Shown: positions 1-64,000 of the stretch, piece after piece | Position numbering within the stretch: the stretch's first letter is position 1 | Layout: each line of letters starts with the position of its first letter | Origin: Bdellovibrionota bacterium | Lineage (GTDB): Bacteria; Bdellovibrionota; UBA1018; CAUJDS01 | Assembly: GCA_963169695.1 (NCBI GenBank) | Contig: CAUJDS010000011.1 | Span: forward strand, 121,499 to 185,498 | Reading direction: 5' to 3' | DNA length: 64,000 bases | The notes under the pieces: generated by a model | Told to the model about the DNA's origin: nothing | The model's input: the letters and a program-made list of their open reading frames with translations, nothing else | Databases searched by the model: none | Made by a program: the position numbers and the translations under genes

Positions 1-73
1 GACGGCTGAGACAGAGATCGTATCTGAACATACCGAGCTCAGTCGAAGTACTTACGGCATCCTCAGAAAATTT

Positions 74-3000
74 ATGGAGGCGTCGGGTCTTGAAGTCTTA
101 CCCCGAAGTGCGCACGCTACCGTAGCGCCGTTTCAAGCACGTGTTCGAAGCATGCTCGATAAGCTGATGAAGCCCGAGGAGAAGGATGGCAAAGTCTATT
201 TTATCCTTGCCAATGATCCTTCGTTCAATGCCTATTTCATTCAACTCGATAAAAATACTCGCGTCGTCACCATCCACGCGGGACTCCTCGAAGGACTCGA
301 GAATGATGACGAACTTGCCTTTGTCCTTGGACACGAACTGGAGCACGGATGGTCGACGCTGGAGAAGTATGCGGAGGGTCTCCAGAGTGAAATGCGAAAG
401 AAACTTCTTCAACGCGTAGTAGAGAACGAAGTCGACGCCAAGTCGGTAGCTAAGAGAATGATCCCCGCCGGTTTCAATCCCTACTCTGCGGATGACGTCA
501 TTACGCGTTGGCGCAAGGCAGCGCCCGATCACCTCTCCAAAACGCATACCGCTACCAGCTCGCGTTCGGATACGATGAGCTTAGCTCTCACTGCAATGCG
601 GAAAACTGAAGGCATGGAACTTCCCTCTCCAGATCGACCTCGAGAGCGGAGAGTTATCGGAGCGATCAAAGATCGCTGGATCGAGCAGCAAGCGTACGTT
701 GATTATTTTGTGAAGGAGGCTGAAAAAGTAGCCACCATAGAGATTCGACGAGGCAACCACTTAGAATCAACCCTCAAAAACGAAGCGGTCACCAGCGCGT
801 TTGATAATCCTTCAATCGCCGATGCCATCAAAGATCGCAATGATTTGGGACGCATTGGCCACCAATGGACCAAGAGTGCGGGGGATCGTGTGGAACGACT
901 TCTTCCCTCCAGGATTTCCGAGAGAACTCGCGCGGACCTTGTCCTTAAAGCCCGATCTGAAATGGTAGCCAAGTGGACGGACGAGATCAATGCATGGGCG
1001 GGAGACCCAAGCCACCCACTATCCCCAAAGGATCTCGCTCGCGGGCTCGCGCTCCTTCACTACGATACGAAGCCGGAGGCAATGGACCTTGAATACACAG
1101 AGCGCGACATCAAGGACAATAAACAAACCATTGATGAAACACGGGAGAGATTGAAAGCCCCTGGGCGAACCCAAAAACAAATCAAGGAAGACGAAGATTT
1201 TCTTGAATACACACTGAAGAAACAAGAAGTAGATCAGACCAGACTAAGGCGCGCTCAGCAGCAACTGAAAGAAGCCAGGGTCCACGCCAAAGCTGTGCAG
1301 AAAAAAGCGGACGCTTTTCTGTCCAGCCACGCGGAAGCGCTTCTTCTCAAGACCGACTCACCCACTCGCATGGCCATGGCCCCTCTTCTATCTGCGCATC
1401 CTGACAAGGACCTACGCGCGCGCTACCTGCCTAGAGTATTGGAGCAATTTGTCAAAGACTTCTCTGCACTCGATGCCAACGCTCGATTCCGCACTCTCAG
1501 CAATATGGGGGTCTACACGAGTGCGCACGCTCCGGTCATTGAGTTGTTTCAAAGTGCTTACGCCCATCAGCCAGCTCGCGCCAAGAAACTCTACGCAGCC
1601 TTCTTACGCAGCATCGATCCGAGCAACTTCGATCACTGGCAGCATTTCCAGGCTTTTATGGAGTTGAGCAGCGGCTTTAAGCAAGAGCCGGGACTGCTAG
1701 AGACCCATAAGAGCGTCCTTCACGAAGCGGGCAAGAAGCTCTTGCAGGCATGGGCCACTGAAGATCCCTTTACGGATTGGAAGGATATTCCCTTCGTCGC
1801 ACTTCGCCGCACCCTAGAGGATCGCCGAGAAATTGGCTCACTGATGAGTACGGGGGTTTTTGAAAACGGGCTAGAAGGTCCCGAATACTTAGAGGCCAGG
1901 CGCCTACGAACCTTCAACCTTGTAAAGATCTATAGAAGCAGCCTTTCAGAGCCAGAAAAGCAACTCCTTTCAGAAGAGGATATTCGGGACTATGTCGCCT
2001 TATTTAGAACCAGAGAAACCAAGCTCCTGCCAGAAGAAGTGAGAAAGCTTCCTAAAGTCATTGACGCCCTTTTATCTCGATCCAAAAATCCCATCCATAT
2101 AAAATGGCTTGCCTTAGCAGCCGAGAGCTTCGCTGAAGAATGGTCGCTGTACCGATTGATGCAAGACTATGGGCCCCTCGATTCACCCACAAAAAAAGAG
2201 AAGTTCTTTCAATTCGTCTTAGCTTACGGATCTCAGATGAAGACCCGACGGGTCGTAGATATGTCACGCCCTCTCGCTGATCCGGATATGAAGGTCACTC
2301 TCGAGCTTACCGATTGGATGGCGAAAAATCACCCCCAAGAAACCTGGCTGATCAGAAAGATCCTTACCCCCTATGACATGGTCCATAGAACACCTTCATT
2401 GACTTCAGGAGACGAAACTCCGTTTTACAGAATGTTGAAGAACATCGACTACAAAGAAGTACGAGAGCGCAAACTCCATCTCGAAGCCAACACGTTCAAG
2501 AAGCACTACCGGTCTTATGCTAAGCTTGGTCCTCGAGAGAGAGCACTGAGGAGTCTCCAAGCCACCGCCACTGAACTGAAACTTGAAGAGGTCCCTGCGG
2601 AAATATTCCAATGGCTCAATGCTGAAGGTTCTACGAAGCACCGGGCTCAGACACTCCTTGGAATGCTGGACTGGTCTGAAGTTGAGAATGCGCTCAAAGA
2701 CTTCCCTTTCAAGCAGGTGGTAGAAGGCGTCGCCGAGATCCTCAATCAGCCGCCACTTCATGGCCGGGGCAACGAAATTGAGCTTGCAGAAGCCTTTGTT
2801 CTTGCCTCAGTCAAAAGCAGAAAAAGCACTCGACAAACGGAGGAAATCTTTGAAGACCTCTGGAAGCGGGGTGAGAAATTACCTAAGCTGCGTGAGGTAC
2901 TCACTGACGAGAAGCTCTTGCCTTTCCTCACGCGCCACGCGCATCGAGAGCGTGTCGTCAAGGGCATCCTCTCGCGTGAGCTCGGAGTCTCTTGGAAACC

Positions 3001-4939
3001 CGTAAGAAATCGCCAGGCTGGGATTGCACTGGCGCCAGATAATCAGAAGTCCCAAAGAGAGGTGGTCAAGAAGAGTCGCGATCTCATCGAAAAGCTTCTG
3101 ACTAAGCCCTCGCCTCTCCGTGATGGAATCCTCGAAGACCTTGGCAATGCCTTGCTCACCAATGCCGCCGAAACGGACTATCTCTTCCAACACAAGATCT
3201 CACTTGAGAGGTGGGAGAGTATCGAAGGACTCGAAGCGCTCGATGCGCCCCAACATATTCGCAATATGCAAAAGCCCGACGAGCAACTGGCCCTGCTCGA
3301 ATACCTCACTCAGCAAATTGACTACCCAGAAGCTGCTCGTCGAATCAAAATCCATGAATGGCGGGAACCGGAGGCTATAGAAGCCGGCCTCAAACTCACG
3401 AGCGGAAACTTTCGGGACGCGCAGCCGTTGGTTCGCACTTATGTCTTGATGTCACTCTTGGATCCACAGAAAGGACTCCTCGCTCAGGCTGAAACCGCTG
3501 AACGAGTCTACGAAATGATCCTTGGCCCCAAAGCCTCTCGCTCGGTGCTTTCTGAGGCAGTATTTCGGGCCTATATGAAGGCACTCCCTGCTCCCGATCA
3601 GCGAGTGATCCTTGCAGGTCTTGTCGCCACTTTTACGGATCGTCCACGCGGCGCGAGCGGTGTATCGCTCAAGTCTATTTTGGAATCACTGGGCCCCATC
3701 GGCGTAAAGGCGGGGCAGTTCTTTCGTACGAGTGGTCTTGCTCCAAAGAAATACCACTCGGAACTCGATGACCTCTTCTCCCAAGCAATCCCTCCAACCA
3801 GAAAAGAAGTGATGGACCGCATGAGGAGGATCTATGGCAAGGACCTGGTTGATGTAGATCGAATCTATCACCTGCTTGGATCGGGATCGATCAACTACGT
3901 GGTATTGGCGGACATCAGGGATCCCACAACGGGAGTGGTTCGCCCGGTCGCCGTACGCTTTATGAGAGACAAAGTAATTGGCCAGATCCGCAACGAAGAA
4001 ACGCTATGGAAGAAAGTCACGGCGGAACTGAACGCTCACAGTGATCCCCATGTTCGTGCTTTTTCAGGACACGTCCAAGAGGCACTGAACTCTTCGATGG
4101 AAACACTACGCGAGGGCGGTAGCGAAGTGGACCTCATCAAGGACCGAGAACTGTCTCTCATTGCTAACCAAGGCTATGGTCAAGCCCATGCTCGATCCAG
4201 CGGATATGCGATTGAAGCGCTGTCCTTTGACAATCTCTTGCAGATGCAAGTGCCCGCAGGCGAGGCGAAGACATCTTCCATCCTCCCATTTGTGGACGCA
4301 ACAGAGATCCATGATGTTCAAGACGCTAAAAAACTCTCTCAAGACATACTTGACGCCGAGCTTCGCGCGATCTTTGAGGTCGGCGTCTTCGATCCCGACG
4401 GCCACCCAAAGAATTGGCTGGTTGACGCCAAAGCCAAGAAGCTCTATCGAATCGATACTTCGCAACTCAAGAGAGTCGAAGCCACTGAGCGAGAGAATCT
4501 TAAGAGAGTCTTTGCTTTTCTGCTTCAACCGTCACCTGGCAAAGCAGACCTCCGAGCGATGGCTCCTGCTCTAGAATCGATCTTCGACACCAAGGTCAAT
4601 GCCCTCGCCCTTCAAAACAGCGTCAAACAAGTCGTGGGATCGCCGGGCTACCGAAATAAAGCCAATCCTCTTGAGCGAATATTTTTTCTGAGGGACAAAG
4701 TCACAGAAATCCTGAAGTCTCAGGGGCTCATCAAAGACGACCTTATTTTTTCGAAACAGATTCGATGGGTCAATATGAGCCTGTCCAAACTCAATCTCTA
4801 TCGAGAAAGAGTTGGAAACCTCGCCTTCCTACAGGCTTTGGCCAATGCCACCAAGGCTTCAAAGACTCGAATCGCTCTGGGCTATGGCAAGAATCTCTTA
4901 AAACGCTGCCTTCTGCTACGCCTCAACGATGATCCTTGA
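74..4939 (+). CDS. Very large (1621 aa) multidomain protein: N-terminal M48-like Zn-metallopeptidase module, long alpha-helical/charged middle region, C-terminal ABC1/UbiB-type atypical kinase domain
   Basis: Single 4.9-kb ORF. The N-terminus 'FNAYFIQLDKNTRVVTIHAGLLEGLENDDELAFVLGHELEHG' matches the M48 (HtpX/Ste24-type) core 'NAFA..vvvtsGLL..L.n.dELaaVLaHElgH', including the HExxH. Around aa 1200-1480, 'LGPIGVKAGQFFRTSGL...LLGSGSINYVVLADIRDPTTGVVRPVAVRFMRDKV' and 'FDPDGHPKNWLVDAKAKKLYRIDTSQL' match ABC1/UbiB kinase motifs (iAaASiaQVHrA..dG..VAVKvqrP and HaDpHPGNilv....l.liDfG). No signal peptide or TM segment is evident. Confidence 0.6.
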   Translation: MEASGLEVLPRSAHATVAPFQARVRSMLDKLMKPEEKDGKVYFILANDPSFNAYFIQLDKNTRVVTIHAGLLEGLENDDELAFVLGHELEHGWSTLEKYAEGLQSEMRKKLLQRVVENEVDAKSVAKRMIPAGFNPYSADDVITRWRKAAPDHLSKTHTATSSRSDTMSLALTAMRKTEGMELPSPDRPRERRVIGAIKDRWIEQQAYVDYFVKEAEKVATIEIRRGNHLESTLKNEAVTSAFDNPSIADAIKDRNDLGRIGHQWTKSAGDRVERLLPSRISERTRADLVLKARSEMVAKWTDEINAWAGDPSHPLSPKDLARGLALLHYDTKPEAMDLEYTERDIKDNKQTIDETRERLKAPGRTQKQIKEDEDFLEYTLKKQEVDQTRLRRAQQQLKEARVHAKAVQKKADAFLSSHAEALLLKTDSPTRMAMAPLLSAHPDKDLRARYLPRVLEQFVKDFSALDANARFRTLSNMGVYTSAHAPVIELFQSAYAHQPARAKKLYAAFLRSIDPSNFDHWQHFQAFMELSSGFKQEPGLLETHKSVLHEAGKKLLQAWATEDPFTDWKDIPFVALRRTLEDRREIGSLMSTGVFENGLEGPEYLEARRLRTFNLVKIYRSSLSEPEKQLLSEEDIRDYVALFRTRETKLLPEEVRKLPKVIDALLSRSKNPIHIKWLALAAESFAEEWSLYRLMQDYGPLDSPTKKEKFFQFVLAYGSQMKTRRVVDMSRPLADPDMKVTLELTDWMAKNHPQETWLIRKILTPYDMVHRTPSLTSGDETPFYRMLKNIDYKEVRERKLHLEANTFKKHYRSYAKLGPRERALRSLQATATELKLEEVPAEIFQWLNAEGSTKHRAQTLLGMLDWSEVENALKDFPFKQVVEGVAEILNQPPLHGRGNEIELAEAFVLASVKSRKSTRQTEEIFEDLWKRGEKLPKLREVLTDEKLLPFLTRHAHRERVVKGILSRELGVSWKPVRNRQAGIALAPDNQKSQREVVKKSRDLIEKLLTKPSPLRDGILEDLGNALLTNAAETDYLFQHKISLERWESIEGLEALDAPQHIRNMQKPDEQLALLEYLTQQIDYPEAARRIKIHEWREPEAIEAGLKLTSGNFRDAQPLVRTYVLMSLLDPQKGLLAQAETAERVYEMILGPKASRSVLSEAVFRAYMKALPAPDQRVILAGLVATFTDRPRGASGVSLKSILESLGPIGVKAGQFFRTSGLAPKKYHSELDDLFSQAIPPTRKEVMDRMRRIYGKDLVDVDRIYHLLGSGSINYVVLADIRDPTTGVVRPVAVRFMRDKVIGQIRNEETLWKKVTAELNAHSDPHVRAFSGHVQEALNSSMETLREGGSEVDLIKDRELSLIANQGYGQAHARSSGYAIEALSFDNLLQMQVPAGEAKTSSILPFVDATEIHDVQDAKKLSQDILDAELRAIFEVGVFDPDGHPKNWLVDAKAKKLYRIDTSQLKRVEATERENLKRVFAFLLQPSPGKADLRAMAPALESIFDTKVNALALQNSVKQVVGSPGYRNKANPLERIFFLRDKVTEILKSQGLIKDDLIFSKQIRWVNMSLSKLNLYRERVGNLAFLQALANATKASKTRIALGYGKNLLKRCLLLRLNDDP

Positions 4940-5015
4940 ACTTCGACTAATGGCTAATGAAACGCAAAAAGGTAAGGATCCGCAAGTAAGTGAGATCAAC
5001 TCTTATTAAGTTACC

Positions 5016-5462
5016 CTATCGATTCTCTTTGCACTGAGGGTTGGTGCAAGAAAAGCCTGATTTGTCTTCTTTCATACATTTTCTTTCCACTTCTTTCTGA
5101 GCTTCCAGAAGCGTTGCTCCAAAAGCAAAGTGAGACTTTTCAAAGTTTTTAATTTCGCAAAAGAAAGGTCGAGCTGAATCGGCATTTTGAATATTGACTT
5201 GCACCTGCTGGACGGATGTAGGCCTCGATCCAAGGCCTGTTTGGTATCCATCGCGATAACCTTTCAGCGTCGCCTCTTTGGTAGCATCCGGACACGGCGA
5301 GAAGTACATGCTATTCATGGGATGCCCAGCCGTTGCGTCGTTGACTCCTTTTTCGTAACCCGCGTTGGCGTTGCAGGTCGTCGCTTCATAGCTTTTTTCC
5401 ATCGCAGCACAACCACCCATGGATAGAACCATCAAGAAACTCAATATTCTTAGCAACATCAT
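5016..5462 (-). CDS. Small lipoprotein, function unknown
   Basis: N-terminal hydrophobic segment ending in the lipobox 'LSMGGC'. The 148-aa product is Cys-containing. It lies in an intergenic gap with no better competing ORF. Confidence 0.5.
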   Translation of the reverse strand: MMLLRILSFLMVLSMGGCAAMEKSYEATTCNANAGYEKGVNDATAGHPMNSMYFSPCPDATKEATLKGYRDGYQTGLGSRPTSVQQVQVNIQNADSARPFFCEIKNFEKSHFAFGATLLEAQKEVERKCMKEDKSGFSCTNPQCKENR

Positions 5463-5578
5463 TCATCCTCTTTATTAAGTGCCGTCGTAGCATTTTCATT
5501 GGGCAGAGGAAAGACGGATCAACCGCAAATCTTTAGAAAATGGCACACATTCGCAAAAAGCACAGGAGCTGATTATTC

Positions 5579-5917
5579 CTATTTGACTGTTAGGATCGCA
5601 CCCAAACCATTAGCAATCCTATCCCCGGCTTCATCATAGCTATAGGTGGACATCAACTTTCCACCCTCAACCACCAGTATTTTTGAGCCCACTAGAACGT
5701 AGTTCAAGCGACTTGGCGGACTGCCAAAAAAAGTATTGTCGTTGTCAGTCATCACATCATCTTTAAAAGATACACAATGGTCTCTCTTTACGGGAGGCTC
5801 ACCAAACGGTCCTGAAGTCTCCACAGAGCGACAGAAATTCTTTCCATCTAACTCCCCGGCAAAAACTATTGCAGAAAATGAAATCACGCAAAATATCGCG
5901 GCCAATTTCTTCATCAT
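5579..5917 (-). CDS. Small secreted protein, function unknown
   Basis: 112-aa ORF with a signal peptide 'MMKKLAAIFCVISFSAIVFAGE'. Confidence 0.45.
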   Translation of the reverse strand: MMKKLAAIFCVISFSAIVFAGELDGKNFCRSVETSGPFGEPPVKRDHCVSFKDDVMTDNDNTFFGSPPSRLNYVLVGSKILVVEGGKLMSTYSYDEAGDRIANGLGAILTVK

Positions 5918-6203
5918 TTTTTTTCGATCCGCCCTTTAATTTAATGGTAGCTGTTTATTTTCAAAACCTACCACATGCACACCAGAACAGCCAAGGGTGG
6001 ATGAAAATCTTACACAGTAGTTATGCACTTATACGCGTCGCTCTAAAAATGAGCGCGTCATTTTTGTGAAAATAGTCTCAAAAAATTGCCAGTATCTATT
6101 CTTTTAGATTCTCCACGTTCAACAAGCCAGTCGGCACGGGTGATATTTAGACGAGAAGGTAGCATCGGAGAAACACCGCATTCCGGGTATAAATACTTAC
6201 TAT

Positions 6204-6449
6204 TTAGTGGCCATTCAATGCCTCTACCAGACATGGATCAACCGTAAGTCTAAGCCGACCTGCCCGAAAATCATCTTTCAACATTCGCTGAATTCGTGCG
6301 TAGATAGGTGCTTTTGTGGATTTTTCCTTCATGCGCTGAATGATACTATTCATGCGTTTGCCGTCCAATCGCGAAATCAAGTAAAACTTGCTCTCAATGA
6401 GACTGGCTACTTCTTCCGGCGATAGAATTTTTTTAAGTAGATCTAGCAC
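6204..6449 (-). CDS. Hypothetical small protein (81 aa)
   Basis: It is the only ORF in the topA upstream gap. It is charged and helical, and no family was recognised. Confidence 0.2.
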   Translation of the reverse strand: MLDLLKKILSPEEVASLIESKFYLISRLDGKRMNSIIQRMKEKSTKAPIYARIQRMLKDDFRAGRLRLTVDPCLVEALNGH

Positions 6450-6716
6450 TTCTTGAAGCCTTCCGACATTCGCTTTCGAAAAATTTCCGAAAGTCGTAAC
6501 CTTCCACTCTCAAATTTTTATTCTCCGCTCTGCTTATCTTCCACATTCTATTCACCACTGAGTTGCAGGAGGTAGCAACGTGGCTATTCTTAGAAATGCT
6601 GCACAATGCCTTCGGCTTATCATCCTTTATTTGCAATGCATAGAGTCACAGTCTTAACTCAATCTATTCATACTCTGGGTTGCGAAAATAGGTAGAATCG
6701 GAGAATAGTACCAAAA

Positions 6717-9233
6717 ATGCAGAAACGAAGTCTCGTCATTGTTGAGTCCCCCACTAAGGCAAAGACCATACGCAAGTTCTTACCCAAGACCTTTGTGGTG
6801 GAAGCCAGCATGGGCCATATCCGCGACCTTCCGCAGACCGCTGCTGACGTACCAGAGAAGTATAAGAAGGAAGCCTGGGCGCGGACCGGGGTCAACGTTG
6901 ATAAGGATTTCGAGCCTGTTTACGTCACTATTAAAGGAAAATCCAAAATCATCCAAAGCCTTCGCGCCCTCATGAAAGAGTCAGACGAACTCTTTCTGGC
7001 GACTGACGAAGACCGCGAAGGAGAGAGTATTTCGTGGCACCTGGTGGAGCTGCTGAAACCCAAGATTCCGGTGAAGCGAATGGTCTTCCACGAAATCACA
7101 AAGTCCGCGATTGAGAAGGCGCTTAGCAACAGCCGGGACATCGATAAGCGACTGGTGCAGGCCCAAGAAACGCGCCGCATCCTGGATCGGCTCTTCGGAT
7201 TTACGCTCTCGCCACTGATTTGGAAGAAGATCAGCTATGGGCTTTCGGCGGGTCGAGTCCAGTCCGTAGGGCTTCGCCTTCTCGTCGAACGGGAGAAGGA
7301 GCGCCTCAAGTTTAAGCGAGCCGAGTATTGGGATATCGATGCGGTGCTTGAGAAGTCAGGCCAACGCCCCTTTAACGCAAGACTGGTTTCGATTGGTGAT
7401 CAGAAAATTGCCAGCGGTAAGGATTTTGAAAACGATACGGGTCAGCTACGCGAAGCGGGCTCAGTACGTTGGGTGCGAGAGGATGAAGCCAAAGCCCTCG
7501 CTAAGAAACTGAACAGCGAAACCTGGAAAGTCATCAGCGTCGAAGAAAAGAAATCCACGTCGCGACCTGCACCACCTTTTATTACTTCCACTCTCCAACA
7601 AGAGTGCAATAAGAAGATCGGCCTGTCCACGCGCGAGGCCATGCGTGTTGCACAGAATTTATATGAGCAAGGTCTCATCACTTATATGAGAACGGACTCT
7701 CCCAATCTTTCGAGCGAAGCCATCCAAGGCGCACGCATGATGATTGAATCGCTTTATGGCAAGCAGTACTTGTCCGATGCCCCACGACAGTTCTCTGCCA
7801 AATCCAAAGGTGCGCAAGAAGCTCACGAAGCCATTCGCCCCGCAGGCGAGGCTCCCGTGCAACCGAAAGATTCGGGGCTTTCTGGCAAGCACCTCGAAGT
7901 CTATGAGCTGATCTGGAAGCGCACGCTTGCTACGCAAATGGCTGAGGCGAAGAAGGCATCCGTGATCGTACGCATGGAAGCGGGTAATTGTCTGTTTGGT
8001 GCTTCAGGCACCCGCGTGGAATTTCCGGGATACCTCTTGGTTTATGCCGACGATGAGAGTGACAAAGAAGAAATGCTTCTTCCCCCTCTCAAAGAAGGTG
8101 ACACTTTAAAGCTACAAAAGCTCGATGCCATATCCCATGAGACCAAACCTGTGGCGCGCTTCACGGAAGCCAGCATTGTGCAACGCTTAGAAAAAGAGGG
8201 CGTGGGTCGACCGTCAACCTATGCCGCAATTATTCATACGGTATTAGAAAGAAAATACGCCGTCAAAGCGGGCAATGCACTTGTCCCCACCTTAACGGGA
8301 TTTGCGGTGATTCAGCTTTTGGAAAAATACTTTCCGCAGCTCGTCTCCTATCAATTCACTTCAGACATGGAACAAGTCCTCGACGAAATTGCGGATGGGG
8401 ATAAAGAATGGCTTCCTTACTTGCGCGAATTTTATTCGGGCAAAGAAGGCATTCGTCAGAAAGTCGACCGCACCGAAAAAGAAATCGACGCCAAAGATGC
8501 GCGCAAAATTGACCTCTTCCCTATCAAAGACACCGAACTTTTGATTGGAAGATTTGGTGCCTACGTCGTACGCAAACTCCCCGACGGTCAGGAAATTCGT
8601 GCTTCCTTACCTGAGGAAATGGCACCGGCGGATATCACCGTAGAGAAGATTGAAGAAGTTTTGTCTGCGGCTCAACGTGGCCCCGAATCAGTAGGCGTTG
8701 ATCCCGAAACTGGAATGAAGATCTTTTGCCTGCTTGGACGCTATGGACCCTATGTCCAACTGGGTGAAGAGACCGAAGGCGGTCCCAAGCCCAAGCGCGC
8801 AAGTGTACCCAAAGAAATTGATTACCGCATTATCACCCAAGCAGAAGCGCTGAAGCTGCTTAGCCTACCTCGCGTCCTTGGCAATCATCCAACTTCTGGC
8901 AATCCCATATCGGCCAATCGCGGACGATTTGGGCCCTACATTGTACATGATGGGGACTATCGTTCACTGAAGAAAGAAGATGATGTCTTCACCGTATCGC
9001 TCGAGCGCGCGCTTGCCCTGCTCGCGGAAGAAAAAAAGGGACGACGCGGATCCAAGATTCTCAAGGACTTTGGCCAGCACCCCAAGACCAAAAAGAAAAT
9101 CTCCGTACTCGAAGGAATCTACGGACCCTACATCAAGTACGGTACCAAGAACGTCAGCGTCCCAAAAGAGACCGACGTCGCTGCCCTCACCATCGAGAAG
9201 GTGCTGGAGCTCGTGGACGCGAAGGGGAAGTAA
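6717..9233 (+). CDS. topA: DNA topoisomerase I
   Basis: Toprim start 'VIVESPTKAKTIRKFLPKTFVVEASMGHIRDLP', 'DEDREGE', 'ETRRILDRLFGFTLSPLIWKK' and 'LITYMRTDS' are all present. The C-terminal region has repeated Zn-ribbon-less Topo-I C-terminal repeats ('GRFGPYV...'). Confidence 0.95.
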   Translation: MQKRSLVIVESPTKAKTIRKFLPKTFVVEASMGHIRDLPQTAADVPEKYKKEAWARTGVNVDKDFEPVYVTIKGKSKIIQSLRALMKESDELFLATDEDREGESISWHLVELLKPKIPVKRMVFHEITKSAIEKALSNSRDIDKRLVQAQETRRILDRLFGFTLSPLIWKKISYGLSAGRVQSVGLRLLVEREKERLKFKRAEYWDIDAVLEKSGQRPFNARLVSIGDQKIASGKDFENDTGQLREAGSVRWVREDEAKALAKKLNSETWKVISVEEKKSTSRPAPPFITSTLQQECNKKIGLSTREAMRVAQNLYEQGLITYMRTDSPNLSSEAIQGARMMIESLYGKQYLSDAPRQFSAKSKGAQEAHEAIRPAGEAPVQPKDSGLSGKHLEVYELIWKRTLATQMAEAKKASVIVRMEAGNCLFGASGTRVEFPGYLLVYADDESDKEEMLLPPLKEGDTLKLQKLDAISHETKPVARFTEASIVQRLEKEGVGRPSTYAAIIHTVLERKYAVKAGNALVPTLTGFAVIQLLEKYFPQLVSYQFTSDMEQVLDEIADGDKEWLPYLREFYSGKEGIRQKVDRTEKEIDAKDARKIDLFPIKDTELLIGRFGAYVVRKLPDGQEIRASLPEEMAPADITVEKIEEVLSAAQRGPESVGVDPETGMKIFCLLGRYGPYVQLGEETEGGPKPKRASVPKEIDYRIITQAEALKLLSLPRVLGNHPTSGNPISANRGRFGPYIVHDGDYRSLKKEDDVFTVSLERALALLAEEKKGRRGSKILKDFGQHPKTKKKISVLEGIYGPYIKYGTKNVSVPKETDVAALTIEKVLELVDAKGK

Positions 9234-9241
9234 AAGGTGCC

Positions 9242-9275
9242 ATTCAGAGGTGCACTGCACCTTTGAATCCTTTTT
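9242..9275 (+). terminator. Rho-independent terminator of topA
   Basis: Hairpin attcagaggtgca / tgcacctttgaat with one mismatch. It is followed by the run ccTTTTT and sits immediately 3' of the topA stop at 9233. Confidence 0.55.
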
Positions 9276-9419
9276 GGCCCGAGGTGCGTCAAGAAAAGCT
9301 CCATAGATTCATACATTCCGCACAAACGGGGTATTGGCCAAAGTCAGTTTAAGTACGAATTTGCCTATGAGAGCTAAAGCGCCTGTAACACCTATCTTTG
9401 TCTGGAGGGATCACCCTCA

Positions 9420-10595
9420 CTAAGAAAACCCTGCGACCAGGGCTTCTTCGAAATCTCGTAGGGGAAGTATTTCGATTCCTTCAGCAGTCATTTGCTTTGA
9501 GTCTCCTGAGTATACAAGCACTCTTTTTTTTACGCCCTTCAATGCAGCAATGGATTGAAGACCCCTGAGGTGTTCCGGTCGAATCTTCTTGGATGCCTTT
9601 ACTTCAATGGCAAAGAGGTCTCTCCCAGACTTAAGAAGAAAATCAACTTCGGTCTGCCCTTTGGAAGGTGCCCAGTAAAACACCTCGTCGTAACGACGAG
9701 CATTCTCGATTTCGTTTCGGATCATCGCAAATACAAATCCTTCCAAAAGACTCCCTCGCTCTTCGGGCGCGAGAGTTCCATAGACCCCCTTTGCAGCCCG
9801 AACAATTCCCGGATCGACCCAGTAAAGCTTCGGTTTCTTTTTTTCTCGAACAGTAATCTTGGCCTGGTACGGTTGAAGCCTTTTTATGAGGAGAGTATCT
9901 TCAAGAATCTGCAGGTATCCTTCGACGGTCTTTCTTTCAATTTCGACATCTCGTGCGAGACTGGACACATTGACTACTTGTCCATGGTACAGCGCGGCCA
10001 CAGGAACACTCCTCGCAAAACCAGCCAAGTTTCTGACCAACGCTTCCGCTTGAATTTCCTCGCGGATATAAAGCTGGACATAATCCTTGAGAGCCTCGTC
10101 TCTATTTTCTTGATCCCATACCAAAGGAATACTTCCCCACCGAAGAACGCTATCAAGATCGAAGTCAGATCCTAGCTCTCTTGGCAAAAGTGGCAGCATA
10201 GAACGCAACTTAGCCCTGCCTGCAAGAAGATTCACTCCAGCACGATTAAGCTTTCTGGCACTTGAGCCCGTGAGAGCAAACCTCAATCCACCGTCTTCAA
10301 TTCCTCGATGAACCTCGTTCAGCAAATTGGGTAGACGCTGTACTTCATCCACCACTACCCAAGAACCCGGTTTGAGATGTCGGATTCGATTTCTAAATGC
10401 CTCGGGGTCTACCAGGAGGTTCTGGTAGAGTCCTTCGTCCAAAAAGTTGAACCAATGTGCCTGAGAGAAGTGCTCTTTTAACCAGGTGCTCTTCCCCGTT
10501 CCCCTTGCACCAAAGAGGAAGAAGGAACCTTCTGGAGGCAAAATCGTTCGTGAGTACATCACTTCCATTATTAGTCGCATTTTGGAACTATACAA
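9420..10595 (-). CDS. COG1373-family AAA+ ATPase (AAA_14 + DUF4143 architecture), paralog A
   Basis: Walker A 'FLFGARGTGKST' and Walker B 'WVVVDEVQRL'. The conserved 'LTGSSARKL..AGVNLLAGRA' block is typical of COG1373 ATPases. Protein identity to the ORF at 13909..15060 is about 55-60%. Confidence 0.85.
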   Translation of the reverse strand: MYSSKMRLIMEVMYSRTILPPEGSFFLFGARGTGKSTWLKEHFSQAHWFNFLDEGLYQNLLVDPEAFRNRIRHLKPGSWVVVDEVQRLPNLLNEVHRGIEDGGLRFALTGSSARKLNRAGVNLLAGRAKLRSMLPLLPRELGSDFDLDSVLRWGSIPLVWDQENRDEALKDYVQLYIREEIQAEALVRNLAGFARSVPVAALYHGQVVNVSSLARDVEIERKTVEGYLQILEDTLLIKRLQPYQAKITVREKKKPKLYWVDPGIVRAAKGVYGTLAPEERGSLLEGFVFAMIRNEIENARRYDEVFYWAPSKGQTEVDFLLKSGRDLFAIEVKASKKIRPEHLRGLQSIAALKGVKKRVLVYSGDSKQMTAEGIEILPLRDFEEALVAGFS

Positions 10596-10612
10596 CTCAA
10601 AAAGATCAAGGG

Positions 10613-10633
10613 CCCTGGTAAGTCCATGCTTTC
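10613..10633 (+). repeat. Degenerate copy of the 21-bp island motif (ccctggtaagtccatgc)
   Basis: 'ggtaagtccatgc' compared with the consensus 'agtaagtccgtac' matches at 11 of 13 positions. It lies 20-40 bp upstream of the ATPase A start codon. Confidence 0.3.
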
Positions 10634-10721
10634 ACTTAAGAGATTGACCTAATGCGTTAACCATTGTACCCAAGGGACAACTTTTGACTTTTTTGTCGCG
10701 TTTGCAAACGGAGGCCGTGAC

Positions 10722-11246
10722 GTGTTGAATTTTAGGAAACTCTGGGACTCGCACCCCTACCAAACTAGCGTAAACGATCCCTGCAGCAGCAATGGCAAGC
10801 CCAACTATTCAGATCAATGCGCGATCCGAATTGGAGCCACGCTCGCAAAATGCGGAGTAAAGTCCAATGCTCTGTCAGGCACCAGGCATTGCTGGTTTCA
10901 CAGTTCATCCGAAGGTCACATACTTTCTGCAGAGGAACTAGCGGGAGCACTAGAAAGGACCAGATTGCCTGGGTCTCAAAACATACGCAAGATACATCCA
11001 GATCTTTTTAAGAAGGAATTGATTGGAAAAACGGGAATCATTTTTTTTAAGGACTATTGGCAACGCACCTCAGGCAATTCCAAAGAAAGTTTCCGAAATC
11101 GATCCGGCGATCACATTGATCTATGGAATGGCTATCGCTTGGCCCACATGCGATCTATCGTTCAGCTGTATCTTAGAATCGGGTCTATCGGACTTGGTTC
11201 AGATCACTCTCAAAGCAAAGAAATCTGGTTTTGGGAGGTCCCATGA
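10722..11246 (+). CDS. Tae4-family (type VI amidase effector 4-like, papain-fold) peptidoglycan amidase toxin
   Basis: 'DQCAIRIGATLAKCG' compares with Tae4 'NACPIRMSYVLN', which carries the catalytic Cys. 'IGKTGIIFFKDYW......SGDHIDLWNGYRLAH' compares with Tae4 'IGKKGIIVVKGHGWSNARGHVTLWNGSICSD', which carries the catalytic His. The product is 174 aa with no signal peptide. Confidence 0.6.
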   Translation: MLNFRKLWDSHPYQTSVNDPCSSNGKPNYSDQCAIRIGATLAKCGVKSNALSGTRHCWFHSSSEGHILSAEELAGALERTRLPGSQNIRKIHPDLFKKELIGKTGIIFFKDYWQRTSGNSKESFRNRSGDHIDLWNGYRLAHMRSIVQLYLRIGSIGLGSDHSQSKEIWFWEVP

Positions 11247-11452
11247 AAACCATCTCCACCGTGATCGGCGCACTCAGTGGAGGGGTTCTTTCGTTTCTCT
11301 GCTTTTCGCTCATTTCATGGTGGCAAATGCGTCAGCTAGGTTACGAGCCGCGAGTATCGGATCAGCTCATTGACACCTTTCTTCTTTGTACGCCATTTTT
11401 GATGATGTTCACTGGATGGCTTGGCTATCGCCGAGCTAGAAAATCAGTTTAG
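11231..11452 (+). CDS. Small two-TM membrane protein, candidate cognate immunity protein of the Tae4-like toxin
   Basis: The ORF overlaps the toxin stop codon, with Met codons at 11231 and 11243. It has two hydrophobic helices: 'TVIGALSGGVLSFLCFSLISWW' and 'TFLLCTPFLMMFTGWLGY'. A 5'-truncated duplicate of its 3' end lies 186 bp downstream. Confidence 0.4.
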   Translation: MGGPMKTISTVIGALSGGVLSFLCFSLISWWQMRQLGYEPRVSDQLIDTFLLCTPFLMMFTGWLGYRRARKSV

Positions 11453-11500
11453 GCACCGGAGCTAGCTTCAACTTGCCAGTACAACATTTTGATGCGACGA

Positions 11501-11521
11501 GTCCCAGAAGTAAGTCCGTAC
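11501..11521 (+). repeat. 21-bp island motif copy (gtcccagaagtaagtccgtac)
   Basis: Close match to the consensus GTCCCATAAGTAAGTCCGTAC. It sits between the two tandem copies of the immunity-gene 3' end. Confidence 0.6.
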
Positions 11522-11533
11522 CATCCCCGCTAA

Positions 11534-11626
11534 CCGCGAGTATCAGATCAGCTCATTGACACCTTTCTTCTTTTTACTCCATTTTCGATGACGTTCACTG
11601 GATGGCTTGGCTATCGCCGAGCTAGG
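11534..11626 (+). repeat. Tandem duplicate (~93 nt, ~93% identical) of the 3' end of the 11231..11452 gene (copy A at ~11348-11440); an orphan immunity-gene fragment
   Basis: Copy B keeps the reading frame and encodes PRVSDQLIDTFLLFTPFSMTFTGWLGYRRARK*, against PRVSDQLIDTFLLCTPFLMMFTGWLGYRRARKSV* in the intact gene. An in-frame TAA lies just upstream. No start codon is present. Confidence 0.7.
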
Positions 11627-11935
11627 AAGTAAATCGTCTGCCCAAGTACGAACTTTCATCAGAGGTATTTTGCATCGCTACCTCAGTGGAGATCTTTTGG
11701 ACCCGCAGGCAGCAGATTTAGCAAAAATTAGAAAGTGGGCATAGATGTGAGTACTTCATCAATTTCTCACTTAGGACAGACAGCATAGGCTGAGATATTG
11801 GGCACCTGTTGAACTCATCTAACGGAACGAACAAAGGAAAGCGAGAATTTGCTTGGTTTTTTGGGGAATCAGAATCAAAGTGATTCTGAGAAGTTTCGCT
11901 ACACTGCACTAGAAAAAATTTTTTTATGGAATTGA

Positions 11936-13354
11936 ATGGATAAGTCTAAGAGCGAGGGACATCTTAAGCCGACCTGCATTTTCCCATTTTTAGGGACACT
12001 CCTCCTCTTCTCGTGTACACATCCAGGTAAGGTTTCCACGGAAAGGGATGATGCTTTTCCGCTTCACGATTCACCAGCAGACTATCAGTCCCCTTCCGAA
12101 AGCCTTCGCCTGTATTTTGAAACAATTGAAAAGGCCAACCTTCTTTCCAAGGCAAAGAAGAACCGTTTAAGTTCCGAGGAGCAAAGGTTCTTGAGTGCTG
12201 CAGCTTTTCTTCTGCAAGAGCAGTTAAAACTCGAATCGCAACTCAAACAGAAAAAAGAGATCGAAATTCTTCCCGGTCGCTCCTATTCGTTTGCACTGGA
12301 GTCATTCTGTGTCAATTCTGGAAAGGAGCGGCCGATACCAGGTGATGGATTCCGACTTGGTTCCCTAAAAGGAGCATCTGAGGAATGGTTGCCACTGATA
12401 CTTGATGGATATTTCGACAAAAAAATTCCGCAAGAGCGGATTCAGATTCTGATTTGGGCGCTTTTGTCCGACTCTCGATTTGATGAACTAACGCCGACAC
12501 AGCAAGCTGACCTTCTAAGACTTGTCCCAAATGCGAGAATGCGATTCGGAAACCGGCGACTTAAAAACGCTGCAAAAAGTATTCTAGATGATCTACTGCC
12601 AGATGAAGTCAGGGATCTGCAAAGTCGTTTTGAAAACCACCGCTTGATTCTGCGTGATGTATCCCAAACCTATAAGGAAATCTCTGAATTACTGGCGCCC
12701 ATTCCGACCCGAAATCAATCAATTGAGCAAGGGTGGATAAAGGTTCATTTGGGCTATTTGGCTCGAGTGAGCTCAATTACCGGATACTCTTCCGTGAGAC
12801 TCGAAATCTTTATGCCTCTAGGTGTGGATCCGCTCCTTCGTCCTTCTAAATACATCGCACTACCCGGCTCGGGGCAGCGATTAGCACTGAGCGCCAATGT
12901 AATTCCATTTTGGCATGCTCCTTATCGAGAGATCACCGATAGGCTGGCAAACTTGGGGGCGGGGCGTGAACTATCCAAGGCCGAACAAGACCTGATCCGA
13001 AAGTATCCCCTCGATGCGTACAAAGCTTACTCCAATTCTCTTACGGCGACTGAAAGTGCGCTAAAACACTTTCCTCAATTTCCAATCCCTCACAATAATC
13101 CAGCCGATGCTTTTCGCCATTTTGTCTGGGCTGCACTGAATACAAAGGATTTGGGCGCTTCTCGAGCGCGAGAATTTTTAGAAGCCCATGAAGATCGGCC
13201 CAACCAACCTAAAGGCGAGGCCGAAATCGATCGCTGGAATAACGAAAAAGGAATTGAAACGGCTGAAATACTCGGATCCCTTGCGACATTAACCGATTTC
13301 GAGAAAGCAGGTCTTGATGCACTTCAAAAGCAAGAACTTAGGACCTTGCGATGA
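11936..13354 (+). CDS. Lipoprotein with a conserved C-terminal domain (candidate secreted effector/toxin), function unknown
   Basis: The lipobox 'LLLFSC' follows a hydrophobic N-terminus. The C-terminal block 'NNPADAFRHFVWAALNTKDLGASRAREFLEAHEDRPNQPKGEAEIDRWNNEKG' looks like a conserved catalytic-type module. Its stop overlaps the start of the next gene (ATGA). Confidence 0.5.
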   Translation: MDKSKSEGHLKPTCIFPFLGTLLLFSCTHPGKVSTERDDAFPLHDSPADYQSPSESLRLYFETIEKANLLSKAKKNRLSSEEQRFLSAAAFLLQEQLKLESQLKQKKEIEILPGRSYSFALESFCVNSGKERPIPGDGFRLGSLKGASEEWLPLILDGYFDKKIPQERIQILIWALLSDSRFDELTPTQQADLLRLVPNARMRFGNRRLKNAAKSILDDLLPDEVRDLQSRFENHRLILRDVSQTYKEISELLAPIPTRNQSIEQGWIKVHLGYLARVSSITGYSSVRLEIFMPLGVDPLLRPSKYIALPGSGQRLALSANVIPFWHAPYREITDRLANLGAGRELSKAEQDLIRKYPLDAYKAYSNSLTATESALKHFPQFPIPHNNPADAFRHFVWAALNTKDLGASRAREFLEAHEDRPNQPKGEAEIDRWNNEKGIETAEILGSLATLTDFEKAGLDALQKQELRTLR

Positions 13355-13818
13355 AAGTTTTTCGGAGTTTTCTAACATTCTCAAAGAAAGCTCTGCTGGT
13401 ATACTTGGTTCTCTGTGTTTTTATGTTCTTTTTTTCAAAAACGGATACCTGTTTTTATTTGCTTCAGAAAATAGTTTACGGTCATGAGTTTCTTACCGCA
13501 GCTCAAGCCGAAAAAAAATGGGGCCGAATGCTATTTGATGCAACAAAATTTCGAACGAATCAAAATCGAAAGGAAATGGTAGCAGACATTATTCGCAGCC
13601 AAATTCTTATTGGGCTCACCTATGACGAAGTGAAAACCCTATTGGGAAATAGTGGAGGGGGCTATTATATCTCTGACGAAGTCCTCACATACCATGTATT
13701 TGTGGCTCACAATTCAAGGCGGGATGTGACTGAAGCTTATAGTCTCCTAGTTTTGACAAGCGACAATTCCGACCTGCGGAGTCGAGTAGATAGAGTTTAT
13801 CTTTGGAAAGACCGTTAA
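13351..13818 (+). CDS. Small membrane-anchored protein, candidate immunity/partner of the upstream lipoprotein
   Basis: The 155-aa ORF is translationally coupled by an ATGA overlap. It has an N-terminal TM segment 'ALLVYLVLCVFMFFF' followed by a soluble domain. Confidence 0.4.
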   Translation: MKVFRSFLTFSKKALLVYLVLCVFMFFFSKTDTCFYLLQKIVYGHEFLTAAQAEKKWGRMLFDATKFRTNQNRKEMVADIIRSQILIGLTYDEVKTLLGNSGGGYYISDEVLTYHVFVAHNSRRDVTEAYSLLVLTSDNSDLRSRVDRVYLWKDR

Positions 13819-13830
13819 CGATATGAGAAA

Positions 13831-13904
13831 CCGTACGGAGCTACTTCCTTATGGGACTTGGCGCATTACGATTGACGTAACCACTTACATAAGTAAGTCG
13901 TACC
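13831..13904. terminator. Inverted pair of the island motif forming an imperfect hairpin between convergent genes; candidate bidirectional terminator or recombination site
   Basis: 13831-13857 'ccgtacggagctacttccttatgggac' is the motif in reverse complement. 13884-13904 'cttacataagtaagtcgtacc' is in the direct orientation. The pair lies between the stop at 13818 on the + strand and the stop at 13909 on the - strand. Confidence 0.45.
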
Positions 13905-13908
13905 TTTT

Positions 13909-15060
13909 TCAAACCAATCCCGTTTTCAGTTCATCCGAAAATTGCTGAAATCCCATAACTTCAATCCCATCGCTCGTCTCTTGATGCTCGACTGAGGGAT
14001 AGACAAGAATCCGGCGCTTTAACTTTGGAAGATCCCCAATAGACTTCAGACCAGCAAGGTCATCCTTGCGAAGGCGCTCACCGGACTTGACTTCCACTGC
14101 AGCAAACTTTGAATGGGCTTTCACAATAAAATCTACTTCCAGATCCGGCGTACCCCAATAGGATATTTCGTCTATCGTCCCTTGATAATACTGAGCGGAT
14201 CGCAGTAGCATAAAAACAAGTCCCTCAAAAAGCGGGCCCCTTTCCGTAGCAACCAAGGGACCCCAGTCCTCCCGAATGGCACGTACCAAACCCGGATCTA
14301 CCCAATAAAACTTTGGATGCCTCCTCTCTTTCACTCTTAGGCCAGACTCAAAGGGGTACAGGAGCTTTCCTAAAAGGGTGTCTTCTAAAATAGAAAAATA
14401 ATTTTCTACCGTCGGGCGTTTCACAGCTGCATCACGCGCCACAGAAGACAAACTGAGCGTCTGCCCATGAAGGAGAGCACTCACCTTCAAAAATCTCAGA
14501 AAGCTTGGAAGATCCTTAACAAGTGCTTCGGTTTGGATTTCGTCTCGGATATAAGTTTGAACATAGGCTTTGAGTCGCTCTTTCTTGTCCTCAGAGGCAA
14601 ATACAATCGGCAAGGAGCCAAATCTAAGGATCTGGTCAAGATCAAAGTCCTTCCCCAATTCTTCGGGCACAAAGGGAAACATCAGTTTGGACAATGCTCT
14701 ACCTGCAAGCAGATTGACCCCGGCACGCTTCATTTTGCGCGCACTCGATCCAGAGAGCGCAAACTTCAATTGCTTGTTCTCGATCCCCCAATGAACTTCA
14801 TTCAGCAAGGAAGGAAGCCGTTGAACTTCATCGATCCAAACCCAGTCTCCTGCCTTCAGAACTTGAATCTTAGAACGAAATAATCCAGGTTCACTCGCAT
14901 AGCGTATGAATAACTCCTGTGAAAGCAGGTCCACATGCAGAGCGGGGCGTAGGTGTTCTTTGAGGAACGATGTCTTCCCGGACCCTCGTGGACCAAAAAG
15001 AAAAAAGCTCGTATTTGGGAGCTCAAAAAGTCTTCCGTACATGAAATCTATTTTATCCAC
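13909..15060 (-). CDS. COG1373-family AAA+ ATPase (AAA_14 + DUF4143), paralog B
   Basis: Walker A 'FLFGPRGSGKTS', Walker B 'WVWIDEVQRL' and the 'LSGSSARKMKRAGVNLLAGRA' block are present. It is collinear with the 9420..10595 product along its whole length. Confidence 0.85.
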   Translation of the reverse strand: MDKIDFMYGRLFELPNTSFFLFGPRGSGKTSFLKEHLRPALHVDLLSQELFIRYASEPGLFRSKIQVLKAGDWVWIDEVQRLPSLLNEVHWGIENKQLKFALSGSSARKMKRAGVNLLAGRALSKLMFPFVPEELGKDFDLDQILRFGSLPIVFASEDKKERLKAYVQTYIRDEIQTEALVKDLPSFLRFLKVSALLHGQTLSLSSVARDAAVKRPTVENYFSILEDTLLGKLLYPFESGLRVKERRHPKFYWVDPGLVRAIREDWGPLVATERGPLFEGLVFMLLRSAQYYQGTIDEISYWGTPDLEVDFIVKAHSKFAAVEVKSGERLRKDDLAGLKSIGDLPKLKRRILVYPSVEHQETSDGIEVMGFQQFSDELKTGLV

Positions 15061-15192
15061 ACCACATTAAAAACGACAGTCTTTTTTCATGTGACGTGAG
15101 CTTAATTTTTAGTCTGCAATTACAATTAGTTACGAGTTTTATTCGGGTATGGAGTTACATCCGGGATAGGTCGAGTCCGAATAACGCAGCCA

Positions 15193-15214
15193 GTCCCATA
15201 AGTAAGTCCGTACC
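15193..15214 (+). repeat. 21-bp island motif copy (gtcccataagtaagtccgtacc)
   Basis: Exact consensus copy. It lies 133 bp upstream of the ATPase B start and just 3' of the 15231..15851 gene, next to the inverted repeat ttattcgg/ccgaataa at 15141-15183. Confidence 0.6.
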
Positions 15215-15230
15215 TGGCTCGAAATAAAAC

Positions 15231-15851
15231 TTATTTATTTAGAGCGTCCTCATGGTAGCCATGTTTTCTAAAATAATCTTTAAAACAAAGTGCACTGATT
15301 CTTAATGTGTACTTTCCTCTACTTTCAGTGTGAGGAAGTGGATTTTTTCCATTGATGTTAGTCCAACTTTGATCGCGTCTCATTTCATAAACAAATTCCG
15401 CTTCGCTCAGATAATTTCGACCGAGAGCAAGATATTTGTAAGCAAAAGGAACGTCTTTCATTTCAACTTTTCCATCTCGATCAACAATCGGAAGAGACAA
15501 CCAAATCCCTCTATTAGGTCGATCAGTTGGAATGGAAAACGGGATACCCGCTTTTCCTAAATTGGTACTGAAAACCATTTTTCGCTCTTCTTTGACTTCA
15601 GCGTCTCCAAGCTTTGTAACGATGTCACCTCGACTTGCCGTAATGGAGACAACTTCAAGCCCACCTTCTTGCTTGTTCTCATGAAGACTGTAGATAGCCT
15701 CAAAGTTTTCGCCATTAGGATATAGATATCTCAGTCCTTCGTAATAGGTCGACCTCGCAAGAGTGGCTTTTCCGCAGGTAGCAGCAATAGAAAACGATGC
15801 AAAAACCGCCGATATCACAGAAAAAGATGCGAAGAGTTTAAAGGAATTCAT
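15231..15851 (-). CDS. Secreted/lipoprotein of unknown function
   Basis: A start at the internal Met gives the signal peptide 'MNSFKLFASFSVISAVFASFSIAATC'. The product is about 206 aa. Confidence 0.5.
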   Translation of the reverse strand: MNSFKLFASFSVISAVFASFSIAATCGKATLARSTYYEGLRYLYPNGENFEAIYSLHENKQEGGLEVVSITASRGDIVTKLGDAEVKEERKMVFSTNLGKAGIPFSIPTDRPNRGIWLSLPIVDRDGKVEMKDVPFAYKYLALGRNYLSEAEFVYEMRRDQSWTNINGKNPLPHTESRGKYTLRISALCFKDYFRKHGYHEDALNK

Positions 15852-16065
15852 GCTTCTTAGCCTCCAAGGTTCTAACATTTTGATAGAGCTTTATATCAAA
15901 GATTTAATTTAAATACCAGACTGTTTTAGTCATTTTTTTCATCTGTGAAATGCATGCGATTCTGATGATTTATGAGCTCCCAACAAAATCGTTCTCCTGG
16001 CCAAGCGTAGTTTTTGGGTAGCTGCCCGTAAAAGCTCTCTCTTTAGAGCAGGCTAAACTGATTGG

Positions 16066-16086
16066 TCCCATAAGTAAGTCCGTACT
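16066..16086 (+). repeat. 21-bp island motif copy (gtcccataagtaagtccgtac)
   Basis: Exact consensus copy. It lies between the start of the 15231..15851 gene and the 3' end of the GT2 gene. Confidence 0.6.
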
Positions 16087-16088
16087 TC

Positions 16089-16892
16089 CTAAAACCCGCG
16101 AGTCACCCGCTTATGCCAACTAGAAAAAAGAGGGCCTAGCAGGGGCGTGCCGCGTATCACTCGCTCCACCGGGGGGCGAGTGGTTTGGTAGCCAAGCCAG
16201 AAAAGACGCGAGCTCCAACCGCCGATTCCGTTTTTCTTTTTGGCGCGATAGCACTCAAGCGCTTCTTTCTTTCCGCGACTCGTGTCACTCACGCCGCCCG
16301 TACTCATCGTCGTCACCACTCGTGGAAAGTAATGATAGCGAGATTGGCCATATCCCCTTAGGTGCATTTCGTAGTCCATCGCGATCTTAAAGCTTGGGTC
16401 AAAGTCACCGTACTTTTCGAAGTAGGTGCGTCTCGTAAAAGTCGCTGGATGCGGGACGGTCATCCTCTGCCAGAGGTACTTCCACGCACGTTCATTGCCA
16501 ATGGTCATGACGGGTTGATCGGTATCACGATCAGCAATTACGACACGACCATAGGCTATATCGGCGTCATCTCGGAGTTCGGACAGGACCTCTTGAAGTA
16601 CGTTATCGTCCGCCAAACGATCGTCCGAATTGAGAAACAGAATCCAATCTCCCGTCGCACGTCGCACGCCCTTACTAAAGGCGTCCGAAATGCCCTTATC
16701 CGCCTCTGAAATCCACTTGGCGTGCGGGAAATTTTTTACGAGATCGATGGTTGCATCCTTGGAACCGCCATCAATTACCCAATGCTCAATAAGCTTCGGA
16801 TCACAGTTCTGAGCCACAACGCTTTCCAGAGTTCGAGCGATGGTCTTCTCAGAGTTCCAAGCGATAGTGATGATGCTCAATCGAGGATTCAT
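16089..16892 (-). CDS. Family 2 glycosyltransferase
   Basis: 'LSIITIAWNSEKTIARTLESVVAQ', 'HWVIDGGSKDAT' and 'ILFLNSDDRLADDNVL' match the GT2 DXD-type organisation. Confidence 0.85.
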   Translation of the reverse strand: MNPRLSIITIAWNSEKTIARTLESVVAQNCDPKLIEHWVIDGGSKDATIDLVKNFPHAKWISEADKGISDAFSKGVRRATGDWILFLNSDDRLADDNVLQEVLSELRDDADIAYGRVVIADRDTDQPVMTIGNERAWKYLWQRMTVPHPATFTRRTYFEKYGDFDPSFKIAMDYEMHLRGYGQSRYHYFPRVVTTMSTGGVSDTSRGKKEALECYRAKKKNGIGGWSSRLFWLGYQTTRPPVERVIRGTPLLGPLFSSWHKRVTRGF

Positions 16893-16946
16893 TGGGAACT
16901 AGCCTACCCAAAGCTCGCAAGGATCGCCAACTCCAATTTCTAATGC

Positions 16947-18851
16947 CTAGTTTCCGACGCGAAACTCCAAGGCTTTTGAAGAACCTAAAGTCCCGGGCGG
17001 CTCTATTCCCACCCACTGGAAGCGCCCGGACATACCGACGAAGGATGGATCGTTTGGAATCGCAATCGACTGTTGAAGAAGGTGCAATCCGCCAGGGCTC
17101 GATCCCGTATAGTAGAGGTTAGAAAATACCGAAGGCACCATATGCATCCAAATTCCCATGATCTGAAAATCGAGAGGCACTTCTCCATAGTTCAGCCCAG
17201 CAATAGTATTGTCGGGCGCGTTGAGCCAGTTAATCGTGAGTGTCGAACCTGGCTTTGCAGTTCCCAAGGCTGATATTTCCATGGGACCCTCGGAAAGGGG
17301 GGACCCTGTTCCGACTTCCTGCAAGAGCGGATCACTGAGCGGATCTCCCATCAAATTCTTAAGAAGGGTCGCACCCACCGGGGTAGTCACCCCCGACATT
17401 GCAGGTCGCGTGTCGGGCACGAGAATCTCCCTTCGACCGTCAGCATTTAAATCCAGCAAAACCAATTGATCCGGTGAGGTTCGTCCCGGCCCGTAAAAAT
17501 AACTCGTAAAAGTAGAGAAACCTAGCCCCGTAATCCATCGTTTATAAGGAGCACCAAGGTCCGTTAGTACTGGCGCGCCAAGTCCATAAATAGCGCCCGG
17601 TCCTGAGCCGAGCCGAGTCCCGAAGGAGACAAGGACCTGTCCATTTTGAGTTCCGGTATTGCCGATCAACGCCTCCACATCATTAATGCCATCGCCATTA
17701 AAGTCCTCCACTTGCACACTTGGCATCTCTGCCGCTGCTCCGCTGTTTGGAATTGTGAGTGTGGTGAGTGTTCCGTTCTCAAAATACCCACTGGCATCGC
17801 CCTGATAAATTTCTAAAGTACTCTGCAGGCTATTGAGAGATTGAGAACGTTGAACGGCGAATACAAAATCTTCCGCATCATCTCCTACGACGTTTTTGAC
17901 CTCAAAGGCCTGAACACGACCCGCTACCGCTGCAATCTGATTGCCCACATGTGGGCTACCACTAGGGTACTGAAATGTCGGAGTTCCGCCCAGCGAAGAA
18001 GTGATCCGAAATTGCTCTACATAATTGTCAAAAATAGTCCAACCGATGAAACTTGCTTCTTCCTCAGCAATAAAAAGCCGATCCATTGAACCATCCCCAT
18101 CGTCATCCTTCCACTCCAAATCCAATGGCGTGCGATGAGGAGGAAGAACAATAGCCAAGGGCGGAAGCTGTACGCCTCCTGATCCATCGCCTAGGTAGAC
18201 AAAAAGGGGATTTGAATTGGAGGTTCCACTTCCTAAGTTAGCGACCGTAGAAGCAATGACAATGTCCAAATGACCGTCTCGATTGACATCCACCAAAGAG
18301 ATCATAGGGCATAGAAGTCCGGCTGAGTTCGTAATTGGCAACGTATAGTTGAGACTGTGGCCCATCACTTCGACAGTCCGCGCTGGTGCGAATGCGACTT
18401 GTTTGCGTTCATAGGCCGCCTGAGCATTGATATTAAGCTGAATTCGAAGCGTACCGTCCGCGTGCAAGAAGACGAGATCATCCAGTTGATCCCCATTGAG
18501 ATCGCCCACTCCGGCCCTGATTTGTGGAGGTGCGGCCACACGTATCAAATCATTACGTACGGTCTGAAAAGAAGGCTCAAAATTGAAGAGCGATCCATCG
18601 CTCTGAAAAAGTAAAATGCGATTTTGAAAACCACTAGAACTTGAACTGCCAGTCATAAGTGGAATCAATAGGTCATCGACAGAATCCAAGTTGAAGCGGC
18701 CGACCACGGCACCATTGATCCCGGCATACGAAATCGGAAAATGCCGCGGCAACTCATAATTAGGAACTTGAGCCGAAGCCAAACCAATAGAAAAAAACAG
18801 AACCCCTAAATAGTTTCCCCAAACCATCCCAAAAATCCCCCTAACACCCAC
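16947..18851 (-). CDS. Secreted FG-GAP/VCBS-repeat protein
   Basis: Signal peptide 'VLFFSIGLASAQV'. There are multiple Ca-binding FG-GAP-like loops: 'DLNGDQLDDLVFL', 'DVNRDGHLDIVIAS', 'DFNGDGINDVEAL' and 'DLNADGRREILV'. Confidence 0.7.
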   Translation of the reverse strand: MGVRGIFGMVWGNYLGVLFFSIGLASAQVPNYELPRHFPISYAGINGAVVGRFNLDSVDDLLIPLMTGSSSSSGFQNRILLFQSDGSLFNFEPSFQTVRNDLIRVAAPPQIRAGVGDLNGDQLDDLVFLHADGTLRIQLNINAQAAYERKQVAFAPARTVEVMGHSLNYTLPITNSAGLLCPMISLVDVNRDGHLDIVIASTVANLGSGTSNSNPLFVYLGDGSGGVQLPPLAIVLPPHRTPLDLEWKDDDGDGSMDRLFIAEEEASFIGWTIFDNYVEQFRITSSLGGTPTFQYPSGSPHVGNQIAAVAGRVQAFEVKNVVGDDAEDFVFAVQRSQSLNSLQSTLEIYQGDASGYFENGTLTTLTIPNSGAAAEMPSVQVEDFNGDGINDVEALIGNTGTQNGQVLVSFGTRLGSGPGAIYGLGAPVLTDLGAPYKRWITGLGFSTFTSYFYGPGRTSPDQLVLLDLNADGRREILVPDTRPAMSGVTTPVGATLLKNLMGDPLSDPLLQEVGTGSPLSEGPMEISALGTAKPGSTLTINWLNAPDNTIAGLNYGEVPLDFQIMGIWMHMVPSVFSNLYYTGSSPGGLHLLQQSIAIPNDPSFVGMSGRFQWVGIEPPGTLGSSKALEFRVGN

Positions 18852-18923
18852 CTAAGGCCGTACCAAAGGAATCGACCGTCGTCAAATTGCAGGAAAAACT
18901 TTCACACTCTTTTTATTGAAACT

Positions 18924-20207
18924 TTGGCTAACCTTTTTTCTTCATTGCTTGAAACGCTAAGCTCGCAATACAACTTAGGAATATTCATGAAGAAACCTCA
19001 AATAGCTTACCTACTTGTTTTTGCTTTCCTCGCATTCTTATTGTCCTTGCGTGTAACCCTTACCTTTTTTGAACACAGCACCTATGTACCGACTGATTTT
19101 CGCACATATTGGCTTACTTCGGAGCGATTGACTCAGGGTGCATCACTCTATGTACCGTCAGACAGTTCTCCTTATAAATACTCTCCGGCCTTTGCGATGC
19201 TCTTTAGAGGAAGCTTCTTTGTTCTTCCTCAACCGCTGGCCATCTACCTTTGGTCGATCCTTTCTATTGCATTGTACTTAAGTGGCTTGGCTTTATTGGT
19301 TCATCGGACACTAAGAGATTCAAAACCTACTTTATTTTCGATTGCGGTATTTTCACTTTCGATGGCGCTTTCTTGGAGAGGAATCCTTGAGACATTAGCG
19401 TACGGGCAGATTGATTTGATCGTGGGTGGTGTGTTCTTGGTTTTGAGTATCGGAGCGCTTCGACCATCCCAGCGATCTTACACGCAAGGAATAGCCAATG
19501 CGCTTCTGTGGACTTTTTTGCTTTTAGTCAAACCCCAGTTGGGACTAAGCTTCCCCGCGTTTGCGTGGATCTTGGGTTTGAGATTTGTTATTCAAGTTAC
19601 AGGCTTCACAGTGCTTGCTTATTCAATTCCATTTATTGTCCTAGGTCCTTCGAAAGGATGGAACCAGCTTTTGGAATGGATTCACTGTCTCCAAATTCAA
19701 CAAACACCAGCTTTCATTGCTGGGAGCCTCAATCAATCTCTTGCGGCTACCCTTGCCAGGACCTTCCAAAGTCTGGAGAGTGTGGGATGGATGACAACTG
19801 CGGGGTGTTTCATGCACCTTGGAATTTTTTTGGTCTATGTCCTTCAGAGCATCAATCACAGAAAGAGGAAGCAAGGCGCATTCTCTACGGAAGATCGCTT
19901 CATCCTTTTAGGCTGGGGGCTAGGAGGATACCTTCTTTTCTCGCCGCTTAGCTGGAGGTGGTTCAACCTTTTCTGGCCACCTCTCGTGCTTTTCTTAGTG
20001 AGCGCGGGAAGAGGCCGAGTTGCAGCAATCAGTTGGGCGATTTTAGGAGTACTTTCTTGGGGTGGCTTATGGCGATTACTCAGCATAGACACCCACGACT
20101 TCGTCAGCCTGAGCGGATTTCAAACGTGGGCCAATCTCTCACTCTACCTTGGATTTCTTTGGATCATCCTACCACGACGTTCACTAGCTTATCGGGCACG
20201 ACAATAA
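18924..20207 (+). CDS. Polytopic membrane protein, possibly a GT-C-type glycosyltransferase (DUF2029/GT87-like)
   Basis: At least 9 predicted TM helices. It lies next to the GT2 gene and the FG-GAP surface protein. Its 3' end overlaps the convergent leuS by ~44 bp. Confidence 0.45.
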
Positions 20208-22701
20208 CCTTCTTGGGTTTTTTCCCATCCAAATGCCGCTGAATGCGTTCGTCTTCAAAAGCCAACTTCTCCAACGCAGCTTTGTCCAATCCCTTTGGAA
20301 CTTCCAAATCTCCTCGCTTTTTTCCGTTGATCATCAATACCAAGGTAGTGGTGGATTCCACCAACAAAGAAGGATCAAAAATCGGCCAATGCTCTCTGCA
20401 AATCAGTTCGGAATGTCCAAGTCGCTCCCAAATCTCTTCCGACAAATGAGGGGCATAGGGTGCCAAGACTTTCAGAAAAAGCTCCAGCGTTTCTTGCGAA
20501 AAGTGCGCACCCTTTGTTGCCTCATTGACGAAGATCATCATTTGCGAAATCCCCGTATTGAAATGCAATCCTTCAATGTCTTCCGAGACTTTTTTGATCG
20601 TCTGGTGCAAGAGCTTCCAAAGCGCGGCGTCGGAAGATCCAGGGAGCTTCTTGATTTTTGCACTCAATTGACCCGTCTCTTCATCCACTGCCAGTCGCCA
20701 GACTCGAGACAGAAATCGATAGACGCCCTCAACGCCTTCTGTTTGCCAGGGCTTCGTAGCATCCAAGGGCCCCATAAACATCTCATACAAACGTAAAGCA
20801 TCGGCGCCATACTGATCAATGACATCATCGGGATTGACGACATTGTTTTTAGACTTGGACATTTTTTCGACTTGAGACTTGAGTTTCTCTCCCGTTGATT
20901 TGAGAACGGGGCCGCCGGTTTCGTTACGGACTTCGCTAGGATGAAAATACTTTCCACGCGCATCTTGATAGCTATAGCTCAAGATCATCCCTTGATTAAA
21001 AAGGCCCTGAAATGGCTCTTTCGTGCTAACGAGCCCGCAATCAAATAGTACTTTATGCCAGAAGCGAGAATACAGAAGGTGCAATACGGCATGCTCAACT
21101 CCACCAATATAGAGATCCACTGGCATCCAGTATTTCTCGAGTTCGGGCTCCCACGCTTTCCGAGCATTTTTGGCGTCGAGATAACGAAGGTAGTACCAAC
21201 ACGATCCCGCCCACTGAGGCATGGTATTGGTTTCTCGAATTCCCTTTCGACCATCAGGGAGAGTCACTTCTAACCACTTTTTGCCAGCACGTCCCAATGG
21301 AGGTTTGCCATCTTCCGTAGGCTTGTATTCATCTACAGGCGGCAGTTCCACTGGCAAAGCATCGTCGGGCAATCTTACCACTTCACCGTTTTCCAAATGA
21401 ACTAACGGAAAAGGCTCACCCCAATAACGTTGACGAGAAAAAAGCCAATCTCGCAACCGGTACTGCACCTTGCGCTGACCTAGCTTTTGTTTCTCCAAGT
21501 GCTGAATCATTTTTTCTTTAGCTTGAGCAACGGGCATGCCGTTCAAAAAATCAGACTGGACGAGTTTGCCTTCGCCAGTGAAGGCTGAGTCTTCCACGGA
21601 CACCTGCCCGCCACATACGACTTCCAAAATCGGCAATTCGTATTGCTTGGCAAAGGCATGATCGCGCTCATCATGCCCTGGCACCGCCATAATGGCGCCA
21701 GTCCCGTATCCCATTAAGACGTAATCGGCGATCCAAATAGGTAGCTTTTGCTTTGTCAAAGGATGAAGTGCAAATCCGCCGGTAAAAACGCCTGTTTTGG
21801 AGTCACTTCGATCCGCGTCTGACTGTTTTTTGGACGCCTCTACAAAATCCCGCACCGCCTGCTTTTGAGCAGGAGAAGTAATCACTGCAACCAGTGGGTG
21901 TTCGGGCGCTAGGACGCAATAGGTGGCGCCAAAAAGCGTGTCCGGCCGAGTGGTAAAAATTTCGAGAGACTGCGAAGGATGACCTTGGATTCCAAACTGA
22001 ACCAAAGCCCCTTCGGATTTGCCAATCCAGTAGCGCTGCATTTCTTTGACAGGCTCTGGCCATTGAAGGTCATCGAGGTCAGTAAGCAACCGCTCGGCAT
22101 AGGAGGTGATTCGTAGCATCCATTGCTTCATGATGCGCTTTTCAACGACATCGCCTGTTTCGACATAGACGCCGTCTTTGACTTCTTCATTGGCAAGTAC
22201 GGTGCTGAGCGCGGGACACCAATTCACGGGAATATCGGCAAGATAGGCGAGACCTCTGTCATACAGCTTCAGAAAAATCCACTGCGTCCAACGATAGTAG
22301 TCGGCAGATGAGGTATCCACCTCGCGGTCCCAATCATAACTAAAGCCCAGACGCCGAATCTGCTTTCGAAAATTATCCACATTGCGTTTGGTAATAATCG
22401 CAGGATGAAGGTTCTCCCGCACTGCCGCGCGTTCCGCAGGTAATCCAAAGGCGTCCCACCCCATTGGATGAAGCACATTGAAGCCCTTGGCTCGCTTATA
22501 GCGACAATAAATATCCGTCGCTGTGTAACCTTCCGGATGTCCCACGTGTAAGCCGGCACCCGAGGGATACGGAAACATATCCAAGACATAACACTTGGGC
22601 TTGTCTCCCAATTCCGCTAGCGTTTGAGGGGTCCGAAAAGCCTTTTCAGATTCCCAGCGATCTTGCCACTTGGGCTCTAAGGAGGAAGGTTGATATTGCA
22701 T
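20164..22701 (-). CDS. leuS: Leucyl-tRNA synthetase
   Basis: '[47 protein letters not shown]' gives the HIGH region. '[15 protein letters not shown]' gives the KMSKS motif. Confidence 0.95.
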
Positions 22702-22739
22702 GGCCGCATGATACGAAGGGTCAGACCGTTTTTCAACCT

Positions 22740-23555
22740 ATGAACCTAAGAATCCTCTACGAAGATGCGCATTTAGTCGCTGTGGATAAACCCGCGGGAC
22801 TCCACTCTGTCCCCCCAGAAGACCCGAGGATTCGAGTCTCCCAGACCTGCATGAAGAACCTACGCAACCAGCTGGGGCACTGGGTCTATCCCATTCACCG
22901 CCTGGATCGAGCCACTTCGGGCATCTTACTCTTCGCCAAATCCTCGGAGGCTGCTCGAGGATATGCGGAGCTATTTCAGCGGCGCGAAATCACCAAGTCC
23001 TATATTGCGGCCGTGCGAGGCTGGACACCCGACGAAGGGCTCTGGGACTCCCCCCTTCGCAAGGATGATCGACCCGAATACGTGGAAGCTCGAACCCACT
23101 ACCGCACACTGGTGAAGACAGAACTCCCCCATCCAGTTGGGCGGTATGCAACGGCACGCTATTCGCTTTTAGAGATTCAACCCGAGACGGGACGGCGCAA
23201 CCAAATCCGCCGCCACAGCAATCGGGCATCCCATCCGATTCTAGGGGATTCGCATTATGGCGATCGGCAACACAACCTCTTTTTGAAGCAGACGCTTCTG
23301 ATGCAAGGCATGTTTCTCAATGCACACGAAGTCCGATTTGTGCATCCCGAATCGGGTGGCCCCATCATCATTCGTAGCCAATGGACGCATCGATGGCATC
23401 AGCTCTTTGAGCTATTTGGCTATTGTCCGTGGAATTCTGGATTTGTCAGAGATCGAGAAAAAGTCCCAGCCCCAACACTGCCGTCAGAAAGTACGGAACA
23501 AGACTCGCCGCTCCCGCATAATCCTTGGCAAGGCGTTGCCCAGCAAAGAGCATAA
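22740..23555 (+). CDS. truC: RluA-family pseudouridine synthase (TruC-like)
   Basis: 'LVAVDKPAGLHSVP' and the catalytic 'HRLDRATSGILLFAKS' are present. The length is TruC-like, with a non-conserved C-terminal tail. Confidence 0.8.
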   Translation: MNLRILYEDAHLVAVDKPAGLHSVPPEDPRIRVSQTCMKNLRNQLGHWVYPIHRLDRATSGILLFAKSSEAARGYAELFQRREITKSYIAAVRGWTPDEGLWDSPLRKDDRPEYVEARTHYRTLVKTELPHPVGRYATARYSLLEIQPETGRRNQIRRHSNRASHPILGDSHYGDRQHNLFLKQTLLMQGMFLNAHEVRFVHPESGGPIIIRSQWTHRWHQLFELFGYCPWNSGFVRDREKVPAPTLPSESTEQDSPLPHNPWQGVAQQRA

Positions 23556-23907
23556 CGAGGTTGAGTGCGGAAAGCTCAAGTCCATAGAGCGCCAATCCTG
23601 CCTGTTCAAAAAACAGCAACGACAGAAAACCCACTGCACAAAGTATCCCAGCCGCTAGCTCTGTCAGCGTAATCACACCAAACATCCATCCAACCTGATT
23701 TTTCAGCGGACTCTTAGAAAAATGCTGAGTTAGATATTCCAAATTGCCTTTTCGGTCGATGACCTTATCAACCCCTGACTGGAGAAATAAAATGGCAAAG
23801 AACAAAACAAAGAGAAGGTGTGCTGGCTTCAAATAAATGACATTTTGTAAGAATTGCAAAATGGCCAGCGTATCAAAGCACTCGCCAGGGGACAAGGTCT
23901 CCCCCAA
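23446..23907 (-). CDS. DoxX-family membrane protein
   Basis: Four TM helices. 'LLFVLFFAILFLQSGVDKVIDRKGNLEY' is DoxX-like. Confidence 0.65.
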   Translation of the reverse strand: MGETLSPGECFDTLAILQFLQNVIYLKPAHLLFVLFFAILFLQSGVDKVIDRKGNLEYLTQHFSKSPLKNQVGWMFGVITLTELAAGILCAVGFLSLLFFEQAGLALYGLELSALNLVMLFAGQRLAKDYAGAASLVPYFLTAVLGLGLFLDL

Positions 23908-23916
23908 TGTTACTTG

Positions 23917-25446
23917 CTAGGGCGAGGCCGCTCTACCAGGACTGGCGAGACTGATTGGCGTATAATTCACACTCAGCGAAAACTGATCGTTCGGTGATTC
24001 CTTCTGAAACGAAACTTCACTAGAAAACACCAAACACGATTCTTGGACTGTAAAATCACTCCCCATGGTCAGAGGGCGCTGTTGCAAAATAACCCCGGCA
24101 GCATTCTTAAGCACATAAAGTACTTCAACCACCTGATTGGGATCAGGGGTGTAACTCAGGCATAGCTGGTTGAGTGAAGCCTTCACTTGTTTTTCTAAGT
24201 CCTCTAAGACACTCGAAAAGACATTTTCGGCTCCGATATCGTAAGAAAAATGCGGAACCGAACTATCGCTCGAAATCGCCCGCAGGAGAATGGGAGCCGT
24301 GCGATAGAAATTATGCGCACCAGCATTTCCGCGATAGACGGGGTTCGTCAATGAAGCCCCCTCAGCAACTCCTGTGGCCTGCCACCGAGCAAGTAGCGCC
24401 TCGGTGGAGGTACCTTCATCGGGTCGATAGTCTCCATCCAAAACCAGACCCAACCAAGTGCGCAGGTCTTTGACGCTCACAGCAAAGTGAAGTGGCCGAA
24501 TGGATTGCGCCCTTAAGTTAGCGTGGAGCTGAGAGAAAAAGCTAGCGTAGTTCATGCCAATAAATTCAGGTCTACTAAGATCGGCGCGCCCACTATTGGC
24601 CCAACCGCCGAGATAGTAAGAATAGGCAATACCAGGAAACGGCTCCACCAAGGTAGCGGTGTTATTTAAGTGAGTGACTGCATTTTCAAAGTAAGATGCG
24701 GAATCTGGAGTCTCTGCGGATATATCGTCTTCGTCGGTGACGGTGAGCGTAGCAAAGGTAGAACCCGATGGACAAAACTCCTGGCCCTGATTGAGATCAT
24801 TGTACAAATAATTCTCCGCAAAGTACCTCATGGATTCCATGGGACGCTCGCTTCCTGAATTTAAATTCTTTGGTATCACCTCAGCAAATGCATCATTAAA
24901 TTCTCTTTGAAGGGCAACAAGATCTTTGAGTTCACCACTTTCGTCCAACGTACGAATGATCGCACTTACATGAGGAACCTTGGCCGGATTAACTCCTGAT
25001 GCCAAGCCCAAAGTTGCCAAGACTGAGGTCCATGCCGAATTAGAATACGGTGCCCCGTAAGTAACAGATGGATCATAAGAATGGGTCCAAGCATTGATGC
25101 CGAGGTAGCGGTCGACCCAGAGGTTGGTTGGAACCAATATAAATTGCCAGTCAAGGACGCGCTTATTCGTAACGCTTAGCCCATCATTGGACTCTGCGGA
25201 AGCCTGATAGAGCTCAGTGAAAAAATTACTAAGGGCTGATTGAAGTTCTTGCCTGTGCGGATCCATGCTTCCTGAATTATCAAAGTTCAGTACGATGCAC
25301 GCTCGCGGTGTCAGGCTTTGCTGCTTTAAAAAACTGGATTCATCGAATAGCTGAGTCTGCTCTAGAGGAGAAAATACAGACCGCCCCGTGCATCCCGATA
25401 AAACGAAAACCACCCCTAGGTATAAAAAACAACGATAACGGGTCAT
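23917..25446 (-). CDS. Lipoprotein with a vWA-like (MIDAS) N-terminal motif
   Basis: Lipobox 'FVLSGC'. 'CIVLNFDNSGSMD' resembles the vWA DxSxS motif. Confidence 0.45.
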   Translation of the reverse strand: MTRYRCFLYLGVVFVLSGCTGRSVFSPLEQTQLFDESSFLKQQSLTPRACIVLNFDNSGSMDPHRQELQSALSNFFTELYQASAESNDGLSVTNKRVLDWQFILVPTNLWVDRYLGINAWTHSYDPSVTYGAPYSNSAWTSVLATLGLASGVNPAKVPHVSAIIRTLDESGELKDLVALQREFNDAFAEVIPKNLNSGSERPMESMRYFAENYLYNDLNQGQEFCPSGSTFATLTVTDEDDISAETPDSASYFENAVTHLNNTATLVEPFPGIAYSYYLGGWANSGRADLSRPEFIGMNYASFFSQLHANLRAQSIRPLHFAVSVKDLRTWLGLVLDGDYRPDEGTSTEALLARWQATGVAEGASLTNPVYRGNAGAHNFYRTAPILLRAISSDSSVPHFSYDIGAENVFSSVLEDLEKQVKASLNQLCLSYTPDPNQVVEVLYVLKNAAGVILQQRPLTMGSDFTVQESCLVFSSEVSFQKESPNDQFSLSVNYTPISLASPGRAASP

Positions 25447-25611
25447 CTGAATACGGCCCCCTAAAACCCCTTAAAACTAACCACTAAAGAAGCAAGGTCT
25501 GGACCGTTTGGTAATACGCTAGGCATTTCAAAGGGATACAATGCGGCATGTCAATGCAAAGTGGAGAAGTCCTGGACAAGGGCCGATTTTGGTCACTAGA
25601 CTGGCTATCGA

Positions 25612-27069
25612 ATGAAAAAGAAACCCTCGCTCCGGCCTTCCGCGTGGATTTGGCTGGGCTACTTCCTACTCGCGGGTTTGGCCGCGCTTCCCCTTTTGAC
25701 CAATACCAAGGCCATCGCTCACCACTGCTACAATGCAGTGGATTTTTCGATCTATCAGCAGGCTATTTTCGACATTGGCCCGGGCAATTGGAATCCCTTC
25801 CTTACCATCCGGGACGTAAGAATTTTCAACGACCACTTTGATCCCATCCTTCTCCTTGCTTCGGGGTTTCTGGTGGTCATAGGAAAGGGCTACTTTCAGA
25901 TCCTGCTCTTTGAATGGATGGTCTATCTCGCACTTGGGCTGAGCATCTTTTGGGTCAATCGAAGGGACGGTGGCTCAGACCGTGAAGGCATTCTCTATTT
26001 ACTCTGTTTTTTGGGCACCAAATTTATTTTATTTTCGATGCTCTATCCTGTTCATCCAACCACCTGGGCAATGCTGCCCTTATTTTGGTTAGGCATTTTT
26101 CTTCGAGACAAAAACGACCGAGGCGTGGTTTTGATCTCACTCCTACTCTGCTTCTTTAAAGAAACCTATGCCTTCGCGCTTTTGCCTTTGGGGATCTTTC
26201 TCGCAGTCCGTAAGCCCAGAAAAACGGGTCTTAGCGTAGTGGCGATTAGCGGCTTCTTTGTGATCTTTGAGCTTTTCATCAGAAAACTTCTCTTCGGCAA
26301 AACCGTCGATTACTCCGGAAATATGGCGGCCCCTCTCCTCAGTCATCCTTTCCTCTATCTCACGAGCCAAATCGCTTCATTCGAATGGATAGGCTTTTTG
26401 AAATCGAGCTTTCCGTTTCTTGCTTTATTGGGCTTCTCTTTCTACCTAAAAAAACGGACCAAAAAGTCCGCGTCGCCTCCGTTCTGGATACTGGCCTACT
26501 CACTTCCATTTTGGGGTCTGCTTTTTATCCAAATCGTCCATGGCAAAATCAACTATCAATACGGCGCACAGTTTGGTGGAATTTTTTTAGCGATGGCCGT
26601 AGGACTCAAGGTTTTTCGGTCGATGGAAAAGAAGCAAGTCTGGGTGTTTTTGATCTTTTTCCTATTGTCCGCAATGGGCACCTATACACGCGCTTTCAAA
26701 CTTCTATTGAACAACCAAGGTACCTGCACCATTTCTGAAATCAAGAATCAAGAAGCAGAACAAATTGAAACAATCCTACACAGCCTCAGTCCGGAAGAAT
26801 CCGTTCTCTCAACGGGAGGTGCTATTCCACGGTTGCTTGAACCCAATCGCAAGTTCTATCATTTTATGGGATCCGGCTGGGTTCAGCCACGCTACGATTA
26901 CCTACTCCTCGAGAAAAACAGAAGTGGTGATCTCTACCCCGCCAAACCCAAAGAAGTTGCTCTAGCCTATCAGTACTGCAAACCAAGCGCGTCTCAGATT
27001 TTCGTAGATTCTGAGTACTTCTTTTTTGCGAGGGGATCTTTTAGCAAATGCTTGAAGGGCTTCTATTAA
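25612..27069 (+). CDS. Polytopic integral membrane protein (at least 10 TM), function unknown
   Basis: Hydrophobicity pattern only. It may be a GT-C/ArnT-like transferase. Confidence 0.45.
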   Translation: MKKKPSLRPSAWIWLGYFLLAGLAALPLLTNTKAIAHHCYNAVDFSIYQQAIFDIGPGNWNPFLTIRDVRIFNDHFDPILLLASGFLVVIGKGYFQILLFEWMVYLALGLSIFWVNRRDGGSDREGILYLLCFLGTKFILFSMLYPVHPTTWAMLPLFWLGIFLRDKNDRGVVLISLLLCFFKETYAFALLPLGIFLAVRKPRKTGLSVVAISGFFVIFELFIRKLLFGKTVDYSGNMAAPLLSHPFLYLTSQIASFEWIGFLKSSFPFLALLGFSFYLKKRTKKSASPPFWILAYSLPFWGLLFIQIVHGKINYQYGAQFGGIFLAMAVGLKVFRSMEKKQVWVFLIFFLLSAMGTYTRAFKLLLNNQGTCTISEIKNQEAEQIETILHSLSPEESVLSTGGAIPRLLEPNRKFYHFMGSGWVQPRYDYLLLEKNRSGDLYPAKPKEVALAYQYCKPSASQIFVDSEYFFFARGSFSKCLKGFY

Positions 27070-27710
27070 ATGCCTTTTGGCGCTTGGACAATTACAGGGT
27101 CCTTAGTCCCCTGGTCTCGTACGCCAATCGAAATTTCGTCCACACTGTTCGATTCGCCATCCAGGGCAAACGGGATCGGTGATTTATTTCCATCGGCATC
27201 CACCAGAGCCCATTGCATTTGAGTTTGCTGCAACCCTTCTGTGATTCCGTCATTGAGTACTTCGAGTGTCATACCCACCTTTGTATCTCCAGCAGCTAAT
27301 CGAATCCCAATTCGATTGGCTAGGGCATCAAACACCAGCCCCTCTCCGGCAATAAGAGCCCTAAAGTTTCTAACATTCAACGCAGCTTGATCCTTGAACT
27401 CCAAATAAATCATGGAATGATCCGCCACTGTTTCATCCCCTAATTCGATATTCAGCTGGAATTGATCACCCTCTACAAGACTGCTCATAAAAGCGCGGGT
27501 ACCTTGAGGTACCTGTTCCAGTCTGGGATAAGTCAGTGCTTTCACTCGAATCATTTTTTGATCTTGGCTGCAACAAGGTGGATCCACCGCAAGCAAATTT
27601 GACTGTAAATTGATATCAATGCCGTTCAACCCTTGACTACAACCCGCCAAGCTTGAAAGAAACGCCAGCCCAAAAGAAAAATCACGAAGTCTGTTTCGAT
27701 TCATTTTCAT
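27066..27710 (-). CDS. Lipoprotein, function unknown
   Basis: Lipobox 'SLAGC' follows a signal sequence. Confidence 0.5.
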   Translation of the reverse strand: MKMNRNRLRDFSFGLAFLSSLAGCSQGLNGIDINLQSNLLAVDPPCCSQDQKMIRVKALTYPRLEQVPQGTRAFMSSLVEGDQFQLNIELGDETVADHSMIYLEFKDQAALNVRNFRALIAGEGLVFDALANRIGIRLAAGDTKVGMTLEVLNDGITEGLQQTQMQWALVDADGNKSPIPFALDGESNSVDEISIGVRDQGTKDPVIVQAPKGI

Positions 27711-27908
27711 CCCTTAAAAACCCCGATAACCCAAAGTTAAATTTCCAATAGTATATCCGTGCAGAAACCATGCCCAAAGACCTTCTAATCATTTAGCCGA
27801 GTTGCAAAGACACAGGCTGACAAAGAATGTCCTCCGGCTAAGCAGTGCTGATTCTTTAGACAGGAAGGGAAGTGCACACCACCTTTGAATGGCACCTCTG
27901 GACGGTAC

Positions 27909-29498
27909 CTACTTTGCCTGAGTTGCGCTGGGACCCGCGGGACTATTAAGGGAGCCTATTACTGAGGCTGAGTTCATCTTACTCTTCTGATTCGAAACTT
28001 TTGGTGAATCGATCGATGGAGCATGCAATGAGGCTTCTATTTTTCCAATGGTTTTGAGCAGAATTGAGAGCTCACTTATAGCTACAGGATCTTTCTCTCG
28101 AACTTTATTGATCTGAGCTTGGTAGCCGAGCTCCGCTTCTTTGACTGAAACATTGTAACCCTTCGCGATTGCCCACATTATGGCTGGCAGAATCGTAGGA
28201 TTATCCTGAATGTAGGGTAAGGCGGCAATTTCTTTAAGGGATAGAAGTAGAGATCCAATCTCAGTTGTCTCTAATTCAGAAAGCTCTAAGGCGCTCGCAA
28301 CTTTATCTTTGTCACCTATAAAGCGCTTTTTCATTCTCATGCTATCGAGAAGAAAATGCTCAAAGACAGAGTGAGTGTCTTTTTTTCTGTTTTGCTTTGG
28401 ACTCAGGGCCGCAAACTTTGCAGCCGCAAGAAACTCAGGATCGGCCTTGATTTCTTCGGACAAGATCTTTTCATACTGTTTCTTAAATTCCATATCGGAA
28501 CGATTTGCGAGATAGATGAAATAGGAAGGCCCCGCCACCGCCCCATTATCCATTAACAGGTTCATTATCTGCGGAAGTCTAGTGGGAGCTGCAGAATCAA
28601 GGGGTGTTCTACCGAATTCGTCCTTCGCATTTACCGTCGCCCCATTATCGATTAACAGCCTTACCATGCTTTCATCTGCTGAAAAAGCTGCTCCATGAAG
28701 GGGCGTTGTACCTGAATTACTCTTAACGTTTACCTTCGCTCCATTCTTAATCAACAGGTTTACTATTGCCAAGTTACCTTTAAGGACGGCTCGGTGAATT
28801 GGAAAGACTCCGCTAATGTTCTGCGCAGATGCGACTGCACCCTTTTCTATTAGGAGAGCAACTGCGTCTAATTTTCCGGCATTGACTGCTTCGTGAAGTG
28901 GCGTGTCACCCTCGGCGTCTTTGGCGTTGACGTCCGCGCCCTTTGAGATCAGTAAGTTTATCGTTTCGAGACTGCCTTCGTGAGCTGCGAAGTGAAGGGC
29001 TGATTGTCCACTAAAATCTCTGACGTCTACATCCATTCCTTTTTTAATCAACAATTCAGCTGCTTTGGCCTTTCCTGCTCCAGCAGAACTATGAAGAACC
29101 GTTTCACCATACACATTCGATTTGCCTTTAAATTCTACGCCAACACTCATCAGCAGGATTAATGTGTCAATTTGACCCGCACGAGCTGCATAGTCCAGCA
29201 CCGTATCGCCACGAACGTCGCTGGCGGTTAGGTCTGCTCCGTTTGAAATTAATCGCATAACTATATTAGCACTCCCTTCGCTAGAAGCGCGAAATAGAGG
29301 TGAATCGCTACTGTATGAAAGGCTATTAATACTAGCGCCTGAATGAATCGCGGCGTTAACTCTTTTTTCATCTTTTGCCTCAATAGCGTACCTTAGCTCA
29401 CTCTGGAGTGCTTCCTTCTCGTCAGTGACTTGAGCATGAGCGAAAGTAGTCAAAAGGAGAAATCCCAGACTGGCACAGCAAACTCTTGGAGGTATCAT
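27909..29498 (-). CDS. Secreted ankyrin-repeat protein
   Basis: Signal peptide, then about 9 ANK repeats such as 'GDTPLHEAVNAGKLDAVALLIEKGA' and 'GTTPLHGAAFSADESMVRLLIDNGA'. There is a non-ANK C-terminal region. Confidence 0.85.
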   Translation of the reverse strand: MIPPRVCCASLGFLLLTTFAHAQVTDEKEALQSELRYAIEAKDEKRVNAAIHSGASINSLSYSSDSPLFRASSEGSANIVMRLISNGADLTASDVRGDTVLDYAARAGQIDTLILLMSVGVEFKGKSNVYGETVLHSSAGAGKAKAAELLIKKGMDVDVRDFSGQSALHFAAHEGSLETINLLISKGADVNAKDAEGDTPLHEAVNAGKLDAVALLIEKGAVASAQNISGVFPIHRAVLKGNLAIVNLLIKNGAKVNVKSNSGTTPLHGAAFSADESMVRLLIDNGATVNAKDEFGRTPLDSAAPTRLPQIMNLLMDNGAVAGPSYFIYLANRSDMEFKKQYEKILSEEIKADPEFLAAAKFAALSPKQNRKKDTHSVFEHFLLDSMRMKKRFIGDKDKVASALELSELETTEIGSLLLSLKEIAALPYIQDNPTILPAIMWAIAKGYNVSVKEAELGYQAQINKVREKDPVAISELSILLKTIGKIEASLHAPSIDSPKVSNQKSKMNSASVIGSLNSPAGPSATQAK

Positions 29499-30140
29499 AA
29501 CTATTTGCTCCTATTAATGATCGCTTCTATAAGGGAGCAAAACGCATGCCAGAGGCAAGTGTAGCAAATTACGCCCCCTGGCTAAAGCATTCAACGCGTA
29601 AGCCCTCAATTAGGCCCTAACTGTAATGGTGGATTTCGACCGGCGTAGAAATAGATTGAGCATGTGACTATTGAATCTTCACAATAAGGCTCCGATTCCC
29701 TAATTTTTTTAGGCAGGGAAAGTGCCTGCGGATGGGGCGGTGCCGGAGGCAGGGACTATTTTACATAATGTGAATATATTTTTCTAACAACCTTGCCCTA
29801 AGCAAAGCATTTTTCTACTTCGTGGCGCACGAACTGGACCGTCGTACAGTACGACGTGTGCACGATACTCGAGAAGCCCGCAGTGAACCTTTTGCGAACA
29901 TGGTCAGAGAAAAAGGGGCAAAGCTGGTTATTCCGATTGTGACTTGATTGTGAGTGCAAAATAAAATACAGACGATTTTCTTCTTGGTGCATTGATAAGC
30001 AACTTTATTTTTAACGCCTCGACAGTTGTCCAATCTTTCTCACTAGCTTGCTAAGGCTTCCCACTTTCATTCAGAGCAGCAAATGTTCATCGTGCAGGGA
30101 GGATGTCGTTCTTATGAAAGAAACGCAATAGAAGCCAAAG

Positions 30141-30794
30141 GTGCCAGAAAAAGTGAAGCAAAAAACCCGTGGTAAGTTCCATCTCGTTGAAAGGAACTCT
30201 CCAATGTCTCACCTACCTTGTTCTCTCCACGATCAAGCCTTGAAGCTTTCAAGACAGGACCTAGCTTGCGAGAAAGAACTTTTAGAAATTCTGGTAAAGA
30301 TTGATGCCAAGAAAGTCTATCTTGAGCAAGGCTATGCAAGTTTGACTGAGTATTCGCATAAGGCTCTCGGACTTTCTCGAGACGTCACCTGGATCCTTGT
30401 CTACATTGTCCATAAGTCCAAAGCCATACCGGAGCTTAAGCAAGCGGTGCAATTGGGAGTACTGCCTCTCAGTAAGGCTAGGCAGATTGCCCCCCATTTG
30501 ACGAAAGAAAATTCTGAAAAGTTCATCGCACTTGCGCAAGCCATGCCTAGAGAGAAACTCCAAGAAGCCCTCGCCAAAGAATGTCCTAAGATTCCAAGCG
30601 TGGAAGAGCGTGCTCGGGTAATCAACGCGACACAGGCTGAGCTTTCTTTGTGCCTGCCAAAAGAAGTCATGGAAAAAATCCGCCGTGCGCAAGACCGAGT
30701 ATCCTGTCATCCACTATCGACTTCCCAGGTTCAAACCCGCCTTGCTGGGGTTACACTAACTTTGTTTGAGTCCGGGATTATCAGTGGCCTTTAG
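30141..30794 (+). CDS. Hypothetical protein (217 aa)
   Basis: ORF only. It lies downstream of a 640-bp divergent intergenic region, and no family was confidently recognised. Confidence 0.35.
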   Translation: MPEKVKQKTRGKFHLVERNSPMSHLPCSLHDQALKLSRQDLACEKELLEILVKIDAKKVYLEQGYASLTEYSHKALGLSRDVTWILVYIVHKSKAIPELKQAVQLGVLPLSKARQIAPHLTKENSEKFIALAQAMPREKLQEALAKECPKIPSVEERARVINATQAELSLCLPKEVMEKIRRAQDRVSCHPLSTSQVQTRLAGVTLTLFESGIISGL

Positions 30795-30796
30795 AG

Positions 30797-31330
30797 ATGC
30801 GTCCCGGACCCTCAGCCCTCTGGATTGAACTTGGGAGCTGTGCTAGAACCATTTCAATTATGCATAGAACGTTGCAGATACTATTGGTTTTTTTTGTACT
30901 AAATTTCGTTGGGCAATCCAGCGCACTTGAAAATACTCCTCAAACAAAACCACAGATAGCAAAAGCTTCCTCCATAGCATCCTTCAAAAATGGCACCCGA
31001 GCACCCCTGGAAGCACTGCTTAAAAGCAAGTTCATGGAGTTGGATGGATCAGAAGCGCTTAACTTTAGGATCCAGCTCTTTGACTACTACCGCGTCAATC
31101 CTGTTCTTTTTATGAAAGCTTTTTTGTCGGTTACGACCCTGAAGGCAAAGGCACTCGCTGACCTCTGGGTTATTGAGGCGGAGCCAATTCCTCTGAATGA
31201 TCTAGCAGCCTTAACAAAAAAACATCTGCACCATAAGGAAGTGGGGGCCGCATTTACTGAACTTGAAAAAGCAATTCAAGAAAGAATTCGAATTCTAACC
31301 AATGAGAGACCCAAAGAATGGAAAGAGTAA
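30797..31330 (+). CDS. Hypothetical secreted protein
   Basis: An N-terminal hydrophobic segment 'LQILLVFFVLNFVGQSSALE' follows an extended N-terminus. Confidence 0.4.
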   Translation: MRPGPSALWIELGSCARTISIMHRTLQILLVFFVLNFVGQSSALENTPQTKPQIAKASSIASFKNGTRAPLEALLKSKFMELDGSEALNFRIQLFDYYRVNPVLFMKAFLSVTTLKAKALADLWVIEAEPIPLNDLAALTKKHLHHKEVGAAFTELEKAIQERIRILTNERPKEWKE

Positions 31331-31512
31331 TTGAATTCGTAGCAATTGTACCTAAGGATAGGTATTTTTCGGGAAGAGCGCGTATTTTTGAAAATGGAAA
31401 GCTACTGAGAGAAATCGAAGTTCTGGCCCGAGGCAGTCGTGGCCCGGGTGATACTCAATTTTTGAAATCTGGAAATCCACCACAGATAAAAGTGACCGTT
31501 TCTGAGAATTGA

Positions 31513-32172
31513 GTGAACTTAAGAAATAGTTATCAACTATGTCTCCTCCTCCTCTTCAATACCGCCGCATGGGCAGGCGAGACAGGGTCTTCTTCTGACT
31601 TGAACCAATGCAAAGCCGCGTTTCATCTTTCAACTTTTAGAAATCAGTTTCCTATTTCTGTGGAAGCGCTTCGTCGCTGGGAAGTAGCATTGCCGACTAA
31701 CTGGAGGCCGTCGTTTCTTCGACTCTTTCTTAGCGAATGGGACACCAGGGCAGTGAAGGATCTGCACCTCGAAGGTGCCGGAGTTGCCTCTAGCCGAGTG
31801 ATAGAAATTGCGCAAAGACTTCAAATGCATTGGGCACAATGGGAGTTTTTCAGGAAGGGGCATTGGACCCTTCGAAATATCCTTGTCACCAATCGACACA
31901 ACAAGGCGCGAGAGTCTTATAGGCAGTTTCTCAAAGTACTGATTGCGAATGACCTCATGACTGCCAACAGTGAAGTCATCTCCCAAAAACTAGAATGGGA
32001 CTTAGCCGTCGTAGAAACCCTATTAGGAATACGCGCAGAACTGGCCAAACTGATTGATAGCCTCTCAAACAAGAAACTCAAACTACTGGGTCAGAAACTC
32101 TACCTGGAAGGAAAGGTTTGGCCCGGTCCCCAAGAAGACCTTCATCGCGCTCTCTTGGACTTACTCCCATAG
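31513..32172 (+). CDS. Hypothetical secreted protein
   Basis: Signal peptide 'LCLLLLFNTAAWAGE'. Confidence 0.4.
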   Translation: MNLRNSYQLCLLLLFNTAAWAGETGSSSDLNQCKAAFHLSTFRNQFPISVEALRRWEVALPTNWRPSFLRLFLSEWDTRAVKDLHLEGAGVASSRVIEIAQRLQMHWAQWEFFRKGHWTLRNILVTNRHNKARESYRQFLKVLIANDLMTANSEVISQKLEWDLAVVETLLGIRAELAKLIDSLSNKKLKLLGQKLYLEGKVWPGPQEDLHRALLDLLP

Positions 32173-32591
32173 ACTGCGCCAGCTACCATAGATGCTCCCA
32201 CTGTCTGAACAATCCCCGCCAGAATCCATGCGACGATAAGATTAATGGGGATGGGGGAAACTGTATACTGAACCAAAATGGGAGCTATCATCAGTGGGGC
32301 CAATAAAAACCCAAACCGAAAACCTTCCGCCACTCCATTTCCGTTTTCGTATCCACGGGCGAAGAGAATGGTGAGGAACTTGGCAGAGATTAGCTGACTC
32401 AGAAACATCCAAAATATCCGCTTTTGCATTTCTTCTTCGGTCCGCCAGAGGCTAGCGGTGTCCATATAGGTCGTCTTAAGTAGCACTCCGTGAATCAAAA
32501 AGTCACTGGCCCATATAAACAAAAAAACAGCTACCATTGAAAAGGTCAATTTGGTTAGATTGATATTTTTAATGAATTTTCTGAAAATCAT
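32142..32591 (-). CDS. Small membrane protein (DUF1761-like)
   Basis: Four TM segments. The assignment is by resemblance only. Confidence 0.4.
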   Translation of the reverse strand: MIFRKFIKNINLTKLTFSMVAVFLFIWASDFLIHGVLLKTTYMDTASLWRTEEEMQKRIFWMFLSQLISAKFLTILFARGYENGNGVAEGFRFGFLLAPLMIAPILVQYTVSPIPINLIVAWILAGIVQTVGASMVAGAVYGSKSKRAR

Positions 32592-32845
32592 AGCGGCCCC
32601 TTGGGGTTAAGAATCTGATCTCATAAGATTACTTTGAATTTCAAATTGCGCGAAGTGACAAAATGAACCAAATCAATTTCAGAAAGCTTTTTCTCGTCGA
32701 ACTTCTCGACAGGCGCCCAGTCTGTTTTCGTTAGAAGCTGATTTTTAAAGATGCATTGCCCTCTGCTCCATTGCAGTGAGGACTCAGGACGACGCCCTGG
32801 CACACCCCTTGCTCTTCTCTTCCTTGCGGAAGTGAGCGCAGACGT

Positions 32846-34933
32846 ATGATGTGGCGGATGAAACAACTTGAAACACGAATGCAGGAGGTCCTATTCCTCT
32901 TGGCGTGGTCGGGTGCGCTTTCACTCTTCTTTGGCGCGGTCTTTTTCCTCGGCCTTGATCCCTTCTCACTGCTATCCCTTACAGGTTCTTCCGGGAGAAA
33001 AGCTCTCGATTGGCTCTTTCGCTATTTGGGATTTGCAACTTTCTATGGATCTTTTAGTTTGATTTTCTTGGGCCAATTCGTCTTGTCACGTGCTTCGCAG
33101 TGGGAAGACCTTTTTCGACTTTGGTCGGGACTTCTTTTCCAGATTGCTTTGCAAATTGGATCCTTGCTTCTATTGGCAAGTACCTTGACGGTTTTTCAAT
33201 CCTATTTTCTCTATCGCAGTCCCGTTTTGCTAGCACATGGATCAGGCGGCTGGCTCGGCCAAGTCATCGGAGGAAATCTTTTTATTCAATTTGGACTCTA
33301 TGGATCCTTGGTCCTACTCTCCGTTGGAAGTCTGTTGGTTGCTATTTTATCAGGAGCCCTCCAGCTTGCAACAGCATGGCAACTCTTAGTCGATGGCCTC
33401 CGGGCGATTCTTCACAAGACCATCGAGGCCAGTGCATGGATCTTTGATCATATTCTTTATACCTTTGGCTATGACCCCAAGACGCTTGATCGCTGGTTGA
33501 ATCGACGCTATGGAAATACTGAAGATGAACCTACGGACAATGTCGTACGGCTTCGAAGTTTAAGCATGGAACCCGTTTTCAAAGCGGAGGAAGCGAAAGC
33601 TCCCCAGTCGACGCCTTCAGAAAACAAATCGAATAAAACCACCTCAAACCACAAGAAAGCCTCGCCTAAGTCAGAACCTCAAGTAGAAGGAACCGCGGCA
33701 CTCGAGGTACAGCCCGAAGCGGTGGATCCTCACGAGTTGATTGATTTTGAAGGACGCTACACGAGGCCCGACGTACAGCTCCTCAAAAAAGGTATCAAGC
33801 CGCATTTTCTTTCAGACAAGGACGCAAAGAAGACAGCGGATGAGCTTGAAGAACGTCTGAAGAGCTTCCAGATCTTCGGAAAAATCACCGCCATCCACCA
33901 AGGCGTGCGATTGACTCTTTTTGAATTTCAGCCCGATGCGGGAGTGAAGGTGAGTAAAATTACCAGCCTATCCGATGACCTCGCATTGCTCCTTGGTGCA
34001 AGCTCTATTCGAATCATGGCTCCGATTCCCGGTAAGACCTCTGTAGGAATTGAAGTCCCCAACACCGACCCTTCGCCACTCTTGTTCTCAGATTTAGTCC
34101 GTGGCGTGCAGAATGAAGCCAAATCTCGAGCGCTGCCCATTGCCCTTGGAAAAGACGTAACCGGAAAAGTGATTATTGAAGACATCGCTACCATGCCCCA
34201 CCTATTGGTGGCGGGTACGACAGGATCAGGCAAGAGCGTGTTTATGAATACGCTGATTCAAAGTCTTCTTTTTACTCGTTCACCCAAAGAGCTACGGCTC
34301 CTTATGATCGACCCTAAGATGATTGAGCTGACTCCCTATAACGGAATCCCTCACCTGCTCCAGCCGGTGATCACGGATCTGGATCAAGCTAAGGATCTTC
34401 TGGTCTGGGCAGAAAAAGAAATGGACCTGCGCTACCAACGCTTTGCCGATTTGGGTGCCAGAAATATTACTTCCTTCAACGAAAAAATTACTACCAGCTC
34501 GCAAGCCGCAACCGAGCGAAGGGTTGCCAAAAAGCTCAACTGGGAATGGAAAGAAATGCCTTACATCGTCATCCTTGTGGATGAGTTGGCTGACCTGATG
34601 ATTACGCAAGGCAAGGACGTAGAAATTCCGATTACCCGAATCGCACAGAAAGCGCGCGCGGCCGGAATCCACTTGGTCCTTGCGACGCAGCGACCTTCTT
34701 CTGATATTGTTACGGGTTTGATCAAGACCAATTTTCCAACTCGAATTTCATTCAAAGTCTCTTCGGCCATTGATTCACGAACGATTCTGGATAGCTCCGG
34801 AGCCGAGAAGCTGCTAGGCAATGGCGATCTTCTTTTCATCCCCAATGGCAAATCCATGCAGCGAATTCAAGCCAGCTTTGTTTCTGAAGATGAAGTGAAG
34901 CGGGTTGTCAAAGCCATCTCAAATGGGAAGTAA
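32846..34933 (+). CDS. ftsK: DNA translocase FtsK (N-terminal membrane domain + motor; no gamma domain)
   Basis: Walker A 'LLVAGTTGSGKSVFMN', 'HLVLATQRPSSDIVTGLIKTNFPTRISFKVSS' and 'GNGDLLF'. The protein ends at '...EVKRVVKAISNGK*' with no winged-helix gamma domain. Confidence 0.9.
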   Translation: MMWRMKQLETRMQEVLFLLAWSGALSLFFGAVFFLGLDPFSLLSLTGSSGRKALDWLFRYLGFATFYGSFSLIFLGQFVLSRASQWEDLFRLWSGLLFQIALQIGSLLLLASTLTVFQSYFLYRSPVLLAHGSGGWLGQVIGGNLFIQFGLYGSLVLLSVGSLLVAILSGALQLATAWQLLVDGLRAILHKTIEASAWIFDHILYTFGYDPKTLDRWLNRRYGNTEDEPTDNVVRLRSLSMEPVFKAEEAKAPQSTPSENKSNKTTSNHKKASPKSEPQVEGTAALEVQPEAVDPHELIDFEGRYTRPDVQLLKKGIKPHFLSDKDAKKTADELEERLKSFQIFGKITAIHQGVRLTLFEFQPDAGVKVSKITSLSDDLALLLGASSIRIMAPIPGKTSVGIEVPNTDPSPLLFSDLVRGVQNEAKSRALPIALGKDVTGKVIIEDIATMPHLLVAGTTGSGKSVFMNTLIQSLLFTRSPKELRLLMIDPKMIELTPYNGIPHLLQPVITDLDQAKDLLVWAEKEMDLRYQRFADLGARNITSFNEKITTSSQAATERRVAKKLNWEWKEMPYIVILVDELADLMITQGKDVEIPITRIAQKARAAGIHLVLATQRPSSDIVTGLIKTNFPTRISFKVSSAIDSRTILDSSGAEKLLGNGDLLFIPNGKSMQRIQASFVSEDEVKRVVKAISNGK

Positions 34934-34982
34934 TTCAAGGAATTGACGCGGATACCTGAATTGAGAGAGTCTCCTCCCCACT

Positions 34983-36374
34983 ATGACAGAACGAGCCCTC
35001 CTTTGGTTTCGGCGCGACCTTCGCCTTGAAGATCACAAAGCGCTTTCCTTGGCCACTGAACTCCACTCCTGGGTGGCTCCCGTATTTGTTTTTGATACAA
35101 CCATCCTCTCAGCTTTGCAGAACCGACAAGACCGCCGGCTCACTTTTATTTGGGATTCCCTCCAAGTCATTCAAAAAAAACTCGCCCAGCAAGGCAAGCA
35201 CCTCATCGTCCTCCATGGAGACCCCAGGACAGAAATTCCACGGATCGCCAAGGAGCTGGGGATTCACACAGTCTTCACAAATGAAGACTATGAGCCCCAA
35301 GCCAAACTTCGAGATCAGAAGGTTCAAGCATCCCTTCAAGAGCTGGGTATCCAGTTTCGATCCCTCAAGGATCAGGTGATCTTTTCGGGATCCGAAGTAC
35401 TCAAATCCGACGGAACGCCTTATCAAGTCTTCACGCCTTACTCGAAGGCTTGGATTCAACACCTTCGCCCCTCTCACCTCGAAGAAAAGTGTGCGCGCCT
35501 GGAATCGCTAGCACCTGCGACAGACCTTAAGCATTACTTGGCCTTCCCGGACCTAGCGGCACTTGGCTTTCAGAGATGCTCTCTTTGGTTAGAACCAGGC
35601 GCTGATGCGGGACTTCGACGATTGAAACAGTTCATCCCTCATATGTCCGCTTATGCCGAGCAAAGAGATTTCCCGCAATTTGAGCTGGGTACTTCAGGGC
35701 TCTCGGGTCATCTGCGATTTGGTACGGTGTCCATTCGACAGCTCCTTAGAACGTATCGCGAAAATCGGAGCGCAGGTGCGCGTGTCTGGCTTTCCGAATT
35801 GATTTGGCGTGAATTCTATCAAATGTTGCTGGATCAGTTTCCTCACGTGGAGACCAAGACTTTTCGCCCCGAATGGAACTCCATTGTTTGGCCCGGCACT
35901 TCAGAACACCTTCAAGCATGGCAGAACGGAGAAACAGGCTACCCCATTGTTGATGCTGCCATGAGACACTTCAACGAAACAGGCTGGATGCACAATCGTT
36001 TGAGAATGATCGTTGCTTCTTTTTTGACCAAAGACCTCTTGATCGATTGGCGCAAAGGCGAAGCCTATTTTGCTTCAGGACTATTGGACTTCGATCTCGC
36101 TGCCAATAACGGAGGTTGGCAATGGTGCGCTTCCACAGGGTGCGATGCGCAGCCTTATTTTAGGATCTTCAATCCCACAAGCCAGTCACTGAAGTTTGAT
36201 CCACAGGGAAAATGGATCCGTGCGATACTGCCTGAATTAAGGAACCTTTCGGATAAGGAGATCCACGAACCATGGAAAGCCTCGGTGCCATCTTATCCCG
36301 CCCCTATAGTGGACCACGCTCAACAAAGGCCCCTGGCATTGGCTCTCTACGAAAAAGCGAGGAAGCACAAATGA
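34983..36374 (+). CDS. phr: Deoxyribodipyrimidine photolyase/cryptochrome family protein
   Basis: 'LLWFRRDLRLEDHKAL' and 'WREFYQ' are present. The FAD-binding block is 'MRHFNETGWMHNRLRMIVASFLTKDLLIDWRKGEAYFASGLLDFDLAANNGGWQW'. Confidence 0.9.
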   Translation: MTERALLWFRRDLRLEDHKALSLATELHSWVAPVFVFDTTILSALQNRQDRRLTFIWDSLQVIQKKLAQQGKHLIVLHGDPRTEIPRIAKELGIHTVFTNEDYEPQAKLRDQKVQASLQELGIQFRSLKDQVIFSGSEVLKSDGTPYQVFTPYSKAWIQHLRPSHLEEKCARLESLAPATDLKHYLAFPDLAALGFQRCSLWLEPGADAGLRRLKQFIPHMSAYAEQRDFPQFELGTSGLSGHLRFGTVSIRQLLRTYRENRSAGARVWLSELIWREFYQMLLDQFPHVETKTFRPEWNSIVWPGTSEHLQAWQNGETGYPIVDAAMRHFNETGWMHNRLRMIVASFLTKDLLIDWRKGEAYFASGLLDFDLAANNGGWQWCASTGCDAQPYFRIFNPTSQSLKFDPQGKWIRAILPELRNLSDKEIHEPWKASVPSYPAPIVDHAQQRPLALALYEKARKHK

Positions 36375-37138
36375 AACGGTTGCCTTCGCAGAAAATTCTG
36401 GCGATTTTTCTACTCGCGCTGCTCATCACCCCAGCAGAGGCCAAAGATCAGACCTACGAAACCACCAACAAGAAAGTCCACCTCCTCGAACTCTTTACTT
36501 CGGAAGGATGCAGTTTTTGTCCCGCAGGCGAGGAACGCTTCTCCTCCTTTCTCACTCCACAAAGGCTATGGAAGGAGATCGTGCCCGTTTCTTATCACGT
36601 CGATTATTGGGATCATCTGGGTTGGTTAGATGCACTCTCTCAACAGAAGTTCACCACGAGACAAAGAAACTACGCGCGTGGCAGCAAGACAGGAAACGTC
36701 TACACTCCGAGTTTCTTTCTGAACGGCGCGGAGTGGACTACTTGGCATCTCAAGCCCGTACCTAGCAATCCACTTTTCTATGGAACCTTGAAAGCCGTTT
36801 TTCATTCCTCGAGTGGCGTCCTTGACCTCAAATTCTGGCCCAGCACTGGGACCAAGGCACAGAACTGGAAGTTTGTTGCTAGTCTCACAAGCCTCTCAGG
36901 TTCCGTCGCCATTCAGGCGGGAGAAAACAAGGGCAAGCGGTTGCGGCACCGCTTTTCGGCTCTGAATCTTTTAGAAACTCCGGGCATCGCTCAAAAAGAC
37001 GGATCGTATTTGGGGAGCTTGAACCTCTTTCAAGATGCAAAGAAGGGATCAGCCGAATCGGGTCTGGGCTTTTCGGCATGGGTACTACCCGAAGGCTCTC
37101 ACATTCCGGTCCAGGCGCTAGGAGGCGAACTACCATGA
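36371..37138 (+). CDS. DUF1223 thioredoxin-like secreted protein
   Basis: The start overlaps the phr stop (ATGA). Signal peptide 'ILAIFLLALLITPAEA', then 'LFTSEGCSFCPAGEERF' and 'VSYHVDYWDHLGW'. Confidence 0.65.
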   Translation: MKRLPSQKILAIFLLALLITPAEAKDQTYETTNKKVHLLELFTSEGCSFCPAGEERFSSFLTPQRLWKEIVPVSYHVDYWDHLGWLDALSQQKFTTRQRNYARGSKTGNVYTPSFFLNGAEWTTWHLKPVPSNPLFYGTLKAVFHSSSGVLDLKFWPSTGTKAQNWKFVASLTSLSGSVAIQAGENKGKRLRHRFSALNLLETPGIAQKDGSYLGSLNLFQDAKKGSAESGLGFSAWVLPEGSHIPVQALGGELP

Positions 37139-38922
37139 ATATTCTAAAACGACTTCTCCCCTACCTCTGGTCCAAGTCCCGACCCGATCTCAACAAGCGG
37201 GTCATTCTCAGCCTCACTTGTCTTGTGCTTGGAAAACTGCTGAACGTCATGGTGCCCTTTTTCTACAAAGGGGCGATCGATCAGCTTTCCAAAGAACACC
37301 TTGCGTTGATACTTCCTCTTGGATTTGTTTTGGCTTACGGGTTGGCCCGTGTCTTTTCACAAGCCTTTGGTGAATTGCGAGATTTTCTTTTTATTCGCGT
37401 CTCCCAAAATGCTCAACGCGTACTCGCACTCAAAACTTTTGAGCACCTGCATTCCATGTCCCTGCAGTTTCATCTCGATCGCCAAACGGGTGGTTTGACT
37501 CGAGCTATTGATCGCGGAACCAAGGGAATTCAGTACCTCTTGAGCTTCATGTTATTCAATATTATACCGACACTTTTTGAGATCCTTCTGGTTACAGGAA
37601 TTCTCTACTTCACCTTCGGCTGGTGGATTGCAACCATTACCTTTGCCACCCTGGTAGGGTATATCGCCTACACACTTGGGGTGACAGAATTTAGACTCAA
37701 GTATCGAAAGCAAATGAATGAGACCGACAACGAGGCAAGCACCAAAGCGATTGACAGCCTCCTCAATTACGAAACGGTTAAGTACTTTAATAACGAAAAA
37801 TTAGAATTTAATCGCTTTGACAAGGCCCTTGCACGCTACGAAACAGCCGCGGTGAGAAGCCAATCCACCCTTTCGCTTCTCAACGTGGGACAAGGCGCGA
37901 TTATTGGAGTCGGACTCATTGCCGTCATGTACCTCACCGCTAAAGGAATTCAAGAAGGCAAGATGACCGTCGGCGACTTCGTGCTTGCCAATACCTACTT
38001 GATTCAGCTCTATATGCCACTCGGCTTTTTGGGTTTTGTCTATCGTGAAATCAAACAAAGCCTTTTGGACATGGACCAAATGTTTAAGCTCCTCGACATG
38101 CCCAAGGATGTGCAAGATCTACCGAATGCCTATCCTCTTATCGCAAAGGAAGGTCGCTTGGAGTTTCGTAATGTGACCTTCGGCTACGGTCCCGACCGAG
38201 TGATCCTTAAAGATCTATCTTTTGTCATCGAACCTGGTCAGACGGTCGCTGTCGTTGGACCTAGTGGGAGCGGAAAGTCGACGCTCGTTCGACTCTTATT
38301 TCGATTCTATGATTTGCAGGGAGGGAAGATCCTTTTCGATGGCTCGGACATCAAAGAAGTCACGCAAGCTTCCTTGAGACGCGCCATTGGCGTCGTCCCT
38401 CAGGATTGCGTTCTCTTCAATGACACCATTGAATACAACCTTCAGTACGGCAATCCCGAAGCGACTCCTGCACAATTGGAATCTGCTGCAAAGCTCGCAC
38501 AGATAGACGGACTGATCACAAAACTCCCTCAGGGATATCAGACCCGAGTAGGAGAGCGCGGATTGAAACTTTCTGGCGGTGAAAAGCAACGAGTGGCCAT
38601 TGCAAGAACGATTCTCAAGGATCCCCGTCTCTTGATTCTCGATGAGGCGACTTCGGCGCTCGACTCCCAGACAGAAAAGGACATCCAGCACGCGATCGAC
38701 TTGGTTTCTAAGAATCGCACGACCCTTGCCATTGCGCACCGCCTGTCAACGATCGTCGATGCTGATCAAATTCTGGTACTCCAAGACGGCGTTCTTTTGG
38801 AAAGTGGCCGTCACGAGGACCTGCTTAGAAAAAACGGCGCCTACGCCGCACTGTGGCATAAGCAGCAAGAAGCCCATGGATCGCAGGATGCTCCTTCATC
38901 CCAGGTCTCGGTTGGAAGCTAA
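37135..38922 (+). CDS. ABC transporter, fused permease/ATPase (ATM1/HMT1-type exporter)
   Basis: The start overlaps the DUF1223 stop (ATGA). A six-TM domain is followed by Walker A 'GPSGSGKST', the signature 'LSGGEKQRVAIAR' and Walker B 'LILDEATSALD'. Confidence 0.9.
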   Translation: MNILKRLLPYLWSKSRPDLNKRVILSLTCLVLGKLLNVMVPFFYKGAIDQLSKEHLALILPLGFVLAYGLARVFSQAFGELRDFLFIRVSQNAQRVLALKTFEHLHSMSLQFHLDRQTGGLTRAIDRGTKGIQYLLSFMLFNIIPTLFEILLVTGILYFTFGWWIATITFATLVGYIAYTLGVTEFRLKYRKQMNETDNEASTKAIDSLLNYETVKYFNNEKLEFNRFDKALARYETAAVRSQSTLSLLNVGQGAIIGVGLIAVMYLTAKGIQEGKMTVGDFVLANTYLIQLYMPLGFLGFVYREIKQSLLDMDQMFKLLDMPKDVQDLPNAYPLIAKEGRLEFRNVTFGYGPDRVILKDLSFVIEPGQTVAVVGPSGSGKSTLVRLLFRFYDLQGGKILFDGSDIKEVTQASLRRAIGVVPQDCVLFNDTIEYNLQYGNPEATPAQLESAAKLAQIDGLITKLPQGYQTRVGERGLKLSGGEKQRVAIARTILKDPRLLILDEATSALDSQTEKDIQHAIDLVSKNRTTLAIAHRLSTIVDADQILVLQDGVLLESGRHEDLLRKNGAYAALWHKQQEAHGSQDAPSSQVSVGS

Positions 38923-38946
38923 GGCAAATCCTGTTACTAAGTCTCC

Positions 38947-39477
38947 ATGCGCCTTGCGAGCCTGGCCCTTCTATCGCTCTTGGTTCCTACGCTTGCATGG
39001 TCTCTGGACCTCCCGCAGTCTTTGCGACAGGTCGGCTCAAAGGGCAATTCCAGCTCGGCCACCATTGTCGTATTTCTCTCTCCCACTTGCCCTTGTTCGC
39101 AGAGCCATCTCGCAGCATTGACCGAATTGTATGATCGCTATCAGGGTGAGGGAGTGCGATGGATTGGAATCGACTCGAGCACTCCGGCAGAAAAAGCAGC
39201 AGAGGGTCGTGACTACTTTTCGAGTGTGAGACTGCCCTTCCCTGTTTTGGGAGATGCGGACCTTCACTATGCCAACCTTTTTTCGGCGGTAGCAACTCCG
39301 CACGCCTTCTTTTTTGATTCGAATGGAAAGCTCCTCTATCGCGGTGGTGTTAGCGATCGGTCCAACTATCCCAAATCGAAGGATCACTATTTGGAAGCCA
39401 ACCTTCGCGCTTGGAGCCAGGGTCTGGCACTGCCCTGGACCGTCACTCGAGCCCTCGGATGCCCGATTCCACATTGA
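38947..39477 (+). CDS. Secreted thioredoxin-fold (TlpA/AhpC-TSA-like) protein
   Basis: Signal peptide 'LLSLLVPTLAWS'. 'VVFLSPTCPCSQSH' is a CxxC-like redox motif. Confidence 0.55.
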   Translation: MRLASLALLSLLVPTLAWSLDLPQSLRQVGSKGNSSSATIVVFLSPTCPCSQSHLAALTELYDRYQGEGVRWIGIDSSTPAEKAAEGRDYFSSVRLPFPVLGDADLHYANLFSAVATPHAFFFDSNGKLLYRGGVSDRSNYPKSKDHYLEANLRAWSQGLALPWTVTRALGCPIPH

Positions 39478-39490
39478 AAGGATCAGACCA

Positions 39491-39973
39491 ATGAAGCAAA
39501 GCCTTTTATCTATTATGCTTATTTGCTTTCTTATGGCATGCGGAATGGAGCCACCGCGCGAACGAAGTGTGGTCACTGCTGAATCGCAGGCCGCCACGTC
39601 CAAAATTCAACTTCGACCTTCGCCCTATGACCTTGCTTTTGCCAATCATCCACTCCGAATGAAGCTTAAATGGAGCAACCCTCTTCAGCGAGGGAGTGAT
39701 TCCACTCTCGCTTTTTTGTTTTATCAAATTCAAGATCAAGACCTTGCAGACCCATGGTCCCATCCAAATTTCGAAATCGAGTTGGTTCGAGCGGTATCAT
39801 GCTGCGGAAAGGAACTCCCCTTGGGGCGCACCCTCCATCCGGATGCACAGGGTTGGTACCAAGCTGGAACCATTGCGGTAGCCACCGCAGGATACTGGAC
39901 ATTTACGTTAGTACTAAAGGACTCTGATGCGCAGATCGTAGATCAGCTAACCTTTGAAGTGGAGGTCCGATGA
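39491..39973 (+). CDS. Lipoprotein, function unknown
   Basis: A start at the internal Met gives 'MKQSLLSIMLICFLMACG', which is a lipobox. Confidence 0.4.
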   Translation: MKQSLLSIMLICFLMACGMEPPRERSVVTAESQAATSKIQLRPSPYDLAFANHPLRMKLKWSNPLQRGSDSTLAFLFYQIQDQDLADPWSHPNFEIELVRAVSCCGKELPLGRTLHPDAQGWYQAGTIAVATAGYWTFTLVLKDSDAQIVDQLTFEVEVR

Positions 39974-40884
39974 TTCTATTATTTCTTAAGCTTTGGACCC
40001 TTCTTTCGTGGGGAGCCGCATGTTGTGGTGGTGGAGCAAGCTACCCCGGACTTCTCACCACCCCGTCGTTTGCACAGCTTAGCCTCTCCACCTCTATGAG
40101 CAGTGTGGCAGCTCGACGGGACGTACGAGACGGAAAAATTTATGACACGGCAGCGTGGGATTCCGACCAAACTCAGACACTGCAATTGGCTTCTGCTTTT
40201 CTGCTCAATCAGGATTGGCAGGCGGGATTTCGAATACCGCTAACTCGGCACTCCCTCCAAGTAGACCAAACCAAATCGCAAAGCCTTCAGCTAGGTGATA
40301 GCTTTGCCACGGTAGCTTGGGAATACTGGCCCACTTACGAATACAGCAAAATCAAGCCTCGCGGATTTGCCTTTGCGGAAATTCGAATTCCATTTGCTAA
40401 TTCTTTCTACGACTCACGTGACTCCTTGGGATCGGATATCGTGGGATCCGGACAATGGGAGCTTGCACTCGGCAACCTTTGGCTCAAGGAGTGGGGAAAA
40501 TCCATTGATGCCAGCTTCGGCATACGTGGCGGATTGATCCTTCCTCGAACTTTTGAAGAGCGCCAAAATTTACGGCTTCCTGCCCACTTTGGCCTTAGTA
40601 CCAACCTAGGACTGGGCTATTCGCCAGGAGGTGGTCGATTTCGAATTGGTGCGGCACTTGCGCCGAATTGGGAACAAGGCTTTGAAACAGAATCGCAGCT
40701 TGGAAAGTCGGATCAGGCAGAGCGTTTCCACTGGAGCACAACGTTGAAGGTCAATTACCTGGTAGGAGAATCGCTCTCTACCGAATTGAACTACACGGAC
40801 GAAACGCTGGTACGAATCGGCACTCGCCAAGTTGCCCTATCCAGAACCGTAGGACTTCAATTGCTCTATCATTGGAATTTGTAG
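39970..40884 (+). CDS. Putative outer-membrane beta-barrel protein
   Basis: ATGA overlap with the previous gene. Signal sequence present. Alternating amphipathic strands run to the end '...VGLQLLYHWNL'. Confidence 0.4.
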   Translation: MILLFLKLWTLLSWGAACCGGGASYPGLLTTPSFAQLSLSTSMSSVAARRDVRDGKIYDTAAWDSDQTQTLQLASAFLLNQDWQAGFRIPLTRHSLQVDQTKSQSLQLGDSFATVAWEYWPTYEYSKIKPRGFAFAEIRIPFANSFYDSRDSLGSDIVGSGQWELALGNLWLKEWGKSIDASFGIRGGLILPRTFEERQNLRLPAHFGLSTNLGLGYSPGGGRFRIGAALAPNWEQGFETESQLGKSDQAERFHWSTTLKVNYLVGESLSTELNYTDETLVRIGTRQVALSRTVGLQLLYHWNL

Positions 40885-41094
40885 AGCTGAGGTTGTCCAG
40901 AGATGAACATTTTCCCTTGCTAATAAAAAATTTTAAAGAGAGGCACTTTTTTGACCAGATTTTAGACAGCCGCATTACTTTTAGGCAGGCGCTCTTGTGT
41001 AGACACCAAGTAAATACCTAATCCCCCTGACCAAATTTCAGAATAATCTGGCATCTAAATTGCCTTAGTAGACACCCTAAGAGGGAAACAGCTT

Positions 41095-42747
41095 ATGCGA
41101 TCGGTACGATGGTTCATAAACAAAGTTTTCATAGCTTTTTCCTTTTTTGGAATACTAGCCACGGTTGGCACCTCGTCGGTTCAAGCGCAAAAGCCTGTAG
41201 AAGATCCAACTTTGCGGACACCTGATCTCTCTCAATGCCTTAAACAAGCGAGTGACGCCGGTGTAGAAATTTTTTTGATGCCCGAAGACCACAGTGACGG
41301 AATTTGCGCAGGACATCGCTTCATTTGTGAAGCTGGCGCCATAGCTGGAAAATCTATCCACCTTGCAGAAGGATCCGCATTTGACCCTAAAGAGGGTAGG
41401 GCTGGAATCACGGGATGGGAAGGACCACGCTCCTCCTACGAATCGAGTTTGTATTTAACAAACCTCTATATTCAGCCTTTGAGTTCGAGGTCCAAGTTAT
41501 CTCAACGCACCATGCTTCAAAGTCCGCAAATAAAAGAATGGCTTTGGGATATTTTTTCTCAACTCAAGCAGGAGGACGTGGAACTGTTGACTAAATTTGG
41601 TGCGTCAAGACCTCAACTTCAACAGTCCGATCTTTGGAAAGAATTAACTGTGTTTCTGAAGGATCACGACCGCAGTCTACTTGAAGATCGTTTCTCTAAT
41701 GGCCTACTCGTACCAAAGAACGACACAGACCACGAAAAAGAAATAACGGTTGCCCTTCTGAAAGCAATCATCAAGAATCCAGCAGAGAGTTCTCAGGTTC
41801 TATCAGCGCTCATGGAGCCTTTAGTAAAAAGCGTTAGTTCGCAAGCGGGGGGGGCAATAGATCCTTATACTCTTGAAGGCTTTCAACACTTCGTTGGAAT
41901 AAGGAGAAACAAGTTTGCCTCGCAGTCAATCTTAAGAGCGGCGTGCATAGCAGCCGAAAAAGGACTGAAGCGAGTCACGGTCCAAATGGGTTGGGCGCAT
42001 ACCGCCGGCATATTTGAAGAACTTCAAAAGAGCCTAGCAGCCTACTCAGCTCCAATTGGTATTAAGGTTGAGCATGGAATTCACAGGCTTGCTAGACTTG
42101 GCGATCAGACTGGCTCGTCATCAAATAATTTCACAGCCTCAGAATCTGCCAATCCTATGAATTTTATGGAAATTTCTCAAAAAATTGAGCAAGAACGCTT
42201 AGCGAAACTACCAATGCCAGAGGTGACATTTAACCCATTCGATACGCTTGGCTTCATCATCGAGCAATATGCATTGAAAAAGAACGAATCACCACTTCCA
42301 ACCAAAGAAGAGGTAATCGCGGAACTTCAGAGATCACTCCACAAAGAGGGCAATGAAGGAAATAAAGCAATCGTGAATGATCTTATCCAAACCCTTACTA
42401 TTTGCCCGGCTCCATCCGAAATTCTAGAACAAGGAAGACCCAATGCGGAAGCACTTAGAAAATATGTCTTAGATCTCGTGGGTAAAATCAATGCTGGTGC
42501 TCTCAAAAATGGTACCATTCGCAGCGAGAGCTGGGCCAATGACATCCTACCTCATATGGGCTTAGATTGTAGAGATGCTGCAATGGTCCGCAGGACAGGT
42601 GAAAACCTCCTCTCTTACTACCGAACCTTGCTCAAACCTGAGCCAATTTCAGATGCTACGCTTAAATCAATAGTAAGCGACGTCAAAAACAGCAATGATT
42701 TTTGGCAGATTCAGAAAAGCTTTTCAACCTCGACCAAAGCTAAATAA
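41095..42747 (+). CDS. Hypothetical secreted protein (550 aa)
   Basis: Signal peptide 'FSFFGILATVGTSSVQAQ'. No family was recognised. Confidence 0.45.
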   Translation: MRSVRWFINKVFIAFSFFGILATVGTSSVQAQKPVEDPTLRTPDLSQCLKQASDAGVEIFLMPEDHSDGICAGHRFICEAGAIAGKSIHLAEGSAFDPKEGRAGITGWEGPRSSYESSLYLTNLYIQPLSSRSKLSQRTMLQSPQIKEWLWDIFSQLKQEDVELLTKFGASRPQLQQSDLWKELTVFLKDHDRSLLEDRFSNGLLVPKNDTDHEKEITVALLKAIIKNPAESSQVLSALMEPLVKSVSSQAGGAIDPYTLEGFQHFVGIRRNKFASQSILRAACIAAEKGLKRVTVQMGWAHTAGIFEELQKSLAAYSAPIGIKVEHGIHRLARLGDQTGSSSNNFTASESANPMNFMEISQKIEQERLAKLPMPEVTFNPFDTLGFIIEQYALKKNESPLPTKEEVIAELQRSLHKEGNEGNKAIVNDLIQTLTICPAPSEILEQGRPNAEALRKYVLDLVGKINAGALKNGTIRSESWANDILPHMGLDCRDAAMVRRTGENLLSYYRTLLKPEPISDATLKSIVSDVKNSNDFWQIQKSFSTSTKAK

Positions 42748-43013
42748 TCGCAGGTTTCGAAGCAGGGAGTGTTAACAAGTGCTTTCTTTAAATTCCAATA
42801 AATCAAAAATGTTCGTGAAATCCTTAAAGCATTGCTTCATTATTAGTGTTGCTGCTTTTTCTTCTCCGGGACAATGGGCTATAGCTCAGCAACTGCTCCA
42901 GTCAGGAACCCTCAGTAGGTCTAGTCAGAAGTTACTTTAAGCTCTCGATCACATACATGTTGCTGTCCATCATGATTCTATCCGCAGCGATCGAGCGAAA
43001 TAGCGGCGGAATT

Positions 43014-43982
43014 TCAAGAACCTGTTAGATCTCGAACAACTTCCTTCACGGATATCACGCGATTGATACCTTCCACGCTTTGCCCCGCCTGGAAGAGATC
43101 CTTAGAAGACACTTGTCCTGGACGAGCCATTTTTCTTAGGCGCACCAAAGACATCAAGGAATAAAATAGCCTAACCCAGTGTTTGGTTTTTCTACCCTTC
43201 AACATCCATCGAGCAAAGAATCCTGCTTCCGTCCCTATGGATTCGACATAGGGAGTTTTGATCACCGCCAATGGTACCCCTGTCACACGCCAGGTCTTGA
43301 CGATGTCCTTGGCATGGGCTTCGAGGATTGCTTTTTTATAATCCGGATTCGCGCTGCACTCGTTGGTAGCGATAAATCGAGTTCCCATTTGAACAGCGTC
43401 GTAGCCTAACTTCAGGGCCTTTTGATAGCCCTCTCGTGTGCTGATGCCTCCAGCAGCTACTTTGGGTACCTTCAATCCATCAAGATCTGCCCAGAGCTCT
43501 TCTAAATTCAAATCACCAGCGTGTCCACCCGCTGTACCGTTGACACAAATCAAGCCATGGACGCCCTCTTCTAATGCCCGCTGCGCGTGAGAGCGCCGAG
43601 TAACATCATGATAGACAATGCCACCCAAGGACTGAACCTTGCGAACCACCCAGCCAGGCTTTCCGAGGTAGGTGACAAAAAATCGTATGCCTGCCTCCAA
43701 TGCGATATCAACCGATTCTTCCATCCGCTTCTGATATATTTTTGCTGACTTCTCGGTAAGGACATTCAAAGCCAATGGCTTTGAAGTCAATTTTCGAATC
43801 TCTGTGATTCCATCCTTGAGCCCGGTTCCGTGTACAAAACGCAAAGTGAGTGGCTGAATCACTCCAAGCGCACCAGATTCCGACGCAGCAGCCACCAATT
43901 CCACATTACTACAGGGATACATCGCACCGCAGATGATTGGATATTGAACTTTTGATTGTGTAAGAAACGGATTATTGCTCAC
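43014..43982 (-). CDS. Nitronate monooxygenase / enoyl-ACP reductase FabK-like (NMO family)
   Basis: 'YPIICGAMYPCSNVELVAAASESGALGVIQ' and 'VAAGGISTREG' match the NMO TIM-barrel FMN enzymes. Confidence 0.8.
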   Translation of the reverse strand: MSNNPFLTQSKVQYPIICGAMYPCSNVELVAAASESGALGVIQPLTLRFVHGTGLKDGITEIRKLTSKPLALNVLTEKSAKIYQKRMEESVDIALEAGIRFFVTYLGKPGWVVRKVQSLGGIVYHDVTRRSHAQRALEEGVHGLICVNGTAGGHAGDLNLEELWADLDGLKVPKVAAGGISTREGYQKALKLGYDAVQMGTRFIATNECSANPDYKKAILEAHAKDIVKTWRVTGVPLAVIKTPYVESIGTEAGFFARWMLKGRKTKHWVRLFYSLMSLVRLRKMARPGQVSSKDLFQAGQSVEGINRVISVKEVVRDLTGS

Positions 43983-44461
43983 GACTTTTTCTCAATCTGC
44001 ATGGCGCCGATTTTCCAATGGGCCCGAACCTTGGCTACGACTTCGCCTTCACCATTTTTAAGCTCTGCTTCTAATATACGAGTTTGATCTGGAATCCACG
44101 CTTCTGCACTTACTTGGGCGTCTGCCGTGATCCAACCGCGTGCTTTCTTAAAAAAATCTATTTCAAGATGAACCGGAATTCCTCGATATTGGGGTGGCAT
44201 GATGGAATACATGGCTAGTCCCGTTGCCATTTCTCCCAGATTCATCAATGCCAACGCATGAATCGAGCGAAAATGATTACGAACGGCCCTTCGGTCCGCC
44301 ATTCGCACTTTGCAACGACCTTTTTCTAGAACTTCCACACGGGCATGAATGCTGCCGGTGTAAGGTGCAGCGCGCCCCAAAATTTGAGAAAAAATCCATC
44401 GCCCACTGGCCGTGCGACCTAACATCTTCCACAAACCCATAATACTTTGTACAGTGTTCAT
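43979..44461 (-). CDS. Hotdog-fold thioesterase-like protein (DUF4442-like)
   Basis: Its stop overlaps the NMO start by 4 bp. The size and sequence pattern are consistent with the hotdog fold. Confidence 0.45.
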   Translation of the reverse strand: MNTVQSIMGLWKMLGRTASGRWIFSQILGRAAPYTGSIHARVEVLEKGRCKVRMADRRAVRNHFRSIHALALMNLGEMATGLAMYSIMPPQYRGIPVHLEIDFFKKARGWITADAQVSAEAWIPDQTRILEAELKNGEGEVVAKVRAHWKIGAMQIEKKS

Positions 44462-44510
44462 TCTTGGTGGATAGTACCATAGCTTTTCAATGGCCTAAGG
44501 TGAAAACTTT

Positions 44511-45413
44511 ATGAATCTCTTGATCACAGGCGCATCTGGTTTTATCGGTCGAAGTCTTTGCCAACTCCTCCATCAAGGAGGTCACTCATTGACTCTGGTA
44601 AGTCGGAAACCGAAATCTCTTGCCGCAGTTTTTTCTTTTCCGTTCAACACCCTTGAGTGGGATCTTGCGTCAGACACCTTACCCAAAGAGCGCCTAACCT
44701 TTGATGGCGTCATCCATTTAGCGGGAGAATCCATCGCTCAAGGGCGCTGGACCGAGTCACGCAAAGCGGCGATTCTCGATTCTCGTGTGCAAGGCATTGA
44801 GCGATTGAAAGACTACCTAGTCTCTCCCCCTAGTGTTTTCGTAAGCTCATCTGCCATAGGGATTTATGGTGATCGTGGGGACGAGGTCCTCACTGAAGCC
44901 TCAAGCTTGGGATCAGATTTCTTAGCAAATGTATGTCGAGCGTGGGAAGACACTGCGACTCGGTGCTTTTCGGAATCCAAAACTCGAGTCGCAAGCCTTC
45001 GAACAGGAATCGTACTTGGAAAGGAAGGTGGAATCCTTGAAAAGCTTTGTCCGATTTTCAAAATGGGCCTCGGTGGAAGGATTGGTTCAGGTCAACAATG
45101 GATGAGCTGGATCCATGTGGAGGACCTGTGCAAACTATTTGCTTTGGCCCTCAATGACCATCGCTGGAGTGGAGCTATCAACGCAGTAGCTCCACAACCT
45201 GTTACCAACCAAGTCTTTACGCATACCCTAGCGCAGCACCTCCATCGCCCAGCACTGCTTCCAGTGCCTGCATTTGCCTTGAAATTGGCGATGGGTGAGA
45301 TGGCAACCATCGCCTTGGCAAGTCAAAGAGTTACCCCTGCGAAGGCATTGAAATGGGATACGACCTTCCGCTTCTCTACCCTCGACGATGCGCTAACAAA
45401 TCTGGTGGGCTAG
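44511..45413 (+). CDS. TIGR01777-family NAD-dependent epimerase/dehydratase (YfcH-like)
   Basis: Rossmann start 'LITGASGFIGRSLCQLL'. The C-terminal DUF1731-like tail is '...KALKWDTTFRFSTLDDAL'. Confidence 0.75.
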   Translation: MNLLITGASGFIGRSLCQLLHQGGHSLTLVSRKPKSLAAVFSFPFNTLEWDLASDTLPKERLTFDGVIHLAGESIAQGRWTESRKAAILDSRVQGIERLKDYLVSPPSVFVSSSAIGIYGDRGDEVLTEASSLGSDFLANVCRAWEDTATRCFSESKTRVASLRTGIVLGKEGGILEKLCPIFKMGLGGRIGSGQQWMSWIHVEDLCKLFALALNDHRWSGAINAVAPQPVTNQVFTHTLAQHLHRPALLPVPAFALKLAMGEMATIALASQRVTPAKALKWDTTFRFSTLDDALTNLVG

Positions 45414-45416
45414 TTT

Positions 45417-45641
45417 TCAATTTTCTTCTTCTTCGTAGCTCGTCCCTGACGAAGACCCCTCTTCACCACCTGCCGGAATAATGGCTTTGACTGGACAAAC
45501 TGGAACACAAACCTTGCATCCCGTGCAAGTATCTAAGTCGATAACGTATTGACCGTGGCCGTAAAAGATACTCTCTGTCGGACAAACCTGTCCGCATGCG
45601 TGACAGGAAGTGCACTTATTGGTGATCTGGTGCTTAGACAC
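45417..45641 (-). CDS. 2x[4Fe-4S] ferredoxin
   Basis: 'CTSCHACGQVCP' and 'CTGCKVCVPVCP' are two CxxCxxCxxxCP motifs. Confidence 0.85.
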   Translation of the reverse strand: MSKHQITNKCTSCHACGQVCPTESIFYGHGQYVIDLDTCTGCKVCVPVCPVKAIIPAGGEEGSSSGTSYEEEEN

Positions 45642-46727
45642 TTATTTTTCCTTCTTCTTGGGGCGACATCGATTATAAATTTCTACCAACTGAGCTTCCG
45701 TCAATTTCAATTGAGCCAGCTGTTTTCGTTCAAAATCCGTCATAGCCAAGACACGTTTGGACATTTCGAGGACCTTGCCCTCGGCCAAGCGATTGGCAAA
45801 ATACAAAGTCAGGGCTGCCCGATAGAGACCCTGATCCTCTGTTTTTAAATAAAAAGGCTCTCGAAAATAGTGCACCGCTTTGTCCAAGCCAGCGAGTGGC
45901 GCAAAGTGCCGAACCACAAAGGAAGCTATTTCGTTATGACTGACGCCATAGGACCGCTGCTCCAATCTCAAAACTAGCTCGGGCGCCTTTTCAAATAGCG
46001 GCTCTGTTTGTTTTTCGTATTCCTTCCAAGGAAGTTTTTGAGATCCATTCGCATAGTTGGCAAATAGAAGGAACTTGGCCACTCCAATAGCGAGCGACGC
46101 CGCATACATATAGTCCTTCAAAGGAAACTCAGGGGCCCGCTTAGAGATTTCGTAGGAAAGCTGCGCAACCATGAGGTGCTTTTCGTATTGTTTGGTCGCT
46201 TGTTCTTGCAACGACGCGGACCAGGCGTTTTTTTTCTTGAATGGAATATCGATGAAATCAAAAAGCAATGCGCCATAGTACGCTTGCTTAAAGCTCATGA
46301 CCTCTTTGTCTTCCAAGAGATCGTCAATCACTGCTGCACGAGGTAGAAACTCTTCAATTCGTGGATTGTAGGTATCAGTATCTTTACGCGGCAATTGCCC
46401 CTTCATCATCCGCATTTTTCGAAGGGCACAGAGAAGGTTACGACACCCCTTCTTTCCAAAGAAGGCCAGAAACCTCACCGGCTTTTCGAGCTTTGTTGAG
46501 CCTTCTGCGTCATCATCCTTAAGACTGGACTTGCCCTGCCCTAACTTTGCCTTGAGGTACCGCTGAAAGAAATGCCGATACATAGGATTCGAGGCGAGAT
46601 CTTGCGCCAGCGTGTCATCTGGCGTTTTGGCGTCCTCGTAATCTAATAGATAGGCTTGAACCGTATCACCCAGATCTAGTGCTGGAACCAGATCATAAAT
46701 GAGCGGTGAATAAACAGAATTCCCCAC
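45642..46727 (-). CDS. Hypothetical protein, possibly a signal-transduction HD-related (HDOD-like) protein
   Basis: It is contiguous with the ferredoxin gene on the same strand. No strong motif was seen. Confidence 0.3.
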   Translation of the reverse strand: MGNSVYSPLIYDLVPALDLGDTVQAYLLDYEDAKTPDDTLAQDLASNPMYRHFFQRYLKAKLGQGKSSLKDDDAEGSTKLEKPVRFLAFFGKKGCRNLLCALRKMRMMKGQLPRKDTDTYNPRIEEFLPRAAVIDDLLEDKEVMSFKQAYYGALLFDFIDIPFKKKNAWSASLQEQATKQYEKHLMVAQLSYEISKRAPEFPLKDYMYAASLAIGVAKFLLFANYANGSQKLPWKEYEKQTEPLFEKAPELVLRLEQRSYGVSHNEIASFVVRHFAPLAGLDKAVHYFREPFYLKTEDQGLYRAALTLYFANRLAEGKVLEMSKRVLAMTDFERKQLAQLKLTEAQLVEIYNRCRPKKKEK

Positions 46728-46790
46728 AACACCAGGTTAGAGAGAGATTGTATTGAAGTCAATTTGAGTTCGCCTTAAGATAGGGAAGGT

Positions 46791-47198
46791 ATGGACACGC
46801 TAGCAAAAAATATTATGAGTACTGAAATCATAAGCATCACGCCAGACACCCATGTGGAGGAGGCGCTGAAAGTACTGGTGAACAACAAAGTCACGGGACT
46901 ACCTGTGGTAACCGACAGCGGTAAATTTGTCGGAATCCTTTCAGAACTCGATATTATCGAGCAAATCATGGCAAGCAAGACTTTGGATGATGTAGACTTT
47001 TCCGAGGAAATCCACTTTTCAAAGAACATTACTTCCGTTCAAGAGACAACGACACTGAAGGAAGTTCTTGTCTTGTTTGCAGAATCCAAATTCAGACGCT
47101 TGCCCGTTGTGAATGGCAAAGGACGACTCGTTGGAATCATTACACGACGCGATATAATGAGACTCCTTTTCTATCGCGCCCGAATGGGACGTGAATGA
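46791..47198 (+). CDS. CBS-pair domain protein
   Basis: Two CBS motifs: 'IISITPDTHVEEALKVLVNNKVTGLPVV' and 'GKGRLVGIITRRDIMRL'. Confidence 0.8.
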   Translation: MDTLAKNIMSTEIISITPDTHVEEALKVLVNNKVTGLPVVTDSGKFVGILSELDIIEQIMASKTLDDVDFSEEIHFSKNITSVQETTTLKEVLVLFAESKFRRLPVVNGKGRLVGIITRRDIMRLLFYRARMGRE

Positions 47199-47869
47199 AA
47201 CTTAGAATGGAAGATAAGGTCGGTGTGCGGATCCTTCACATCGAAGGCGCGGTAGATGCACATCAATTCAGTGTTATCCGCGCTGGAATGGTCAAGATTC
47301 TCAAGAACGGTAAAAATAAGATCCTTGTGAACTTTGAGTCCTCCGCTAACGTGGATCAAGATGCCATTCGCCAAGTCAGCGAGCTCAATGCTGCTGCCCG
47401 AGAGCTTTCTGGCGAAATTGTCTTGGTGATGAGTGACCCGAAGATGCGCGGCTTAGTAGAGAATTTTTCTAAACCCCCACTGGTCATGTGTTTCAGTGCA
47501 GTACAAGAGGGGCTCGATCATTTCAACAAGTCGAAGGCTAAGGCTGCCCCGGAGCCCGAAGATGCTGCGACGAAGAATGATGAAGAACTGCTCAAACAGA
47601 ACCAGACCCTGAAATCCGAAGTCGAGCAGCTCCGAAAGCAGCTGACCGAAACCTCCAAGGGTGAGGCCAAAAACGCTAAGGACGAAAGCACGCGTTCCAA
47701 AGGCCTTTTAGAAAAGCTTGAAATTGACATAGAGAAGCTCCAGTCAGGAAGGCGTGTCGCTCCAGACGCAGAGACCTATGAAGCCAAGATAGGTCAATTG
47801 GAAGGCCGGATTCACCAGCTCGTGGAAGAACTCAAGACCCACCAAAATGACAAGCCTAAGTCCCCGTAA
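47195..47869 (+). CDS. STAS-like (anti-sigma-factor-antagonist-like) domain protein with a coiled-coil C-terminus
   Basis: ATGA overlap with the CBS gene. The N-terminal region 'VGVRILHIEGAVDAHQFSVIRAGMVKILKNGKNKILVNFESSANVDQDAI' is STAS-like. The C-terminal half is heptad-rich. Confidence 0.45.
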   Translation: MKLRMEDKVGVRILHIEGAVDAHQFSVIRAGMVKILKNGKNKILVNFESSANVDQDAIRQVSELNAAARELSGEIVLVMSDPKMRGLVENFSKPPLVMCFSAVQEGLDHFNKSKAKAAPEPEDAATKNDEELLKQNQTLKSEVEQLRKQLTETSKGEAKNAKDESTRSKGLLEKLEIDIEKLQSGRRVAPDAETYEAKIGQLEGRIHQLVEELKTHQNDKPKSP

Positions 47870-47934
47870 TAGAAGGCAGACCTTAAAATACTTTACTAAA
47901 TCAATACGGTACTTTAAACTCTAGCTTAGGGTTT

Positions 47935-48978
47935 TTGTTTTATTTTTGGGGGACGTCTGTGAAGCGACTACGCTGTCGGAAAAATTCCGAAATTCTGCGC
48001 TCGAACTCGGGCTACGCCATGCTGCAAGCCGCGCTAATCCTTTCTAGCGTTGCCTACCTCATCCATTGGGCAGGCGAGTCCGTAATCAACTCCATGAAGC
48101 AGTCTGCCAACGCCGGCCTCAACGTTGCCCTAACTCGCGACGAAGTCACCATGAACAATATGGCAAGCTACGCCCCTATTTGTTCGCGGTCCTTTGACTT
48201 TGGTGAAGATTTTCCAAAACTCGCTCTTTCGGAGGAGTCAAGGCAAAGCATCAACGTCAGAATTCTGAATCCGTATTCTACCACCGCGGCTACCGGTAAT
48301 GAAATTTTGGCTGAGACTGGATTAGTCAAACCAGAGGGATATCGCTACACACAAGTCATCATGAAACCCGCTCAAGAGGGCGGAAGTTTCATACCTTTTG
48401 CTCCATTCAATACTCAGTGGGAAACCAGCGCCGGAAAACTCACCTACAACAATGGAAAATTCAGCCTCCCAACTGGAGATCTCGCCGAAGGTCGCCAGAT
48501 CAACATCATCGACTCGGCCACCGGAGAAATTTCTGATACGGTGGTTCTCAATTCCAGCATCCTCTATCGCACTGGCAGTTCCGGAAATGGAATTCCTGAC
48601 TATGCCCTTCCTCCTTTTGCCGTACCAAGCAATGTTGCTTCGACCTTTGCCATCCCCATCCAACTCATCATCGAAACCCAGGCTATTAAAAAAGCAATGG
48701 GTGTATCCGCCAATCGAAAAAGAAATTGGCTGCTTACCCTCCAGGTTCAAGCAGACCCCGATGGAGTCGTAAAAGTCTTAGGCTGCTTTGATCCTGCCGC
48801 CAATGTAGCGGCCAAAACGTGCCTTCGCGTAGGTGGAAAGCCCACCAATACCGGATGTAGTTTTACGGATTATTACAACAACCTAGCTGAATCGATTTGT
48901 CGATCCAACGGAGGATTCTATGGGCCAGATAAGCCGGGCGACTCTTCCAAGCCATCAGCGTGTAGAAGGAGAACCTAG
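47935..48978 (+). CDS. Type IV pilin/pseudopilin-like protein (minor pilin candidate)
   Basis: A basic leader is followed by 'NSG|YAMLQAALILSSVAYLI', a prepilin-peptidase-like cleavage context with a hydrophobic N-terminal helix. A GTG at ~47959 may be the true start. Confidence 0.45.
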   Translation: MFYFWGTSVKRLRCRKNSEILRSNSGYAMLQAALILSSVAYLIHWAGESVINSMKQSANAGLNVALTRDEVTMNNMASYAPICSRSFDFGEDFPKLALSEESRQSINVRILNPYSTTAATGNEILAETGLVKPEGYRYTQVIMKPAQEGGSFIPFAPFNTQWETSAGKLTYNNGKFSLPTGDLAEGRQINIIDSATGEISDTVVLNSSILYRTGSSGNGIPDYALPPFAVPSNVASTFAIPIQLIIETQAIKKAMGVSANRKRNWLLTLQVQADPDGVVKVLGCFDPAANVAAKTCLRVGGKPTNTGCSFTDYYNNLAESICRSNGGFYGPDKPGDSSKPSACRRRT

Positions 48979-50502
48979 ATGAATCCCCTTATCAGTCAGC
49001 GCGGATTCGCGGCCATTGAAGCTTTGATCGCTGCTGCGGTTTTACTCACTGCGGCTGCTGCAGTAGGAACTTTTTCACAATGGTTCGGAAATACCAATAA
49101 ACGAATTTCTGACGCCAATGATATCAGTAATTTTGCATCCGATCTGACTCGAATTGCTGGATTTCCAGCGACTTGCTCCAGCGCCCTCCCACCCAATCTC
49201 TCCTATAATTTAGAGTCCGGAGAAGTCTCTGGCATCGTGATTTTGGATCCCAGTCATCCTGACATCAACCACCCGCGGTACGACGTAGGAAAAAAGGTAG
49301 GAAAGCATCTTCAAATTTCTGAAATCACACTCAAAGTGATCACTCCTCCTCCTGTCACAACGAATTTCAGTATTGGCGCTGATGGAAGCGCGACCTTTAT
49401 AACTTCTCCTACCCCTTCTTGGGTTATTGCAGGCCATACACTTGCCAATGGTCAGTCTTACACCTCAACATCTACCGGCATTCGATACATTAATATTGAC
49501 CAAGCTTTATACAAGCAGGAACTCGGTGTTGGAGGTGGTGGCGGAGGTGGAGTTGGTACGCCCGATGCTATGAGAAATCCGCACTTAGAAGACCCCCTTT
49601 ATTTTACCTGGCAACCTAGGGTTATTGCTGTTGTGGCTGCTACGGAAGGTGGCTCGCCACCCCCTGAGGGAGAAGGTGGCGGCACCGTCTATACGGTTAA
49701 CGACCAGGTGACAAGCCAGGAAGCCCTTACTGCCAATCCCGTTGCCAATGTGGCAATGACATTAGTGGCAACTGCGCCAAACTCCAAATTTACCGTACAG
49801 GCCAAATTAGACGCTTCCGTTATTGATACGCGCACTCAACAATTGACCCGAAAAGTGAGTCAAACCATCTATGTCGACATTGAAGCTACGGGCAGTACTG
49901 CCATACTAAAAGGCTGCTCCCAATGGTCAGGCCAAATTGCCAGTACAGTCTGCACCACTGTAGGTGGCATCAAAACGGCATGGGGGGCTTGCGATCGTTC
50001 TTCGTTCTATCGAGAAAAAATCTATCAGCCACTTTGTGCCGCATACAATGGCACCTTTCAGCCACCCAATGGCAGCGGTGTTGGAGAATGCCAGTTTGGC
50101 AATACGAGTTTCCGCGGAATTGCGATGGCCTCTTGCACAAAGAATGAAGACTGTGAATCGGGCGTATGCGACCCCAAGACTCTGCAGTGTACAGGTACAT
50201 TGACTTGTAAAGACTCTGGCGCAAGCTGCGACCCTGCGGCACCAAACAACGACGGCTGTTGCTCCAATCAGTGCCGAGAAAAGGAACAAGGATCTGGTAC
50301 GTTTCAATGCGGAAAACGAGATGCTGGAATATACGGCGCAGCTTGCAGCGACAACTTTGACTGCACTTCCAATAATTGTACTGAACAAAATTACTGCGGG
50401 CTACCGCTTTGCGTTGCTGTACAGGGTACCTGCAATAAAAGTTCGGATTGTTGTGCCGGCAATACCTGCCAAAATGGAGCTTGCAGGCGGCCTGAAATTT
50501 AA
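48979..50502 (+). CDS. Prepilin-type N-terminal cleavage/methylation domain protein with a Gly tract and Cys-rich C-terminal domain (putative pilus-tip or minor pilin adhesin)
   Basis: 'MNPLISQRG|FAAIEALIAAAVLL' is the canonical G|F...E5 prepilin signature. A 'VGGGGGGGVG' tract lies mid-protein. The last ~150 aa hold about 24 Cys in repeated modules: 'CTKNEDCESGVCD', 'CSDNFDCTSNNC' and 'CNKSSDCCAGNTCQNGAC'. Confidence 0.7.
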   Translation: MNPLISQRGFAAIEALIAAAVLLTAAAAVGTFSQWFGNTNKRISDANDISNFASDLTRIAGFPATCSSALPPNLSYNLESGEVSGIVILDPSHPDINHPRYDVGKKVGKHLQISEITLKVITPPPVTTNFSIGADGSATFITSPTPSWVIAGHTLANGQSYTSTSTGIRYINIDQALYKQELGVGGGGGGGVGTPDAMRNPHLEDPLYFTWQPRVIAVVAATEGGSPPPEGEGGGTVYTVNDQVTSQEALTANPVANVAMTLVATAPNSKFTVQAKLDASVIDTRTQQLTRKVSQTIYVDIEATGSTAILKGCSQWSGQIASTVCTTVGGIKTAWGACDRSSFYREKIYQPLCAAYNGTFQPPNGSGVGECQFGNTSFRGIAMASCTKNEDCESGVCDPKTLQCTGTLTCKDSGASCDPAAPNNDGCCSNQCREKEQGSGTFQCGKRDAGIYGAACSDNFDCTSNNCTEQNYCGLPLCVAVQGTCNKSSDCCAGNTCQNGACRRPEI

Positions 50503-50514
50503 TGGAATCACCTC

Positions 50515-51750
50515 ATGAACCCTAAAAGGATTTCATTCAACTCCGGTCAAACACTCCTACAAACCGTCGTCGCAATGGGCGTCATGAGTTTCGTCGCAGC
50601 TCTCATGATGGACTATACGTTTCGAGAATCTGCCAACGTCCAATCACAAATGGAACGTACTGCGGCAGTCGATGGAGCCGGTCAACTCGTCGATCTAATT
50701 CTTGAAAATACCAATGCCTGCACCTACGCACTTCAGGGGCAATTCATAACCTCCCCGCGAATTCATCTCTTTACCCAAAACACCAAGACTCAAGACCCAA
50801 GTGCTCGCCTACCACTGTATTGGCAGGGACAGAAACTTTCTCCCAATTGGAGAATCACGGGCCTTTCTTTTACTCAGGGAGTCCCAGACGGCATTATGTT
50901 AGACACCACACCCGTCAATGCCTACGGAAGGTATCAACGGAATAAAGCCGAAATATCCGATCACTGGCCATTCAAACTCACGCTAGAGACTTACGTTGCA
51001 GATGGTAGCTATCTAACGCTCAACCCAACAACCCTGAACTGGGAGCATCGGGACAATGGAGATACCTTGCTTGCTACTTTTATCAATACATCGCAAAATA
51101 TCGTGCTCTATGATGGAGCTCCGGGAGCCAAGACTACGATCTATCGACCCGGACCAAGCGGCTCGGGGCTTATGGTTCATCAGATCGGAATCTACTATCT
51201 CCCAAAAAATACCTCTGCCAATAGTGGAGTTGTCAAACTTGAAGACGCGCTTGTGCCCCAACCCATTCAGAACACCGCTACGACGCTGAACCTTCAAGTC
51301 ACCCGTACGGGCATTGGCACCGGAATACCACAGGTCAATCATGCTACCCCTGTCAATCTCACAGTCGTAGCGGGAGCCCAGATTCTCTGGTGCAATGCCT
51401 TGACTCAGGGAAATAAGACCGTGAATCAAATCGCCTGTGAGCAAGTAAGTGGTGCTTACTCTGCAGTCAACGACTCCTGCGACACTACGTGGAATAAAGA
51501 CTTTATGGCACTCTATGCTTGCGGTACTTTGCCCACTAGCGTCCGCAATGTGGTCGTGGATGGGAAGCAGACCAACACCTGTTTCGAAATGTTTTCTCCT
51601 TGCTATCGAGATTGGTGGATCGACAAATGGAACCGCTATGGCGCCGACATCCTCACCTCCAATTCCATTCCGCTAGAAATCCTAGGAGAGTTTATGGCCT
51701 ATGTATCCATCTTTGGACTCAATGTCTGTCCACTAGCTGCCGGCGGCTAA
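50515..51750 (+). CDS. Type IV pilin/pseudopilin-like protein (PilW/PilX-like minor pilin candidate)
   Basis: 'MNPKRISFNSG|QTLLQTVVAMGVMSFVAAL' is a prepilin-like leader followed by a hydrophobic helix. Confidence 0.5.
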   Translation: MNPKRISFNSGQTLLQTVVAMGVMSFVAALMMDYTFRESANVQSQMERTAAVDGAGQLVDLILENTNACTYALQGQFITSPRIHLFTQNTKTQDPSARLPLYWQGQKLSPNWRITGLSFTQGVPDGIMLDTTPVNAYGRYQRNKAEISDHWPFKLTLETYVADGSYLTLNPTTLNWEHRDNGDTLLATFINTSQNIVLYDGAPGAKTTIYRPGPSGSGLMVHQIGIYYLPKNTSANSGVVKLEDALVPQPIQNTATTLNLQVTRTGIGTGIPQVNHATPVNLTVVAGAQILWCNALTQGNKTVNQIACEQVSGAYSAVNDSCDTTWNKDFMALYACGTLPTSVRNVVVDGKQTNTCFEMFSPCYRDWWIDKWNRYGADILTSNSIPLEILGEFMAYVSIFGLNVCPLAAGG

Positions 51751-51751
51751 T

Positions 51752-52840
51752 CTAGAACTTTGCTATTAAATCGAGTTGAATAGACTGGGACGGAATCCGA
51801 GCACTTCCCAACTCATACCGATAGTGAAGAAAACTTCCCTTAAAGTCGACTTTGTCAAATAAGCGATAAATACCAGAAAGCTGATAGCCCTTAAGTCCCG
51901 TGCGCATATTGAAAAGATCGGAACTACCAAATGCTCCAATAGCAGAATCCGGCGCCTGAGAGAGGTAGGCAATTTTTGCGATCCAATCACCTTTTTCGTG
52001 AAGTTCTCCGCACTGAATTCCAAAGTAAATGCCCTGATCACCACCCTTTGCTTGGTTAATGATCCAGTCCGAAAACACACTCCACGTTCTGTTGATCAGC
52101 TCGAAGTGTGCATCCACTCCAAGATTCCATACTCGATAATCGTAGAGGTACCGACTATTGCCATCCGTCGAATTGCCATAGCTCTGAGTCGTACTCGCTA
52201 GAAGCGAATAGCCTTGTATCTGCATAAAGTGAAAATAGTTGGCACCGATCGATATCCAAGGGCCCTGGACTCCCACGGAGGCATTGAGGTAAGCAGAATC
52301 TGCGGCAAACTCTCGCTCCGAAATCCAATAGCCACCGAACGAAGAGAAGATTCGCCAATTCAGTGATTCCGAGGCGAGGTATCCGAGCGAGATTCCTTCG
52401 GGTGTTGTATCTGAATCAAAAACCAACTGAGAATCATGGGCGCGAAAAAAAGGCATAGGCTGTTTTCCAGCTCGAACCTTCCAACGTGCTTCACCCTCTT
52501 CATGAAATTCAAGGTAAGCCAAATCAAGGTAGATGGACTTCTTGCTAGCGGAATCACCGAGCGTCACAAAGGAAGACCCACTCAACCCTCCGGCCGAAGT
52601 CGTAAGTCCAAATCCAAGTCTCCACTGAGAAGAAAGCTCTGGAAGCAATGAACCTCGCAGTTTTATCTGATGGAGGCTGCGATTTCTTTGGCCTTCCTCA
52701 TTCTGATATTGCTGACGATAGGTAAACTCACCCGAGGCATGAAGCTTCTCTGCCCACGAAAAATCCTCAGCACTCCATACTTGACTTGCTCCTACCAATG
52801 CAATTGCGCCTGCAATCAAACTCCAACGTCGGATCATCAT
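51752..52840 (-). CDS. Outer-membrane porin, probably Pho-regulon (OprO/OprP-like) phosphate porin
   Basis: A start at the internal 'MMIRRW' gives the signal peptide 'LIAGAIALVGASQVWSA'. The beta-barrel pattern ends in 'LIAKF' with a C-terminal Phe. It lies directly downstream of phoR on the same strand. Confidence 0.5.
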   Translation of the reverse strand: MMIRRWSLIAGAIALVGASQVWSAEDFSWAEKLHASGEFTYRQQYQNEEGQRNRSLHQIKLRGSLLPELSSQWRLGFGLTTSAGGLSGSSFVTLGDSASKKSIYLDLAYLEFHEEGEARWKVRAGKQPMPFFRAHDSQLVFDSDTTPEGISLGYLASESLNWRIFSSFGGYWISEREFAADSAYLNASVGVQGPWISIGANYFHFMQIQGYSLLASTTQSYGNSTDGNSRYLYDYRVWNLGVDAHFELINRTWSVFSDWIINQAKGGDQGIYFGIQCGELHEKGDWIAKIAYLSQAPDSAIGAFGSSDLFNMRTGLKGYQLSGIYRLFDKVDFKGSFLHYRYELGSARIPSQSIQLDLIAKF

Positions 52841-52853
52841 ACATTTAGGTTTC

Positions 52854-54650
52854 TCATGCACTTGGGCGCGAGTGAAGCTGGATTTCAAAAGTACTTCCTT
52901 TTCCCAAGGTGCTTTCGACCAAAATCTGGCCCTGATGAGCCGCGGCAATATGCTTTACAATGGCAAGCCCCAATCCAGTGCCACCCATGGTTCGGCTACG
53001 GGCCTTGTCGACTCGATAGAATCGCTCAAAGAGTCTCGGCAGATGCTCGGGCGCAATGCCAGCCCCTTCATCCCGAACATAGACGCGAACCCACTCACCA
53101 TCATGCTTGGCCGAAATCCAAATCGACTTTCCAGAATCCGAATATTTCAAAGCATTATCCACCAAATTGATGATCGCTTGCTCCAATAGAGGCGGATTCA
53201 TCCAAGCAGTCAAACCTTCCATTTCTTCGATATGAATGGCAATCTGCTTTTGTCTTGCCTTGCTCTGACAAATTTCCACCGCGGAAGAAAGAACGGGCCT
53301 AAGCTTCTCAACCCTGAGTTCAATCTCCAGGTGATCGACATCACGCTCAAGCCGACTGAGCGCCAAGAGATCTTCGATGATAGCGCCCAGTCGATTGGTA
53401 TGTCGACTCATGATTTCTAAGAATTTTCTCGCTGTCGCAGGATCATCCAAGGCACCTTCCATAAGGGTTTCAACAAAACCTTTGATAGACGTCAATGGCG
53501 TACGCAATTCATGCGAGACATTAGCGACAAAATCTCTTCGATGATTCTCCAGCTGTCTGAGCCGCGTAATATCATTAAAAACAAAAACAGCTCCCGATCG
53601 TTCTCCCTGGCCCCCAATCAACGGGGCGCCATGAATTTGAATGGACCTTAGGTGGGTACCAAGTATTTCGACTTCGGATTCAATCGGAAAAAGCCCTTCC
53701 CCGACGCGTTGAAAAAAATCGATCAGGACTTCATTCTTTAATAGTTCTCGCGCCTCTTTGCCAGTCGCAGAATCGAGGTCCACTTCAAGAATTTCGGCTG
53801 CTGCTTGATTGATATGAAGGATCAAGCCCTTTTGATCAATAGCCATCAACCCTTCCACCATACTAGAAAGAATGGCATGAATCTCATTTCGCTGAGAAGT
53901 GACCGTTTGGATGCGCTGATTGAGCTGGGTCGATATGCTTTGAATGGCCTCACCCAATAAGACCACCTCTTCGGGAGCACCTTCCATAAGCTCCATCTCA
54001 CTTCCGAAGTCGCCATGAGATATTTTCCTAGCTTGGCTTCGAATGATTTCAAGCGGCTGCGTGATCTTCAACGAAACTCGCCAGGTCACGGCAGCAATGA
54101 CCACGACAACAAATGCTGTACCTAAGAAAAATAAAAGAAAGAGCGACCGTAATGCACTCGATATAGAAACCAAGGGCACGGACACACGGACAACCGCTAC
54201 CGGCGATCCTTTAGGAGCCTGAGTAACCCTTAAGGCTAGGTACATGGAGTCTTCATGAACCGTTCCACTAAATCTTACCGAGCGACCCACCCCACCACTT
54301 TTGAGAGCTTCCTGAATTTCTATACGCGCGAGGTGATTATCCATCCGAGAGGGATCTTCGCGAGAATCGGCCAAGACACTTCCGTCCACAGCTAGTGCAG
54401 TAATGCGTGTCTCCGAGGCATGCCCCAATTCCTTCACCAGCGATTGAAGCTGCTGGGTACTCTCCCGATCCACCGAGGTCAATCGCGCTACTACTAGGCT
54501 CGCCCTAGCTTCTAGGTCTCTGGCCGTTTGGGTGATGTAGAAGGATCGAAAGCTAAGGTAGGCAATTGAAAAAAGCGCGGCTACTGCGGTTACAGAAATA
54601 ACAAGATAACGAAAATAGAGTTTCCAAAAAAGGCGCCGCCCACCGATCAT
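52854..54650 (-). CDS. phoR: Phosphate-regulon sensor histidine kinase
   Basis: Two N-terminal TM segments, a PAS-like region and the H-box 'HELRTPLTSIKGF'. The HATPase_c motifs are 'VDNALKYS', 'DEGAGI' and 'GGTGLGLAIVK'. Confidence 0.8.
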   Translation of the reverse strand: MIGGRRLFWKLYFRYLVISVTAVAALFSIAYLSFRSFYITQTARDLEARASLVVARLTSVDRESTQQLQSLVKELGHASETRITALAVDGSVLADSREDPSRMDNHLARIEIQEALKSGGVGRSVRFSGTVHEDSMYLALRVTQAPKGSPVAVVRVSVPLVSISSALRSLFLLFFLGTAFVVVVIAAVTWRVSLKITQPLEIIRSQARKISHGDFGSEMELMEGAPEEVVLLGEAIQSISTQLNQRIQTVTSQRNEIHAILSSMVEGLMAIDQKGLILHINQAAAEILEVDLDSATGKEARELLKNEVLIDFFQRVGEGLFPIESEVEILGTHLRSIQIHGAPLIGGQGERSGAVFVFNDITRLRQLENHRRDFVANVSHELRTPLTSIKGFVETLMEGALDDPATARKFLEIMSRHTNRLGAIIEDLLALSRLERDVDHLEIELRVEKLRPVLSSAVEICQSKARQKQIAIHIEEMEGLTAWMNPPLLEQAIINLVDNALKYSDSGKSIWISAKHDGEWVRVYVRDEGAGIAPEHLPRLFERFYRVDKARSRTMGGTGLGLAIVKHIAAAHQGQILVESTLGKGSTFEIQLHSRPSA

Positions 54651-54656
54651 CGAATT

Positions 54657-55349
54657 TCACGATTCTCGAATACGATAGCCAACACCCCGCACCGTTTCCA
54701 AATAATCTCCCGCTGTGCCCAACTTCCGGCGCAGTCCTACGACATGAACGTCAACTGATCGATCCGTGACGGGATAATCCTCGCCCTTGATAGCATCCAC
54801 AATCTGAGACCTCGTAAATACCCAACCTGGACGGCTGACAAGAAACTGCAGAAGAGAAAACTCTGTATGGGTCAATTCGATCTTTTCATGATGGACTCGC
54901 ACTTCGTGCTTACCGATGTGGATCACAATTTCGTGGTAACGAAGTTCATCACCGGGTGTTCCATCCACTCGATTTCTACTGCGCCGAAGCACAGCCTGAA
55001 CTCTTGCCATAGCGATTTTGGGACTAAAGGGCTTGGTGATATAGTCTTCGGCTCCTGCTTCAAGTCCTCTTACGATATCCTCTTCTTCCCCTCGAGCGGT
55101 TACCATAATGATAGGGATTCCTGCCGTCGAAGGCTCTGACTTGAGGTTGGCGCAAACTTCAATGCCATCAAGCCCTGGAAGCATAATATCCAGAAGCACT
55201 AAATCTGGCTTCTGCCTTCGCACTTGAGAAAGACCGGCCTCGCCTGAAGCCGCCCACATTGGAGTATAGCCATTTTTTTTGAGGTTATAGCTGAGCAACT
55301 CAGCAATATCCTCTTCGTCCTCAATTACTAAAACCTTTTTGTTTTCCAC
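54657..55349 (-). CDS. phoB: OmpR-family response regulator PhoB
   Basis: Receiver domain 'KVLVIEDEEDIAELL...LVLLDIMLPGLDG'. Winged-helix C-terminus 'LETVRGVGYRI'. Confidence 0.85.
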   Translation of the reverse strand: MENKKVLVIEDEEDIAELLSYNLKKNGYTPMWAASGEAGLSQVRRQKPDLVLLDIMLPGLDGIEVCANLKSEPSTAGIPIIMVTARGEEEDIVRGLEAGAEDYITKPFSPKIAMARVQAVLRRSRNRVDGTPGDELRYHEIVIHIGKHEVRVHHEKIELTHTEFSLLQFLVSRPGWVFTRSQIVDAIKGEDYPVTDRSVDVHVVGLRRKLGTAGDYLETVRGVGYRIRES

Positions 55350-55427
55350 TCGCCCACCTTAAACGATCTCGATTAGAAATGGGTTAGATTTCAGAGGAAT
55401 CTTGAAGAGCAACCTCAAACCAACGAA

Positions 55428-56135
55428 TTAGGTTAAGGCCTCAAGCAGGAGGTAAAGCACAACCGTCAGAGCAAATCCTGAGTGGATGACGCCTTTTACG
55501 GAAGTCATAGGACCTAGTTTGCCCTTAACTCCATTGAGTTCCAGAAGAGCGATCATGCCACCGATCACACCAAAAACGAGCCACCCACTATATTCCATTC
55601 CGACATTCAACGGAAGGTGCGAAGCCGCCCCCATAAAGAACAACATGGGTATTGAGAAAAGCGTATTGGTTCGAGATGCAAGCGCAGCCCTTGCTCCGCA
55701 TGCTGCAACATCTTGAGCAACGTTTTCACCATTCGCTTTAGCAATCACGATTTTTTGATTGGGCCAAATAATGAGCCAAACATTCAGAAACATCAAGGTG
55801 CCCATTCCTGCACCGGTCAAAATGGTTAAACCCCATGCACTGGAATAGACTTCCCAACCAGCAACATGACCTTTTTGCATCAAAATAAAGGCGCCTGTTA
55901 AAAACGTAAATAGCGCTGCCCATCGAAACCACCAAAGAGCTCGAGGAACCAGCTTCTGAACTGCGGCAGATTTATGGGACGCGTCGGTTTCTTTGAACCA
56001 CTCTCCTTGCACAAAATTAAAATAATAAAGGAGTCCAATCCAAGTCACTCCAGACATGTAGTGAAACCATCGAAAGAGAAATTCTATGCCGGCCATTCCA
56101 GAAAAAATGCTGAGTTCCATAAAACGATTCTCCAA
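55428..56135 (-). CDS. Polytopic membrane protein resembling the membrane domain of urate hydroxylase PuuD-type proteins
   Basis: 'HYMSGVTWIGLLYYFNFVQ' resembles the conserved first helix of the PuuD/DUF989-type membrane domain. No cytochrome c domain is present. Confidence 0.35.
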   Translation of the reverse strand: MENRFMELSIFSGMAGIEFLFRWFHYMSGVTWIGLLYYFNFVQGEWFKETDASHKSAAVQKLVPRALWWFRWAALFTFLTGAFILMQKGHVAGWEVYSSAWGLTILTGAGMGTLMFLNVWLIIWPNQKIVIAKANGENVAQDVAACGARAALASRTNTLFSIPMLFFMGAASHLPLNVGMEYSGWLVFGVIGGMIALLELNGVKGKLGPMTSVKGVIHSGFALTVVLYLLLEALT

Positions 56136-56177
56136 TGACCAAAGAACTAGCTCATTATGATGCTCATTGCAACCCAG

Positions 56178-56558
56178 CTAACGATCAGGGTCATGACGGG
56201 TGGAGGATTTTTCTACGCCACGTTCGTAGCGCTTTTCTAGGACCCGTGCTCCCGACTCGTCGAATTCAACCCAATCACCTTGCTTTTTGCCCATGTAAAA
56301 TTGACCTTCGAGTCGAATTTTTTTATTCGTATCTAAGTAACGATATTCCCCATGGTTCACGATCTGACCCGATGCGTCTTTCACTTGAAAACAAGTTTGA
56401 TCCCCATCAAACCTTATTCGCCAACGCGTGTCACCACCTTCAGCACAGGGACGAGTGATCGCACAACCCGACAAAAGTTGGCAGACTCCTAAGACACTAC
56501 TGATTCTGCAAATCCACTTCATTTGAGCTACTCTATCTCTAATCTCGGGGGTACGCAA
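56178..56558 (-). CDS. Lipoprotein with MORN/YwqK-like repeats
   Basis: Lipobox 'LLSGC'. 'GEYRYLDTNKKIRLEGQFYMGKKQGDWVEFDESG' is MORN-like. Confidence 0.45.
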   Translation of the reverse strand: MRTPEIRDRVAQMKWICRISSVLGVCQLLSGCAITRPCAEGGDTRWRIRFDGDQTCFQVKDASGQIVNHGEYRYLDTNKKIRLEGQFYMGKKQGDWVEFDESGARVLEKRYERGVEKSSTRHDPDR

Positions 56559-56603
56559 AATGCTGCAAATCGACAGGAAGCGGAAACAACGTCCGCTGGG
56601 TCT

Positions 56604-57227
56604 ATGAAGTTTTGGGATCTTTCCCCGATGATCAGCGAGCGTATAGCGGTTTTTCCGGGAGATCAGGTCTTCACTCGAAAATGGTCGATGAGCACGTTAG
56701 CGGAGGGTCACCTCACTTTATCTAGCATTCACACGACGCTTCATCTTGGCGCGCATGCTGACGCTCTCAATCATACTGAGGTTTCGCACGAGGGAATTGA
56801 TCAACGGAGTCTCTTTCCCTATTTTGGTCCATGCCAAGTTTTGGAGGTCGACCTTATTCCCGGAACGCGAATCTATCCTGACCATCTAGGAAACAAAGTC
56901 CTCGAAGCTCCAAGGATTCTGTTCAAAACCCATTCTTATCCCAATCCAGAGCAGTGGAATGAAAACTTCAACTCACTCTCTCCCGAGCTGATTGACTTCT
57001 TAGCCCATCAAAAAATCTGCCTTGTTGGCATCGACACACCATCCGTAGATCCGTGGGATAGCAAAGCGCTAGAAAGCCATCACGCGCTGAACCGTCATCG
57101 CATTGCCAATCTCGAAGGTCTCGTCCTCACAGACGTCAAAGAAGGACTTTACACGGTTTCGGCCTTTCCGCTAAGGATAGAGGGCGCTGATGCATCTCCC
57201 GTTCGTGCGGTGCTCATGCGCGAATAG
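56604..57227 (+). CDS. kynB: Kynurenine formamidase (cyclase family)
   Basis: 'WDLSPMISERIAVFPGD' and the metal-binding 'TTLHLGAHADALNH' (HxGTHxDAPxH type). The start is taken at the internal Met to avoid overlap with the convergent lipoprotein gene. Confidence 0.75.
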   Translation: MKFWDLSPMISERIAVFPGDQVFTRKWSMSTLAEGHLTLSSIHTTLHLGAHADALNHTEVSHEGIDQRSLFPYFGPCQVLEVDLIPGTRIYPDHLGNKVLEAPRILFKTHSYPNPEQWNENFNSLSPELIDFLAHQKICLVGIDTPSVDPWDSKALESHHALNRHRIANLEGLVLTDVKEGLYTVSAFPLRIEGADASPVRAVLMRE

Positions 57228-57235
57228 GAGTTTCC

Positions 57236-58447
57236 ATGAATTTCACCGATTCCTTGAGTCACGTGCGCAATCAATTTCATATCCCCGCCGGTAAAATCTA
57301 TTTCTGTGGTCACTCGCTCGGCCTTCAACCCAAAACGGCCGAAGCGTCCGTACTAACTGAGTTGGAAAGTTGGAGAGAAATTGCCATTCGTGGCTTCACG
57401 CAAGGCAAGAATGCTTGGGCAAAATACGTGGAGCCCCTTCGCGAAACTCTGGCGCCGTGGGTGGGGGCATCCGCTTCAGAAATAGGGTTTATGAATACCC
57501 TCACTACCAACCTTCATATTTTATTGGAGGACTTCTACCAACCCACCTCCGAGCGATTCAAAATTATGATCGAAGACCGCGCATTCCCCTCGGACCAGTA
57601 CGCGCTCGCCTCGCACCTACGATTGCACGGATTCGACCCCGAAAGTGCTTTGATTCGAGTCAAGCCTCAGCAAGGCACTTACGCTATTACTGAAGAGGAT
57701 TGGACACGCGCTTTTCAACAACATGGAAACAGCATCGCGTTGGTATTGATCGGTCATCCCAATTACCTAACGGGTCAGGCCTTCCCGATCCCTTTCCTTC
57801 AACAACGCGCTAAAGAATGTGGTGCTATCTTCGCGCTAGATCTAGCCCACGGTGTCGGCAATTTGGAATTAAGCCTTCACGACTGGCAGGTCGACTTCGC
57901 AGTCTGGTGCAACTACAAATACCTCAATGGCGGCCCTGGGGCAGTCGGTGGCTACTTTGTTCATGAGAAGCACGCTCATAGAAGCCGCAGCCATCGCTTA
58001 GAGGGATGGTGGGGAAATCGTGCAGAAACGCGATTCGAAATGCGCGATACGATCGATGCAGATTCTGGAGCCAATGGCCGTCAGATCAGCACTCCTAACA
58101 TCTTGTCACTGGCTTCACTTCGTGCAGGACTCGATATTTTTTCGAAGCTAGATCCAAAGGCTTACTTTAAAAGAAGACTTCAACTTACAAGCCATTTAGA
58201 AAAAGGTCTCTTAGCCCTTCAAAGCAAAGCCTTTTCTATTATTACGCCTTCAGATCCTTCACAGCGAGGCGCCGCGTTGACTCTTTTTTTTCACAGTGAC
58301 GCTGTTCCAGTAGAAGCGAAGCTCTCGGCCGCGGGAGTACTCTGTGACTTTCGAAGGCCCAATATGATTCGCGTTGCACCATCACCACTTTACACAAGTT
58401 TTGAAGAAGTCGATCGCTTCTGCGAAATACTTAAGAGCTGCATTTAG
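57236..58447 (+). CDS. kynU: Kynureninase
   Basis: 'IYFCGHSLGLQPK' and the PLP region 'DFAVWCNYKYLNGGPGAVGGYFVHEKH'. Length 403 aa. Confidence 0.85.
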   Translation: MNFTDSLSHVRNQFHIPAGKIYFCGHSLGLQPKTAEASVLTELESWREIAIRGFTQGKNAWAKYVEPLRETLAPWVGASASEIGFMNTLTTNLHILLEDFYQPTSERFKIMIEDRAFPSDQYALASHLRLHGFDPESALIRVKPQQGTYAITEEDWTRAFQQHGNSIALVLIGHPNYLTGQAFPIPFLQQRAKECGAIFALDLAHGVGNLELSLHDWQVDFAVWCNYKYLNGGPGAVGGYFVHEKHAHRSRSHRLEGWWGNRAETRFEMRDTIDADSGANGRQISTPNILSLASLRAGLDIFSKLDPKAYFKRRLQLTSHLEKGLLALQSKAFSIITPSDPSQRGAALTLFFHSDAVPVEAKLSAAGVLCDFRRPNMIRVAPSPLYTSFEEVDRFCEILKSCI

Positions 58448-58537
58448 TCATTTAAGAAAATATTACTTAACACAATTCTCATTGACAAATTCCCCACCCC
58501 ATCGCTATTTCTAAATGCTGGGGATAGGGGAAATCAT

Positions 58538-59872
58538 ATGGGGATGGGGATTGGGCGCATTGCGGCGCTTTCTTTTTTGGCATTTTCTTTTTCGAATTCA
58601 TGGGCAGCTCCTTCTTTGGAGAAAACACCCCTTCACTTTCCAGCAATTCAGCCAAGCACTTTACCGTCCAGTATTGGCTCTTGCCCAATAACTGGCGTAG
58701 CGCCGGATTTAGTGAGTCCCTGGGGAATATGGAAAGTCAAATTCATCGACATGGACGGCGACTTCATCGTCATTCACTATCAAAACACTAACGCTCCCAC
58801 GAGTCGCCCAGGATTTTTTAAGAACTTCATCATTAGTTGGCATAAAGCCGCTGGACTTGCGCCGTGGATTGTCTACGGCGGAAATGAAAATATCCAATAT
58901 CCTCGCATCAGCTCTTTGGGACACGTAGCCTTTCGGCATACCCAGGCTATTTCGCCCAATAATACCTTCGTGGAGGAGCAGCTCGTTGTTTGTCCCTTGG
59001 ATTTCAATCGAGGACTTGGGCAGTTTGATCCCTATGCGTGTGGCAGTGACCCTACACAACGAATGCTAGTGGAAGCCAAGCCCTACAATCAGCAGCTAGC
59101 CGGAATACCCAATTCCACCACGGACGGCGATCTCACTTCATGGGATTGGAGCGGAGACTACTTGGCCTACGGCCATAGCAGCATTAGCCAATACAGCGCA
59201 TTCCTCAGCGAATGGTACCTCCCTACCTCTACGAGTAACCTACTGGACTCAGCTCCTCCCCGTGCAGCGGTTTCCATTGCAAGTTACAATGGCGGTCGTG
59301 CAATGGGTTACTCATGGCTCTTTGCAAGTGGAACAATCTTTACACCTGGCTTCTCAATTCAAACGGGCTACTCCGCATCTTATCCAACCGGGACAGCCTT
59401 AAATCAGATGATCAATTATCATACAGAAACAACCGTCCCCGGAAGCTATGCCCTATTTTCTACGAATGCGAATGCATTCTTTTTTATCGGTGGAGAATGG
59501 CATCAAGTCTATGGGACCAGGGCTTCGGCAACTACCTACGGAAATCAGCTCAACTATCATTCTTCGGCCAATAACTATGCAACAACGACTGCAATCACTC
59601 CGTTGAGTTCCACCACCACAACTTACTCTCATCCGGTAAGGACCCAGTTTCAAGGAAATGAATACTTGCTCTTTGAAGCGCGTCCTCAGAATGGACCCGC
59701 ACGTCTAGATTTGTATCAATACAACTCTAGCTACTTTTTTGATCGAAGCATCACGGCATCCAGTCCCTTTACGGGCATCTTTATTCGGGGAGTTTCAGAC
59801 AATGTCATTTTAGCTCTTCAGTCGAACGGAAACGCTTCCTTCGACCAATACGCACTTCTTAAATGCCACTAG
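58538..59872 (+). CDS. Secreted protein rich in Ser/Thr/Tyr/Asn, function unknown
   Basis: Signal peptide 'ALSFLAFSFSNSWAAP'. The C-terminal half has low-complexity Y/S/T/N content. Confidence 0.45.
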   Translation: MGMGIGRIAALSFLAFSFSNSWAAPSLEKTPLHFPAIQPSTLPSSIGSCPITGVAPDLVSPWGIWKVKFIDMDGDFIVIHYQNTNAPTSRPGFFKNFIISWHKAAGLAPWIVYGGNENIQYPRISSLGHVAFRHTQAISPNNTFVEEQLVVCPLDFNRGLGQFDPYACGSDPTQRMLVEAKPYNQQLAGIPNSTTDGDLTSWDWSGDYLAYGHSSISQYSAFLSEWYLPTSTSNLLDSAPPRAAVSIASYNGGRAMGYSWLFASGTIFTPGFSIQTGYSASYPTGTALNQMINYHTETTVPGSYALFSTNANAFFFIGGEWHQVYGTRASATTYGNQLNYHSSANNYATTTAITPLSSTTTTYSHPVRTQFQGNEYLLFEARPQNGPARLDLYQYNSSYFFDRSITASSPFTGIFIRGVSDNVILALQSNGNASFDQYALLKCH

Positions 59873-59883
59873 GAATCTAATCT

Positions 59884-60663
59884 TTAGTAAAAATTCGACG
59901 TCATTTGCATGGCGTGTTCGGTGATGTAGGACATTAAGAAATCCTCTTGAGACTTCTGAATCTTTACAAAACTGGCGCCAGCTCTCAGACCATCGGGTCC
60001 AGGTACCGTGTTTCGAATGACAAGATCGAGGCTGATCTCTTGAGAGCGAATGGTAAATCGAAAACCACGAATAACCCGATTCGAAAAAAACTCACTCTTC
60101 CATTCCGCCGGAATGAAAAAGGAAAGTCCGCCCACACTGATGTCATAAATGGTCGAGCGAGTTTCCTCATTTGGTTTCTCTTTGGTAGGGTTGGGATGAG
60201 GATAAATACACTCTACACTATAGGCTTTTGGAATCGTCAGTCGTAAATCCTTGCGCCGTTGTGCTCGATAGACCTTATCACGCACCTGTAGAACAAAAAG
60301 TCCTTCCTTGAGCTTCTTATCCACAAAGATTTCAACTTGAATTCCATAGGCCACCTGTTTGGGAAACATCACCATTACGAAAGCATAACGACTTGGTGCT
60401 TCCGCAAAGGCCTTATAGGCTTCTAATTCTTTTTGATCGGACCGCAAATCGACGACGAACTGATTTTCTTTATTTTTGACGGTGGAAACGTACTTGCCGT
60501 GAAGGACAAGCTTCTTTCCCTCTGTCCATAGGATGATGCCAGCGTGAATGCTCTCCGCCCTCAAAAAGAACGCCTTCACCTTGCCCGGATCTTCTACAGG
60601 CACAAAGCGTTGATGAGTCGAGTTCTTTACTTGGAGATCAAACTGGGAACGCCCCTGAGACAT
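59884..60663 (-). CDS. PilZ-domain (YcgR-like) c-di-GMP-binding protein
   Basis: 'RRKDLRL' gives the RxxxR motif and 'DISVGGLSFF' gives the DxSxGG motif, in the order expected for a PilZ domain. The N-terminal region is a YcgR-like beta barrel. Confidence 0.6.
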   Translation of the reverse strand: MSQGRSQFDLQVKNSTHQRFVPVEDPGKVKAFFLRAESIHAGIILWTEGKKLVLHGKYVSTVKNKENQFVVDLRSDQKELEAYKAFAEAPSRYAFVMVMFPKQVAYGIQVEIFVDKKLKEGLFVLQVRDKVYRAQRRKDLRLTIPKAYSVECIYPHPNPTKEKPNEETRSTIYDISVGGLSFFIPAEWKSEFFSNRVIRGFRFTIRSQEISLDLVIRNTVPGPDGLRAGASFVKIQKSQEDFLMSYITEHAMQMTSNFY

Positions 60664-60737
60664 CTTTCTATTGTAACCATAGAAAAATCTCTCGTCTTTT
60701 TTTCTTTTGACTCGGCAGGTCTATCTCCTGTCATCTG

Positions 60738-63062
60738 CTACTTAGGACTCTCGTCACTGTATCGCGCCGTTTCCTTATCAAAAGTCACCCGAGGGTATTT
60801 GGGAGGAAAAAATTGTGATCCCAATTCATTCATTTTAAGCCCCTCGGGAGAGTAGAACTCGCCATTTTGAAAGATCAGAGGTTGCATTTCACCGTAGTCG
60901 GTCACCAAAGTAACTACTTTGACCCAGCTACTAAATCCACCCGAGTTATAAGGCAGTTCAAAGAAAGTAGAGGTGCCATCATTCACCGTACCGTTTTCCC
61001 AGCCTAAGGTGTGAGTGTGCCCAAAAATAGCCCTATCCGCTCCTCGTCTAAAGTCAGCCATGCTACCGCGTTTTCCATTGGCGCCCTTGTGTCCGTGCTC
61101 GCCCACCAATACTTTTCGGCCTTCGAGACTTCCAACCTTCCAGGATTCGCCATTCTCCATTATGGTCAGCCTGGCCTCATACTCCGGAGCCAATCCAAAC
61201 TTTCTTAGAGCATAAAGCAGGACGTTTTCGCCACGCTTGGCAATTACAGCGAGCTCCTCTGCCAAATCCTTGTTGTGAGGCTCATCTCGATAGGCTTCGT
61301 CCATCAAGTAACGAACCAACCAGAAGTCATGATTGGCAGGAATAACTCCAACTCTGGTTTTTTGAAACTTTCCAAAAAAGGCATTCAGAAAGGATGCCAC
61401 GTTTTCTAGCTCTCCCTGAAGGCTGTACTTGTCCTCTTTGATTCGGCGTGAAACGGAAAGGGCATTCTGCTTGTCCCAGTGACTAATCGAATGTCCGTTG
61501 ACAAGGTCTTGAAATCGAACGGCCTCTGGGTCGAAACCCATTAACTGCTCCATGCTTGCCATCATCAGCCATGGATCCGTATCACCGACGTGAGTATCCC
61601 CAAAGGTCAGCATTCTCACTGGCGAACTTCGGACCTCCTTCGCCGTATAGAACTTCCCTAGGTCGCTAAATCCGCCCATCTCTTCGACATACTCAATCCG
61701 TCTCAGATGCCAATCACCCACCGTTGCATCGGGAAGGGTATTTTTGCGCGAGGCGTTCTTTTCCAAAACAACCGCACCAAACCAATGTTCGTGCTTAGCA
61801 ATTTTTCTCCGTCGCGCTTTTTCTACCCCTCCAGGCTCATGCTTACTGTCATTGCTATTTTCAGTAAGCGCACCCGTGGAAACCCGAAACATATGGCGCT
61901 GACTATTTTCAGCAGTGGATACCGTTTTTGCAAAGGCCTTCGGAGATGCCACCACCCAAGTCTGACCACGAGGCCCGAGCCGATCGAGACTCATCAAGGG
62001 ATTCATCTGGGTCTGAAGTATGTTGATATTGCTTACCTTGAGCCAAGGTGCCAGCTCCACGGAATTAAACACCACATGAACTCGATCCGTCTCGACGAGC
62101 CCCACTGGAAGTCCAAACGTGCGATTGTTCTCCGGAATGACCAAGATAACGGCGTTCTTCTCCTTGGCATAAAGGAGCAGGGATTGAAAAAACCCCTCAT
62201 TCAACTCCTTGCCTGAAACCGCTGTCGTGATGACAACTCGATCCGCACGCACAATATCATCGAGCATCTCCTGAGCACGCTCAGGGGTATAAAGAAACTT
62301 GGTCTCCGTAACATCCAAAAAGGCTTTGGGCGCCTTTGCACGCGCTTGATCGTCGAGGTCCTTTTCGTCTCTGAACAGCTTCCCCTCTCCAATAAGTCGC
62401 ATGGCATCCGGAATGCTGATGCTTAACGCCCCAGCTATTTCATTCATGCTCGGAGTTTCTTGGATTTCCTTTGCACGTTTTGCGTAAGCCGTCAGTACGC
62501 GATGCCGAAGGGTCGCAATTTGATCGGTGGCGTACTTTGGATCTGCGAAAATCTCAGCGTAAAGATCCTTGGTCTCACCAAAAATCAACTCCAACTGACC
62601 AACAGGAGTCCCTAGGCGATCCGACAGCACTTCTTCGGTCGGCACAACGTAATGACCTTTGAGGTATTCGGCGGCAAAAGCAAGCATGCGCGCGCGGACA
62701 CTTGCAAAGCCCTCTCCATGCTTTTTCTTAGCGGAAGCCAAGAGTGCTTCAAAGTTCTTGGGAGCACCTTTTGCAGAAAAGAATGCTTGGACTTGCTGAA
62801 GTTCTATTCCGCTAAATGCTGCAAACTCTTCCAAGGTGGGAAGACGAAGCTTTTGTTTGACAAACTCCACTAAGACTCTTGAGTAGTCCTGTTTTTTGGA
62901 ATCTCCGGAGAGTCCGGAAGATGCCTTGCCCCTTCCACCATCAAAGGCCGCTTTGCATTGGCCAGAGAGTCTTGCAGCCTCCGCACCAGGAATGCTTGCT
63001 AGCAATAAAGCGAAAACCAGCCCTTTGGATTGCTTTGAATTTATTCCCATACATCCCCACAA
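60738..63062 (-). CDS. Large secreted calcineurin-like metallophosphoesterase
   Basis: Signal peptide 'LVFALLLASIPGAEA'. Phosphoesterase motifs 'FGDTHVGD', 'IPANHDFW' and 'GHTHTLGWENG' are present. A long unassigned N-terminal region precedes the catalytic domain. Confidence 0.5.
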   Translation of the reverse strand: MWGCMGINSKQSKGLVFALLLASIPGAEAARLSGQCKAAFDGGRGKASSGLSGDSKKQDYSRVLVEFVKQKLRLPTLEEFAAFSGIELQQVQAFFSAKGAPKNFEALLASAKKKHGEGFASVRARMLAFAAEYLKGHYVVPTEEVLSDRLGTPVGQLELIFGETKDLYAEIFADPKYATDQIATLRHRVLTAYAKRAKEIQETPSMNEIAGALSISIPDAMRLIGEGKLFRDEKDLDDQARAKAPKAFLDVTETKFLYTPERAQEMLDDIVRADRVVITTAVSGKELNEGFFQSLLLYAKEKNAVILVIPENNRTFGLPVGLVETDRVHVVFNSVELAPWLKVSNINILQTQMNPLMSLDRLGPRGQTWVVASPKAFAKTVSTAENSQRHMFRVSTGALTENSNDSKHEPGGVEKARRRKIAKHEHWFGAVVLEKNASRKNTLPDATVGDWHLRRIEYVEEMGGFSDLGKFYTAKEVRSSPVRMLTFGDTHVGDTDPWLMMASMEQLMGFDPEAVRFQDLVNGHSISHWDKQNALSVSRRIKEDKYSLQGELENVASFLNAFFGKFQKTRVGVIPANHDFWLVRYLMDEAYRDEPHNKDLAEELAVIAKRGENVLLYALRKFGLAPEYEARLTIMENGESWKVGSLEGRKVLVGEHGHKGANGKRGSMADFRRGADRAIFGHTHTLGWENGTVNDGTSTFFELPYNSGGFSSWVKVVTLVTDYGEMQPLIFQNGEFYSPEGLKMNELGSQFFPPKYPRVTFDKETARYSDESPK

Positions 63063-63940
63063 GTTCCGTACCCCAGGAGTGAGTTGCGAATGGACTTCGT
63101 GAATCGCTCCAATTGCTTTCCTCGAAATGCCTTCGGAAGATCAATGGATTCTCCAAGGATTTCGATATCACTCGCCTCCATTGGCTGCCCGTCCGCGCCT
63201 ATGATTGAATACCGAGGACGTGGCGTACGATAGGCTTGTCCCGATATACCCAAACGTCGCGCCTCATATCGATCTTCGGGAAGTCCAAGGTCAAAGATTC
63301 CGATTTTTACAGGGGCTAACTGTCCCGTCACTACGGTACGCAAGGCCTTCCAGTAGGCTTCAATCATCCCAGGAGTGTCATCTATGAGGTTGATCGTATG
63401 AACGGATTCCAAAGGCTTGCCCGCGCCCCTGCGAGATAGCCGAAGGTCACTTGTATCTAAAGGCTCGTCGGCGAGCGCCATGGCTAATGTCTTGACGAGT
63501 TTGGCTTTTCGATCGGCCATATCATGATCGAGCTCCAGGATATCGAACTCCGTCCGACTCAAGGAATAAATGCGAGCAAAATTGGGAAGGAATTTTATGT
63601 ATTCCTGCTTTCTGAGGTAAGTGAAAAATTCTTTCCATTCCTCGGTGCTATGGCCCCGCGCAGTGATAATACCAAAATTCTTAGCGGTTTCCTCGTGACT
63701 AAGCAGGAGCTCAATGACTCCCCAGAATCGCCCCTTCCATGTTCGACCACCGCCTTTTTCTGCTTCTTTCTCCGCTCGCTTAAAACTTCTTAGGAGGTGA
63801 TTCTGCCCCTTTTCGGCTTCCATGTAGTAGCGAAGGGAATCAAGGCCATCGAAAAGGTAGTTACCAGGACGGAATTTATTTCCGTTGAGATCCTCCGTCT
63901 CAAGATTCTGCGCACCCAATTTGCCGTGGTCGCGGGCCAA
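63041..63940 (-). CDS. Hypothetical protein (299 aa)
   Basis: ORF only. It overlaps the downstream gene by ~22 bp. Confidence 0.3.
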   Translation of the reverse strand: MARDHGKLGAQNLETEDLNGNKFRPGNYLFDGLDSLRYYMEAEKGQNHLLRSFKRAEKEAEKGGGRTWKGRFWGVIELLLSHEETAKNFGIITARGHSTEEWKEFFTYLRKQEYIKFLPNFARIYSLSRTEFDILELDHDMADRKAKLVKTLAMALADEPLDTSDLRLSRRGAGKPLESVHTINLIDDTPGMIEAYWKALRTVVTGQLAPVKIGIFDLGLPEDRYEARRLGISGQAYRTPRPRYSIIGADGQPMEASDIEILGESIDLPKAFRGKQLERFTKSIRNSLLGYGTCGDVWE

Positions 63941-64000
63941 TCGATGTTCTCGCTTGAGGCGTTGATAGGTTTCCCACGAAACTTCAACTTCTTCGGGTCC

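Follow-up and report, generated by a model that had tools for sequence, protein, structure and literature searches.

A three-gene cluster of large pilin-like proteins, one bearing tandem cysteine-rich units, as a candidate minor-pilin tip set

Minor-pilin tip sets encoded by three genes and modular pilins are both established features of type IV filaments and their relatives (PMC12075869, PMC8179133). Modular pilins now number more than 1,200 proteins in 264 architectures, and many more carry modules that lack a database signature (PMC8179133). Among them are PilB and PilC of Streptococcus sanguinis, with a vWA module and a lectin module, respectively (PMC8179133), which join PilA in the heterotrimeric PilA-PilB-PilC tip complex (PMC9934059). 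Among predatory bacteria, the Tips of the Kil Tad pilus of Myxococcus xanthus are formed by KilL, KilM and KilN, homologues of TadE, TadF and TadG (PMC12075869).

Here, we describe a cluster of three genes, p1, p2 and p3, found in a stretch of DNA of 64,000 nucleotides (the window, which denotes that whole stretch throughout). We suggest, with a probability of roughly 0.55, that the triplet is a lineage-specific heterotrimeric minor-pilin tip set which includes a modular pilin, p2, and whose filament machinery is encoded outside the window. The coordinates of the genes, of features within them and of relevant neighbours are collected in Table 1.

Table 1. Positions in the window of the three genes, of features within p2 and of neighbouring genes
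Feature	Positions	Strand	Basis
p1, pilin-like, 339-aa precursor	47959..48978	+	ORF list; GTG start with GGGGGA box; leader conserved in q1
p2, modular pilin-like, 507 aa	48979..50502	+	ORF list; cysteine pattern; N_methyl match below cut-off; one relative
p3, pilin-like, 411 aa	50515..51750	+	ORF list; full-length alignment with q3
Seven-Gly run of p2 (G185-G191)	49531..49551	+	Mixed Gly codons; low-complexity insertion
4-Cys module of p2 (C313, C325, C338, C353)	49915..50037	+	Alignments; common to all paralogues and orthologues
Two tandem 10-Cys units of p2 (residues 386-444 and 456-502; 20 Cys)	50134..50484	+	Cysteine spacing
CBS gene, upstream of p1	46791-47198		Pfam
STAS gene, upstream of p1	47195-47869		Pfam
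PilZ gene	59884-60663	-	Pfam

Three closely spaced and co-oriented open reading frames occupy positions 47935-51750. The TAG stop codon of p1 stands directly against the ATG of p2, an AGGAG box lies within the 3' end of p1, and only 12 nt separate p2 from p3. Packed this tightly, and with a Shine-Dalgarno box that falls within the gene upstream, p1, p2 and p3 form a single operon. Counts from a promoter and terminator scan were no higher than the shuffled expectation, and no RNA family in Rfam matched anywhere in the window. The likely start of p1, as read from the sequence, is the GTG listed in Table 1, which has a GGGGGA box upstream and replaces a TTG at 47935; the ATG at 48019 chosen by the gene caller was rejected, as it would remove a leader also conserved in the orthologue q1 described below. 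Minus-strand open reading frames inside the three genes were taken as shadow ORFs, since a second genome conserves the plus-strand proteins. In the three Logan assemblies, identity to the window is 99.96-100%, too high to be informative on selection.

Relatives of these proteins are very rare. An exhaustive phmmer search of 1.84 billion representative proteins with p2 returned a single relative (P0004, E 2e-9), which sits in a syntenic three-gene cluster on a 7.7 kb contig (L005) of a metagenome-assembled genome with 39% GC. The genes of this second cluster, q1, q2 and q3, are one-to-one orthologues of p1, p2 and p3: p1 finds q1 by BLASTP (E 4e-10) and p3 aligns with q3 over its full length (E 1e-25). 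Queried with p2, p3 or a p3/q3 profile, word-index homology searches recovered the query proteins themselves and q3 only. Two scans of metagenome contigs and one of viral contigs with family alignments gave no further loci, and a scan of GTDB species representatives for syntenic relatives, anchored on the neighbouring histidine kinase, gave one unrelated match only. All statements on conservation made here rest on two loci only.

As profile-profile comparisons between the paralogue pairs indicate (E 1e-4 to 5e-3), p1, p2 and p3 are distant paralogues. With hhalign, p2/q2 aligns with p3/q3 over the N-terminal 120 residues (E 1e-4), and p1/q1 aligns with p2/q2 across a shared C-terminal 4-Cys module (E 1.5e-4) that itself has no Pfam or PDB match. 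The six proteins also have a common cysteine framework. Counted from the proposed cleavage site, a conserved cysteine is residue 58 of mature p3 and residue 57 of the other five mature proteins, and the number of cysteines in the mature protein is even in every case (6, 26 and 8 in p1, p2 and p3; 6, 22 and 8 in q1, q2 and q3).

The pilin signature lies at the N-terminus, where each of p1, p2 and p3 has a short leader ending in Gly and then about 21 hydrophobic residues (an arrow marks the proposed cleavage site). The N-terminus of p2 reads MNPLISQRG↓FAAIEALIAAAVLL, with a leader of 9 aa, and its motif G↓FAAIE, first noted in the first-pass annotation of this 507-aa protein, is borne out by the ORF translation. 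That of p1 reads MKRLRCRKNSEILRSNSG↓YAMLQ..., where a basic leader of 18 aa places Gly at -1 (...RSNSG↓YAMLQAALIL). In p3, MNPKRISFNSG↓QTLLQTVVAMGV, an 11-aa leader is followed by Gln at +1 in place of Phe (G↓QTLLQ). Among the window proteins Glu occurs at +5 only in p2, with Gln at that position in p1 and p3. When all six frames of the 64-kb window were scanned for the pattern, a prepilin-like motif turned up close to the start of an ORF in p1, p2 and p3 alone, and the 21 residues after the Gly have a mean hydropathy of 1.3-2.1 across p1-p3 and q1-q3.

Curated models recognize these N-termini faintly. The N_methyl model PF07963 scores 13-14.4 bits on p2, under its cut-off of 21.2, and does not match p1 or p3; no match to TIGR02532 was reported for any of the three, and no window protein attains a curated prepilin-motif threshold in Pfam or NCBIfam. 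The earlier claim that all three proteins have prepilin-type leaders thus holds for the Gly at -1 and the hydrophobic tract, but not for the full signature. What weak family matches there are to the N-termini of p2 and p3 all belong to pilin families (N_methyl, ComGE and ComGF). The globular parts of p1-p3 match no known pilin family, and searches of PHROGs and of PDB sequences with each protein singly gave nothing significant. In AlphaFold2 models of p2 alone and of p3 (from an alignment of five sequences), a helix of about 55 residues stands at the N-terminus and strands follow, at low confidence (mean pLDDT 37.0 and 36.2); a pLDDT of about 36-37 is too low for meaningful fold searches.

Given these N-termini, an alternative has to be weighed in which none of the three is a subunit of a filament: the hydrophobic segments at the N-terminus would serve simply as signal anchors or as Sec signal peptides, the Gly...Glu pattern would be a relic or a coincidence, and the products membrane-anchored or secreted disulfide-rich proteins of the periplasm or cell surface. 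The missing Glu5 of p1 and p3 fits this reading, as do the +1 residue of p3, which is neither aromatic nor hydrophobic, the unmet curated thresholds and the absence of machinery genes near either locus. Moreover, the second locus continues with a cysteine-rich protein that bears a plain Sec signal peptide. Genuine minor pilins without Glu5 do exist, GspK of type II secretion systems being an example. Against the alternative stand the six-way alignment of p1-p3 with q1-q3, in which the Gly at -1 is invariant (6/6) and the first cysteine keeps a fixed distance from it, and the second genome, whose q3 scores above two curated prepilin models (PF07963, 27.4 vs 21.2 bits; TIGR02532, 17.2 vs 16.3). 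A G↓F...E pattern with Glu5 occurs in half of the six, namely p2, q2 and q3 (G↓FAAIEA, G↓FLTLEV, G↓FTLFEV); position 5 is Gln in p1 and p3 and Pro in q1. Finally, pilins head the PDB matches of the six-member family profile, with the cleavage site in register. The foremost, Geobacter PilA-N (E 0.07), is aligned over exactly the leader, the cleavage site and the start of helix alpha1. The PilA-N match and the scores of q3 uphold the first-pass annotation of a three-gene cluster of pilin-like proteins, and we consider the non-filament explanation unlikely.

The most distinctive part of the cluster is the C-terminus of p2. Of its 26 cysteines, 25 fall within residues 313-502. The cysteine-rich repeats reported at first pass are present, with 21 cysteines in the last 150 residues instead of the roughly 24 that had been counted there. 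Beyond the shared module they form two tandem 10-Cys units, each composed of a 4-Cys module, C-x5-C-x4-C-x5/6-C, and then a 6-Cys module with a CC doublet, C-x6-C-x5/9-CC-x3/4-C-x4/11-C. The 4-Cys modules of the two units read CTKNEDCESGVC... and CSDNFDCTSNNC..., and the similarity between units is modestly above that of composition-preserving shuffles (score 54 vs 37 +/- 7, with 45 of 2000 shuffles reaching 54). The array of q2 consists of four 4-Cys modules and has no CC-containing module, which points to a quickly evolving array. The middle gene also encodes the poly-Gly run that had been pointed out previously. It belongs to a low-complexity insertion specific to p2 and missing from q2. 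A reading of the run as a slippage-prone repeat was rejected, as its Gly codons are mixed and there is no tandem DNA repeat.

The likeness to Myxococcus-type cysteine repeats proposed for this region did not survive profile searches: neither TIGR02232 nor any other NCBIfam model matches full-length p2 at E <= 1 or q2 at E <= 10, and the isolated cysteine region of p2 has no Pfam match at E <= 10. A profile of the 4-Cys module finds cystine-knot proteins in all eight of its PDB matches (E 0.05-1.7), with squash knottins best, and the second 10-Cys unit aligns with CRD1 of DKK4 in the PDB at E 2. In the squash knottins EETI-II and MCoTI-II, the pattern CxxDSDCxxGCxCxxxxxC resembles the C-x5-(D)C-x-S-G/N-x-C-x4-6-C of p2, and DKK4 CRD1 has the same second-half spacing as the p2 unit, C-x6-C-x5-CC-x4-C-x4-C; the likeness to knottins and Dickkopf proteins is weak and its matches are not significant (E 0.05-2).

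The genes around the two clusters differ. The CBS, STAS and PilZ genes named at first pass are present in the window, but a link between them and the cluster is not supported, since its one known counterpart lies among other genes, namely a FliG fragment and a lipoprotein besides the secreted protein mentioned above. The CBS and STAS genes do not stand beside the second cluster, and PilZ is not seen on its contig. No PilY1-like gene, named earlier as one to look for, adjoins either locus. Neither the window ORFs scanned nor L005 encode an assembly ATPase (PilB/GspE), a platform protein (PilC/GspF), a secretin or a prepilin peptidase (peptidase A24).

A second alternative places the triplet at the tip of a pseudopilus in a system like type II secretion, comparable to GspI-GspJ-GspK (discussed in PMC8179133), where it would help to load or push secreted substrates. 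The set is of heterotrimer size and has one member devoid of Glu5 in either genome, as GspK is, which agrees with such a role, and the N-terminus of q3 has a faint GspJ match of 11 bits (cut-off 64.85). However, there is no significant Pfam or NCBIfam match to Gsp pseudopilin families, no gsp genes adjoin, p1-p3 are far bigger than GspI and GspJ, and a bulky C-terminal cysteine-rich module suits display at the surface better than a periplasmic piston, which makes this explanation quite improbable.

The N-terminal motifs of T4P/T2SS-type and Flp/TadE-type proteins can be told apart. A third alternative, a Tip cluster of a Tad pilus like KilL/KilM/KilN (TadE/TadF/TadG), placed away from its tad locus and serving prey contact, would by analogy have the same layout, in which a separate cluster of three minor-pilin genes encodes C-terminal domains that are large and variable, with many disulfides predicted (PMC12075869), but it is very improbable given that the motifs and the N_methyl/TIGR02532 matches are of the T4P/T2SS type and that no TadE/TadG-type Pfam family matches p1-p3 at E <= 1 or q1-q3 at E <= 0.1.

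Under the favoured reading, a heterotrimeric minor-pilin tip set, the hydrophobic N-terminal segment would insert each protein into the inner membrane, where a prepilin peptidase encoded elsewhere would cleave after the conserved Gly. The globular parts would be oxidized in the periplasm, with which the even number of mature cysteines in every protein is consistent. Bundling of the three N-terminal helices could then yield a heterotrimer that primes or tips a type IV filament, T4aP or T2SS-like, with its machinery encoded outside the window. Within this heterotrimer the cap may be p1, which has no Glu5 in either genome and would parallel GspK of type II secretion, and p2 would be the modular pilin, its rigid C-terminal pair of tandem cystine-rich mini-domains held out as the ligand-binding end. 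Prey recognition in a Bdellovibrio-like organism, raised at first pass, is a conjecture.

We further put forward, tentatively and with more doubt than belief, that the proteins represent an undescribed family: three large paralogous pilins on a disulfide-stapled scaffold, whose heterotrimer shows tandem knottin/Dickkopf-like cystine mini-domains at the end of the filament. If so, these would be the first cystine-knot-type modules presented by a bacterial pilus, and their function could be that of an adhesin resistant to proteases, or of an effector, similar to an inhibitor or toxin, that is pressed against a target cell. If the favoured reading is right, the set adds a new architecture to modular pilins and three-protein tip complexes, one in which all members are paralogues and cystine-rich mini-domains stand at the end. 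It would also show that such sets can escape current family models: the window proteins have no above-threshold match in Pfam or NCBIfam, and the protein collections searched yielded a single relative. In practical terms, the start of p1 has been corrected and the cluster dissociated from its CBS, STAS and PilZ neighbours.

In comparison with known systems, p2 resembles described modular pilins in being large for a pilin and encoded beside other minor pilins. It differs in that its module is made of unannotated small cystine-rich units and not of a recognized domain, and in that its 'pilin moiety' of about 300 residues is unusually large and matches a pilin family at the N-terminus only; additionally, the entire set is mutually paralogous. 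GspI-GspJ-GspK and PilA-PilB-PilC are, like p1-p3, three co-encoded pilin-like proteins of which one has a bulky extra domain, and the want of Glu5 in p1 and q1 is shared with GspK. There is no sequence match to either set, however, and in the window genome Glu5 is missing from p3 as well. KilL/KilM/KilN are likewise a three-gene cluster away from the machinery, with many predicted intramolecular disulfides and variable distal domains, whereas p1-p3 have N-termini of the T4P/T2SS type and no TadE/TadG family match. The FimU/PilV/PilW/PilX sets with which the first-pass annotation proposed a comparison have no Pfam or NCBIfam match here. FimU-PilV-PilW-PilX with PilY1 share with p1-p3 the placement of minor pilin-like genes apart from the major pilin and motor genes; the present cluster differs from them in having three genes instead of four or five, and its proteins are two to three times larger.

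Three adjacent genes for pilin-like proteins, p1, p2 and p3, lie in a row as forward-strand ORFs, so that the three-gene cluster placed at 47935-51750 by the first-pass annotation is indeed present. The ATG of p2 directly abuts the TAG stop of p1, an AGGAG box is located within the 3' end of p1, and p2 and p3 are spaced by 12 nt; given this close packing, we therefore read the three genes as one operon. Downstream, 1 nt lies between the stop of p3 and that of a convergent porin gene. The porin is part of a Pho-type module on the minus strand (51752-55349), convergent with p3 and made up of a Porin_5 porin, a PAS-HisKA histidine kinase and an OmpR-type response regulator. The GC content of the cluster is near that of the whole window, promoter and terminator consensus counts in our scan showed no excess over shuffled expectation, and no Rfam families are present in the window.

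Pilin-like genes of the window and the N-termini of their products, with cleavage assumed after the conserved Gly
Gene	Start	End	Strand	Basis	Product	Leader	Mature N-terminus
p1	47959 (preferred)	48978	+	ORF		18 aa	YAMLQAALILSSVAYLIHW
p2	48979	50502	+	ORF	507 aa	9 aa	FAAIEALIAAAVLLTAAAAVG
p3	50515	51750	+	ORF	411 aa	11 aa	QTLLQTVVAMGVMSFVAAL

Only two genomes are known to carry this pilin-like triplet family. Word-index searches covering 5.8 billion clusters retrieved nothing except the queries themselves; with p2 as query, an exhaustive phmmer search of 1.84 billion representatives turned up a single relative, P0004 (448 aa, E = 2e-9), from the NCBI metagenome-assembled genome GCA_054034315.1 (contig JBPNLY010000202.1, locus L005, 39% GC). 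The cluster at this second locus has the same layout as that of the window, with q1 (330 aa), q2 (448 aa; P0004 itself) and q3 (402 aa). BLASTP pairs p1 with q1 (E = 4e-10), p2 with q2 (E = 1e-14 and 8e-11) and p3 with q3 (E = 1e-25, full length), so that the two triplets are one-to-one orthologues. Searches with family-alignment profiles and contig scans yielded no additional members.

Three candidate starts exist for p1 (TTG 47935, GTG 47959 and ATG 48019), and the gene call deposited in the public assemblies uses ATG 48019, giving 319 aa. We took GTG 47959 as the probable start, in preference to ATG 48019, because it has a GGGGGA box upstream and a leader conserved with q1. The 18 residues that it adds (MKRLRCRKNSEILRSNSG) align with the q1 leader, and the R, L, I, S and G positions are invariant. 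The stored call cuts off this conserved leader (47959-48021).

All three products had been credited with prepilin-type leaders, a claim that stands in part. Counting mature positions after the conserved Gly (-1), the proposed cleavage site, p2 alone has Phe1 and Glu5, neither of which occurs in p1 or p3, and none of the three qualifies as a prepilin on its own under curated models. The Pfam N_methyl model scores p2 at 13-14.4 bits, under the cut-off of 21.2, and NCBIfam gives only faint matches at the N-termini, to ComGF (p2) and ComGE (p3). A six-frame pattern scan of the window found the motif at the start of an ORF in p1, p2 and p3 only. The orthologues begin ...SEAG|FSMLP (q1), ISQKG|FLTLE (q2) and KNQKG|FTLFE (q3), and q3 lies above the thresholds of both PF07963 (27.4 bits vs 21.2) and TIGR02532 (17.2 vs 16.3). 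When a profile of all six proteins was compared with the PDB, Geobacter pilin N-domains were matches 1 and 3 (E = 0.07 and 0.4), in precise register with leader, Gly and hydrophobic helix.

Several features support a common origin of p1, p2 and p3, as judged from sequence comparison. The six-way alignment keeps invariant the Gly at -1, one Cys soon after the predicted helix, one further Gly and three of the four cysteines of a C-terminal module; all four are invariant when the module is aligned alone. The first Cys falls at mature position 57 in five of the six proteins and at 58 in p3, numbering from the proposed cleavage site. Mature cysteine counts are even throughout (6, 26 and 8 in p1, p2 and p3; 6, 22 and 8 in q1, q2 and q3), the one odd Cys of p1 being in its leader. 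Profile-profile comparison links p1/q1 to p2/q2 through the Cys module (E = 1.5e-4), p2/q2 to p3/q3 through the N-terminal 120 residues (E = 1e-4) and p1/q1 to p3/q3 (E = 5e-3). The main rival explanation takes the N-termini for plain signal anchors of proteins that never become part of a filament; it is made less probable by the constant spacing of the conserved Gly and Cys and by the q3 motif that passes its thresholds. AlphaFold2 models of p2 alone (mean pLDDT 37.0) and of p3 with a five-sequence alignment (36.2) both place strands after a long N-terminal helix, at a confidence too low for fold comparison.

Within residues 386-502, the Cys-rich end of p2 holds 20 cysteines in two tandem units; in each, a 4-Cys module (CTKNEDCESGVCDPKTLQC; CSDNFDCTSNNCTEQNYC) precedes a 6-Cys module that contains a CC doublet. 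Similarity between the units is modest, the observed score being attained by 45 of 2000 composition-preserving shuffles, and in q2 the 4-Cys module occurs four times and the CC module is absent. TIGR02232-like repeats had been suggested here; the suggestion fails because full-length p2 has no NCBIfam match of any kind at E <= 1. The isolated region matches no Pfam family at E <= 10. In the PDB, the second unit aligned to DKK4 CRD1 (E = 2), and all eight matches of the 4-Cys module profile were squash-inhibitor-type cystine-knot proteins (E = 0.05-1.7); the likeness is one of cysteine framework, not of family membership. The poly-Gly stretch of p2 (G185-G191) is encoded by mixed codons, within an insertion absent from q2.

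The window is ordinary chromosome, with topA, leuS, ftsK, a photolyase, an ABC transporter, kynurenine-pathway genes and a PhoR/PhoB-type pair, and no type IV filament machinery genes were found among the ORFs scanned. The reported CBS and STAS genes (upstream) and PilZ gene (8 kb downstream) are all real; nothing ties any of them to the cluster. The neighbours at L005 differ: a FliG fragment, a divergent lipoprotein and, after the q triplet on the same strand, a 520-aa protein (5470-7032) with a Sec-type signal peptide and 16 cysteines, which has no Pfam match and no counterpart in the window. Elsewhere in the window, the only recognizable part of a 1621-aa protein (74-4939) is an M48 peptidase segment at its N-terminus, and the other ~1500 residues are unannotated. 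Two paralogous AAA_14 + DUF4143 ATPase genes on the minus strand (9420-10595 and 13909-15060) are ~3 kb apart, with a DUF6973 protein (11936-13354) and several small ORFs between them. A 529-aa protein (27909-29498, minus strand) consists mostly of ankyrin repeats, a composition uncommon in bacteria. Adjacent genes at 56523-58447 for a cyclase-family protein (possibly a kynurenine formamidase) and kynureninase suggest a tryptophan-degradation pair. The genome seems rich in uncharacterized proteins, since Pfam matches none of several sizeable ORFs (304-774 aa) in the vicinity of the cluster (39970-40884, 41095-42747, 45642-46727, 58538-59872 and 60738-63062).

The best-supported reading is that p1-p3, three paralogues resembling type IV pilins, make up a lineage-specific set. 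The first-pass annotation had proposed a minor-pilin or tip set; the pilin-like cluster is confirmed and that interpretation is partly supported. Once processed and assembled, perhaps as a trimer, the proteins could serve as a priming or tip complex of minor pilins, with p2 as its modular pilin, on a filament whose machinery would be encoded elsewhere; any role in prey recognition would be equally presumptive. Heterotrimeric tip complexes have precedents in GspIJK and in PilA-PilB-PilC of S. sanguinis. GspK is a capping subunit without Glu5, and p1 and q1 resemble it in lacking Glu5 in both genomes. Modular pilins offer a precedent for p2 (PMC8179133), and the three-gene, disulfide-rich KilLMN Tip clusters of Myxococcus offer one for p1-p3 (PMC12075869). 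Such minor and modular pilin sets are already known, and the cluster described here is a nearly orphan variant among them.
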